In this document: piece by piece, positions 1 through 64,000 of the stretch
Layout: each line of letters starts with the position of its first letter
Numbering within the stretch: position 1 is the stretch's first letter
Source of the DNA: Octopus sinensis
Lineage: Eukaryota
DNA: 64,000 nucleotides
Direction: 5' to 3'
Assembly: GCF_006345805.1 (NCBI RefSeq)
Contig: NC_043001.1
Location: 115,382,001 to 115,446,000 of the forward strand
Translations under genes and position numbers: made by a program
The notes under the pieces: generated by a model
Seen by the model: only the letters and a program-made list of their open reading frames with translations
Told to the model about the DNA's origin: nothing
Database searches by the model: none

Positions 1-691
1 ACAAGAATCAATGAATGTGTTTGACCGGAAGCTAATGACACTGTAGTATTCAGATTACAAGCGGGAAGCTCAAATATCTCTCGAAATAAAACAACAATCA
101 TGGCTTTCTTAGTCATTTTAGACTTTCGGCAACGAATTGGAAGTGGTTCAAACGGTAATTAAATCGCCAAAGTAATTAGCAGCCATGTTTAAAATACACA
201 GAGAAATTAAAAGGGAACTATCATTAATACGTAGTACAGAGAACCTTTTCGTTCACAAAGTCTTCTTTTCAATGCGAGTCACAAGAGAAGCGAGCTGAGC
301 TAATGCAACATATTTCTTTCCGGCGTTTTATTAGCAGCCACTCATTGCCAGAAATTCCTATAGAAATCCACTTTCCAGGAATAGAGTTCTGGTTTAGAGT
401 TACAGCTAGAAGAGTCTACATTTTGATTTGACTTTTATGTAATCCGTTGATGAATGAGACATGTGACACCTCTCATTCGCCATTGCTCTTCATATTATGA
501 CAGGAATTTTTGCTTCGGTTTGTTTTTGTTTTTTATTGTTTTTCATTTTGTTTTTGGTTTTTTTTCTTGTTTTTTTTTGTTTTCAGCTTAGAAAACCTAA
601 CTGCAATTAAATGGCTATCTAGAAGGAATTAGTAGATGACACCAGCAGACATGCGACACCTGAGCTCAGTTCAGACGGATCAGTGCAAACA

Positions 692-793
692 AATAATTAA
701 CGGCACTCCGTCGGTTACGACGACGAGCGTTCCAGTTGGTCCGATTAACAGAAGAGACTGCTCATAAGATTAACATACAAGTGATTGAGCACT

Positions 794-831
<38 letters not shown>

Positions 832-1030
832 TCTTAACGTAGTTCTCAGGGAATGTGATAAGGCTAGCTTCTTAGAATTACTAGTAAAACGCATTTTGAC
901 CAGTTGGGTGGTCAGGAACAACGTGAAATAAAGTGTGTTGCTCAAGGACACAACATGTCGCCAGAAATCGAACTCGCGAACTTGCGACCGTGAGCCGAAT
1001 ACACTAACCCCTAAACTACGTTCTTCGCAA
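692..1030 (-). mobile_element. tRNA-derived SINE (diverged) with internal (CA)n
   Basis: The minus strand near 1030 reads as a tRNA-like head (A/B-box-like: ggggttagtg ... gagttcgatttc). The body is homologous to the copy at 3944-4250. Confidence 0.7.
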
Positions 1031-1529
1031 ACAATAATAATAACTCCCAATAGAGACAATAGGCCACACACACACTTTATGGTGAGGTACAGTCGATTAA
1101 ATCGACAGCACTTGATCGCGACAGTGAATTAACCGAGTCATTAGAAGCATATATGTTCTAGTTATTATCAATCTAGGTTCAAATTGCATGGAAGCGAACT
1201 TCTTTTATTCTTCCAGGGAAAGATTTTTTTTATTAGTCCTAGGTGGTAGATTGGCGCATCTGTTAGGTCGTCGCAGTATTTGTTTCAGCCTCTTCACGTT
1301 CTGTGTTCAAATACTACTGAGTTCAACATTGCGTTTCATCTTTCAGGGGTCGATTAAATGAAGTACCAGTGTAGAGCCGTAAATTAATAGAATGTTGAAC
1401 AAACTACTTAGTAGTGATTGGGCCGAATTTTAACATTTCAGGTCAAATCTCACGGACGTCAACTTTTCCTTTCATCCTTCCAGCGTCAATAAAATGAAGA
1501 ACCATTGTAAGCATTGGAGCAATTGTTTG

Positions 1530-1625
1530 AATGGAGACTACAGCAGAAGACACTTGCCCAAAGTGTCACGCAGTGGGACTGAACCCGGAACCATGTGGTT
1601 ACGAAGCAAACTTCTCACCACACAG
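1530..1625 (-). mobile_element. Partial copy (head) of the dominant tRNA-derived SINE family
   Basis: agaagacacttgcccaaagtgtcacgcagtgggactgaacccggaaccatgtgg matches the copies at 7536, 21285, 33390 and 42183. Confidence 0.8.
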
Positions 1626-1631
1626 CAACTT

Positions 1632-1681
<50 letters not shown>

Positions 1682-2187
1682 TCTCTCTCTCTCTCTCTCT
1701 CACACTCACCATCTGTATGTGTGTGTGCATATATATATACATATATATACAGGTCTATATTTTTAAATGTCTTACTTTGAAAAATTGCATTCGGTGGGAT
1801 TAGTAATATTTTTGGTAGAAATGACTGATTGTCCCTCTTAGCGTTTGGCATGTATGTATAATGCCGTCTGGCATGTATGTATAATGCCCTCTATATATAA
1901 ATTAATATGTTCAATAAGAAATAATTATTTTCGAAATTTTTCTCTCTTATGAGGTTTTTACGCTATCTACCTGACAATTTCTTGTTAAGTTTTCCTTATT
2001 AAGTAGTTGTCCTTAATTGCTAATTTTTATTCCGAAAAAACTTTTCCTCTCCCGAAATGCAATTCGTAAAAGTTTGCCATTTACCCGGATGTAATATATG
2101 TAAACTCACCCATGTGCTTCGTTGATGTTGATCAGTTAGCTGATCGGCTTAAGCGGGGCAGGGTCGTTGTTTATTTATAATACATTC

Positions 2188-2235
2188 AGGCCTGCTGATG
2201 ATTACGTAAGTATGAAATCACTGTGATACAGGTCT
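2188..2235 (+). ncRNA. Type I hammerhead ribozyme, copy 1 (predicted cleavage 2228/2229)
   Basis: aggcctg-CTGATGA-ttacgtaagtat-GAA-Atcactgtga-T-A|caggtct. Stem I aggcctg/caggtct is 7 bp with one G-U. Stem II is tac-gtaa-gta. Stem III is ATCAC-T-GTGAT. The site is AUA. Confidence 0.88.
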
Positions 2236-2666
2236 ATATTTTTAAATGCCTTACTTTGAAAAATTGCATTCGGTGGATTAGTAATATTTTTGGTAGAAAT
2301 GGACTGATTGTCCCTCTTAGCGTTTGGCATGTATGTATAATGTCTTCTGGCATGTATGTATAATGCCCTCTATATATAATTAATATGTTCAATAAGAAAT
2401 AATTATTTTCGAAATTTTTTCTCTTATGAGGTTTTTACGCTATCTATCCCCTGACAATTTTTTGTTAAGTTTTCCTTATTAAGTAGTTGTCCTTAATTGC
2501 TAAATTTTTATTCCGAAAAAACTTTTCCTCTCCCGAAATGCATTCGTAAAAGTTTGCCATTTACCCGGATGTAATATATGTAAACTCACCCATGTGCTTC
2601 GTTGATGTTGATCAGTTAGCTGATCGGCTTAAGCGGGGCAGGGTCGTTGTTTATTTATAATACCTC

Positions 2667-2714
2667 AGGCCTGCTGATGATTACGTAAGTATGAAATCAC
2701 TGTGATACAGGTCT
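2667..2714 (+). ncRNA. Type I hammerhead ribozyme, copy 2 (predicted cleavage 2707/2708)
   Basis: Motif identical to copy 1. Confidence 0.88.
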
Positions 2715-3135
2715 ATATTTTTAATGCCTTACTTTGAAAAATGCATTCGGTGGGATTAGTAATATTTTTGGTAGAAATGACTGATTTCCTCTTAGCGTTT
2801 GGCATGTATGTATAATGTCTTCTGGCATGTATGTATAATGCCCTCTATATATAATTCTATGTTCAATAAGAAATAATTATTTTCGAAATTTTTTCTCTTA
2901 TGAGGTTTTTACGCTATCTACCTGACAATTTTTTGTTAAGTTTCCTTATTAAGTAGTTGTCCTTATTGCTAAATTTTTATTCCGAAAAAAATTTTCCTCT
3001 CCCGAATGCAATTCGTAAAAGTTTGCCATTTACCCGGATGTAATATATGTAAACTCACCCATGTGCTTCGTTGATGTTGATCAGTTAGCTGATCGGCTAA
3101 GCGGGGCCGGGTCGTTGTTTATTTATAATACATTC

Positions 3136-3183
3136 AGGCCTGCTGATGATTACGTAAGTATGAAATCACTGTGATACAGGTCT
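3136..3183 (+). ncRNA. Type I hammerhead ribozyme, copy 3 (predicted cleavage 3176/3177)
   Basis: Motif identical to copy 1. Confidence 0.88.
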
Positions 3184-3607
3184 ATATTTTTAAATGTCTT
3201 ACTTTGAAAAATTGCATTCGGTGGGATTAGTAATATTTTTGGTAGAAATGACTGATGTCCCTCTTGCGTTTGGCATGTATGTATAATGTCTTCTGGCATG
3301 TATGTATAATGCCCTCTATATATAAATTAATATGTTCAATAAGAAAATTATTTTCGAAATTTTTTCTCTTATGAGGTTTTTACGCTATCTACCTGACAAT
3401 TTCTTGTAAGTTTTCTTATTAAGTAGTTGTCCTTAATTGCTAAATTTTTATTCCGAAAAAACTTTTCCTCTCCCGAAATGCAATTCGTAAAAGTTTGCCA
3501 TTTACCCGGATGTAATATATGTAAACACCCATGTGCTTCGTTGATGTTGATCAGTTAGCTGATCGGCTTAAGCGGGGCAGGGTCGTTGTTTATTATATAA
3601 TACATTC

Positions 3608-3654
3608 AGGCCTGCTGATGATTACGTAGTATGAAATCACTGTGATACAGGTCT
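3608..3654 (+). ncRNA. Type I hammerhead ribozyme, copy 4 (predicted cleavage 3647/3648)
   Basis: Same motif with a 1-nt deletion in the stem II loop (ttacgtagtat). Confidence 0.85.
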
Positions 3655-3805
3655 ATATTTTTAAATGTCTTACTTTGAAAAATTGTATTCGGTGGGATTA
3701 GTAATATTTTTGGTAGAAATGACTGATTGTCCCTCTTAGCGTTGGGCATGTATGTATAATGTCTTCTGGCATGTATGTATAATGCCCTCTATATATAAAT
3801 TTATT

Positions 3806-3870
<65 letters not shown>

Positions 3871-3943
3871 TATATACATGGCCGCAATCCAATGACTGAA
3901 ACAATTAAAAATATAGATATATATATATATATGTTATATATAT

Positions 3944-4250
3944 AGGAGCACTCCATCGGTTACGACGACGAGGCTCTCAGCTGATACGATCAACAGAACA
4001 GACTGCTCGTGAAATTTACGTGCAAGTGACTGAGCAATCCACAGACGTTCTCGGGGAGATTCAGCGTAACACAGAGAGTGACAAGGCCGACCCTTTGAAA
4101 TACAGGTACAACTCATTTTTGCCAGCTGGGTAGACAGGAGCAAAGGGAAATAAATTGTCTTGCTCAAGGACACACGCTTCGCCGGGAATCGAACTCACGA
4201 CCTTACAATCGTGAGCCGAATGCCCTAACCACTAAGCCACGCGCCTTCAC
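3944..4250 (-). mobile_element. tRNA-derived SINE
   Basis: Minus-strand head aggcgcgtggcttagtggttagggcattcggctcacgattgtaaggtcgtgagttcgattcccgg has A and B boxes and is followed by a CORE-like segment. Confidence 0.8.
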
Positions 4251-4272
4251 ACACACACAAACACACACACCA

Positions 4273-4332
<60 letters not shown>

Positions 4333-4333
4333 T

Positions 4334-4372
<39 letters not shown>

Positions 4373-4460
4373 TTTTTAATCTTTAGTGTGTGTATACACA
4401 CTCACACACACACATATACACATACGAGCATACATATGTACAAACACAACGAGAGCCATC

Positions 4461-4816
4461 CTTTTATTCTTCTATTTGTTTCAGTCATTTGACTGCGGCC
4501 ATACTGGACCACCGCCTTCAATCGAGCTAATCAACCCCAGGATTTATTCTTTACAAGCCAAGTATTTATTCTATCAGTCTCTTTTGCCGAACCGCTAAGT
4601 TATGGGGACGTAATCACACCAACGTATATATATATACGACAGACTTATTTCAGTTTCCGTCTACCAATTCCACTCTCAAGGCTTTATTCGGCCCGAGGCT
4701 AATAGTAGAAGGAGAAGTAATAGTAGAAGATAGTAGAAGGTGCCACGCAGTGAAACTGAACTCGGAACCATGTGGTTGGGAAGCAAGCTTCTTACCAGAC
4801 AGCCACTCCTGCGTCT
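4461..4816 (-). mobile_element. Dominant tRNA-derived SINE, near full length
   Basis: Colinear with 7536-7948 and 33390-33804. Confidence 0.85.
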
Positions 4817-4893
4817 ATATAAACATATATTCTTGCAAACGTTCTTATATATACACATATCTGTGCATGAAGAATTAAGACAGACAGACAGGC

Positions 4894-4927
<34 letters not shown>

Positions 4928-4980
<53 letters not shown>

Positions 4981-5149
4981 CAGACTGACAGACAGACAGA
5001 CAGACAGACAGACATACATACATACATACATACATACATACATACATACGTACATGCATGAATGCATACATGAATTTATACAGGAGTTCATGTAGTATAT
5101 GAGCATTTGTGTGGATGTGTATCTACTTGCCTGCGTTTATACTTGTTGG

Positions 5150-5213
<64 letters not shown>

Positions 5214-5374
5214 CAGACTGACAGACAGACAGACAGACAGACAGACATACATACATACATACATACATACATACGTACATGCATGAATGCATACATGAAT
5301 TTATACAGGAGTTCATGTAGTATATGAGCATTTGTGTGGATGTGTATCTACTTGCCTGCGTTTATACTTGTTGG

Positions 5375-5438
<64 letters not shown>

Positions 5439-5440
5439 GA
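4928..5440. repeat. Tandem duplication of a ~225 bp unit bounded by (GATA)n/(GACA)n/(CATA)n
   Basis: The unique stretch catgcatgaatgcatacatgaatttatacaggagttcatg...tacttgttggtag occurs twice (about 5050-5150 and 5275-5376). Confidence 0.9.
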
Positions 5441-5998
5441 GATAGATAAAAAGAACGAAACAAACTAGCAGAAAGGAAGAAGACATCGACTTGTAAGATA
5501 GATTAATGATGATGACTTGAAAATGATGAAAAGCTAATAGAACGAAGCTGACTGTTCAGTTTAGCTTTCGCTCCCATAAGTGCTTTTACCGGTCGTACAT
5601 TTCTCATACATTTCTGAACGGCAAACCACCATCATATATCGGTCAAATAATATTTAATTGAAGTCAAGTTCACTGGAACTGACCCTTGAGGTAATCCATC
5701 TCGAATTCAGACAGGAAGTGAACTCATAATCCGTTTCCATACACACGCATACACATACACACGCACACACACACACGAATATACATGCACGCAAGCATAT
5801 ATATACACACACACACAAATATACATGCCCACAAACATACATATACACACAAAAATATAACTGCACACGTTCACACATAATATAAATACATATGTACATA
5901 CACATACATTCACACACGTGCTCATGCATATACATATACTCACACTTAAACATAAATGTACACGCACATATAAACACGCATACATAAACACACACACA

Positions 5999-6037
<39 letters not shown>

Positions 6038-6171
6038 ACACAAGCACTGTTTTCACTTGCTGGTACTACGTTCCTATTCGTTATTCTGTCTTTCAAAGAA
6101 TGTTTGGTACGCCACCTAGTGGAGAAGTGAGTTCGGTTGAAAATTTTCTCATCCATCAGAAAGTCTACTAT

Positions 6172-6177
6172 CACAAA

Positions 6178-6228
<51 letters not shown>

Positions 6229-6430
6229 CGGCGGTGGTGGTGGTGGTGGTGGTAGTAGTAGTAGTTGTAGTAGTAGTGGTGGTGGTGGTGGTGGTGGTGG
6301 TTGTGATGATGGTGGCGGTGTGGTGGCGGTGGCGGTGGCGGTGGTGGTGGTGGTCGTCGTCAATGTCGTCATCTTCGTCGTCATCGTCGTCATCTTCGTC
6401 GTCGTCGTTGTACAAGTAGTAGCAGCAGCA
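6172..6430. repeat. Compound trinucleotide microsatellite (TAG/TGG/TCG/CAG)
   Basis: Read directly from the sequence. It explains the poly-S/G/V/T ORFs in the track. Confidence 0.95.
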
Positions 6431-6704
6431 GTAGTTCTTTTGTTTGATATTTTATCCCAATTGTTTATTTCTGTGACTGTTGGCGTCGTTGTTGTTGCAG
6501 CTGTTACTTGAAATGACATTATGAGACAAGAGATAGAATAAACAGTGTTGCATGGCTTGATGATATCACAGTAGTATGTATACGTTGTAATTTTAGCGTA
6601 GTATTGCGTAATCCGATGTAATGCGGGGAAGGTAACCCCAAAACATCGGATTACGACATAGTTTAATCGTGTAGGTTGATGTTATTCTTTTTTAGCTGTT
6701 TCGT

Positions 6705-6773
<69 letters not shown>

Positions 6774-7535
6774 GGAAGGATGGATATATCGAGCAGACAT
6801 AAAGCTATGCCCCAAACCATTCCAGCATGACCTTCCTCCCCTGATACATTTGCATCAAGGATAATAGGATCCAATATGTCCTTGCATTTTTGAAGATGAG
6901 AGAGATGATTTGAGAGAAATTTGGCTGCCATCTCTAACAGGATGAACGACTATATAGAGGCTCTTTCTTTGGTGCAGACAACTGTGATAGAAATGCGACA
7001 TGGCCACACTGGTTTGGTTCTGGACTTCCTAATACAGAAGTCAATTCTACTCAGTGGAGTCCAAGCTTAAATTAATTTTGTTTAAGTGCACTGTTAATGA
7101 CCCTGGTAATGGTAACAATCTTATATATTTAAATTACATGGTTTTGTAACGAGTAAAAAAGAAATATGATATTTCAATTATGTATTTGGTTTGCAAGGTT
7201 CTTTATATGAACTCATGTGCTGACCTGGAGCAGAGAGAGCAAGTCATTGAAGAGGTTACGAATGACAACTACAGGATTTTGACAAACATATCTAATTGAT
7301 GGATTAACTGAATGATTACTCAAACAATCGATTAGTTAACTAGTTAAATAGTTAAACAATTGACGGAAAATAAAGAAACAGAACTAGTGTGTCTGTTTAT
7401 TATTGGCATTATGACCTTCCCATGAAATAAGGAAAAATGATAATCTTATGTGTAATGGATGTAAAGTAGATATATCTACGTATGTAACCAAAACAATGTT
7501 TTGGCTGACGTAGGCGGGATTTAAAATTTAAAGAC

Positions 7536-7948
7536 AGTGGCTGTGTGGTAAGTAGCTTGCTTGCCAACCACATGGTTCCGGGTTCAGTCCCACTGCGTGG
7601 CACATTAGCCAAGTGTCTTCTACTATAGCCTTGGGCCGACCAAAGGTTTGTGAGTGGATTTGGTAGACAGAAACTGAAGGAAGCCCGTCGTAAATATGTA
7701 TATATATATATATGTGTGTGTGTGTGTTTGTGTGTGTTTGTGTGTCTGTGTTTGTCCCCCCAACATTGCTTGACAACCGATGGTGGTGTGTTTACGTCCC
7801 CGTAACCTAGCAGTTCGGAAGAAGAGACCGATAGAATAAGTACTAGGCTTACAAAGAATAAGTCCTGGGGTCGATTTGCTCGACTAAAGGCGGTGCTCCA
7901 GCATGGCCGCAGTCGCATGTCTGAAACAAGTAGAAGAGTAAAAGAGTA
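7536..7948 (+). mobile_element. Dominant tRNA-derived SINE, full length, with internal TA/TG microsatellite and (aagagta) tail
   Basis: A-box-like gtggctgtgtggtaag, B-box-like ggttcagtccc, CORE-like tggcacattagccaagtgtctt, and a conserved 3' part shared with more than 10 copies in the window. Confidence 0.9.
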
Positions 7949-8046
7949 ATAACTAAATAACACTTGGAATATTGTGAGGTACTTAACCACTTCCGCTAAT
8001 TCACCAGCAATGCTGGTTACACATGTAATAATAATAAAAATATATA

Positions 8047-8444
8047 TCTTTATATATAAAAGTGAAGTTGTGTGTCTGTCTTCTACGATGTAGATTCGTA
8101 ACTACTCCCACATTTTACGGTGCAGTTTAACCAAAACCGGGTATCTTATAGTCGTGATTCATATCGAGCCCTTCAGGGTATTAGCGCGCGTCTACGATGA
8201 GTCTACGATTTAAAAAAAAATTTACCATAATTTTTTTCCATTTTAATGCATTTTTTTTCGCTATTATATAAGGGAAGTAACTCTCTAAAAATGTCTACGA
8301 TGAGTCAACGATTTAAAAAAAATTTACCATCATTCTTTTTCCATTTTTTGTGCATCTTTTGCTATTTTTGGGCTATAACTCTCTAAAAATGCTTATATAG
8401 TTATTTCCCTTACAAACCCGAGCGACGCCGGGCGATACTGCTAG
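8047..8444 (+). mobile_element. Non-autonomous Helitron
   Basis: 5' TCTTTATATATAAAAG, 3' hairpin cccgagcgacgccggg followed by CTAG, inserted between A and T. A second copy lies at 52116-52504. Confidence 0.88.
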
Positions 8445-8913
8445 TTCATTATAAAAGATATTTAAATAGTGATTTCTTTTTTATATATTTTTTTCTGCTA
8501 CAAAAGAATACCCAAATTCCCAACGGTAGAATAAGAGGTTGAAGACTTATGTTCACAAGGGCTGAACTGGCTGAAGGGGACAATACCACATGGACTGGTT
8601 TACAAGGAGCAGGCTAAGCAACACCTTAGCTGACGGCAATCCATTGTTGTCTCATCGCCTTATTCTGTATACATAATTTCATATGTGCTTCAGAAGGTGT
8701 TTTTAGACCACAGTACGTAGGTCACTTCCAGGCAGGTCGGGATCTACCCCAATAAAAACAATGTCAGAGGTATAGATCCTTACTCATGGAACTACATCGA
8801 ACAAAGAAAAACTCGGAAACGAGGAGCCTACGATATATATGCATGTGTATATGTGTGGATGTGTATTTGAATATGTATTTTTCCATGTATATGTTTATAT
8901 GTTATATATATAC

Positions 8914-9036
<123 letters not shown>

Positions 9037-9139
9037 AATAGTGTCAAGGACCTATAATCCTTTGAGGGATGTTAGCATCCTAGTTCTCCGGTTTATACCA
9101 GTGTTCAGTGAAAACCATATATATGTGTGTGTGTTGCAT

Positions 9140-9188
<49 letters not shown>

Positions 9189-9325
9189 AGATCAATAAAT
9201 GGAGGGGTTGTGTTGACCGCACGTGGAGAAATGATAAGCAAGGAAAAATTGTAAAAATGCAGAATGCACAAATGAAAGAAAATTTTAATGAAATGAGAAA
9301 TTGATAAAATATATAAATATATATT

Positions 9326-9368
9326 TATTCAAACCGGTTTTCGTCATTGTGTGACTTGTCAAGAAATA
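9326..9368 (-). ncRNA. Type I hammerhead-like motif with U3-A8 variant core
   Basis: tatttc-TTGACAA-gtc-acacaat-gac-GAA-Aaccggt-T-T|gaata. Stem III is the palindrome AACCGGTT. Confidence 0.6.
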
Positions 9369-9706
9369 TTTAGGCTAAAAAGTTTTTTAAAAATTAGAAA
9401 GGGGAAAAAATAAAATTGCATTGTTTTTTGCAAAAGAATAATAATAAATATGTACAAGAATTTAAAAAGTTATGCCAACATCCTTAATTAAACCAAACAA
9501 CACATGCTCTTAATCCCATTGGATCCTAATACCTCAAAGTAATTTTTTCGTGAACAATCATTAAACTCAAGATACACAACGAACTCACAATGTATCGGAG
9601 TACTTATTTTTTAATTCTTGTACATATTTATTATTATTCTTTTGCAAAAAACAATGCAATTTTCTTTTTTCCCCTTTCTAATTTTTAAAAAACTTTTTAA
9701 CCTAAA

Positions 9707-9749
9707 TATTTCTTGACAAGTCACACAATTACGAAAACCGGTTTGAATA
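9707..9749 (+). ncRNA. Inverted second copy of the U3-A8 hammerhead-like motif
   Basis: Same motif with one stem II mismatch (gtc/tac). Confidence 0.5.
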
Positions 9750-10030
9750 AATATATATTTATATATTTTATCAATTTCTCATTTCATTAAAATTTTCTTT
9801 CATTTGAGCATTCTGCATTTTTACAATTTTTCCTTGCTTATATATATAATATATATATATATAATATATATATATATATAATATTTATGAATGAGAAAAG
9901 AAAAAATGGAGAAAATGGGATGCAATATCAATTTTTCGAAGATATTCAAATCCATATAATGACATTCCAGTCCTACAGCTGTTTCCATAGCCAATTAGTC
10001 CAATTCCAGAAGTATATATATATATATTCT

Positions 10031-10420
10031 TTCTTTTATTTGTTTCAGTCATTTAACTGCGGCCATGCTGGAGCACCGCCTTTAGTCGAACAAATCGACC
10101 CCAGGATTTTTCTTTGTAAACCTAGCCGCGGACTTTTTCTATCGGACTCTTTTAATGAACCGCTATATTACGGGGACGTAAACACACTAACATCGATTGT
10201 CAAGCGATGGTGGGGAGACAAACATAGACACACAAACATATATATATATATATATACCTCGAACTTCTTTCAGTTTCCGTCTACCAAATCCACTTACAAG
10301 ACTTTGGTCGGTCTGAGGCTATTGTAGAAGACACTTGGTCAAAGGTGCCGCGCAGTGAAACTGAACCCGGAACTATGTGGTTGGTAAGCAAGCTACTTAC
10401 CACACAGTCACTCCTGCGCC

Positions 10421-10421
<1 letters not shown>
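10031..10421 (-). mobile_element. Dominant tRNA-derived SINE, full length
   Basis: Colinear with 7536-7948. Confidence 0.88.
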
Positions 10422-10462
<41 letters not shown>

Positions 10463-10463
<1 letters not shown>

Positions 10464-11018
10464 GAGGGTGAATCAAAAAGTAATACCATTTTGTTTAGGA
10501 CAGGTATAATTACCAACACAGGAACATGTATCATGCATCAAAATGAAGCTAGTCCTCTGTGGTTCACATCCTTACTTCTCAACATTTCCCTCAATAGCAC
10601 TGTTCCACCATCGAATGAGAGCATGTATCCCTGCCCCGTAAAGTTCTGTTGACTGTTCTTTGAGCCACTTCTTCACTATAGTTTTCACATCCTCGCCACT
10701 GGAATAATGGTTGCCTCTAAAACCCTCTTTCATGGGGCCGAAGAAATGATAGTCCAGTGACGATGATAGTTCAGTGACGAGGAAGTGAAAACTGTAGTGA
10801 AGAAGTGACTCAAAGAACAGTCAACAGAATTTTACGGGGCAGGGATACATGCTCTCATTCGAAGGTGGAACATTGCTATTGAGAGAAACTGTGACTATGT
10901 TGAGAAGTAGGGATGTGATCCACAGAGAACCAGCTTTATTTTGATGTATGATACATATTCCGGTGTTGGTAATTATACCTGTCCTAAACAAAATGGCATT
11001 ACTTTCTGACTCACCTCG
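10463..11018. mobile_element. Palindromic mariner derivative built from two 3' ends
   Basis: TIRs cgagggtgaatcaaaaagtaat / attactttctgactcacctcg with TA flanks. Both arms encode the mariner transposase C-terminus (plus arm: FSDEEVKTVVKK*LKEQSTEFYGAGIHALIRRWNIAIERNCDYVEK*). Confidence 0.85.
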
Positions 11019-11075
<57 letters not shown>

Positions 11076-11346
11076 TAATATATATATATATATATATAAT
11101 ATATAAACCTACTTGGAGAACAAAAAGAACGAAACGACGCGAGGGCGATCAGTCATGCAATAAATTAATAAATAAAATACATACATACATACATACATAT
11201 ATGTACGTACCTACATCTACAGTATATATACATGCATATATAAATATATTATATATGTGAGTACAGGACATGCATGTATATATACATGTAGATGTAGGTA
11301 CGTACATATATGTATGTATGTATGCATATATTTTATTTATTAATTG

Positions 11347-11377
<31 letters not shown>

Positions 11378-11411
11378 GTCATGTAAGCATAAACTATATG
11401 AATACATATGC

Positions 11412-11444
<33 letters not shown>

Positions 11445-11767
11445 TGTATGTATGTATGTATGTATGTATGTATATGCGCATGAGATGATAATCATTACAT
11501 TGGAATAGGTGTTCACTTTAACCCAATTTTCATTATGAATTTCGAAGGTGTTTAAATAAGACTCAGAGTACTGAAGTACACAAGGCAATTTGGCTGGTAC
11601 TCATTTGCAGTTGAGGTGACTGAAATAAAAATGAAATGAAGTGTATTGCTAAGAAACACAACACACCAACCGGTCTAGGAATTGAACCCCCGTCATTACG
11701 ATTGTGAGATCAATACCCGAACAACTATGTCATGCGCCTTTATTCACGCGCGCACACACACACACAC

Positions 11768-11809
<42 letters not shown>

Positions 11810-12477
11810 CACATACAGGCATACATATATATATCGAAGTGATCATTTTGTTTTTGTTTTATATATTATGATTTTTATTGATTTGTAAGTGTGTGTATGT
11901 GTGAAAAAAAATCTTGGGAGATTAATACAACATGAAGTTTCAGTATTCTAATCAGATCATTAAATCGACTTCCTAATTAATGAGCTATGAGCTTATGCAA
12001 ATTCATTATGACATAGATCGTTAGTTCTGCTTGGTCTAAAATAAGTTCATTGATTCCCCAGTATTGAAGACAAACAATTTAAGGGAGGCTATAGGGAAAA
12101 TTTGTTAAATGAACGATTAAACACAAATCAATAGATTAATAAATACATCGTCTTCCCCCACCTTTGACCAACTAAGGTACTCCTTCCTTCTCAACTCTCT
12201 GGTGAAGGACAAAATTCCAAAAGGTCATACTTTCATTTCATCTCAATTCAATTGTTTTGGTATTCAACGAACTCTTACTTTGATGTATTGTTGCCACAGG
12301 CACATTTCCACTTGTTCCCTCAGATACCATCTTGGAATACTTACAAGAATCGAAGACTAAATGTCATTTCTTCAGGACAAGAACGCATGCGCATAAAGGA
12401 ACACGTGCGTATTTATAAATAAATAAGTTAATAGACGCAAGGACAGAGATAGTTTTGTCTTTTATTTTCCATCTTTT

Positions 12478-12790
12478 ATCATTTACTTGTTTCAGTCATT
12501 AGGATGCGACCATGCTGGGGCACTACCTTGATGAATTCTAGTCGAACGAATCGACCTTCCCCAACACTTTTTTTCAGCCAGGTATTTATCCTCTCTGTCT
12601 CTTTTGCCGAACCGCTAAGTTACGAGGTTGTCAAGCGGTGATGGGAGACCAGCAGACACAGACACACACACAAATACATTTATATATACATGATAGAATT
12701 CTTATAGTTTCCGTTTTCCAAATCCACTCACTGATCGACCCAGGGCTATAGTAGAAGACACTTGCCCAAGGTGCCACGCTGTGGAACTGA
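12478..12790 (-). mobile_element. Diverged copy of the dominant SINE
   Basis: Contains tttacttgtttcagtcatt, ccgaaccgctaagttacg and tagtagaagacacttgcccaaggtgccacgc. Confidence 0.75.
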
Positions 12791-12980
12791 TACAAAGAAG
12801 TAACAAGAATCTTTAAAAATATACTTGGTAGTCAAAGTTTTCCCCTAGAATTGGTCTTCAGGTTGATCTAAAGAAACACAGTGCATCAATGTATACAAAT
12901 ATATGTATGTATGTATGTATGTATGTATTATGTATGTATGTATGTATCTACATATACATATATAGATATGTGCATACATA

Positions 12981-13838
12981 CGAGGTCTGATCAATAAGTA
13001 TCCGGACTGTTGCCATAGTAACAAAGCTAAAGCACGCACAGATTGACCTTAAACTCTGCTGTGCACTAAGTTTTAACGTTCTAGCATAACTTGTGCTGTT
13101 TACAGAAGTGCTTAGAAGAAAGGTGCGTAGCGCATGGTCGTCGCACTGACCATCACAGAGAAGATTGTCATGGCGATACTGCTCAGAGGCCTACGCAAAG
13201 TTGCAGAAAATATATGGAGAGGAGTCTATGAGCTGCACACAAGTATACTAGTGGCTCAAATGTTTCCAAGATGGCTGAAAAACTGTCGACATTGACGAAA
13301 GTTCTGGGAGCCCCGCAACCAGCAGAACTAAGAAAAACATCGCACATGTGCGTGCACTTGTGAGGGGAAATCGTCGAATCACAATCCCTGAGTTATCAGA
13401 GGATGTGCAGATTAGTTACGGTTCAGTTCAGTCCATTATCACTGAAGATTTGGGTATGAGAGGAGTGTCCGCTAAGCTTGTGCCAAAGCTGCTTTCAGTT
13501 GACCAAAAAGACACTTGGTTTTATGTTGCTCAAGATCTCCTTGATTGTGCTGGGAACAATGAAAATTTTGCGTAGGCCTCTGATCAGGTATCGCCAAGCT
13601 TTTGGCAAAATTTGATGCAGATTCTCTACTCAGCTTTTCCTGTCATGGTCAATGCGAGGATCACGCGCTACACACCTTCCTTCTAAGCACAGCTGTTAAC
13701 AGTGGAGGTGAGCTAGATCGTTAAAACTTAATGCGCATGCACAGCAGAGTTCAAGGTAAATCTGTGCCAAGCAGCTTTACGCTGCGTGTTTTAGATTCGT
13801 TACTATGGTAACAGTTCGGATACTTATTGATCAGACGA
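12981..13838 (+). mobile_element. Internally deleted mariner transposon
   Basis: About 45 bp TIRs (cgaggtctgatcaataagtatccggactgttgccatagtaac and its reverse complement at about 13800-13838). The N-terminal transposase fragment RALVRGNRRITIPELSEDVQISYGSVQSIITEDLGMRGVSAKLVPKLL is present; the catalytic domain is absent. Confidence 0.88.
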
Positions 13839-13899
13839 CACACACACACACACACATATATATATACATATACATACATATACGTATATATACTATATC

Positions 13900-13931
<32 letters not shown>

Positions 13932-13995
13932 TAAATATATATATACACACACACACACACAGACACATATATATATATATGTATACATATATATA

Positions 13996-14035
<40 letters not shown>

Positions 14036-14057
14036 TATACATATATATGTATGTATA

Positions 14058-14093
<36 letters not shown>

Positions 14094-14289
14094 TGTATGT
14101 ATGTATGTATGTATAAGAGACTTTGTGTCAACTAGCATTAACTTGGATCATCTGTGGTCTTTGCACTTTCTCTTCGGTTTGTTAAGATCAATAAAACATA
14201 AAATGTGTGTGTGTGTGTGCGCGCGCGCTGCGTGCATAATTTTATTTTGGAAACAGATTAATACAAACCTCTAAGTTGAGAGTCTTGTG

Positions 14290-15725
14290 TGTAAGGGCTT
14301 TCGTTATCTTCAGCTTTTCAAACGCACGTGGTAATCCGTATAATAGTAATTGTATTAGGTAACAGTTGTGACTATTTTCGCTTTAATTTCACAAGGAAAA
14401 TCTTTATAAAGTATTTTCATTTGCTTTTCGTAATAGCTCATTTTCTTTCTTTCTATTTTTTTTAAGGTATGTTTTGAATTTCTCATTGGTTCAAATATTT
14501 AAATGCTCACTCCATGAAGCATTCCTGCCAGATGGATCCCTGATTTGTTGTTTGTGTACTATGATTCGATCCATTAATTTTCTTTTCTGTTTCGTCGATA
14601 GAATTCTCAATGTACTGTAAAAATGTAAGATCTTTTGCTTTGCAATTCATATTTGCACTCGCCTTAAATTCTTTCACATTCTGGAACTATTTCATCCTTA
14701 CCCTGTTCAATCAAATCTCACGTTCTACAACGAAGTCCTTCACATTTTCTTACCCGCATTATTTCTTCCTCTGGTGTGAATTTCATCTTTGTTAACAAAT
14801 CCTCTTTGTAGTTTTCTTCGCCTGTTAATAATTTGTGACTCTTTAACGATTCCCTTCTCCTCCCCTTAGATGTAATGACCGATGTAGAACTGAAAGGCAT
14901 TGTTTGACCGAATGGAAGATGTTATTTCTGAGACTGTGATGAATGACTACAGATGGAATATTTTTGTGTGTGTTTTCCACTTTATTTCTGAGAGTGTCTT
15001 CGTAAATCAGACTGGTATTTATTTTTCCTAGATTAGTAACTATTATGTTTTTAGCAATATTTTGTCTCTAGAGAAATATTTTTACTTCTTTCTGTTGTCT
15101 GTCTCGTCTAGTTTGTAACTATTGATTATTTACACCTTGTCATACATAATGTGATATTTCTTTTAGTATGGGATGGACGGTAAGATCTAAAGTCTAAATA
15201 TTGATGTGCATTCACACTCTTGCAGCAAGGATCAGTTGTTTTAGTCTCGTTTTTCTTAATTAAAATGATTTCCAGAGAAGAAAAAATTTTTTCATTCACT
15301 TCCATAGTAAATCGGATTGATCTTTTAGTCTGTTGATTAAGTTATAAAATCTGTTAAGGTCTTCTTTGTATCGGGTCTAAAATAAGAAACAACCATCCAG
15401 CAATCTTTTCCAGTTTTCTTTTGAAAGGGGTTAGAAACGCTGATCAGAAATAATTCAAGTTCGAAGATAGTTTTTTTTCCCCTCCTAGTGTTGCAAAAGT
15501 GGTTACAATTCTTGTACCCATGGTCCTCCCTTCTATTTGTTGGTGTTAATAATCAAACATGAAGTATTTGTTTTCTAGCACGAACCGTAATCCTTCTAGT
15601 ATGAATTACTTTGAGATTTTCTTATGAATTATAGATGGGCATTCGTCTGTGCGGAATTCAACGGCCTCCACTCCTAATCCACAGGGAAGGTTTGTGTGAA
15701 GGAAAGTCATGGCCAAAATAACCAT
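14290..15725 (-). mobile_element. Degraded Penelope-like retroelement (RT + GIY-YIG region)
   Basis: Minus-strand frames give FLHTNLPCGLGVEAV, FILEGLRFVLENKYF, GRTMGTRIVTTFATL, WKRLLDGCF (decayed YxDD), TDPCCKSVNAHQYLDFRSYRPSHTKRNI and RIIVHKQQIRDP. There are many stops. A CTGAAGA-taac-GAAA relic lies at about 14300-14315. Confidence 0.8.
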
Positions 15726-16289
15726 GACCATCATGATATGTATGTATGTATGTATGTATGTTCGTGGTGTGTATATGTATATATATATATATAATATATA
15801 TATATATATATTATATATATATATATATACACACATCTCATATTATATACTGAGGATAACCATAAGGTGGTCGGAACCATGCGATCTGGTGGGCTCGGGA
15901 CTCGGAGCTAAAATAGTAGGGGGTTCTCTCCCTGCTTACAATACATATCGAGTGCAGAGTGCACTGAATAATCAAACAAAAAAGCGTCCTTCTGGGGTTA
16001 AAACAGCAGTATCCCAGGGAACATCCGTGTTTAGCTAGCGTTAAACGCTACTCCTCAGTATAAATACTGTTTTCATCTCTTAAAGAGATTTTCCTAAATA
16101 GGTAATTTGCATATTATGTAAAGATAGTTAATATATATATATATATATATAATATATATATATATATATACGTGTGCGTGTGTGTACATGTAGATATATG
16201 TGTCAGTGTGTATGTATGCGTATATGTGTATATGTTCATGCTATATATATACATACATACATACATGCATACATACATACATACATACA

Positions 16290-16321
<32 letters not shown>

Positions 16322-16322
16322 C

Positions 16323-16389
<67 letters not shown>

Positions 16390-16399
16390 TATATATATA

Positions 16400-16702
16400 A
16401 GTTTATGAAAGAATGGAGTTGAACGACTTGTTAACAAGTTTCCTCTATTTTCGACATATGTTTCGAAGGCTGCATATTCCTAATTCCGAAGGAATAAGGA
16501 GTACATTACGCAGATTTCTCATCAGGAAAGGCAAGGAACTTATGTCGACATCAAAATGCACAAAAAACTTTTACCTGACTGCTCTCAAGGAGCCCATGCC
16601 CTAGGGACGTAACTTCAACCGTGTTCTTTCCGATGTGAATTTGCTACCCAGGTATCGGTTATCTTTCGAATTATCCTTAATACGATAATTCATTCAACTA
16701 CT

Positions 16703-16705
<3 letters not shown>
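16400..16705 (-). mobile_element. ~300 bp TA-flanked non-coding insert carrying one hammerhead (solo PLE pseudo-LTR or retrozyme monomer)
   Basis: Unique island between two (TA)n runs that contains the canonical hammerhead at 16449-16529. Confidence 0.65.
16449..16529 (-). ncRNA. Canonical type I hammerhead ribozyme (GUC site; predicted cleavage between 16453 and 16452)
   Basis: tttc-CTGATGA-[gaa..ctgcgta..tcct.attcc-ttc-ggaat.agga.tatgcag..ttc]-GAA-Acatatg-T-C|gaaa. Stem III is the palindrome ACATATGT. Confidence 0.85.
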
Positions 16706-16748
<43 letters not shown>

Positions 16749-17278
16749 TGGACTGTTCCGTGATAGAAAATTCAACAAAAAAAGTACACCATCTGGTGAG
16801 AGATAAATATGCTATTATATTGTACTAGCACATCTACCCATCTCCGATGGAGGTATAACTTGAGGGCGGGAAGTAAAAACAGGAATTTGTATAACATTGA
16901 TAAATGTGTAAATGGACTCGACAGATTACTGGTTAATGTCTTAGAGAAATCACATAATTGTTGGTGATGCAGCATTCCCTAGCAGCTATATGACATTTGT
17001 TTGCGACAAAGTGACGTGTGATAACGATTCACTCCCGTTCCGAAATAGGCACACCTCCTCTGTATCATGAATGGTTACGTGGATCACTCCTAAAGAATGC
17101 CAGAGCTTCCTTCGACCACTACATAAAATGTAGTAAGAAAAAAATATTATTTAGATATACTTTTATTTTAGTTGTTTACACTATTTTACGCTTGTTTATA
17201 CTCTTATACGTTATTCAAAGTTCATTAATTTCGATATTTAAATTATGAATCATATTTCTTTCGATAATATCAATATGA

Positions 17279-17720
17279 TTACAAAACTTCTTTGTAGACG
17301 ATACTTTCTGTTTGGTCGACACTAATTTTCAAATTACTGGAGTCCGTTGCTCTACTCATAGCGACGTATAACTGGCTGTGTGTAAACATCGGAGTGGGTA
17401 AAAATATACCTGCACGATCTAAAGTTTGGCCCTGTGTTTTGTTTACTGTAAATGTGCGAGCGGAATCTTTAGGATTGCAAAGAGTCAAGCTAAGACTTAA
17501 CCTTACCTCTCACTGTTCTATGCGAATAATGTCTAAATGTTCTGGTACCGTGGGTTATTTTGATTGACAAAGCTGAGATGTAAACAACAGCCACTTCGAT
17601 TAGGTGTGCTGGAGTGCAGTCATGATGGCATACACTGAAGAGAGACATTCCTGCTGCTCGGCATTCTAGAGGTTCGAATAAACGCAAGTTCAAGCCGTGA
17701 ATTTTTAACAATGGTGGCAT
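17279..17720 (-). pseudogene. Helitron PIF1-like helicase C-terminal fragment (frameshifted)
   Basis: FTVNKTQGQTLDRAGIFLPTPMFTHSQLYVAMSRAT...IVYKEVL matches the SF1/PIF1 terminal motifs of Helitron RepHel. Confidence 0.88.
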
Positions 17721-18060
17721 AACATTTAATTTACATGTACTTATCTTTATCAGTGTCTACGATTCAATTTGCAGCAATCGAAGATTGTGGCATTTAATTA
17801 ATAAATCGTGTAAGAAAACAATTTTTTTTTATCTTAAAAACCTATTTCGGATGGGAAATATTAACAAAAATCAACCGATAATGTAAGAAAAATGTACTCA
17901 ATTTAGTCAGAAGATCGGATTTTTTAAAGATCAACTTACCATAGAAACCTGACCTGATCGAGAGAAACGGATGTCATTTTTGGATTCAGCAGTGCAAAAT
18001 TGTTCTAACCCAGTTGAAAAAGCTCACACAACTTACAAAAAATGTTTATCCTTTAAATAA

Positions 18061-18137
<77 letters not shown>

Positions 18138-18189
18138 ATATATATACAATACATGCATTATGTATTATATACATACATATATATATTAT

Positions 18190-18400
18190 ATATATGCAAG
18201 TTTGTGTGTACGTGTATATCCATGCATATATATATGCATATGCACCCATATATATTTATATATATGCATGTTTGTGTGTACGTGTATATCCATGCATATA
18301 TATATGCATATGCACCCATATATATTTATATATATGCATGTTTGTGTGTACGTGTATATCCATGCCTATATATATATATGCATATGCACCCATATGTAAA
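18190..18400. repeat. About 3 copies of a ~62 bp unit within TA/CA microsatellite
   Basis: tttgtgtgtacgtgtatatccatgcatatatatgcatatgcacccatat occurs three times. Confidence 0.85.
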
Positions 18401-19100
18401 CATACATACATATATACATGCAAAAGTATATACACAAACATGTCACACTTGTGTGTGTGTGCGTGTGTGTGTGTGCGTGCGTGTGTAGTGTCAGTAATGC
18501 ATCCATCTATATTCTGCCTCTTCTTAGTATGCCCAGTGTCTGTCCGTGTGTATGTGTAGAAGTTTCAATGAAGGCATGTGCATTCGCCTTTCGCCTTAGT
18601 GCATGCCTTTATGGCTCCCAGTGTCTCTTTGTGACTCAGTATTTTTGCACGTGTTCATACAGTGTTTCCATTTAAACCTTCAGTCACAGCAAAAACCTTT
18701 CATCTCCTCTCATGCCACACGCTGTCCTATTAACCTGAGAAATGCAGCGTGAGCAAATTTTCTAATAATTTAAAATCCACTTTTTCGATGACTAACCATC
18801 TCCATTAAGGTTGAGGCTGGGAAGCTATTTTTCACTCTTTACTTGTTTTGTTTTTTTGTTTTGTTTTGTTTTGATTTTTGGTTCAGTTTTTTTTTCTTTT
18901 CTTTTTTTTTTTTTTCCTCGCTTAAATTTTCGCAAATACAAAGTTTTCTCTTCCTGAATACAATTACCAACTATTTTCATTCAAATACAAGGCTCATTGT
19001 CTAAAAGTATAATTTTTTCACTCGGACTTTGTATGTATATGTACACACATTCACACACACACATACATACATGAATATCATATTATATATATATACATGC

Positions 19101-19149
<49 letters not shown>

Positions 19150-19285
19150 CACACACACACATATATTATATATATATATATGTATGTATATATACATACA
19201 CACACACACACACACACACATATATAATATATATATTATATATAATATTATATATATATATATCTATATATAGTATATATATATA

Positions 19286-20494
19286 CAGGGTGCGTAAGAT
19301 ATTTGAGGACAAATTTATGTTTATAAAAAGTAGATATATAATAACAGGTAACAAAATGTTCTTTCCTATAATGTTATTCAATAAAGTTACCTTCAGCTTC
19401 TACAACTGCTTCTATATGAGATCGAAATCATCCACATGCTCGAATCGAGTGGTCTTGGTTCATTTTGGACATTACTCTGACTATGGCAGCTTTCATAGAA
19501 TCTTTGGTGTTATGGGCGTGTTCATTGACCTCTCTCTCTCTCAACCAAGCTCCACATACAATAGTCCAATGGATTGAGATCTGGGAATTAGGAGGCCAAA
19601 TATTAGAGGTTATGTGATCATGAACATTTTCAGCCATCCCTTCCTGTGTTACTAGAGCCATGTGGGATAGTGCAGAGTCTTACTAAAACACATATGACCT
19701 TCCATTGCATACACTGTCTATCCAGGGTTTAATTACTTCCAGGACCTCAATGTAGGTGGCAGAATTAATTCTAAGGCTTTGTAGAAAGAAGTAAGGAGGC
19801 ATTACATGCCCCTCATTGCTGACAACCCCTAAAACCATGATAGTTGCAGGAAATTTTGTATGCATAACTTTTGGAACTTCAGAATGGTCTGTACATAACC
19901 ATCTGTCATTTCTTCTGTTAACTTTTTGATCTTGATCGAAGTTTTTCTCGTTTGAACCAAACCAAATCAATCTTTGTTTGCTGGATTTTTCAGTTTGTTT
20001 AAGAGTCTTTAAGATCTGATGTAGTGATTTTCTATTGCTTTTACTGACAAATTGACCTTCCCTCATCATATAAGACTTATATCTAGTGTGTTTGTGGACA
20101 ACATTTCTGACTCTTCCTTCTGACACATGGAGATCTTTTGCAATCGGCCTAATGGACTTTCTGAGATTGTAATCAATGGTCTGTCGAACTTGCTGGGTAA
20201 TGATTTCAGGCGTTTAGAATGCTTTTTATGCTTTGATACTAGTGATACGTTTCTATCTTCAGTTTCTAGCTCCTCACAATATTTGTAGACGAAAGATCTG
20301 GCAACTTTTGAAACTCGATATTTCCAGATCGCAATGCTCAGCTTTTATAACCACAATAACATCATGCCTTTTCATTTCTTGAGTAAGCTGAGGGTCTGCC
20401 ATTATTATTTTCTGAAACAAAGATTATACAGAGTTTAGCAAAAAGTGCAGCAATGACCCCAAAATGATATGTCCTAAAATATTAATACACCCTG
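19286..20494 (-). mobile_element. Near full-length Tc1/mariner element of the DD37D (maT/Bmmar1-like) family, inactivated
   Basis: Imperfect TIRs cagggtgcgtaagatatttgaggaca / tgtcctaaaatattaatacaccctg with TA flanks. Transposase: NEKNFDQDQKVNRRNDRW...QDSALSH...WPPNS(P)DLNPLDY. After correcting a 1-nt deletion there are 37 residues between the second and third Asp. Confidence 0.88.
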
Positions 20495-20534
20495 TATGTA
20501 TATATAGATATACATACATACATACATACATACA

Positions 20535-20569
<35 letters not shown>

Positions 20570-21284
20570 GTGTGTGTATGAGATATATATATATACTCAT
20601 CATGGAGGTCTGTCATTTACAAGGCCAAGGAAGGCGTTAATTACGTGATCTGGCCTTTCCGATGACCTTAGCAGACGGTTATCACCTGCCACTGATATAA
20701 ACACGAGTGCTTATATGCACCAGAAATCCATATGATAGGTTCTCTAATGGTAAATAATGCAGTATTCTGCATTCTAACAGCACGTCCACTTGAGAGGTAA
20801 ATATTACGTTTAGGTATTAATACAGCTTCTATTAATAATTTATTAATTATTTGAGATATTTATATATGTTTGTATGAGAGTGTATGCGTATTTATATGGG
20901 TATGTGTTTGAGTTCGTGTGTATGTATGTGTGCTGCATGTGTGTGTGTGTGTGTGTGTAATCTTAAAGCATATTTCTAACTATGTCCATTCGTCCGTGCC
21001 TAATGTACACAAAATCATATATATTATTACGTACCATTTCACACCGAATAATTCTAAACGCATCCTACCCCATCCCACTACCTTGTGTTTGATTTCAATT
21101 CTAAGATAGTCGTAAAAACTATACATTTCTGTCCACTAGTTTTTCCAATTATGTCAATCTTTCATCTGACTGACGTTCAGTTCTGCTGGAAGAGGTATTT
21201 CTCTCTATTCATCCTCTTCAAGTTGTGTTTGCTCTCGATTTCTTCCTATATTATGAAAAAACTCATTTAAAAAAATCATCATAT

Positions 21285-21453
21285 AGGCGCAGGACTGGCT
21301 GTGTGGTAAGTAGCTTGCTTACCAGCCACATAGTTCCGGGTTCAATCCCACTGCGTGGCACCTTGGGCAAGTGTCTTCTGCTATAGCCTCGGGTCGACCA
21401 AAGCCTTGTGAGTGGATTTGGTAGACGGAAACTGAAAGAAGTCCATCGTATGT

Positions 21454-21497
<44 letters not shown>

Positions 21498-21722
21498 CTG
21501 TATATGTTTGTGTGTTTGTGCTTGTCCCTCCAACATCGCTTGACAACCGATGCCGGTGGGTTTACATTCCCGTAACTTAGCGGTTCGGCAAAAGGAGAAC
21601 GATAGAATAAGTACTAGGCTTCCGAAGAATAAGTCCTGGGGTCGATTTGCTCGACTAAAGGCGGTGCACCAGCATGGCCGCGGTCAAATGACTGAAACAA
21701 GTAAAAAATAAAAGAATAGAAG
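21285..21722 (+). mobile_element. Dominant tRNA-derived SINE, full length
   Basis: Runs from aggcgcaggactggctgtgtggtaag to caagtaaaaaataaaagaata. Confidence 0.9.
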
Positions 21723-22210
21723 AACATGTTCTACACTCACTATGTTGACTAAACACTAAAATAATCGCCTTGTCAAACAATCATACCTCGTTTTGTTTCA
21801 TTTTCTGAAATCAACCCCTTTGTTGCTTTCATTATTTGGGTTGAAGATGTTTTCACCAACGTAATCTAATACGATTGTTTTCAAGGTTCACCACGTGCTT
21901 TGATTGGGTTTCTATTCCTTACAAGAGCCGCTCTTCTTTCAGATACTGGATTACTGCAACTAAATCGAAAACTAACATCCCTAAAATTGTTTTGCTCTTT
22001 AAATATTTGCTTATTTCTTTAAGTGTCACTTCACAATTAATGTCACTTTTGTTAAAACGCATTTCTTACTACAAACAAACACACACACAAACAAACAAAA
22101 ACACACGCGTACATGATACACATACATACATACATATATTTATATACATGCGAACATGTGTGTATATATATATATACATACATATATATAGATATAATAT
22201 ATCTGTACAC

Positions 22211-22241
<31 letters not shown>

Positions 22242-23010
22242 GATATAGTATGTATGTATATATACATATTATATATATAATATATATATGTATGTGTCTG
22301 TATATGTTTGTGTGTTTGTGCTTGTCCCTCCAACATCGCTTGACAACCGATGCCGGTGGGTTTACATTCCCGTACTTAGCGGTTCGGCAAAAGGAGAACG
22401 ATAGAATAAGTACTAGGCTTCCGAAGAATAAGTCCTGGGGTCGATTTGCTCGACTAAAGGCGGTGCACCAGCATGGCCGCGGTCAAATGACTGAAACAAG
22501 TAAAAGAATAAAAGAATAGAAGAACATGTTCTACACTCACTATGTTTGACTTAAACACTAAAATAATCGCCTTGTCAAACAATCATAACCTCGTTTTGTT
22601 TCATTTTCTGAAATCAACCCCTTTGTTGCTTTCATTATTTGTGTTGAAGATGTTTTCACCAACGTAATCTAATACAGATTGTTTCAAGGTTCACCACGTG
22701 CTTTGATTGTTGTTTCTATTCCTTACAAGAGCCGCTCTTCTTTCAGATACTGGATTACTGCAACTAAATCGAAAACTAACATCCCTAAAATTTGTTTTGC
22801 TCTTTAAATATTTGCTTATTTCTTTAAGTGTCACTTCACAATTAATGTCACTTTTTGTTAAAACGCATTTCTTACTACAAACAAACACACACACAAACAA
22901 ACAAACACACACGCGTACATGCATACATACATACATACATATATTTATATACATCCGAACATGTGTATTATTATATACATACATATATATATATATATAT
23001 ATCTGTACAC

Positions 23011-23043
<33 letters not shown>

Positions 23044-23100
23044 CATATATATAGGTATGTATGTATATATACATATTATATATATATATATATATCTGTT
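21470..23100. repeat. ~790 bp tandem duplication (SINE 3' half + unique DNA + microsatellite)
   Basis: 21490-22260 is repeated at 22290-23050, with breakpoints in TA/TG runs. Confidence 0.88.
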
Positions 23101-23126
23101 CATATATATATATATTCTATTTTTTC

Positions 23127-23310
23127 TTTACTTCAGCCATTTGACCATAGCCATGCTGGAGCGCCGCCTTTAGTCTAACAAATCGGCCCCCATGACTTAT
23201 TCTTTGTAAGCCTAGTACTTATTCTATCTGCCTTTGCCGAACCGCTAAGTTTCGGAGACGTAAACACACCAACATCGGTTGTCAATCGATTTCAGGGAGG
23301 TAAACACACA
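23127..23310 (-). mobile_element. 3' half of the dominant SINE
   Basis: Contains ccatgctggagcgccgcctttagtc and ccgaaccgctaagtt. Confidence 0.8.
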
Positions 23311-23394
23311 CACATATATATGTATGTGTGTATACGCAACACACAAACATGTTATAAATGGTTATATGTGTGTGTATATATATATATATATAAA

Positions 23395-23727
23395 GGGTAA
23401 AGACCCCCTTCGGTCATGAATGACCATGGGATTGCACCTAGAAAGTTATCCTCCTAGACACAAGTCCGGGCAAGGTTGTTTATGGAAGGCCAGCAGTCGC
23501 CCATGCATACCAGCCTCCCCTCTCCACGCCACCAGTGTTATCCAAGGGAAAGACAAAGGTCGATACAGCTTGGCACCAGTGACGTCGCAACTCATTTCTA
23601 CAGCTGAGTGAACTGGAGCAACGTGAAATAAAGTGCCTTGCTCAAGAACACAACACGCAGCCCGGTCCGGGATTCGAGCTCACAACCTCACGACCGTAAG
23701 CTCGACGCTCTAACCACTGAGCCATGC
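23395..23727 (-). mobile_element. tRNA-derived SINE (second family) with CORE-like and RTE-like body
   Basis: Minus-strand head gcatggctcagtggttagagcgtcgagcttacggtcgtgaggttgtgagctcgaatcccgg. Homologous to 46090-46410. Confidence 0.82.
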
Positions 23728-23888
23728 ATATATATATATCCTTTAAGTTCGTGGACGGGAAAGGTTTTTGAGTACGCATATATAAAATCTCATATTTTAT
23801 TGTATCGAGCTGTGACAATATAACGTATGATAAATATAGTAATGATAATAATAATTCATGGATGGAGTTTATACATTTTTTAATGCAT

Positions 23889-24019
23889 CGCTACGCGCGT
23901 TTCCACACATTACATGTTTCTTACGATCATAGTCCGATTTCCTGGAATGACTACAGTACAATCCGTAGTATTCATGGATATCGAGTGGATCATAGTTCAT
24001 GCGTTCATTTCATCAGGCG
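23889..24019 (-). ncRNA. Hammerhead-like motif with a ~105 nt stem II insert
   Basis: cgc-CTGATGA-(~105 nt)-GAA-Acgcgcg-T-A|gcg. Stem III is the palindrome ACGCGCGT and the site is GUA. The base of stem II pairs poorly. Confidence 0.55.
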
Positions 24020-24220
24020 GCTTGGCACTACCGTTAGAAGCAACGAATGTATAACCAAACGATGCTTATATCAATTTTCACCAATCAAAAGGTTGATTGA
24101 GATGTGTGAGCAGTTCTGTGTGTATTTGGTAGGGAGGAACAGAAGATGATAGAAGGGGAAAAAGGAATGGTAATGGTAAAGGAGAGGGTGGAGTGTGGTG
24201 ATGTTAGACTTGTTTAGATA

Positions 24221-24716
24221 TTTGTATATGTAGATGTCGAGGTGCGTAGTATAGTTCATTGGTTTGACTTTAGTCAGGAAAGATAATTTTACCGAAGCAT
24301 TTTCACTGCCACACATGTCTGAATACCTTTTTTTTAAACAACTTGTGCTCATTATGTCATTCTTTTATAAATTACTTTTTCATTATTCTACTCAATGACA
24401 GTTGAATTAGTGGCAGTGTTATGTAGCTACGTAGATTCACAAAAAAGCAAAAAGAATTAGCCAGTAAAATTAGCCGAAGGTGGAGAAACTATGAATGTTG
24501 TTTCACACGAAGCCTTCAGCTGAAAATCGTTTCTCTCTCTTTAGCTGCAGTTAATAGGTTTTAACCGTGTAGCCTTGTCACAAAGAGTAGAAGCGTTATG
24601 CACCCCCCCCCCACCACCAAAAATGAATTAACGCAGAATTACCATGATTTTTTTTTTTACAAATTGGCCTCCAGCTAAGAGGGTGGGGTACCCGGCAACA
24701 TCGGGTAAGCTGCTAG
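24221..24716 (+). mobile_element. Non-autonomous Helitron (different family)
   Basis: 3' hairpin tacccggcaacatcgggta followed by agctgCTAG|T. The degenerate 5' end is tttgtatatgtagatgtcgagg. Confidence 0.6.
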
Positions 24717-25409
24717 TATGTGTGTGTGCGTGCGTATGTATATGTGTGCATGTGTGTGTTTGTGTATGTGAGAAAAATAAATCAAATTCTCAAGAAGTGA
24801 CTCTGTTACGCTAGGAATTTTTTTCAGAGATCTCGGATGTAAGCTTTTCAAAGATGCTTAAACTGTAGCAACTTTTGAGTGTAAGGATCAAAGATCAAAC
24901 CAGACGTAATGTACCTATAAGCACAATAGTAATTTAAAAAATAGGCTAAAATTTGTATGTCGATTTGTAGGTAAATGAAGATGAGACTTGTAATGAAAAA
25001 CCTTTCCCGATGGTTTGAAATGCTTGAGATGAACATAAATTTTCATAACATAAAAATGACTGGTGAAGCTTCTTAGAAATATCCTGAGCAGGTGAAACAT
25101 TTATTGCTGGAGGAAACTACACATTAGAGCAAATATACAGCGTTGATCAAACTGGACTTTCTAGAAGCTTACGCATACGAAAAATTTTATTTTCCCCAAA
25201 AAATTCAGTACATACATACACATGGGCGCGCACGCATACACACCTGTATATCCTTTTGCAATGTCAGTATACTGTGACTATGCTTGAGCACCATCGGCTC
25301 CCTCTCTTTCTCTCTCTCCTCTTTCTCTCTCTTCCTCTTTGTTAACACACACACACACATATCTATATATATATATATATATATATATACATAATATGAA
25401 AGAAATAGT

Positions 25410-26325
25410 TGTATACAGTGCTCAGGTGCACTACAACTAAGAAAACAAAACCCATCAGATGTACTATTGGCGGATTTCAGGAAACATGGAAGTTTTGAAG
25501 GATGTAGTGTCTCGACAGCTAACAACTGAAGCGGATAATTTATTCCATGCTACAACAATTCTGAGCGTGAAAAGATGTTTCCGAAAGTCATGGGTGCTGT
25601 ATGGTTTTTTGACTTTGTGAGCATGTCCTCGAGTCTTTGACATATGGAATTCAAAAAAGGTGCTTAAGGTTGTTGCGGGAAAGATTGTGGATAATCTTGT
25701 AGGTGTCTACCAAGTCAGTTGCTAGACGTCTGAGCTTCAATGTATCCATGCCCAGGGAAGCAAGGCGTTCAAAGTATGGTAGATGTCTGATGAGGGGACA
25801 TTCGTTTTCTTGCACATTTCTGAACAGTTTCCAGGAGATTTATATGCTGAGCAAGATAGGGGTTCCAGACGTGTGATGCACATTCTGAGTGAGGTCGTAT
25901 CATTGTTATATACGGTTTTAAATAGATAGCCGGAGAGCGGCTGACAAAGGTTTTACTAAGTGATGCTAGAATACCCTCAGCCTTCTTGACAATCTTAGAG
26001 ATGTGGTTTGTCCAACTCAGGTCGCTGTTTACAATAATACCCAGATCACGTTCACTAGAAGACTTCTTGAGATTGGTGTTGCTGAGGGAATATGTAAAAG
26101 CTGGGTTTTTTCCTCTTAAAGTGCACAGTGACGCATTTGTCCACAGCTAACTTGAGATGCCAGTCAGAGATTCATTACTGCATTGTGTCCAGGTCTGATT
26201 GCAGGAAAGATCTATAGCGCATGGGATCTGTTCATTTTATTTCGAAGTACAGCTTGATGCCATCTGCATATTTCAACACTGTAACATTTCTCAAGTTGGC
26301 ATCTGTGTCATTAATATAGGCAATG
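25410..26325 (-). mobile_element. CR1-clade LINE, 5'-truncated (RT C-terminus + 3' UTR)
   Basis: Minus frames: VLKYADGIKLY...WHLKLAVDKC...ERDLGIIVNSDLSWTNHI...LRIVVAWNKL. The 3' end is gttgtagtgcacctgagcactgtatacaa. Confidence 0.88.
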
Positions 26326-26955
26326 TATGTGTGTGTGTGTGCGTGTAACGTTTATGACACGACATAACAGAGAAGTTTTGCAGTTATATACATGAATATG
26401 TTTCGTGTAAATAAACGAAGAACAATATTAATTTGCTTGATTATTAATATAGCCATTTATTATATATCAGTTATTATGTTGTTACAAATTGGAAGATGAT
26501 TATAATATCAGTCGTTACAATAATATAAGAAATATTTGTCGCTGGTTCCATGATTCAGTGTGTATGTTACATAGTTTAATTCCTCAGTCTGCTAGGGAGA
26601 AAGACATAGTGATGGGAATGTCTGCAGTTAGAGAAAATAAGAGGTTTACTTCCGCACGCATTATTTATCATACTGACAGAGACGACTGACCAAAGAGAGG
26701 AAGATGGCTATTTGCTTGTGTCTTATACATTGCTGACTAAAGTTGGTCGGGCTAAAAACAATAAGGTTATTCGTCCCTAATCAGATCTGACCGAAGAATG
26801 GCTCAAGAAAGATCAAGGGGTCAACTTTTTCTCATTATTTTGTGTGTGGAATAAGGCTAAGACAATCGACCGAGGATTTGTTTGACAATGTATAAAATTG
26901 TGGATTCAATTTCGAATCCTAGCTTAGCTATTCTGTAGCTTTTCGCTACCTATAC

Positions 26956-26998
<43 letters not shown>

Positions 26999-28759
26999 CG
27001 TGCGCGCCTGTACAATGTAAGTAATCTTGAGTGTTCACATGGATGCGTATGTGTTGTGTGTTTGAATGTGTCTACGTAATATCATGTGTACATAAATGGC
27101 ATAAATGTAGTTGTGTATCCGTGTGGCTGCATTTTTTATTCGATTCTACTTTCCAATAGAGATATGTTATTGATTATTTCTTTTTAATTTGTAAACGTAG
27201 AAATCAACAGCAGGAATCAGTTCTCATTCCTACTGTTGTAGTCTTCTTCTTCCAATCAGGACTCACGCCATTAGCCACAAAGAATAATCTCTAATTCGAG
27301 CCTACTCTAAGCTACTAAGAATGTGTGTGGCAACATGAAGATCCACCCACAACACACGATAGACTAGCGGTTGCATGGGAGCGAAAGCTATGTTGTTATC
27401 CTCATTCCGTAAACGGTGGCTTTTAACGGGTGGAGAGCTGAACCATCCTGGAGGTACAGAAGATTCGCAATCTAGACTAGGATTTGAAAGTTTACCACAC
27501 CATAGTGGGTTACACCATGGTTCCTCTACTTTGTGGAAGAAGTAGGAAGAAGGAGTGAGAGTAAGTTGTGGAGAAAGAGTACAGCGGGGTTCACCACCAC
27601 CACCCGCCGGAGCCTAGTGGAGCTTAGGTGTTTTTGCTCAATAAACACTCACAATGCTCGGTCTGGTAATCGAAACCACGTTCTTACGACCGCGAGTCCG
27701 CTGCCTTTACCACTGGGCCATTGCGCTTCCACACTGTTGTTGTTGTTGTTGCTGCTGCTGCTGCTACTGCTGCTGTTGTTGTTGTTTAGCCCTAGATCAG
27801 AGGTATTTCTGCTATGACCATACCATCTTTATAGAAATATGCTCAGAATTATCTAATGTACCATTACCTTTTATTTCTGGGATTAGGGAACAGAAGTAAA
27901 TTACCTGAAACAAAGTAAAATTTAAAATATTAGGGTAATGCATTTGGCATGGGAGATACTTATGGGAGCCTGGGTTATATATGTATTTATTCATAAAGCG
28001 AAGAGATGCTTTGACTGGTTAACACTTTATACTGATATCTTTTGCATATATTTCTTTTGTTTTGTTACATAAATGTGGCATTACTATAAATTTTCAGAAT
28101 ATTACCAGTTAACGCCTGTTTGTTTAAAAGCTTATAGTTTTCTGCGTTTTTTACATAAGTTCATTGTCATTAGAGAAAAACTATAATTCATATACAACTC
28201 TGTGTCAAGTGAGGTGTGAAAATTTTAGAACGTGATAACTTTTTACTGTTCAAAACTACTGGATCTATAGATAATATTATTTATATAACAGTGTAGTGTT
28301 AATATTAAGCTTGTCAGGTGGGGTTTTTTTCTAAAATTTGAATCGTTTATAACTTTTGAAAGCCGAGAATCAACAGATATTCATTTAATAAAATATATTT
28401 TATGTCTAAAAAAAAACTGATAAAATACACTATATGTTTAAAAAATTATTTTCCTTATATTTATATTTTGATATGAATATATATCAGAAGCTTGCAAAAT
28501 ATGGTTCGTGTACTCCTGAAGATATATTGGGTAATTTATGTTACGTAAGGCAATTTACCCGGTTGAGCAATGAATAATGTCAGTCATTATATTTTGATTC
28601 TTTTCATGTAAAATTACAAAGTTACTAACCTTGAAAAATAATTTAATCACGTGCTTACTTATTTTCAATGCATTAATTTATTTTTCAAATATCATATTTA
28701 AATACTCATTTTTCGTTTATTTCATTAAATATTTTTAAAACAATTTAACGTAAGTAACC

Positions 28760-30020
28760 AACAAAGATGATGCTTGTTTCAAATCGTGAAGCGTTGATTT
28801 GAATTCGGTAGATTGTGTTGGTGTCTGTTAATAAAGCTTCTGCCACATCAGATCATGATGGTGGTTTTGTGTTTTGAACAAGAAAGGAGGACCCTAAAAT
28901 TGAAGTTTCTTATTGTATGATCCATCGCCAAGCATTAGTTGTGAAACATTTAGCACCTGAACTGGAAGCTGTCTTGAATGCTATCAAAAGCATATACTAA
29001 ACACGCGACTGTTTGTGATTTATGTACAGATGGAGAGGCTGAATATTCAGATTTCCTTTTTCACACAGTGAGCTAGCTTTCGCGCTATGTTCTCAGTATA
29101 GCTTAGGCTATCACAACTGAACTTAAAACCTTTCTAGTGGATCAAACGACATTTTTTTGCAAATAAGTTCAGCCACTCCATTTGCTGGCATATTTTTCAT
29201 ATTTAATTGACATTTTTGCGCATGTCAATGCATTGAACAAGGAATTGAAAGGTAAAAAACATTAATATCATTTTAGCAAAGAAAAGATAATGAACTAGAC
29301 TTCAGTATTTGGATGCAAGATTTTATTATAGAACTGGAAAGTGGATCAAAACACAAAAACCATCATTCAAAAAGTAGTTGTGACAATAGAAATTTGCGAT
29401 AACAAGTATCCAATTACAACATATCTTATCAAACTCAAACATTGGTTCTCTGATTATTTTCAAGATTTTAGCTCACAGACTGTCAGCTGGGTTGTGAATT
29501 CCTTTAATTGTAAAATGGCTGATGTGCTTTAAGTGTCTGTGAAAGGTAGGAGAGTCCAGTTTGCTGGACATTGTTGTAGAGCTGAAAAAGAAGTAATTTC
29601 TACTCTTCTCCTCTGGAAGTCATCTACTCGCAATACCAGAGGGCGCACACTCTCCTACCCTGATGTAATCTCTAGGGATACAGGCATACAGCAACAGGAC
29701 CTCAGTAATGCCATGATGGACCGTGAAGTCTGGCGTAGCATGGTAAATTCCATTGTCTCGACCACGGTCGAACAATGATGATGATGATTAAGTGTCTGAG
29801 CAGTTGACAAACGTACTTCGTAAACTTTGCACCAACAGTGTACTACTCATGGAATTCCAGAACAAGGCAGATCCCTTGTCTTTTTGGCTGAGAAAATCTA
29901 CAAAGTCTTTCAAAACTATATGTGTTGAAGTAACAAAAATATCGCTACATTTTGCAGCAACCTATCTTTTTGATGAAGTTGCCTTATGCTTTGACGCAGC
30001 TATGAGTGAAGTGCAGCACG
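28760..30020 (+). pseudogene. Degraded hAT (Charlie/Buster-like) transposase fragment
   Basis: CMIHRQALVVKHLAPELEAVLN (CxxH motif) and the C-terminal LHFAATYL. It is interrupted by an RTE insertion. Confidence 0.72.
29540..29787 (+). mobile_element. 5'-truncated RTE/RTEX-type LINE 3' end with (ATG)n tail and 11-bp TSD
   Basis: RRVQFAGHCCRAEKEVISTLLLWK...GRTLSYPD...MDREVWR. The TSD ttaagtgtctg is at 29529-29539 and 29788-29798. Confidence 0.88.
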
Positions 30021-30547
30021 CTGGATTTTTGAATGGCACGCCTAACGAAAAATTTCCTTGAATATGTTTAGTAGTGCTAAACATATTCCCTAAAGATAAC
30101 TTCTCTAAAGATTCTATTAAGTCGCTACCCAACGGAAAACATTAAGCATGATAATAAAGGAACGGTTGAAAATCTGTGGAACCAAAGAAAAAAAATCAGA
30201 AGAACTGTGCATATAGAGATTAATGAAAACTTAATCAAAAACAAATTGACATAACCTGAATATATAAACATCAACTGAACATGTGTCAGGGGCCTTGTCG
30301 ACAAGGTTCCTTGTTCAAACCCAATCCAATATCAGATGCTAGTAATACAGCGATCGGAAACCAAACAGATCGAATTGTAATGTTGACATAATGATGATTC
30401 CTGTCATTGAAAGAGGATCTCAACCTTGAGAGAAAATCGACCTTGGTCGGATTCGAACTAAAAACAAATACCGCAAGGCACTCTGCCCAACATTCTACCG
30501 ATTCTGCCAATAAGTAATTATAACGGTTTTCTAATAATCCATAGAAA

Positions 30548-30589
<42 letters not shown>

Positions 30590-30636
30590 AATCATCATCA
30601 TCAACATCATCATCATCATTAATGGTTATAGCGAAA

Positions 30637-31230
30637 GCAGCGATCTGGCAGAATCGTTAGCGCGTCGCGCGGGGAATACATAGTGGTTCTCTCTTTATTT
30701 TTATACTCTTTTACTTGTTTCAGTCATTTGACTGCAGCCATGCTGGAGCACCGCCTTTAGTCGAGCAAATCGACCCCAGGACTTATTCTTTGTAAGCCAA
30801 GTACTTATTCTATCAGACCCTTTTGCTGAACCGCTAAGTTACGGGGACGAAAACATACCAGCATTGGTTGTCAAGCGATGGTGGAGGGGACAAACACAGA
30901 CATACAAACATATACACACATACATATACATATGACGGGCTTCTTTCAGTTTCCATCTACCAAATCCACTCACAAGGCTTTGGTCGGCCCGAGGCTATAG
31001 TAGAAGACACTCGCCCAAGGTTCCACGCAGTGGGAATGAACCCGGAACCATGTCGTGGGTAAGCAAGCTACTTATCACACAGCCACCAGTTTTATTTTCT
31101 GAGCTCAAATTCTGGTGAGATCAACTTTGCCTTTTATTCTTTTGGGGTACATGAAATAAGTACCAGCTGAGCACTGGAGTCAGTGAAATCGATTTATTCC
31201 TCCCTCGAAATTGTTGGTCTTATACCGATT
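30637..31230. mobile_element. Nested SINEs: a plus-strand third-family SINE split by a minus-strand dominant SINE (about 30700-31088)
   Basis: The head gcagcgatctggcagaatcgttagc (30637) resumes at ttctgagctcaaattctggtgagatcaactttgcc (about 31098). Confidence 0.75.
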
Positions 31231-31640
31231 GTAGAAATGATTATTATAGGTGTTAGCATGTCACGCCACCGAAGACTGGGTGTTCGGTCTCAGTAAGGCT
31301 ACATTTCTGGCTGTAAGATCTATTAATTTCTTTCAGTCTTGTCTTTGTTAGACTATTTTTTTCTTGCAAAAAAGCTAAGTCGATTTCCAAGTTGGAATGG
31401 TTTTTTTTTTAAAAAACGCATCAACGTTATTGATGTTATTGTTGTTGTTGTTGTTGTTGTTGGCATTGCTGTTTTATTTTAATATTTGTCTTTTACCAGG
31501 ATATGAAAGAAACGTTTCAAATGCGAGGTGTCATTCAGCTCAACACACCAGATAATCGGGGTAGATGACAGTTACAGATTTTTGTTGTTGTTTTTCTAGG
31601 TTTTATATCTATTTTTTTTTTATTTCTTTACCTTTTTTCA

Positions 31641-31740
31641 NNNNNNNNNNNNNNNNNNNNNNNNNNNNNNNNNNNNNNNNNNNNNNNNNNNNNNNNNNNN
31701 NNNNNNNNNNNNNNNNNNNNNNNNNNNNNNNNNNNNNNNN
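31641..31740. other. Assembly gap (100 N)
   Basis: Run of exactly 100 N, typical of a scaffolding placeholder. Confidence 0.99.
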
Positions 31741-31992
31741 TGACAATTTCAATAGATTATTGTTTCTATGGGGAAGAATTCATTATGGATTTTATTTTTG
31801 AAATGATGGAGCATGTAGAATCTCCATGTAAAGATCATTTCCTTTTTTTTTTTTTTCGCAATTCCTGAAACTCTAAAAGAATTACAACCTTCTATTATAT
31901 TTTCTTGGTCGATCATTTTATCCTTAAATAAATCATATTCTATAGAGAAATTTTTGCAAAGGAAAAGAAAATGTAATAATAACAACGATGAC

Positions 31993-32046
<54 letters not shown>

Positions 32047-33012
32047 GATGATGACGACGACGACGATGATGATGATGATAATGATGATGACGATCGTGGT
32101 GGTGGTGGTGGTGGTGGTGGTGGTGGTATTGGTGGTGGTGATAGCTAGAAAGTTCTTGAGTAATATTTGGATACGCCTGTTAGTCATAATGGAGATGCAG
32201 CTTGGTTAAAGAAAGTGAGGGAAGAAGTAATTAGTGAGAAACCAAAACTAACTTGTGCATTAATGAGTAAAGTGTAAGAAGAATGCTGAACTGGAAGTGC
32301 CCAAGACCAGATTAAGTTCAAGAGCACCGATTAAAGAGATTTAGTGGCTTACATGAGAGAATGAGGCAACGATTTCAGGGTTACTAGAGGGAGAACAGTA
32401 CTCCTTATGAAAGAGAAAAACAAGGACAATATATAATTATAGATCAATTACTTGTTTACTATTAGAGTAGAAGCGGTTAACAGGGATTCTCTCAGAAAGC
32501 ATTTACGAGCACCTTGACATTCCGAATTTACTGCCAGAACAAAAATGGTTGTAGGAAGAAAGCTAGAGGAACACATGATCTGTGTTCCTCTACCTGTGTT
32601 CCTATAGACAAATGAATTCTAATAGCAGTGAAATCTAGAAAGGAAAAATTAACAATAGCATGGATATTATAAGAAAGCCAATGAGATGATTCCACAGTCA
32701 TGGGTAAGTGGATGTTTGAGAATATTCAGTATTGCAATTAACATAAGAGAGTTATGTTAATTAGCTATAGAATGAAGACATGGAAAGTAGGTCTTTACAC
32801 AGGTAATACGGGCTTAATGAAAGTTAATATCAAGAGAGGAATTTTCCAGGGAGACTCGTTATCCCCTTTAATATTTCTGTTGTGTTTATCCCCCTCAGTT
32901 TAGAATTAAGAAAGGCAAAGTCAGGGTCTCAGTTTAGAGATAATAAAGGAAAAATTAATCATTTGCTCTACGTGATGAGCTGAAGCTTTTTAGTAAACAT
33001 AAAAAAGAAATA

Positions 33013-33312
33013 TTTTGTTTTGGGATTTGGTTTGCAAAAATCTTTATGTGAGTTCGTGTGTTGAAGCATATTCTGTTGTGTCTGAGAAGAGTCATTCTCT
33101 TTTAGTGCCTTATTATTTAACACACTCACCGGTAAAATTTCCACTTATTTCTTCTTTTTATTTTCTAAAATTTTCGTTGCGTCTTGCAACATTTTCAATA
33201 GTCTGCAAGACGCAACGAAAATTTTAGAAAATAAAAATAAGAAATAAGTGGAAATTTTACCGGTGAGTGTGTTTAATTATTAGGCACTAAAAGAGAATGA
33301 CTCTCCCCAGAC
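33013..33312. mobile_element. 300 bp foldback insert (109-bp inverted arms, 15-nt loop) with 12-bp TSD, PLE-like
   Basis: Arms are 33080-33188 and 33204-33312. The TSD is aaaaaagaaata (33001-33012) / aaaaaagagata (33313-33324). Removing the insert restores the LINE frame. Confidence 0.85.
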
Positions 33313-33389
33313 AAAAAAGAGATAGATTTTTTAATACAAACTATAAGACTTCAGCAAAGATAAAGATATGGAATTTGGCATAGTTAAAT

Positions 33390-33804
33390 ACTCTTTACTC
33401 TTTACTCTTTTACTTGTTTCAGTCATTTGACTGCGGCCATGCTGGAGCACCGCCTTTAGTCGAGCAAATCGACCCCGGGACTTATTCTTTGTAAGCTCAG
33501 TACTTATTCTATCGGTCTCTTTTGCCGAACCGCTAAGTAACGGGGACGTAAACACACCAGCATCGGTTGTCAAGCAATGCTAGGGGGACAAACACAGACA
33601 CACAAACATATACACACACACTTATATATATATACATATATACGACAGGCTTCTTTCAGTTTCCGTCTACCAAATCCACTCACAAGGCATTGGTCAGCCC
33701 GGGGCTATAGCAGAAGACACTTGCCCAAGATGCCACGCAGTGGGACTGAACCCGGAACCATGTGGCTGGTTAGCAAGCTACTTACCATACAGCCACTCCT
33801 GCGC
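33390..33804 (-). mobile_element. Dominant tRNA-derived SINE, full length and close to consensus
   Basis: Colinear with 42183-42585 and inserted in the Dong/R4 RT. Confidence 0.92.
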
Positions 33805-34506
33805 AATGTAGTCACCAGTGAAGGCATCCAATTGCCAGATGGCTAGACGTTAAAATCACTGAAAGAAAGAGAAAGTTATAAGTAAGTAGGGGTTCTAGAA
33901 TCTAACAGAGTGCTAACTACGTAGAAATGAAAGAGAAAATTGAGGAGTACTTCACAAGGGTAAGAAAGTTAATGAAATCAAAGCTAAATGGTCTGAATCT
34001 AGTGAAGGCTGTAAATACTTGGTCAGTATCGTTACTGGGTTGTTCAGGAAATTTAGACAAAAGAGCTAGGAAGGAATTCAATATTAATGGAGGACTCTTG
34101 AAGGGATTGGCTTAGTTTATGCCATCCACCACCACAGCACTTGACTGGCACTTTCTTTTATCGAGTTCTGAGGAATGAATGGTAAAGTTGACCTCAGTGA
34201 TATTTGAAATCTGAACGGAAACGACCGGAACAAATACTGTAAAGTATTTAGCCTGAATGGTGATAAGGAGGCGGAGAAGTATGATGATGGTGGCGGCGGC
34301 GGTGATGGTAGTGGTGGTTGTCGTCGTCGTCATAGTCGTCGTCATCATCACTGTCGTGGTAGTGGTAGTGGTGATAATGATGATAGCATGAATCTAAAAT
34401 GTACTTTCAAAGTCAAAACATAATTGCATAGTTGCGTTGCATTTTGCTTCCTATATTTCTGATTGAAAATGTTGTTAAGTTATCGTTATCAGTTTCCATT
34501 CCACCA

Positions 34507-35315
34507 GATGGCAGAAACGTTAGCACGCCGGGCGAGATGCTTAGCAGTATTTCGTCTGCCGCTACGTTCTGAGTTCAAATTCCGTCGAGGTCGACTTTGC
34601 TTTTCATCCTCTCGGAGTCGATTAAATAAGTACCAGTTACGCACTGGGGTCGATGTAATCGACTTAATACCTATGTCTGTCCTTGTTTGTCCCCTCTGTG
34701 TTTAGCCCCTTGTGGGTAATAAAGAAATAGGTATTTCGTCTGCCGCTACGTTCTGAGTTCAAATTCCGTCGAGGTCGACTTTGCTTTTCATCCTCTCGGA
34801 GTCGATTAAATAAGTACCAGTTACGCACTGGGGTCGATGTAATCGACTTAATCCGTTTGTCTGTCCTTGTTTGTCCTCTCTGTGTTTGACCCCTTGTGGG
34901 TAGTAAAGAAATAGGTATTTCATCTGCCGCTACGTTCTGAGTTCAAATTCCGCCGAGATCGACTTTTCCTTTCATCCTTCGGGGTCGATAAATTAAGTAC
35001 CAGTTATGCACTGGGGTCGATGTAATCGACTTAATTCCTTTGTCTGTCCTTGTTTGTCCCCTCTTTGTTTAGCCCCTTGTGGACAATAAAGAAATAAATA
35101 AGGCGGCAAGTTTGCAGAATCATAAGCACGCCGGGCAAAATACTTAGCGTCATTTCGATCAGCATTACGTTCTGAGTTCAAATTCCACCAAGGCGAACTT
35201 TGCCTTTCATCACATCGGGGTCGACAAAATAAGAACCTGTTGAACACTGGAGTCGATGTAATTGGCTTATCCCCTCCCACAAAGTTGCTGGCCTTGTACA
35301 AAAATCTGAAGCCAA
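34507..35315 (+). mobile_element. Concatemer of third-family SINE: one headed unit, two ~183 bp headless repeats, then a related SINE
   Basis: Units restart at gtatttc(g/a)tctgccgctacgttctgag after aaagaaatag (junctions at about 34730 and 34913). Confidence 0.85.
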
Positions 35316-36419
35316 TTTACATTCCACCACATCTACATAGCTGTTGCACACGAAGTTTAGAAAGTTAGGTCCCTTGCCATATTTTCGAGCCCATCGTTGC
35401 AAAACTAAGAATTCTGAACGTAATAATAATTCATTATAAGTCACTGATTTTCGCTTCAAATAGTTGTGCTCTTAATGTCTGATGTGCTGATGATTCTGCC
35501 AGCTCTCAGCCTAGTTACGATCTGTAATTATTAATGGGTAATGTCTTTAAACCTTTGATTGGCCACACATTTGTAATTGTATGCTCGCCTTAATCAAGAT
35601 TTATTGGAAAACACTGGCAGTTGCCTATAAGTGCAAGTCTCCTTTCTCCGCAATATCAATTTTATTCGAGGGAAAGACCACTGATTTGGTCCAGTGCAGC
35701 TTGAGCTCAGTGTCATTGTAGGTGTTGCTATTAGAATCTAAAGAGCCAGAACAGATATCTCCAAGCATATTGCCCGAGCTTCTAACAGTTCTGCAAATCT
35801 ATGGCTATGGATCGATACTTTTTTTATCATCAATCCTGAAAGGAATAAAGGTAAGGTTAGCTTGCGTCGTTATTTGAACTACGAGCGCAAGGTATCGAAA
35901 TAAATACAGTAAAGCATTCTATTCAGCGTTCAAATGATTCTGCCAATTTGCACCTTCTCTTTTAATTTTAAATATGCGTGTGTATGCGTTAAGTATGTAT
36001 ATCTGTATGTATATATACGTATCTCTCCCTTTCTCTCTATCTATCTTTCTATCTGTTTATCTATCTACCTATATGTATATAGTTGAAATTTACAGAAAAA
36101 CGAAAGATGATGATAGGTGTATGAACAACAAGCAGGTGTATTAGTTTGACGCTTAGGAAAGTGAGAAAGTCTTCAACTGAAAGGAATAAGAGAAAATAAA
36201 CAGAGAGAGAATAAAAAAACTTGTGGATTTAGCGATCAAGCATGGCGACTGGTTGGGAAAAAAAGATCTGACGGGAGAGGTTGGAAGAGGGGGAGATATT
36301 AAAGTACTGGTGATTCCAAAACGAAGGTGCTCCTGCGTGTGTAAATTTGATTAGCCCGTTATTATGTAACATGCTTCACGACTTTAGTATACATACCTTA
36401 TTAGTATTTCCTCCTATGT

Positions 36420-36722
36420 TCTATATACTTTGGGAACGCATTAAAGCCCTTTTCAGGGCTACTTTATTTGAATTCTTACTATCGGGTAACTAATTTCATG
36501 TTATTACATATCTGAGTTCTCAATTTAGGTATTCATAACTTATTGGGAATTCGTAAAAACAAGATCCTGTGTAAGACAGTTCGGTATTCTCTGTAAATGC
36601 GTAAAAGCCGTTTTAAAGGCTACATACTGTGTATTGTTGTTACTGGATTAGCGAAACTATTATGAGAACGGAACCAAGGGATAAGCCCCGTTTTACCGGG
36701 AATTACCGGGTACGTCAGCTAG
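36420..36722 (+). mobile_element. Possible short Helitron (degenerate)
   Basis: 3' taccgggaattaccgggta followed by cgtcagCTAG|T; candidate 5' tctatatact. Confidence 0.4.
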
Positions 36723-36789
36723 TCAAAATAATAAATAAATCAACTGAGAACAGTTTATTTATAGTAGAATAACAACTGTTTAAGATGGT

Positions 36790-37440
36790 GGCGTCGGAGA
36801 TGGAAAGTGTCAGCTATCCACAGCCAGCAGACACTTGTTTACTGGTCATACTTCAAGAACCCTGCGTAGAATTCTTGCAGTTCCAAGCAATGCTGATTTT
36901 TGTAGGTGTTCTACCTTCACACTTGCACCGATCTGTTTTAGCCATGCTGGTAGTTGGGTGCTGATACTTCCAATTGCACCATTTACTATTGGTATCACAT
37001 CTACTCACTTCCTTGACCAAAACCTCCGTATTTCCCACTTCAAATTGTTATCGTTGTTTATTTTTGCTTCTTCTTTCGTATTGATCCTATTGTCACCGGG
37101 ACGTGCTATGTTGATTATCATACATGATCTTTCTTTTTTATTCCCTACAACAATGTCCGGTTTCCGATGTCTGGTCGGGTGATCGTACTGTATCTTTGCA
37201 TCCCACAGGATTTTGCAATTCTCATTTTCGGTGACTCCTTCTAGAGTTTTCTCATACCACATCCCGGTAGGCCGGGATTTGCACAAAGCTCCCTTTGGGT
37301 CATTCTTTCCACATTATCATGGCATCTTTTGTATTCGCGTTGTATCAATATCAGGTATTCGCTAACGCCACATTATCGTGGCATCTTTTGTATTCGCGTT
37401 TTGCCAATTTCGGGCATATGCTAATACCAACTGCGACAAG
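36790..37440 (-). mobile_element. Dong/R4-clade LINE 3' fragment (restriction-like endonuclease domain)
   Basis: WYEKTLEGVTENENCKILWD...RKPDIVV...IARPGD...IPIVNGAIG...LGTARILRRVL. Confidence 0.88.
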
Positions 37441-38050
37441 CTAACCAGGGATCATCTACGTGATCGATTGACCTGCTGGGAATAGCAGTCAAATTTCCTT
37501 CAATTTACATTCTATCATCATAAATACTGAAGCATAGGTCCATGTGTTCCTGATGTACAAAAAGGAAAGATGGTTATAATTGGAATATCGTTGATTATAG
37601 CTCTGAGTTAGCAGAGCAAAAGCCTTGGGCTAAATCGCAAAAAATAGCAAACAAGTAGCAGCCAAGTAAAAAAAACAGCAACAACAACAAGAAAACGGTA
37701 ACAACTTCAACATCTGTATCATCATCTTCAACAACAACAAGAACAGTAATAAACGTTGAACAGCAAAAACAAAAGCAATGAAATGAGTAACAACAGCATA
37801 AAGCAACAACAAAACACAACAGCAATAATAGTAACAAGAACAACAACAACAACAGTAACAGTAAAAAGAATTACAGTAGAAACACAGAGTAAACATATGA
37901 GACATGACTTCAAATACGATTTTCTTGCCAGATTGGTTAAAACAGACGACATAAAAACAAAAAGGAAAGCAAATGGAATAAATGACACTAATAGCAAAAA
38001 ATATTGAAAAAACTTTTAAAATAAAATCAAAGCAGAATATCCTTTTGAGA

Positions 38051-38134
<84 letters not shown>

Positions 38135-38275
38135 TAATAATAATGATGATGATGATAACGACAACAGCAACAGCAACAACAATAATGATAACAACAACAA
38201 TTTTGAAGTAAATATGTTAAGCAGAGGCGGAATACAAAAGAAATGAAAATTACGAAAGGATATATATATTATATA

Positions 38276-38359
<84 letters not shown>

Positions 38360-38457
38360 GTATGTATGTATGCATATATGTGTGTGTATATATGCATATA
38401 ATATATAGACACACACATACATATATATATACATGTATACACATATATGCATATATA

Positions 38458-38504
<47 letters not shown>

Positions 38505-38624
38505 GTGTGTGCATGTATTAATACATATTCTATTTATGCACAAATATATATACATACACAAACACACATACACATACATGCATACATACATACATATATA
38601 TATATATACATACACATATATACA

Positions 38625-38685
<61 letters not shown>

Positions 38686-39569
38686 ATTAGGCAAATTAAT
38701 TTTAAAATTATAAATATATAGGTTAAAATATTTGCCTGGACTTATTTTTGCTGGATGGGGTTTGTTTTCAAAGTGAATGTCTAGGTTATTAAAAAAATAT
38801 ATTTATAGAAAAAATATACGGAAACTTCTCTCCCCACCCCCGCTGCCTCTTTCTCTCTCTCTCTCTCTCTCTCATTCTCTCTCTCATTCTTCCTCTTTCT
38901 TGTTCCAATACATCACTGCCATCGTATAAGCTCTGCGATTGTTTTCAGGCTGGATGTTGTTACTTGTAATAAGTATTTGTTTAGTGACATTGTCATGTGT
39001 CAAAAACTTTTTCTTGTTTTCAAAATGGCCGGGACAATGTTGTTACTAAAGCCGACGGACAATTTATCTCCCCTTTCTGTTTTTTTCTTTTTTCTTCTCC
39101 TGTTGGCTTCTACTTCTTTATCTCTATTCTTCTTTTCTTTTATATTCTTTTTCATCCTATTTACTCCTGTTCTACCCTTTTTTTTCGTTTGTTTTCTTTT
39201 CTTTATTTATTTAACCTTTTCTCTCTCATCTTTATTACTACCCCATCTTTTACTTCACTTTTAAATTTCTTCTGTACGTTTTTTTTTCTTTTTCGTTTTC
39301 ACCTTCTTCCTCTTCTTCTTCTTGTTTGACACTTCCTCTTTTCTTCTTCCTTTATTCGTTCCTTCCTTCTTTCCGTCCTTCTTCCTCCTTTCACATGTAA
39401 TTTTTCTTCATTTTCAGCTCTTCTTTGCATTGATCTTCTCCTTCGTTTTACCAAGCATTTGTTTTCTTTCTCTCTCCATTTTAATTATTTTGTTTTGTAG
39501 TTGCTATGACATCATCATCATCATCATTATTATTATTCTTTTTATTATTATATTATTATTATTATTATT

Positions 39570-39619
<50 letters not shown>

Positions 39620-39641
39620 TATTATTATTATTATTATTATT

Positions 39642-39673
<32 letters not shown>

Positions 39674-41785
39674 TATTATTATTATTATTCTTTTTATTAT
39701 TATTATTATTATTATCATCATCATCATCATCATCTAATCTCATTCTCCACTTCCTTCTTTTTGGTCTTCTTTTGTCTTTAATCTGTTATTCATTATTTTT
39801 TCTTTTTTTTCTTTAATTGTTTTTCCATTTTAAGCTCCACTATATTTTTGGCTCCCCTTATTTGTTTCAATATCCCAGACCTTTTGGGGATGTATAAATA
39901 GCATTGTTTTCCAATACTCAAAGCAAATGAAGCACAGGGTGTATTTAACTGCACAACAAATATTTAGTTTTCAAAGATAATTTTAGTAAATCTATTAAAA
40001 TATTCGACCCACCAGTTCTCGCATGTAGACATATTGTTTTATTTTCTGTCCGTTATTTTATTTTATTTTACTTTTTTTAGGGTATTCTTCAATTCAATAT
40101 TGGTTTCTTCCTAACTGTGAACAGAGTATCAATATTGTTAGAGGTTGTAATTCGGTGGAATTGTAGCAGAAACTCTAAAGTTCCGGAGTAAATATCTTGC
40201 AGTATTTAATTAAATTTCTTTACGTTCTAATTTCAGATTCTACTGATTTCACAATTATTCTTTCATTTTTCCGAATCGATAAAATAAGCTACCAGACAAG
40301 TCAATCAGTAACCTTAAATTGGTGGCCGAAAGTGAAAGTAACAAATCAATATTTGTGAGCGAGGTGGACTGGGAAACGGAAATGTTCGATAGACTTTCCT
40401 AAGGATGAAGTATCTTACTTGAGAATCGAAACAGCAGTGATATGATTTCAATTCATCGAGAATCTGCTTTTTTCTCCAAACCTTCATTTATGCTCCCTAT
40501 GTAAAGCGAACTTCCCTTATTAATTTAAATAGCAGTTGAAGCAACACTACTTGACTCTGTTTGGGGATTCTACGTGGCTGGTCGATCGACTGACTAGAAG
40601 TAACAGCCAAATGTGTTTGAAATTGTATAACTGTACAATGAGGCAGTCACCCAAGTAACGTTTCCTCGACTCTTCATATTTTGGGGTTTTAAAGACTGTC
40701 ACGACTAAATTAGTGTAAGTCAGGACAACTTTTGTTCCTGTCACAATCCCATATCTTTATTCATAAATTCTGCCATTGAAATCGTAAATTATTTTGTTGC
40801 GTGAATTTTATTCCTTCAGTAATGAGGGTTTTTTTTGTTTTTGTACTCGGTCCGAAATTTCCTAAGAATCGATAGAACCGTATTTAATTCTTAAATTTAC
40901 TTACTCCCTTATTTCAAAATCGTTGAGTATGGTTTTCAAAATTCCTTATGTAGTTTTAAAAATTAAAATGCATGACGTTAAAGATGGCGGACTTACAAAA
41001 CTGAAAAAGCCATTTTTAACATTTTTTTTCATTTACTTCAATTTCAAACAATGTAGCCTTTGAGAATCATCACATAGAGTATATACCAGTTATACGCTAG
41101 GGAAATTCAAACGATTGTTTTCTTCTTTATAAACGTTGTTTCGCAGTTCGATTCTTTGTCAATTTTGTATAAAACATAAATCTGTACCATATATAATCTG
41201 ACGGTCAAATGCTTCTGGGTTGTCATATAAGGACAATTATACGGGGCCTACAGAATTGGGTGTATAAGTAAAGTCAACGGGATTAAACACTTCTTTTGGT
41301 CAGACTCACCAATAGAGATACAATTAACGTTTGTAATCGAGAAGCATATATTTTAGAATATATTACCCTGAGGTACAATATCACAGTCAAGTAGATAGCA
41401 TACACTAAGCAAAATTTACTACCATGTAGCGCTATTTTATAACCAAGTGGACAGCTTATACTGAGAAAAAGTATCATTCAAATTGACCACTTACAATTCA
41501 GAGCTAGCTATTTTGGCCAATGACACAATACAACGATGGTAATAGAACAGCTTAGAGTTGTCGACCCTTTCTCCGGCAGTTTTGACTTAATGAACTTTTA
41601 TCCTTTCTAAACTACGCCACACAGTAAACGATGACTATATTGCGTGCTCATGTCTCCCTCTTGCCTATCTATATGCGTGTGCGTGTGTGGTGTGTGTGTG
41701 TGTGCATGTATGTATTTATATATATATATGTGTGTGCGTGTGTGTGACTGTGTGTGTGTGTGTGCACGCGTGTGCGTGTGTGTGC

Positions 41786-42030
41786 GGAGGCGCGTGGCTA
41801 ATGGTTAGGGTGTTGAACTCATGATCGTAAAGTTGTGGTTTCGATTTCTGGACCGGGTGATGCGTTGTGTTCTTGAGCAAAACACTTCGTTTCACGTTGC
41901 TCCAGTCCACTCAGCTGACAAAAATGAGTAATCCTGCGACGGACCGGCGTCCCGTCCAGGTGGGGAATTTCTACGCCACAGAAAGCGGGAAACCGGCCCT
42001 TATGAGCCTGGCATGGTTCGAGAAGGAACA
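41786..42030 (+). mobile_element. tRNA-derived SINE (fourth family)
   Basis: ggaggcgcgtggctaatggttagggtgttgaactcatgatcgtaaagttgtggtttcgatttctgg, followed by a CORE-like segment. Confidence 0.8.
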
Positions 42031-42182
42031 TTTATTTTCATTTTATATGTATATATATATATAATATGGTGTGTGTGTGTTGTGTGTGTGTGTGTTTGTG
42101 TGTGTATGTATGTGTGTGTATGATATATATATATGTGTATGTATATATATTATATATATATATATATATTTCTTTTTTTTTT

Positions 42183-42383
42183 TTTTACTTGTTTCAGTCA
42201 TTTGACTGCGGCCATGCTGGAGCACCACCTTTAGTCGAGCAAATCGACCCGGGACTTATTCTTTGTAAGCCCAGTACTTATTCTATCGGTCTCTTTTGCC
42301 GAACCGCTAAGTAACGGGGACGTAAACACACCAGCATCGGTTGTCAAGCAATGCTAGGGAGACAAACACAGACACTCACACGC

Positions 42384-42415
<32 letters not shown>

Positions 42416-42585
42416 CATATACGACAGGCTTCTTTCAGTTTCCGTCTAGCAAATCCACTCACAAGGCATTGGTCGGCCCAGGGCTATAGTAGAAGACACT
42501 TGCCCAAGATGCCACGCAGTGGGACTGAACCCGGAACCATGTGGTTGGTTAGCAAGCTACTTACCACACAGCCACTCCTGCGCCT
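42183..42585 (-). mobile_element. Dominant tRNA-derived SINE, full length
   Basis: Colinear with 33390-33804. Confidence 0.92.
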
Positions 42586-43451
42586 ATATATATAATATAA
42601 TCTGTTTTCATTTATTTATTATTATATTTTTCAAATTTCAATTTGTTCAGTTCTGTGTGTGATTGTGTGTATGTATTTGTGTGTTTGAAAGAGTGTTTTC
42701 CTCTCTTTATGTGTGCGTCGTGTGCTTGTATGTGTGTGCTTGTTTGTGTGTGCGTGTGCGTGTGTCTGCGTGTCTGAAGGACTGTTTTCCTCTGTGTGTC
42801 TGTGTGTGTCTCTTTGAAGGAGTGTTCTCCTGCATGTATATATGATTGTATGTGTAGGACTACATGTGTTTGTGTGTTCTCGAATATGCATTAGATGCGT
42901 GTGCACGTTTGTTTGAATATGTATGTATATGCGTGTGTATTTCAGATTTTATTTATTTTATATTTCATTTTTTTTTTGTTTTCACCTAAAAATATTCAAA
43001 AATTATTGAAGAAAAACATCCGTGGGCAAATAGCTCTGATTGTTCGTCTTCTTCTAATTGCAATGTTGATTGACTTTTTGGAGAGTAAAAAAAAAAATTT
43101 ACTTTTCCTTCAATTTACTGTTGTTGTTTTTGTTGTTAAATTTTAATTTTTTTTAACTTTTTAATTATTTGATTAATTTCGATTTGAAATGTTCAGTTTC
43201 TCTCCTCATTAGACATTTTAATGACATTGTTTGAGGTTGGTTTTTGTGTTTGTTGTTGTTTTTATATTCTTTCAATATTTCTGTAATAGTAATAGCAGTT
43301 GTAGCCGCCGTCGTCGTCGTTGGTGGTGGTGGTGATGGTGTTGATGATGGTGGTGGTGGTGGTGATAGTGGTGGTGGTGGTGGTGGTGATGGTGGTGGTG
43401 GTGATGGTCCTATTGTTGATGATTTGTTATTGTTGTAGTTGTTGTCGCTGT

Positions 43452-43482
<31 letters not shown>

Positions 43483-43848
43483 AATGATGTTTTTGTTGGT
43501 GATGTTGTTGCTTTTATTACTGTTGCTATTGATGCTAATTCTGTTGCACTGCTTGTTGCTATTATTGTGTCCTTGTTATATTTTCTCTTAGTGCTAATAA
43601 TGCTGCGGTGCTGTCGTCGTTGGTGTAATTGTGTCATTACTTGGTGTTGTTGTTGTTGTTGTTGTGCAGACCCCTGCACAGCATTGACCTTAGTCGGCCT
43701 TACAACACGTAAGATAATCCTCCAAATGAACGACTGGAAACCGTACGCCCATAAATCCATCGAGAACTAAATACTATGGCATTGCAACACTGGGCAGTGA
43801 AACGCTACATTATTTGTACGATCTGAAGTGGTAGAGGCACTGCAAGTA

Positions 43849-44353
43849 TCGTAAATCTTCGAGTGTATTCCACCCTTGAGTATAATACGCAGTGGGTTTT
43901 TTAGGGGGCTGTACCTCTGGAACACCTAAACCTTGTGTATAATACGTACCCCTTCTCTAACTTGAGTCAAGGAGGTCTATATAACGTCCTTGGTTTGTAT
44001 ACAGTAACGTCCTATGTTTATTATTGTATATATAACATAATGGAAACGAGTAGCTTTTCTGTGCATTTTGTTTGCAGAAAATAAAGAAATAACAGTAATA
44101 ACGTTTAATAAATATTGCTTACTGCATGTTATGGAAGATTTTTTTATGACTTCATTGCTTTCAGACTTAGCTTAAGGTATTTTCGCGCCCGACATCACAA
44201 AATGCGTCTAAATAAACATAGCCGGACAGCAAAGAGAGACTCGGACATTGCTTAGGAAATATTTTTCATTTTTAACCTCGTATATAGTACGCACTAGGGA
44301 TTTTGACCTTTAAATTTGGGGGTGAAATGCGGATTATACTCGAGGATTTACGG
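43849..44353. mobile_element. TA-flanked MITE with ~28 bp TIRs (Tc1/mariner-pogo superfamily type)
   Basis: Left ta|tcgtaaatcttcgagtgtattcc; right gcggattatactcgaggatttacgg|ta. Confidence 0.7.
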
Positions 44354-44995
44354 TATATACTCTTCTAGCATGTAGTCTCTAGCATATAGTCACTATATAC
44401 AGACGTGTAGTCTCTAGGTTTTCATAATAGCGACAAACATGACAGATAAGACGTGTAATGTAGAGCGATCGGTACACGCGACCTGTCATTCTGTAGCCGT
44501 TACTGCTGTGGTTTAACCCCAGGACAACCCAGATTGAATAAGTCTATGATCAAAAATTGTTTCCGCGATGACCATTCTTTTATTTTACGTAATCTAGTGC
44601 ATCTTTCTTTTACGTAATCCAGTGTATCTTTCTTCGTTTAAAGAAATAGGACACAGATTCCAAACGGTACACGGAGCTGCACTAAAGTGTCACAAAGAGT
44701 ATCTAAAAGTATGGCTGATTTTTTCAGAATATAATTAAAGACTTTAAGAAAATTCACACTAATTCTTGAGTACCTTGAAAAAAATGCATTATTGGTAATT
44801 TTGTTATACGCAAGTATGATTGCTAATACATGGTTAGCAATAGTTTTCTATATTTTTTATTAACTTTAAATCACTTTGGTTCAATATGAAGTAATTACAA
44901 AGTGGAAGACTCATTTTCGAAAACACAGAAATGTAAACTTCACTCAATAATGCATTAGTTGATGTTAATATATATATATATGCAATCCCAAAATA

Positions 44996-45371
44996 TCTCT
45001 CTATATATAAACGGCAGTTTGTCTGTGCGTGTTTCTGTGTGTCTGTTTGCTTGTACCCTCACCCTGACCACGGCTTTCAACCGATTCTGATGAAACTTGA
45101 CACACACATAGCCCAATGTCATAATTCAAAATTAATTTTGAAAAGTTTCCCCAGTTCTGAAAAAAATCGATAAATTCGACATGGGGTCGAGAATCAGAAA
45201 CACGAACCACAAACTGTCTAGGGGACGCAACTCCATCCTTTTTTTAACTCTCAAAAAAAAATTTACCATCATTTTTTTCCATTTTTTTGCTATTTTTTGG
45301 CTATAACTCTCTAAAAATGCTTTATAGTTATTTCCCTTACAAACCTGAGCAACGCTGGGCGATACTGCTAG
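44996..45371 (+). mobile_element. Non-autonomous Helitron sharing its 3' ~130 bp with the 8047 family but with a different 5' half
   Basis: A|TCTCTCTATATATAAAC ... cctgagcaacgctgggcgatactgCTAG|T. Confidence 0.85.
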
Positions 45372-45838
45372 TAACAATATATATTTATGTAACGAGAAAC
45401 TGTGTTGCGTCACCTGAAGTGATGCTACTGCACTTCGGGGTGCAATTTAATTAATTGTATAATTTCCCACCCACGAGGGAGTGGTGTAGGATGTGTCGAA
45501 ACGATCAGTGTGGTAAATAAAGTTTCTAGTATACACTGTCTTCCGTATTCATTGTTTCTCTCTCTCTATATATATATAGCGAACATGCTACCTTGAAGAT
45601 AGCATGTTTTGAATTGTTTTGATATCATTATATTTTATATTCCTATAATATATATGCGTAAGTATAAATATAGCATACATATGAGAAGAATTCTGGCAAG
45701 ATATGTAACATGGATGAAGAGCAAACATCAATAATGGAAAACGTAAAGAAGAGCCATAAGACGAAATACAATCATGTTAATAGAACGTGCATTTATAAAG
45801 CAATGAAGATTGCCCAAACACTGTTAATACATTTTGAG

Positions 45839-45870
<32 letters not shown>

Positions 45871-46089
45871 CTGACTACTCGTGACCCATTGGGTCGCCAA
45901 TAGTTCAAGGTACCCGAAAAACCCGCGTATCTCGGGAATCCGATATCAGATTTACGTGAAACTAGTTTTATTCCGTTTGTATTTACATTCCAGGGGTACC
46001 TTATTTTGAGACTATTTTCCCATTATGCGCCGGTTTGGCTGTACAGATAAGCGTGCACGCAAGCAAACGTTTCAGTAGTGTGTGTGTGA

Positions 46090-46410
46090 CGGCGCATGGA
46101 CCATTGGTTAGATCGTCGGGCTTACAATTGTGAAGTTGTGAGTTCAATACTTGGAGCAGGCCGTGTGCTGTTTTCTTGAGAAAGACACTTTATTTCAGGT
46201 TGCTCCAGTTCAATCAGCTGTAGAAATGCGCTGTGACATCACAGGTGCCAAGCTGTATTGTTCTTTGTCTTTCCCTTGGACAACATTGGTGGCGTGGAGA
46301 GTGGAGACTGGTATGCATGGGTACCAGTCTTGTGCTTCAGAAGGGAACATTTCTTGGTGCAATCCCATAGTTATTCACGACCGAAGGCGGTCTTTACCAT
46401 TTTACCCTTT
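46090..46410 (+). mobile_element. tRNA-derived SINE (same family as 23395-23727)
   Basis: Colinear with the reverse complement of 23395-23727. Confidence 0.8.
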
Positions 46411-46429
46411 ATCATGTGTCCCTATGAGA

Positions 46430-46617
46430 TAAAATGCTTGCTTCCGAACCACGGGATTCCAGGTTCTTTCCTATTGCGTTCCACCTTGAGCAAGTGTCTT
46501 GTTCTAGGTATCCTCGGGCCGATCAGAAATTTGTGAGTGGATTTGGGAGAGGAAAACTGAGCGAAGATCTTTCGTATATGTATATGTGTGTGTGCACGCA
46601 TGTGTGTGTGTGTATGC

Positions 46618-46675
<58 letters not shown>

Positions 46676-46900
46676 TGTGTATTTGTCGTTCTTTCTGTGT
46701 TTGCAACCCATCACCGCTTGACAACAGGTATTGGTGTGTTTACGACCCTGTAACTTAGCGGTTCGGCACAAGGTGCTGATATAATAAGTACTAGGCTTAA
46801 GAAATATGTCCTGCTGTCGATTTATTCTACTGAAACCCTTCAAGGCGGTGCTCCAGCATGGTCACAGTCAGATGACTGAAACAAGTAAAAGAATAAAAAA
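46430..46900 (+). mobile_element. Diverged dominant SINE
   Basis: Contains ttgagcaagtgtctt, gtgagtggattt, the internal microsatellite, and aaggcggtgctccagcatgg. Confidence 0.78.
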
Positions 46901-46947
<47 letters not shown>

Positions 46948-46950
<3 letters not shown>

Positions 46951-47680
46951 ACCTCCAATCACCCAAAGCACACAAAGACTAATATCCCCTCCAACCTAGC
47001 GAGAAGAATCTGCACTATTGTCTCAAATGACACAACACGAAATAAGAACTAAGGGCAATTCTTCTCGAAAGACATTACCCATCATTACTAGTGGACAACG
47101 GAATAGAACGGGCCAAATCAATTAACACTCAAGACTTACGAAAACCAAAACACATCCACAGTACAGTAAATAGCCTCCCCTATCTCTCAACACACAATCC
47201 AAGAAATGCAGAAGCTTACACTATTATATACAACAACATCCCACAGCTAAATCAAGACCCACGCCTAAAAAAATTACTCACAGCTCATAAAATAATAAAA
47301 AGTAAGAAACAACCTAAATCCCTAAAAAACCTACTCACCAACGCAAAATTACACAATACAAACCCACTACCCACAGTCAAAAAATGTGGTCGTTCCAACT
47401 GCAGGACTTGCATCCACCTCATTGAGGGATCAACGTACAAGTTCCAGTCGGGACACACCTTTATCATAAAAAATAATTTCACCTGCGCATCAAAAAATTT
47501 ACTTTATGTCATAAGGTGTGAAGGGTGCCACGAAGACTACATAGGGCAAACGGGCCTTACCCTCAGAGAAAGGATGCCAGTTCACCGCCAACAACTGAGG
47601 GACCCCACCACAAGACAGATACCACTTAGTGGACACTTAGGCGTCTGTGCACGCAATAAGCCCCCCAAATTCTTAGTTTG
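46948..47680 (+). mobile_element. Penelope-like retroelement fragment: RT thumb, linker and GIY-YIG endonuclease
   Basis: SNHPKHTKTNIPSNLARRIC...KKCGRSNCRTC...FTCASKNLLYVIRCEGCHEDYIGQTGLTLRERMPVH. It begins directly after a (TA)n run. Confidence 0.92.
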
Positions 47681-47783
47681 GTACTCTTTATATAGAAATT
47701 CGGGATTGTATTTATTTGGCAAGTAATTTCATCTGAGACTGTGTGTTGAACCTAAAGCAATTACTGCGTGGAAGACACATTCT

Positions 47784-48174
47784 TATTTCTTTATTACCCA
47801 CAAGGTGCTAAACATAGAGGGGACAAACAAAGACAGACAAAAGGATTAAGTCGATTACATCGACCCCAGCGCGTAACTGGTACTTAATTTATCGACTTCG
47901 GAAGGATGAAAGGCAAAGTCGACCTTTGCAGAATTTGAACTCAGAACGTAAAGCCAGGCGAAATACCTATTTCTTTACTACCCACAAGGGGCTAAAAACA
48001 CAGAGGGGACAAACAAGGACAGACAAACGGATTAAGTCGATTACATCGACCCTAGCGCGTAACTGGTACTTATTTTATCGACCCCGAAAGATGAAAGGCA
48101 AAGTTGACCTCGACGGAATTTGAACTCAGAACGTTACACTAAGCATTTCTGCCATCTCGCCGCCTTTAGAATGA
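47784..48174 (-). mobile_element. Dimeric third-family SINE flanked by a single 14-bp TSD
   Basis: The TSD ggaagacacattct is at 47770-47783 and 48175-48188. The internal junction is aaagaaatag|gtatttcg. Confidence 0.85.
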
Positions 48175-48214
48175 GGAAGACACATTCTAGCCATTGTAAA
48201 ATACATCTATCTTC

Positions 48215-48735
48215 TATCTCCTGCCCTTAACCTTCCAACGCGGAGTATAGGTCACTTATAGTTGAATTCCATGTCGCATAATTTTTTTATTTCTGTACTT
48301 ATACTCTGCCACTTATACTCTAGTTCCTTCTGCGTTGATCTACGCCACGAGTTCTTAGGCCTACCTCTCTTTCTATATCCATCCGGATTCCACTGTAAAG
48401 CACTTTTCGCTACATTTGGTGTGTCTTTTCTAATTGTGCTACCAATCCACTTCTACTTTTTCTTAAATATTTTCTCCCTAATCGAAATTTGATTTGTTCT
48501 TTGCCATAGCTCCATATTGCTTATGTGTTCGGGCCATCTAATTTTAAGTATACTACGCAAGCATCTGTAAAACACATAGGAACTGTTAACTTTCCTTAAT
48601 TACTTATTACTTGGTATCAAAATTTTCGTGGCACTATCTACGGCTTTGTTACTGACACAGTCTCTGACCACTTGCAGTCCTACTGTAACTGATCTGGAGA
48701 CCTGTATAAAGTAGCTAACTGTGGACCAGGTTGCA
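48215..48735 (-). mobile_element. RTE-clade LINE 3' fragment
   Basis: RCLRSILKIRWPEHISNMELW...WIGSTIRK...ALQWNPDGYRKRGRPKNSWRR. Confidence 0.85.
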
Positions 48736-48739
48736 GATA

Positions 48740-48801
<62 letters not shown>

Positions 48802-50924
48802 GTATTAGGAAGTTGAAAGTTATGACCGGTCATAGAGTCACCATTGGCTTCACACCTATAAAGCGCTTAGCTGCACAGGCGACTCGTCAGACTTAAATGG
48901 TTGAAGACGCATAACCTCTCTAGAAACTGGATGAAGAAATGCATAACGGTCAACTGGTTTTGTAAACAAAAAATAATTGTCCGTGATGCGGGCACAATAT
49001 TGTTATCCTCCTTACATCGGCTCCGGCCATGATGATATTCGAAGGGCTGTGACAGAACTATTCAATGAATGGGGATTTCCAAGTTTTGAATGGGGACATT
49101 GACTGAATAAGTCATTCCTGAAGTTTAAAAATGTCCCCCGATTCGAGCGAGGTTTTAGTATTCTTGCCCTCTCAGGGGCTTATACAGACGGGAGCAAGTA
49201 ATGTAGGCTTTGCTCGGCTGAGAATGCAAGAATCCTAAAAAACTCGCTCAACCCGGGGATCTTTTTAAACTTTGGTTTTAGGTGGGGGGGGTGTTATGCT
49301 TTTAAATATATTCGCTGATACCAACTTAATGTCGGATAAATCAATTAAAGTTGATGTTTCTGAATTTTTTCATTTCTTTAAAACGCGCATAGTCGAAAAA
49401 GACGTAACTCAAAACGACATAAGTCGAGTTATAACTGTATTTCATTGTCCCAGACGCGCAATACACTGACTCTGCCAATGTCAACGACCACTCCTTCTAT
49501 CGAAGATTCATGGTCCACATTGCAAGTGAATATTCCTGCATGATAAAAGGTTACAGTATCGTAAGGGGTACCCATTTCTCCGTATCATTATCTTCGCTGT
49601 GAAGAGAGAACGTTCCAGCAAGAAAGGCAACTGATCCACACTCTCGGTTCCTTCTCTCAGTAGGAGTGGACAGTTGGAGATCATAATAACCGTCAGAAAC
49701 TGAAACCACCGAAAAGCTGAACACTACAGTTGTTTGTTTGTTTTGTGTGTGTATGAGTTTATGTATACATGCGCGCACGCGTCTGTGTGCGCGTGTGTTT
49801 ATATGTGCGTGTGTACGTGTTTTGTTTATGTGTGTGCGTGTACGTGTGTGTGTGTGTGTGTGTACGTGTGTGTGTGCGTGTGCGAATGTGTTTGTACTCC
49901 CCAAGCATATGCTCTTCCTGGATTCATTCACAACACTGCTTCCACCACCGACAAGGAGCCCTGTCGATTCCTACTTTAGAGTGATGTTCGAACAAGAACT
50001 TCTTTGCCCCCCACTCACATGATGAGGGCGCAGAAGCGAAAGGAAAGGGAGAAAAGAGGGGAGGAGAAGGCGAAGGTGACTTGAGATAATTGATACTGAT
50101 TTCTTTATACATAATAACACAAAGATAATCAATTGCGGGAAATTAAGAGAGAGTATATTGATTAAATCAAAGGTTATTGTGTGGAAGATTTTATCGACCA
50201 TCGGATCACCGGTTTGGGAATTACGTTGGAGGGTTCAACATCCTTAGAGGTGTAATGTACAATAAATCAAAAATTTATACGTAACGCATCAAAATAATCA
50301 ATGTAATGATTCTGCAACAAATAATAAATTCTTTCTGTCAGCTGTACGAACTTCAAGGGAAATAATTCTGGAACAAAGGATGAGAGTTATTTCCCTTGGA
50401 CGTGCAGGCGAGCATTATTCAAACTAAAAATGTACATCCGATCCATTACCAGCACACAGCTTGCGCTCGCACACACTGTTGTATTCGCACACACCGATGT
50501 ATTCGTACACCCATACTCGCGCGCCTACTCACACCAAGATAATCTGAGTTACTAAGAATTTATAAGATTAAATTTATCTTTTCTAACAAACATATACCTG
50601 TAATAACATACATATGAACACACATTTATATACTATCTTGCATATATCTCTTTCCTCTATTTGCAAAAGTATAATATATGTACGTATGTATGTATGTATT
50701 TATGCGTGTATGTATCTCCTCTTTCTCTTTTTAATTTAGTATATATTTTGACCAGCGACCTACTTGGTAGCAAATTTGTGAAAGAAAACATCTTGTTTTA
50801 ACCGTCATCGTTTAAATCTTAAGAAGGTACTGCAGTTCGGATATTGTAATCATTTGTAGTATATGAATTAAGGATTTGCGTTCTCTCCTCAAGATATCAA
50901 GTTCAGCCATACTTTTCTCCAGAC

Positions 50925-52810
50925 GGGTTGGTATGCATCTTTTGCTCCAATAATAATAGGTATGAAACTAAAAGTCTATTTTGAGTACTGGATTTGCAAA
51001 TACCTCATCAATGGTCCATAGATGTCCTCTTTCTCTTGCATTTTTCTAAGACCATTCATGTCCAGAGGGCAGCTGATTTCCATAACGGAACACATCTTTT
51101 CTTTGTTGCCCCACACATAGATATCTGACCGGCTGTGTTTTAATTTGGTGGCTGTTTCAATTTTCAAGTTCCACCATCGGTCTCAATATTGTCGCTTTGT
51201 CTGTAAATGTTTTCTCTTTTTGTTATCCTGCTCCAGGCCGCTATGGCTTCGGTATCATACCTCCTGGGAAGATAAAACAATATGTAGAAGACATTCTCTC
51301 ACAGCACAGCTGGCAATAATGTGGTTGGTATCTTCAGTCTTGGTCTTGCACAGCCTACATTTATTTTCTGTCAACGTTTCCTACATTTTATATAAGTACT
51401 TGCTGGGGATCTCTTGTTATTGAATTGCACGGAGTGTAGCCTTCGAAGTGGGATATCATAAACTTTTCGGTACTCTATGCCAAGCTTTTGACATGATCAA
51501 TCCATTTTGCGGTTTGAATTTTACGTTCCAAGTACTCACGTATTTGGTACTCAGTCTATTTATTAAATTTTGCTGTTCTGATAAATAGATTTTACCAATG
51601 TTCTTTAGGGAGACATCTGTATCAGCACTTCTTTCATACCTCTCCTCAAGTTCATAAACTATCCTAATTATGTTCTTGATTTTATGGTCACAAAGTCGCA
51701 TGAGCAGCTTGCGAGTTCGAACGTCTATCCCACTGAGCTCTTGTAGTGACCAGTTCAGAAGGCCAAACGAGGGCATTAGGACAGACACTGCAAAGATGTT
51801 GGGGGCAATATGCTAATTGTAAGCTGAGAGTTCTGATGACTATATTACCTTTACTCTCCTGAGGTATTCATTCCAAGCCCTCTCCTTATTTCTGGGTCCA
51901 TCACATCTGTCATTTTCATTTTGTCCAAGATACCTATATTTGTCACCTGACTGTAGCGATTGTATTAGCAAACCGTTCATCTTTAGGGTTTCAGAAGAGG
52001 GTATAGTTTTTCTACGTTTTATTGTCAGAAACGCACATTTGGACTCACAAATTTTCATCCCAATGTCTGTAGAAAATTGGGTAATGAGGTCCAATCGCTT
52101 TTTTTATATGGTCGACTGGCAGAATCGCCCGGCGTTGCTCGGGTTTGTAAGGGAAATAACTATAAAGCATTTTTAGAGAGTTATAGCAAAAAAATAGCAA
52201 AAAAATGCATTAAAAATGGAAAAAATATGATTGTAAATTTTTTTTAAGTCGTTGACTCATCGTAGACATTTTTAGAGAGTTATTTCCCTTATATTAAAAA
52301 ATGCATTAAAATGGAAAAAATGATGGTAAATTATTTTTAAAATCGTAGACTCATCGTAGACGCGCGCTAATACCCAGAAGGGCTCGATATTAATCACGAC
52401 TATAAGATACCCGGTTTTGGTTAAAATGCACCGCAAAATGTGGGAGTAGTTAGGAATCTAAATCGGAGTATACAGACACGCAACCTTACTTTTATATATA
52501 AAGATATTTCGCTCACACAGTTTCAAGTCGTCAATAAGGAAAAATTGGGAGATGCTTCTGGATCCATTTCTATGGTCACTACGTTTTCTAATGAGGTGTG
52601 ATAGTGAGTTTAATGAGAAGACGAATAGTAGCACTGACAGACTATCACTCTGAAAGATATCTTTTTGATAGTGAATGCTATCCAACAAAATTTTCTCCTT
52701 ATCATTGCTAAGGAGCAAAGTGGTGTACCAAGCATTGGATAGGCGTTTGGTAGCACTCACAAATAGATGTGGGACTTTGGCTAACTGTAAAACCTTCATA
52801 ATCCATCTAT
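50925..52810 (-). mobile_element. Degraded Dong/R4-clade LINE (RT to RLE), split by a Helitron
   Basis: DIFQSDSLSVLLF...IDDLKL...FSTDIGMK...YRYLG...RSDIYVW...EISCPLD. Confidence 0.85.
52116..52504 (-). mobile_element. Non-autonomous Helitron (8047 family) inserted at an A^T site in the LINE
   Basis: The minus strand runs TCTTTATATATAAAAG ... cccgagcaacgccgggcgattctgCCAG. No TSD. Confidence 0.9.
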
Positions 52811-52838
52811 GTCTGTATGTATGCATGTATGTATGTAT

Positions 52839-55800
52839 GATCTCTGTCGGTACTCCTCTTTGATCTCTGACGGCATTCCTCTTTGATTTCTGTCGGTACT
52901 CATCTTTGATCTCTGTCGGCATTCTTCTTTGATCTTTGTCGGTACTCCTCCTTGATCTCTGTCGGTACTCCACTTTGAACTCTGTCGGCATTCCTCTTTG
53001 ATCTCGGAGGGCATTCCTCTTTGATCTCTGTAGGTACACCTCTTTGATCACTGTCGATACTCCTCTTTGATCTCTGACAACATTCCTCTTTGATATCTGT
53101 CGGTACTCCTCTTTGATCTCTGTCGGCATTCCTCTTTGATCTCTGTCGGTACTTCTCTTTGATCTCTGACGGCATTCCTCTTTTATCTATGTCGGTAATT
53201 CCCTTTGATCTCTGACGGTATTCCTCTTTTATCACTGCCGGTACTCTTCTTTGATCTCTTTAATCTCTGTCGGTACTCTCCTTTGATCTCTACCGGCATT
53301 CCTCTTTGATCTCTGTCGGCATTCTCTTTGATCCCTGGCGGTATTCCTCTTTGATCTCTGTCGGCACTCCTCTTTGATCTCTGTCGGCATTCCTGTTTGA
53401 TCTCAGTCAGTACTGCTCTTTGATCTCTGTCGGTACTCCTCTTTGATCTCTGTCGGTACTCCTCTTTGATCTCTGTCGGTAATCCTCTTTGATCTCTGTC
53501 GGTATTCCTCTTGGATCTCTGTCGTACTCTCCTTTGATCTCTGTCGGCATTCCTCTTTGATCTGTCGGTACTCCTCTTTGATCTCTGACGGCATTCCTCT
53601 TTGATCCCTTTCGGTACTCCCCTTTGATCTCTGTCGGCATTCCTCTTTGATCTCAGTCGGTACCCCTCTTTGATCTCTGACGGCATTCCTCTTTCATCTC
53701 TGTCGGTACTCCTCTTTGATCTCTGTCGGTACTCCTCTTTGATCTCTGTCGGTATTCCTCTTTGATCTCAGTCGGTACCCCTTTTTGATCTCTTACGGCA
53801 TTCCTCTTTGATCTCTGTCGATATCCTCTTTGATCTCTGACGGTATTCCTCTTTGATCTCTGTCGGTACTCCTCTTTGATCTCTGTCGGTACATCTCTTT
53901 GATCACTGTCGGTACTCCCCTTTGATCTCTAACGACATTCCTCTTTGATCTCTGTCGGCATTCCTCTTTGATCTCTGTCGGTACTCCTCTTTGATCTCTG
54001 TCGGTACTCTTCTTTGATCTCTGTCGGTACTCCTCTTTGATCTCTGTCGGTATTCCTCTTTGATCTCTGATTGTACTCCCCTTTGATCTCTGTCGGCATT
54101 CCTCTTTGATCTCTGTCGGTACTCCTCCGTGATCCCTTTCGGTACTCACTTTTGATCTCTGACGACATTCCTCTTTGATCTCAGTCGGTACCCCTCTTTG
54201 ATCTCTGACGGCATTCCTCTTTGATCTCTGTCGGTACTCCTCTTTGATCTCTGACGGTATTCCTCTTTCATCTCTGTCGGTACTCCTCTTTGATCTCTGT
54301 CGGTACACCTCTTTGATCTATGTCGGTAATTCCCTTTGATCTCTGACGGCATTCCACTTTGATCACTGCCGGTATTATTCTTTGATCTCTGACGGCACTC
54401 CTCTTTGATCTCTGTCGGCACTCTGTCAGAATTCCTGTCGGTACTCCTCTTTGATCTCTCGGCATTCTCTTTGATCTATGTCAGTCTTCCCCTTTGATCT
54501 CTGTTGGCATTCCTCTTTGATCTCAGTCGGTACTCCTATTTGATCTCAGTCGGAATTCTTCCTTGTTCTCTGTCGGTACACCCCTTTGATCTCTGTCGGT
54601 ACTCCTCTTTGATCTCTGTCGGAACTCTTCCTTTGATCTGTCGGCATTCCTCTTTGATCTCTGACGACATTCCTCTTTGAGCTCTGTTGGTACTCCTATT
54701 TGATCTCTGACGGCATTCCACTTTGATCTCTGTCGGTACTCCACTTTGATCTCTATCGGTATTCCTCTTTGATCTCTGTCGGTACTCCCCTTTGAACTCT
54801 GTCGGCATTCTCTTTGATCTCTGTCGGTACTCCTCTTTGATCTCTGACGACATTCCTCTTTGATCTCTGTCAGTACTCCACTTTGATCTCTATCGGTATT
54901 CGTCTTTGATCTCTGTCGGTACTCCCCTTTGAACTCTGTCGGCATTCCTCTTTGATCTCTGTCGGTACTCTTCTTTGATCTCTGACGGCATTCCTTCTTG
55001 ATCTCTGTCAGTACTCATCTTTGATCTCTGTCAGCATTCCTCTTTGATCTCTGTCGGTACTCCTAATTGATCTCTGTTCGCATTCTCTTTGATATATATC
55101 GGTACCATCTTTGATCTCTGACGGCATTCCTCTTTGATCTCTGTCGGTACTCCCCTTTGATCTCTGTCGGCATTCCTCTTTGATCCCTTTCGGCACCCTC
55201 TTTGATCTCTTTCGGGACTCCTCTTTGATCACTTTCGGGACTCCTCTTTGATCTCTTTCGGGACTCCTCTTTGATCACTTTCGGGACTCCTCTTTGATCT
55301 CTTTCGGGACTCCTCTTTGATCTCTTTCGGGACTCCTCTTTGATCTCTTTCGGGACTTCTCTTTGATCTCTTTCGGGACCCCTCTTTGAACACTTTCGGA
55401 ACTCCTCTTTGATCTCTTTCGGGTCTCCTCTTTGATCTCTTTCGGGACTCGTCTTTCATCCCTTTCGGGACTCCTCTTTTATCACTTTCGGGACTCCTCT
55501 TTGATCACTTTCGGGACTCCTCTTTGATCTCTTTCGGGACTCCTCTTTCATCTCTTTCGAGACTCCTCTTTCATCTCTTTCGAGACTCCTCTTTCATCTC
55601 TTTCGGGATCCTCTTTGATTTCTTTCGGCACAGTCTTTGATCACTTTCGGGACTCCTCTTTCATCTCTTTCGAGACTCCTCTTTCGTCTCTTTCGGCACC
55701 ATCTTTGATCTCTTTCGGGACTCCTCTTTCATCTCTTTCGAGACTCCTCTTTCGTTTCTTTCGGCACCCTCTTTGATCTCTTTCGGGACTCCTCTTTCGT

Positions 55801-56074
55801 CTCTTTCGGCACCCTCTTTGATCTCTTTCGGGACTCCTCTTTCATCTCTTTCGAGACTCCTCTTTCGTCTCTTTCGGCACCATCTTTGATCTCTTTCGGG
55901 ACTCCTCTTTGATCTCTTTCGAGATTCCTCTTTGTTCTCTTTCGGGACTCCTCTTTGATCTCTTTCGGGACTCCTCTTTGATCTCTATCGATACTGCTCT
56001 TTGATCTCTTTCGGCACACTCTTTGATCTCTTTCGGGACCTTTTTTTATCTCTTTCGGCACAATCTTTGATCTC
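52839..56074. repeat. 23-bp minisatellite, ~3.2 kb (~140 units), with two variant domains
   Basis: The unit tcctctttgatctctgtcggtac (variants ggcat, gacgg) runs to about 55185, then tcctctttgatctctttcgggac. Confidence 0.95.
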
Positions 56075-56191
56075 CATTATCATTATCACTATCATTATTA
56101 TTATTATCATTATTATTTTTATTATTATTATTATTAATATTATTATTATTATTAATTATTATTAATATTAATAACATTATTATTATTATTA

Positions 56192-56237
<46 letters not shown>

Positions 56238-59200
56238 GGTTGGTTGGCATCCTTTCTGTCTCGGGAGACAATGGAGTTGCGCATTAAGTAGTCTAGTCAG
56301 GCTTTTACATTTCATGTCCTGATACATTTCCTGCTGTGGCTGTGTCGTCCTATCCTGGACAAACACTCCCTCTGGCAGGTACCGCAAATGTAGCGAAGAC
56401 TGTTCCTGGCTGGTTGTAGTGCCATAGTCTCTTGTTTACGTTTCTTCCTTTCTTTCCATTTCTCCTCTCTCTCTCTCTGTCACTCTTTTGTATTCCCTCT
56501 CTTACGGTACGTCGCCATTCTCCACGGTTGCAGGCACCTGCCTCCCAACCGCTAATACTGATGTTGCAGGCCTTCATGTTTCTTTTGCAAACATCCTTGT
56601 AACGTCAGATCGGTCTACCCACAGACCTAGTACCCCTGGCAAGCTCTCCGTAGAGTATGTCCGTGGGGATTCTGCCATCTTTCATACGGCTAACATGCCC
56701 AAGCCATCTCATACATCTTTGTGTGAGGAGTGCAAACATGCTTGGTATTCCTGTTTGCCTGAGGACATCTTTGTTGGGGATATGAATCTGCCATTTGATG
56801 CGGAGGATTTTTCGAAGGCAGCGCAGGTGAAAGATGTTTAGGCGACACTCTTGGCGTGTGTATAGCGTCCAGGTCTCACTTCCATACAGTAGAGTGTTGA
56901 GTACACATGCCTGGTAGATCTTCATTTTCGTGGTCTTGGTCAGCTTATTGTTGTCCCAAGCCCGTTTGGAGAGTTGGGCCATCGCAGCAGCTGCCTTGCC
57001 AATGCGTATATCCTCAGCAGCTTTGGTGGACATCCGATTTTTTGGAGCAGGATGAAGAGGCCTGTTCTGCTTACCGAGTCAAAAGCCTTTTTTAGATCAA
57101 TGAAGGCCATATATAATGGCATTTTCTGCTCTCTGGACTTCTCCTGAAGTTGGCGTATGGAGAATATCATATCGATAGTTGATCTGCTTCTTCTAAAGCC
57201 ACACTGCGATTCCGGATAGATTCGAGAAGCAAGTAGTTGTAGCCTGACCAGGATAACGCGGGCAAAGGTCTTTCCAACAGTGCTTAGAAGGGATATACCA
57301 TGGTAATTGTTACAATCACCACGGTCACCTTTGTTTTTGTAAAGCGTAATGATGTTAGCATCCCGCATATCCTGAGGGACTGTACCCTCTTCCCTGCACT
57401 GACACAGAAGCTCATGAAGGTGCCGAAGCAGGATGGTGTTTTTGCCGGCTTTGATGATCTCTGAGGGGATGCCGTCTTTTCCCGGAGCATTATTTCTTGC
57501 TAGGGAGTCAACAGCCTTGGTGAGCTCTGCTATAGATGGCGGACTGTCAAGTTCGCACATAACTGGCAAGATCATAACACTCTCGATTGCAGCCTCAGCT
57601 ACCGTAGTCTCCTGTGAGTAGAGATCCTGGTAGTGCTCCACCCATCTATCCATTTGCTTGCCTTGATCCCTGATGAGATATCCAGTAGTTGATTTCAGAG
57701 GGGCTGACTTGGTTGCGGATGGACCGAGGGCCTTCTTCAAACCGGCATACATCCCACGGGTGTCACCCCTGTCAGCACCTGACTGGATACTCTGATAGAT
57801 TTCCTGCCAATACCTATTTGCACAGCGTCTGGCTGTCAGTTGGGTTTTATTTCGTGTCTTTCTGAGTACTTCGAGTGACTTTGTAGAAGAGTCACTCTTG
57901 TATTGCATCAGAGCTGCACGCTTTGCTTCGATAACTGGCTCCAGCTCTGAGAGCCCAGCATTGAACCAATCTGGGCTTTGCCTTTCTCTCATGCCGAAAG
58001 TATCTATTAATGTCGTATACAAGTCTTCCCTGATATAGTCCCACCTACTTTCAGCAGAGGAGGTTGGGCAGCTGCTGAGGGCAACCTTGATAGAAGCAGC
58101 AAAACATTTTCGCAGTGTAGGGTCCGAAGTTCTGGCGGTGTTGATGCGTGGTCGGCCCACTTTCTTGGAGCGATGGACTTTTTAGGGCAGAATCCTCACC
58201 CTACTTCTAATTAGTGAGTGGTCTGTGTCACAATCCGCGCTGTGGTAGCTGCGGGTCAATAGAGTAGAATTCAGAAAGGATCTCCGTGTAATAATGAGAT
58301 CTAGCTGATGCCAGTGGTGAGATCTTGGATGTCTCCAGGATGCCTTGTGGGATGGCTTGTTGCTAAAGAATGTGTTTGTGATGCACAGGTTGTGGTATGT
58401 GCAGAATTCGAGTAGTCTCTGACCATTGTCATTCATGTTGCCAATACCAAAGTGTCCAACACAAATGGGCCACAAAACATGGTCAGATCCACGCGAGCGT
58501 TAAAATCCCCTAGAAGGTAGATATTTTCAGTCGTTGGTATATTTTCTATGACACAGTTGAGATCTTTGTAGAACTGGTCCTTGGTCTCCTATGAGCTGTA
58601 GAGAGTGGGAGCATAGAGGCTGAGTAGATGTACTGAGCCAGAAGAAGTCGAGAGGCGCAGTGAGAGGATACGCTCAGTGCCTCCTGATGGTGGTTCTATT
58701 GAGGAGAGTAGTTAGTTTCTCACTGCAAAGCCAACGCCATGTTGACGAGGTTCTTCTGGATCGCTTCCCTGCCAAAAGAAGGTGAAATCCTGCTCTTTGA
58801 GTTTGCCGTTTGAGGGAAGTCTTGTCTCCTGCAGCCCAGCAATATCTATGTTGAGCCTCTTTAGTTCACGGTCAATGATGGCCGTTTTCCTTGTGTCTTC
58901 AATCCTGAGAAGATCATCAGATATTCCAGGACACATGGTCCTGACATTCCAGCTTGCCAACCGCAGAACTGGTGTTTTCCTGACTTTTAGTTGCTTGCCT
59001 GGTGCAGAGGTTGCAGGCCGCTTTTCGAGACATACTCTTAGCTCCAAGCACCCAATGGAGCAGGCGGCCCGTGACGGGTCAGCACCTTATTAACTGGGGG
59101 TTGCCCAGCTTGATGTGGGTAGTAGCTAACCAATAGGACACGGAGGTCCCTCCCACCGTCAGAGGTAACCCGTCGCGCCCATATTATACGCCAATCTGAA

Positions 59201-59608
59201 TGGACTTATCACTCGTGACTGTTACCTCCCGTGTTGTTTCTGCAGCTTTTTACAGCTGCACTGAAGTGTCCTCTCCAGTTTTGCGCAGGCCTGGGCTATA
59301 GATAAGAAAGTCCTGGGTAGCCCAATCGTCAGGTTTCCTCTCTCGACCTTGCTGATGTAGTCCAGTGGAGTGCAGTGCATTACGTTTGGCACCAGCTTGG
59401 TTGCAGGAGCTGCCGGAAGAGTGTCGAGTCGAACACTAGACCGCCTTCAGGGCTCCACTCCGGATTTCTTTGAAGGTTGTCTCCTTTCCGTAACCCTGGA
59501 TAGGGGCCCATACCGGGTACTGTCAGCCGGAGCCAGCTGAGCCCGTAACTCGTGTCAGGCAGGGTCGTCACTCCCCGAAGTAGTGAAGAAGTTCGCTACC
59601 CACTACCT
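56238..59608 (-). mobile_element. RTE (BovB-like) LINE with 5' UTR, APE and RT domains, an internal RT deletion and a (TAA)n tail at 56075-56237
   Basis: APE: LASWNVRTM..DIAGLQETRL..HGVGFAV..FSNKPSHKASWRHPRSHHWHQLD. RT: NAPGKDGIP..LYKNKGDRGDCNNYHGISLL..FIDLKKAFDSV. The 3' end is ttgtctcccgagacagaaaggatgccaaccaacc. Confidence 0.93.
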
Positions 59609-59636
59609 TTTATTATTATTACTATTATTATTATTG

Positions 59637-59676
<40 letters not shown>

Positions 59677-59744
59677 CATTATTATTATTATTATTATTAT
59701 TATTGTTATTATTATAATTATCATCAACATCATCATTATTAAGA

Positions 59745-59925
59745 TGAGGAGCTGCTGGAATTGTTAGTAGGCTGGACGAAGTGCTGAGCTGCAACTGCAT
59801 TTCACCCATCACTACCTTCTGAATTCAAATTCTTGTTCGGATGAGATGAGTATCTGCGGAGCATTGGGGTTGATGTGATCTAATTGCCCCTCGGCACATT
59901 TACAGGCCTTGTGCCTAGAGTAAAA
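59745..59925 (+). mobile_element. Diverged SINE remnant between (ATT)n runs
   Basis: Contains ggagctgctggaattgttag, ttctgaattcaaattc, and cattggggttgatgtgatc. Confidence 0.55.
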
Positions 59926-59938
59926 ATTATTATTATTA

Positions 59939-59980
<42 letters not shown>

Positions 59981-62900
59981 GATTTTTATTATTACTTTTT
60001 TTTCCTCTTTCAAATTTGCTTCCATTTCTTGCCGAGTATCTTCCCGACTCCTAGGGCAAAGAAACTCATAGTATGCATTGGTAGGCCATTAAACTAAACT
60101 CAATAGTTCGTTCATTTTTTGATTTGTTTTTTTTTTTTAAGTTAAATTAAAATACATGGGTAGTAATAGATCTCACATCGACAATGCTTTTCTCAATACG
60201 TGTGATGTACCAGTTAACACAATCTTTTGCACTTCTTGCAGGGATGGTAAGCCAGGGATCATTCTCATATAATTTTCGGTTCCCTTCTTGATCATTCCTA
60301 GTGCTGCTACGATCACTAGTATTATAACCGCCTTGAGATGCCACATTTTCTCAATTTCAATGAGTTGGTCTTTATATTTTCTGAGCTTGTCAAACTCTTT
60401 CGCTGAGATATTATGATCACAGGGGATGCTCATGTCGATCAATAAGCAAACTTTATTGTTTTGGTCTTTCACAACAATATCTGGTTTATTGGCCTTGATG
60501 GTTCGGTCTGTATGTACTGGAAAGTCCCACAGAATGGTTACATTTTCTCCTTCAGTTACAGCCTCAGGGTGGTGAATATACCACTTGTCGGCAGTTTTGA
60601 TATTGTAATGCCGACTTATTAGCCAGTGTAGATATTGACCAACTCTGTCATGTCTTAATTTATACTCCACTGGTGCTAAGACTTTACATCTAGAGATTAG
60701 GTGGTCCACTGTATCAATCATGTCGTTGCAGAATCGGCATTTTGGGTCTGCTCCATTTTTCATCACATTGGCCTGGTAGTTCCGGGTTAATAGGCTTTGA
60801 TCTCGAGCAGCCAGAATGAAACCTTCGCTCTCTGCTTTTAGCCCTGAGCTCCGTAGCCACAGATGGGTTTGCTTCTGGTCAACATCAGCTTGTTTGCTGC
60901 GGGCCACATATTTGCCGTGCAGAGGTTTCTCCTCCCATCTATCAGCCAATTGCTCGTGCGCTTTTTTCGTTGCCATTATTTTCACCTTCTTTGCAACAAT
61001 AGTTGCCATACTTCCCTCGGGTTGTTCAGTTTAGGTATCCTGCACGAGATCAATAGCAAATTTTTTGCTTTCCTTTATGATAGAATGAAGCTTCTTTCGT
61101 CTCTCGTGATTTTCCACGAGCTTTAGCATCCAGTCATTCGTTATTTCAAGATATTTGGCCAGTCCAATTGTGGTTGTTTTGTAAGCTAGTTCAAATTGGA
61201 TCAGGTAAAGGCGATCTACGTCTGCCTTTGGGTGGTGCATCCTATTACAACTCAGCAGCTTGCGTATTTTCCTATCTATATTCTTTACTTCACTCATATT
61301 CCAGTTCAACACATTGTAGCTATAAGTAACAACTGGAACTGCTAAGGAATTTATAGCTAACACCTTGTTACGTGCATTTAGTTCAGATTTCAGGACTGCA
61401 CGAACTCTCCTATAACATTCCTTCCTGATCTTCTCTTTCATGCTTGCATGCTGAATACCAGAGCCTTCATTTATCCCTAAATATTTGTATGTTTGTTCTT
61501 GCTCAAGCTCTCTTATGACTGTGTCAACATCTAACACGACTGAATTTGTGGTCTTCACTTTCCCTTTCTGGAAAGTGGCCTTGGCACACTTCTCAAGCCC
61601 AAACTCCATCCTGATGTCATCGCTGAATGCTTTCACAGTGCGCAATAGGCCTTCAAGTTCATTATTGTCTTTACCATAGAGTTTTAAGTCATCCATATAA
61701 AATAGATGGCTTATTTTTTTATTGGCAATTTTATACCCATACCCTGTTCTGTTTAATTCATTTGTAAGGGGTATTAGGGCTATGCAGAATATTAAAGGTG
61801 AAAGTGAGTCACCTTGAAAAATTCCACAGTTGATGTTTATATTTTCTGAGGCAAGTACTCCATTAGAGTGGTATAATTGGAGATTCGTATTCCATATTGT
61901 ACCTCAGGAAGTTTGAAATCACAGGGGAAATTTTGAAGATATCCAGCGATCTCAAGATCCATGGATGGATGCGGTATACTATCGAAGGCCTTCTTATAGT
62001 CAATCCATGCGGAGCTGAGATTTCTGCGCTTATTGTGACAGTTCTCAAGGATCATACGATTAATTAGCAGTTGATCTTTGCATCTGTAAGAGCCTCGGCG
62101 GCACCCTTTTTGTTCAATGGGGAAATATCGTTCTTCTCCATGAATACATATGTTTTCTCCGCCAGGATAGATGTTAGGATTTTATACGTGGGGGATAGAC
62201 AGGTTATAGGCCGATAGTTTTTTGGAAGGTTGGTTTCGTTATTCTTTGGGAGTAGGTAAGTAATACCACTTGCTAACCATTCAGGTGTTTTCTTTGGATC
62301 TCTCATAATTCCATTGAGCAGCTGAACTAGCTTACCGTGTGCGCATGGGAGCGATGCGAGCCAGAAATTCGGCACCCTATCTTTACCGGGGGATTTCCAA
62401 TTATGGGCCTTCGTGAGTGCCTTTCTTAGGTCTGCTATTGTGATGTCTTCCCATGCTTGTTGTTGTAAATTTTGGTAGGATCCTTCAGTTTGTATAATCC
62501 AGTCTGCATTTATGTTGTACGTCTTCTTGTCACTCCAAATCCTTTTCCAAAAGTTTTGAACTTCTTCCATGGGAGGGGGGGTCTTTAACGGTTACTTTCT
62601 CCTTCCCTATTTCTCTGTAGAATTTTTTGGCATTGGATGTGAACAGCATATTTTGCTTGTAAAACTTGTTTCTCTTCTCAAATCTTCGTATTCTTTGGCT
62701 TTTGCTCGGATTTTTTGTTTCAGCGTTTCTTTTATTGATATCAGTTCTTCTCTTGGTGAGGATCCAAATTTTCTCTTCATCTTTCTTCCTGTTCTGGATC
62801 TTACATCATTTCCACATATTAGTTAATTTAATATTGATATTTCCCCTCTCATAAATTCAATTTCTTTTTCAATTTTACTTCTCCAGGTTTGATTTCTTCC

Positions 62901-63149
62901 CAGGTTTGGTTTTCTTTGTTTTTTCAGGGGCATACAGCTGGTTTCAATTGCCCTAGCAGAAGCGTAAATAATTTCATTTAACTCAGTAAAATCAGGTTTT
63001 AATTCTTGTATTATTTCACTTGTTACATAGTTGCCAATTTGGATTTGTTTTTTATTTTGGTTTGTATTTGAGAGTTTATGAAGTGGTTCTCTATCATTCA
63101 TACTTGTATGTCTTACAACTTCAAGCGTATTCAGGATTTTCTGCCTCAT

Positions 63150-63305
63150 GCTGGTGCGTTTACGTGCCTGTAACTTGGTGGTTCGGCAAAAGAGACCGAT
63201 AGAATAAGTACTAGGCTTACAAAGAATAAGTCCTGGGATCGATTTGCTCGACTAAAGGCGGTGCTCCAGCATGGCCGCAGTCAAATGACTGAAACAAGTG
63301 AAAGA
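63150..63305 (+). mobile_element. 3' half of the dominant SINE inserted in the Dong/R4 ORF
   Basis: Runs from gctggtgcgtttacgtgcctgtaac to gactgaaacaagtgaaagagta. Confidence 0.88.
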
Positions 63306-63458
63306 GTATATATAGTTGTCACAACTAAGTGACAGCACAAAGATGTTGTCATTTGTGATAGCAAAGGCCAGGGTTAGACCCTAGTTGGGGTTAGAATCCA
63401 GTGGGGCCTTGATTTCAATCAGTATGGATCCACCATTATCTGTGGTTATTATTTCTGC

Positions 63459-63500
63459 TCTAACTTGTATGAGTTGTAGTGCACCTGAGCACTGTACACA

Positions 63501-63567
<67 letters not shown>
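63459..63567 (+). mobile_element. Ultra-short CR1-type 3' end (~42 nt + (ATT)n tail) with 13-bp TSD
   Basis: gttgtagtgcacctgagcactgta matches the 3' end of the CR1 at 25410-25440. The TSD ttattatttctgc is at 63446-63458 and 63568-63580. Confidence 0.85.
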
Positions 63568-63575
<8 letters not shown>

Positions 63576-64000
63576 TCTGCCATAGACTCTCTGTGTTCTT
63601 CAGCAAATGCGAGATCTTCAGTTACTGTTGTTTTATCATTTTCCTGGCTATCTTTAACAGGTACAATATAATTTCTTGTATCTTCAGGCCTTTGCGTACT
63701 TTGGTCAAATGGCAGTCTTTCAATTAAGCCTCGTGGCGGGCTATACTGTTCATCTGATTCTTCATTTCCTTTGTGTCTTATATTTATGTCATTTTCCATT
63801 GCGTGCTTGATCGCGTTTATTTCACTGTCTGTGAGTCTGTTATTTCTAAGGATATCCCTCCTCACATTTGCCAATTTGTTCTCGTCTAAATAGGGCCTAC
63901 TGTCTTGATTCCGTGTTCTCCATATACTGTAAGAGTTTGCGGTGTGTCTCTCTTGAGATGGCCTACCTAATGCATAGTAATAAGCGTATATTACTTCTTT

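What the first reader, a model, noticed from the sequence alone, without database searches (positions are those of the whole stretch)
1750..3801. Tandem hammerhead-ribozyme array: candidate cephalopod retrozyme / circRNA replicon
Seen: what looks like a plain 475-bp satellite carries, once per unit, aggcctg-CTGATGA-ttacgtaagtat-GAAA-tcactgtga-TA|caggtct. This folds by hand into a complete type I hammerhead: 7-bp stem I, invariant CUGANGA and GAAA core, short stem II, ATCAC-T-GTGAT stem III and an AUA triplet. The motif is intact in all four junctions apart from a 1-nt loop deletion in copy 4, while the rest of the unit collects indels. The unit has no ORF. Established: metazoan non-LTR retrozymes (newt satellite 2, schistosome SMalpha, cnidarian, bivalve and axolotl families) are tandem short repeats with one type I hammerhead per unit. 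Their transcripts self-cleave to monomers that circularise, and they are thought to be mobilised by Penelope-like elements. A stem III with an impossibly small loop is the hallmark of dimeric cleavage between adjacent units. Inference: this is such a system in a probable octopus genome, predicting a 470-480 nt linear or circular RNA. I do not recall a cephalopod description but could not check the literature.
Basis: partly seen in the sequence, partly recalled or inferred. Interest (0 to 1): 0.93.

Follow-up and report, generated by a model that had tools for sequence, protein, structure and literature searches.

The report
Octopus tandem repeat with hammerhead motif
A 4.3-copy, roughly 475-bp non-coding tandem repeat in an octopus genome carries one hammerhead-ribozyme-like motif per unit and looks like a retrozyme, a known kind of ribozyme-bearing mobile repeat not yet described in cephalopods, but self-cleavage and circular RNA are untested.

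Summary
Window 1747-3801 is a 4.3-copy tandem repeat with units of 469-479 bp, 33.5% GC and no ORF. Each junction carries a complete type I hammerhead core with 7-bp stem I, short stem II and quasi-palindromic helix III.

Chance is unlikely: about 0.0025 such motifs per Mb of random sequence. The array starts exactly at the predicted cleavage site and sits inside a (TA)n microsatellite. The hammerhead-strand RNA is unusually self-paired (z -4.8 to -6.4). Penelope-like element (PLE) fragments lie in the same window, also next to (TA)n. LINE and SINE matches place the window in an octopus.

Weak points: no Rfam hammerhead hit at gathering (best 13.9 bits against 52). The usually conserved G10.1-C11.1 pair is U.U, though two hammerheads in 3' UTRs of related PLEs show the same U/U flank. 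The hammerhead fold is not the monomer minimum-energy structure, whereas two copies fold as a double hammerhead. The "motif conserved while the rest decays" argument is not significant (P=0.095). No second copy was found anywhere I could search.

Verdict: a probable non-LTR retrozyme-type element, a new member of a known kind. Activity, circular RNA and genomic copy number are unproven. Interest is moderate.

The parts
1747..3801 (+). Tandem array of 4.3 units of 469-479 bp, 33.5% GC, non-coding
   Evidence: TRF period 471, 96% matches. Unit alignment. ORF and composition checks.
1750..2228 (+). Unit 1. It starts at C1.1 of the predicted cleavage site, directly after (TA)n.
   Evidence: Sequence ...CATATATATA|CAGGTCT. 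RNA fold z=-6.43.
2229..2707 (+). Unit 2, the predicted 479-nt monomer RNA from cleavage site to cleavage site
   Evidence: MFE -122 kcal/mol, z=-4.76. Minus strand z=-2.36.
2708..3176 (+). Unit 3 (469 nt)
3177..3647 (+). Unit 4 (471 nt)
   Evidence: z=-6.32.
3648..3796 (+). Partial unit 5. It ends inside the unit's own TATATATAAATT and runs into (TA)n.
2188..2235 (+). Hammerhead-like motif 1 (stem I 7 bp, CUGAUGA, U[UAC-GUAA-GUA]U, GAAA, AUCAC-U-GUGAU, A17|C1.1). Predicted cleavage between 2228 and 2229.
2667..2714 (+). Hammerhead-like motif 2. Predicted cleavage 2707|2708.
3136..3183 (+). Hammerhead-like motif 3. Predicted cleavage 3176|3177.
3608..3654 (+). Hammerhead-like motif 4, with loop II GUA instead of GUAA. 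Predicted cleavage 3647|3648.
1632..1749 (.). Left flank: (TC)n, then (TG)n/(TA)n microsatellite ending ...CATATATATA
3797..3876 (.). Right flank: (TA)n microsatellite
46951..47726 (+). 5'-truncated canonical Penelope-like element (RT C-terminus plus GIY-YIG endonuclease), flanked by (TA)n. It belongs to the candidate class of mobilising element and is not part of the array.
   Evidence: Pfam GIY-YIG 19.3 bits, below the 22.6-bit cut-off. Homologues at 69% identity that pass the GIY-YIG cut-off. tblastn. Sequence.

Best explanation
The array is a retrozyme-type element: a non-autonomous, non-coding retroelement related to Penelope-like elements (PLEs). It is a 4.3-mer DNA copy of a roughly 475-nt structured RNA that carries one type I hammerhead per unit.

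Proposed cycle:
1. The array is transcribed into oligomeric RNA (inferred).
2. Hammerheads of neighbouring units pair through the quasi-palindromic helix III (AUCAC-U-GUGAU) into a double hammerhead. They cleave after A17, at ...GUGAUA|CAGGUCU... (predicted from sequence and energies, not shown).
3. [quoted passage not shown]
4. A PLE reverse transcriptase/endonuclease nicks AT-rich or (TA)n DNA and starts reverse transcription inside the RNA, here at the unit's UAUAUAUAAAUU. It copies several units and runs off at the hammerhead-made 5' end.

Step 4 would give exactly the observed insertion: 5' end at C1.1, 3' end internal to a unit, and both ends in (TA)n. This is inferred from one insertion.
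For: **The motif**
- A complete hammerhead core and three helices occur once per unit in all four junctions.
- Chance expectation is 0.0025 per Mb, against four in 2 kb.

**Insertion anatomy**
- The left array boundary coincides with the predicted cleavage site to within the 3-nt ATA overlap. P is about 0.008 if boundaries are random, or about 0.07 if restricted to the 15 ATA sites of a unit.
- Both ends abut (TA)n. Only 5.8% of window positions lie within 15 nt of a (TA)>=5 run.
- The PLE fragment at 46951-48745 is likewise bracketed by (TA)n.
- PLE endonuclease preference for AT-rich DNA and internal initiation of reverse transcription are published (PMC11167929).

**RNA structure**
- The plus-strand unit RNA is strongly self-paired. 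z is -4.76, -6.43 and -6.32 for three units, and 62-68% of bases are paired. The minus strand gives -2.36, and 14 control segments give a mean of -0.85 and a minimum of -4.4.
- The monomer helix III is worth -0.2 kcal/mol, while the intermolecular helix III is worth -10.1. Two motifs fold spontaneously into the double hammerhead.

**PLE context**
- Canonical PLE fragments are in the window.
- Relatives of that PLE carry type I hammerheads just 3' of the endonuclease ORF. Two of them (L008, L011) have the same unusual U...U flank of stem II as this motif.

**Fit to the published definition**
- GC of 33.5%, no ORF and a tandem layout fit non-LTR retrozymes (PMC7229834, and the preprint 10.64898/2026.07.22.740005).
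Against: - There is no Rfam hammerhead hit at gathering or at E<=10 over 2.3 kb. In a 66-nt search the best is Hammerhead_HH9 at 13.9 bits, against a gathering score of 52.
- U.U replaces the highly conserved G10.1-C11.1 pair, and stem II has only 3 bp.
- The hammerhead fold (-8.3 kcal/mol) is not the monomer MFE (-10.3). The motif's own z-score is -0.9.
- The four copies are near-identical, so there is no covariation evidence. The low variation in the motif is not significant (P=0.095).
- Units of 469-479 bp exceed the published 150-450 bp range.
- No other copy was found in the window, in 83 kb of O. bimaculoides and O. sinensis loci, or in JGI, IMG/VR and GTDB pattern scans.
- One control genomic segment also reached z=-4.4.
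- The boundary argument rests on a single insertion.
Confidence: 0.62

Rival explanations
1. Dead relic. The array did arise from a hammerhead-bearing PLE or retrozyme RNA, but this hammerhead version (U.U at 10.1/11.1, 3-bp stem II) cleaves poorly or not at all. The locus is then a silent, one-off insertion that makes no circular RNA.
For: - U.U replaces G10.1-C11.1.
- The hammerhead fold is 2 kcal/mol above the MFE.
- The Rfam score is far below gathering.
- The inserted copy contains four uncleaved internal sites, which fits inefficient cleavage of the source RNA.
- No further copies were found.
- PLE minimal hammerheads show low activity in vitro (PMC4209133).
Against: - The 5' boundary at the cleavage site implies that this very sequence was cut at least once.
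- The units differ by only about 1-2% in substitutions, so the insertion is young.
- The same U/U flank occurs in hammerheads of two PLE relatives, which suggests a tolerated variant.
Confidence: 0.18
2. An ordinary minisatellite or satellite that contains a hammerhead-like string by chance. The repeat grew by unequal crossing-over or slippage, and no ribozyme or RNA intermediate is involved.
For:
- Rfam does not recognise the motif.
- There is no covariation.
- The motif's own folding z-score is unremarkable.
Against: - A chance motif would also have to fall in a long-period tandem repeat.
- That repeat would have to start at the motif's cleavage site (P 0.008-0.07).
- It would have to sit in a PLE-type (TA)n target.
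- It would have to carry strand-specific excess RNA structure.
- It would have to share the odd U/U stem II flank with PLE hammerheads.
Confidence: 0.1
3. A pseudo-LTR-only tandem of an autonomous PLE. The roughly 475-bp unit would be the pLTR or UTR of a specific octopus Penelope family amplified without its ORF, not an independent non-autonomous family.
For: - PLEs form partial tandems with a hammerhead in each pLTR (PMC4209133, PMC8557442).
- A 2026 preprint derives non-LTR retrozymes from pLTRs (10.64898/2026.07.22.740005).
- L011 shows two hammerheads 103 nt apart after a PLE ORF.
Against: - The unit has no sequence similarity to either PLE fragment in the window, or to the eight PLE-relative contigs, outside the hammerhead core.
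- There is no RT or EN remnant next to the array.
Confidence: 0.08
4. Assembly artefact: a collapsed, expanded or mis-polished long-read assembly of a simpler repeat.
For: Of the 40 variable columns, 27 are indels and 16 of those are homopolymer-type. A 100-N scaffold gap lies at 31641-31740.
Against: The units also differ by 13 substitution columns, and the flanks are unique and asymmetric. An artefact would alter copy number, not create the motif.
Confidence: 0.02

Closest known systems
Metazoan non-LTR retrozymes (Cervera & de la Pena 2020, PMC7229834), e.g. the Mytilus galloprovincialis 350-390-bp repeats
   Same: - Short AT-rich non-coding tandem units with one type I hammerhead each.
- Highly self-paired monomer RNA.
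- No LTR, PBS or PPT.
- PLEs present in the same genome.
- The mussel hammerheads also lack the archetypal loop 1-loop 2 contacts.
   Different: - Units of 469-479 bp, longer than the reported 150-450 bp repeats and 170-400-nt circles.
- U.U instead of G10.1-C11.1, and a 3-bp stem II.
- An 11-nt quasi-palindromic helix III.
- Only one locus seen, with no expression or cleavage data.
Newt satellite 2 and axolotl retrozymes (dimeric, 'double' hammerheads; Forster et al. 1988 as cited in PMC7761336)
   Same: Helix III is too weak for the monomer (-0.2 kcal/mol). Two tandem motifs are predicted to form an extended intermolecular helix III.
   Different: Helix III here is long (5+5 bp around a U.U) rather than 1-2 bp with a 2-4-nt palindromic loop. 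The host is an invertebrate, where most retrozyme hammerheads are reported to work as monomers.
Minimal type I hammerheads in pseudo-LTRs of Penelope-like elements (Cervera & de la Pena 2014, PMC4209133)
   Same: - Palindromic helix III.
- An extra or unpaired nucleotide at the 5' side of stem II.
- Association with AT-rich or (TA)n targets.
- The same U...U flank of stem II in the PLE relatives L008 and L011.
   Different: No RT/EN ORF is attached, and the unit is repeated 4.3 times head to tail. The PLE min-hammerheads are described as keeping G10.1-C11.1.
Schistosoma Sm-alpha repeats
   Same: A short interspersed or tandem non-coding repeat with an active type I hammerhead (as cited in PMC7229834 and PMC4209133).
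   Different: Sm-alpha has a canonical core with G10.1-C11.1 and loop-bulge tertiary contacts. It is also massively multicopy.

Membership tests
Hammerhead ribozyme, type I | Conserved core C3 U4 G5 A6 N7 G8 A9 / G12 A13 A14 / A15.1-U16.1 / H17 | tested here: met
   CUGAUGA ... GAAA ... U-A|C is present in all four copies. The Rfam HH9 alignment uses the same register.
Hammerhead ribozyme, type I | Three helices around the core, with helix I open | tested here: met
   Stem I is 7 bp, stem II is 3 bp plus a GUAA loop, and helix III is 4 bp plus CUG (or 10 bp in a dimer). Caveat: this fold, at -8.3 kcal/mol, is not the monomer MFE of -10.3.
Hammerhead ribozyme, type I | G10.1-C11.1 closing pair of stem II (highly conserved, PMC4209133) | tested here: not met
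   U.U sits at that position in all copies. The same U/U occurs in the PLE-linked motifs L008 and L011.
Hammerhead ribozyme, type I | Score at or above the Rfam gathering threshold (clan CL00010 models) | tested here: not met
   No hit at gathering or at E<=10 over 2.3 kb. Best is HH9 at 13.9 bits against 52. The hammerheads tested in the window (16447-16531) and in PLE relatives (L006, L008, L011) also fail (22.7 and 25.7 bits against 34, or no hit), so this test has low power.
Hammerhead ribozyme, type I | Compensatory base changes that support the helices | tested here: inconclusive
   The four copies are identical in all paired positions. No other family member was found.
Hammerhead ribozyme, type I | Site-specific self-cleavage | not testable with these tools
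   The only indirect hint is that the array's 5' end coincides with the predicted site.
Metazoan non-LTR retrozyme | Head-to-tail repeats of a short unit, each with a type I hammerhead (at least two consecutive complete motifs, criterion of 10.64898/2026.07.22.740005) | tested here: met
   There are 4.3 units and four complete motifs. The motif MFE of -10.3 is below the preprint's -5 kcal/mol cut-off.
Metazoan non-LTR retrozyme | Low GC (<45-50%), no ORF, no LTR/PBS/PPT | tested here: met
   GC is 33.1-33.6%. The longest open frame is 61 codons. There are no terminal repeats beyond the tandem units.
Metazoan non-LTR retrozyme | Unit or circle size about 150-450 bp (descriptive range, PMC7229834) | tested here: inconclusive
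   469-479 bp is just above the reported range. The range is descriptive, not defining.
Metazoan non-LTR retrozyme | Highly self-paired monomer RNA | tested here: met
   z is -4.76 to -6.43 and 62-68% of bases are paired. Controls have a mean of -0.85 and a minimum of -4.4.
Metazoan non-LTR retrozyme | Coexistence with autonomous PLEs | tested here: met
   PLE fragments lie at 46951-47726(+) and 15305-14413(-). Many young Penelope insertions are reported in O. vulgaris (PMC13282606).
Metazoan non-LTR retrozyme | Multiple genomic loci (a mobile family) | not testable with these tools
   No second copy in the window or in 83 kb of octopus loci. No cephalopod genome can be searched here.
Metazoan non-LTR retrozyme | Expression as unit-length linear and circular RNA | not testable with these tools
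   There is no transcriptome access. An ORF-based look-up in the protein collection found nothing.

The most novel reading that the evidence does not exclude
This is an active cephalopod retrozyme family whose hammerhead naturally carries U10.1.U11.1 and works only as a double hammerhead. It would produce the largest metazoan retrozyme circle so far, about 475 nt. Its insertions (5' end at the ribozyme cut, internal 3' start, (TA)n target) would be the first genomic footprints to show directly that PLE-type target-primed reverse transcription uses hammerhead-processed RNA.
Probability: 0.3. Interest if true: 0.6.

Novelty: new member of a known kind. Interest (0 to 1): 0.45.

Why it matters
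If confirmed, it would extend hammerhead retrozymes and their small circular RNAs to cephalopods. It would add a natural hammerhead variant without the G10.1-C11.1 pair.

It would also offer a clean insertion footprint that links ribozyme processing to Penelope-like reverse transcription. That footprint is a 5' end at the cut site, an internal 3' start and a (TA)n target. The link is currently only hypothesised (PMC7229834, 10.64898/2026.07.22.740005).

It would not open a new category. Retrozymes are already described from cnidarians to amphibians, including a bivalve, and Rfam hammerhead hits have been listed for a squid genome (PMC6962438).

Tried and rejected
**Rfam**
- Scans at gathering and at E<=10 gave no hammerhead for the array. 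Only a 66-nt search gave a weak HH9 alignment.
- Rfam also under-scores or misses the hammerheads tested in the window and in PLE relatives. I therefore gave this negative little weight.

**Looking for other copies**
- blastn of the unit against the window found only AT-rich noise.
- The 47-aa ORF across the motif found nothing among 5.8 billion proteins.
- Exact or gapped DNA patterns were run against JGI metagenomes, IMG/VR and GTDB genomes. The single hit, L013, is a chance match in a GC-rich bacterial coding region.
- blastn and a descriptor scan of 83 kb of O. bimaculoides and O. sinensis loci found nothing.

- 'Hammerhead conserved, the rest decays' is not significant.
- tRNA, Pol III-like and bacterial promoter scans were uninformative.
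- The unit is not similar to the PLE UTRs.

**A reading I dropped**
- I first took the GIY-YIG ORF at 47091-47726 for a Naiad-type PLE with an N-terminal endonuclease. Its homologues have the RT C-terminus upstream of the endonuclease, which is the canonical order.
Full report
**1. What is there**

Tandem Repeats Finder reports one long-period array at 1747-3801, with period 471, 4.3 copies, 96% matches and 2% indels. Cutting at the predicted ribozyme sites gives units of 479, 479, 469 and 471 nt plus a 149-nt partial unit.

The units are 33.1-33.6% GC. The longest stop-to-stop frame of a consensus trimer is 61 codons. The repeat is therefore non-coding.

Each unit junction carries AGGCCUG-CUGAUGA-U[UAC-GUAA-GUA]U-GAAA-UCAC-U-GUGA-UA|CAGGUCU, at 2188-2235, 2667-2714, 3136-3183 and 3608-3654. 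Copy 4 has lost one A of the GUAA loop.

**2. Is it more than chance?**

I wrote a type I hammerhead descriptor. It requires CUGANGA, a stem II, GAAA, a helix III that starts A15.1-U16.1, H17, and stem I.

- In the window it finds the four array motifs and one other motif, at 16525-16453 on the minus strand.
- In 400 random windows of the same trinucleotide statistics, none reached the array's quality of stem I >=7, stem II >=3 and helix III >=4.
- In 394 Mb of such sequence, one did. That is 0.0025 per Mb, or about 1e-6 per unit.

A 2.8-Gb genome would still hold a handful of chance strings, so the motif alone is not proof. The context has to carry weight.

**3. Context that fits an RNA-mediated, hammerhead-processed origin**

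*(a) Boundaries.* The array begins at CAGGTCT, the first base after the predicted cut, directly after ...CATATATATA. Only the 3-nt ATA is shared between flank and unit end.
- With random boundaries this has P of about 0.008.
- If junctions are restricted to the unit's 15 ATA sites, P is about 0.07.
- The other end lies inside a unit, in its own TATATATAAATT, and runs into (TA)n.
- Only 5.8% of window positions are within 15 nt of a (TA)>=5 run.

*(b) PLEs in the window.* The window contains canonical Penelope-like element (PLE) remains.
- ORF 47091-47726 has a GIY-YIG match.
- Its homologues are 45-69% identical and pass the Pfam GIY-YIG cut-off. In the two contigs whose upstream ORF gave a Pfam match (L005, L008) a reverse transcriptase, at sub-threshold RVT_1 scores, lies upstream of the endonuclease.
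- This fragment starts after (TA)n 46902-46948. Its 3' UTR ends at (TA)n 48746-48805.
- A second, degenerate fragment lies at 15305-14413 on the minus strand.
- Published work shows that a PLE endonuclease prefers AT-rich DNA and that its reverse transcriptase initiates inside the RNA template (PMC11167929). That matches an insertion whose 3' end is internal to a unit.

*(c) RNA structure.* The hammerhead-strand unit RNA is much more structured than its dinucleotide shuffles.
- z is -4.76, -6.43 and -6.32 for units 2, 1 and 4, with 62-68% of bases paired.
- The 5' CAGGUCU pairs with AGGCCUG and closes the whole monomer.
- The minus strand gives z=-2.36.
- Fourteen control segments of the window average -0.85, with one at -4.4. 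This is supportive, not decisive.

*(d) Host.* The host is an octopus.
- The LINE reverse transcriptase at 56943-58160 on the minus strand is 83-87% identical to O. bimaculoides proteins.
- The SINE that flanks the array recurs in O. bimaculoides and O. sinensis loci.

**4. The ribozyme itself: strengths and weaknesses**

*Strengths.* The core nucleotides and topology are right, and AUA|C obeys the NUH rule.

*Weaknesses.*
- The pair next to the core in stem II, G10.1-C11.1 in nearly all natural hammerheads (PMC4209133), is U.U here. Stem II has only three pairs.
- The hammerhead fold (-8.3 kcal/mol) is 2 kcal/mol above the monomer MFE. The motif's folding z-score is ordinary.
- Rfam finds no hammerhead at gathering or at E<=10 over 2.3 kb. 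A 66-nt search gives Hammerhead_HH9 at 13.9 bits against a gathering score of 52, in the same register as mine.

*Two results soften these objections.* First, Rfam also fails on the hammerheads I tested in the window and in PLE relatives.

| Motif | Rfam result |
|---|---|
| Window 16447-16531 (-) | Hammerhead_1, 22.7 bits (gathering 34) |
| L006 (PLE relative) | Hammerhead_1, 25.7 bits (gathering 34) |
| L008 and L011 (PLE relatives) | no hammerhead hit |

Second, the odd U...U flank of stem II recurs in two hammerheads located just 3' of the endonuclease ORF of relatives of the window's PLE:
- L008: CUGAAGA-U[UGUC-AGGA-GACA]U-GAAA-GCGC-UU|
- L011: CUGAUGA-U[G-AA-U]U-GAAA-CUAG-UU|, present twice, 103 nt apart

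The deviation therefore looks like a feature of a PLE-linked hammerhead lineage rather than random damage. This rests on two sequences from unidentified organisms.

**5. Monomer or dimer?**

A 4-bp stem with a CUG loop is possible, but it is worth only -0.2 kcal/mol. Two helix III segments pair intermolecularly at -10.1 kcal/mol. Two 48-nt motifs cofold into the double-hammerhead arrangement at -28.3 kcal/mol, against 2 x -10.3 for the monomer MFEs.

This is the architecture described for newt, axolotl and PLE hammerheads (PMC4209133, PMC7761336). The inserted copy retains four uncut internal sites and one cut 5' end. That fits partial cleavage of an oligomeric RNA. It also fits rolling reverse transcription of a circle that ends when the circle re-cleaves.

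**6. What did not hold**

The claim that the motif is protected while the rest decays is not significant. The motif has 1 variable column in 46 against 3.8 expected, P=0.095. Of the 40 variable columns, 27 are indels, 16 of them next to the same base (homopolymer-type), which suggests long-read sequencing error though that was not tested.

I found no other copy of the unit:
- in the window
- in 83 kb of octopus loci
- through an ORF look-up
- in pattern scans of JGI metagenomes, IMG/VR and GTDB genomes

At least one JGI metagenome contains octopod DNA (L009), but coverage is unknown. These negatives are therefore weak.

**7. Comparison with the literature**

The features match metazoan non-LTR retrozymes (PMC7229834, PMC7761336, 10.64898/2026.07.22.740005), apart from the slightly longer unit and the U.U variant.

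None of the papers I could search describes a cephalopod retrozyme. The giant squid genome paper lists 235 Rfam 'hammerhead 1' hits without analysing them (PMC6962438). Octopus genomes are reported to hold many Penelope insertions, including young ones (PMC13282606).

**8. Verdict**

This is most likely a retrozyme-type, PLE-dependent non-coding element, a new member of a known kind. Confidence is about 0.6 for that reading. About 0.2 more goes to an inactive relic of the same origin, and about 0.1 to a chance motif in an ordinary minisatellite.

Catalysis, circular RNA, transcription and family size are all untested. Interest is moderate at 0.45. It is a useful lead for cephalopod small circular RNAs and for the PLE-retrozyme link, but not a new category.

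Noticed in passing
window 16447-16531 (-): A second, more canonical type I hammerhead: CUGAUGAG, a 50-nt stem II hairpin, CGAAAC-AUAU-GUC|GAAAA. Helix III (ACAUAUGU) is palindromic and stem I is 4+4 bp with an internal loop. Rfam Hammerhead_1 gives 22.7 bits against a gathering score of 34, E=9e-4 in a 101-nt search. The motif ends about 55 nt before (TA)n 16131-16399, like the 3' end of a PLE.
   Followed up: partly
window 46951-48805 (+): A 5'-truncated canonical Penelope-like element (RT C-terminus plus GIY-YIG) bracketed by (TA)n tracts. Its 3' UTR is split by a SINE insertion with a GGAAGACACATTC duplication. No intact hammerhead core was seen in its UTR.
   Followed up: partly
window 14413-15305 (-): A second, degenerate PLE fragment, lying between (TA)n 16131-16399 and the (TA/CA)n tract at 13856-14115.
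   Followed up: no
L005 ~1712-1760; L010 ~1250-1300; L012 ~780-830; L009 ~1500-1550: PLE relatives from metagenome contigs carry a conserved hammerhead-like motif about 150-200 nt after the endonuclease ORF. The C3-G8 core pair is replaced by A3-U8 (AUGAAUA or AUGAUUA ... GAAACCGGU[U/C]|GGG) or by U3-A8 (UUGAAAA ... GAAACCGGUC|GGG). U3-A8 is published for Schistosoma Cercyon PLEs (PMC4209133). I did not check whether A3-U8 is published.
   Followed up: partly
L011 1097-1135 and ~1200-1238: Two identical minimal hammerheads lie 103 nt apart, downstream of a PLE endonuclease ORF. They form a miniature tandem, with U/U flanking a vestigial stem II.
   Followed up: no
L009 1648-1743 (JGI metagenome 3300045642): This metagenome contig carries the SINE that occurs at least 10 times in the window, at about 90% identity. 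The metagenome therefore contains octopod host DNA.
   Followed up: no
window 52838-56074: A very long 23-bp minisatellite of 141 copies at 81% matches, overlapped by spurious minus-strand ORFs.
   Followed up: no
window 34547-35096 and 47790-48170: SINE-like 184-bp units occur as a 3-copy tandem and again as an insertion in the PLE UTR. Related copies are scattered through the window.
   Followed up: no
window 56605-62570 (-): LINE remains with RVT_1 and zf-RVT matches. The best protein hits are in O. bimaculoides (83-87% identity), which I used to identify the host.
   Followed up: partly
window 31641-31740: A run of 100 N, which is a scaffold gap in the assembly.
   Followed up: no
window 17282-17488 (-): A fragment of a superfamily 1 helicase C-terminus with sub-threshold Pfam hits. 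It may be a Helitron or PIF1-like remnant.
   Followed up: no
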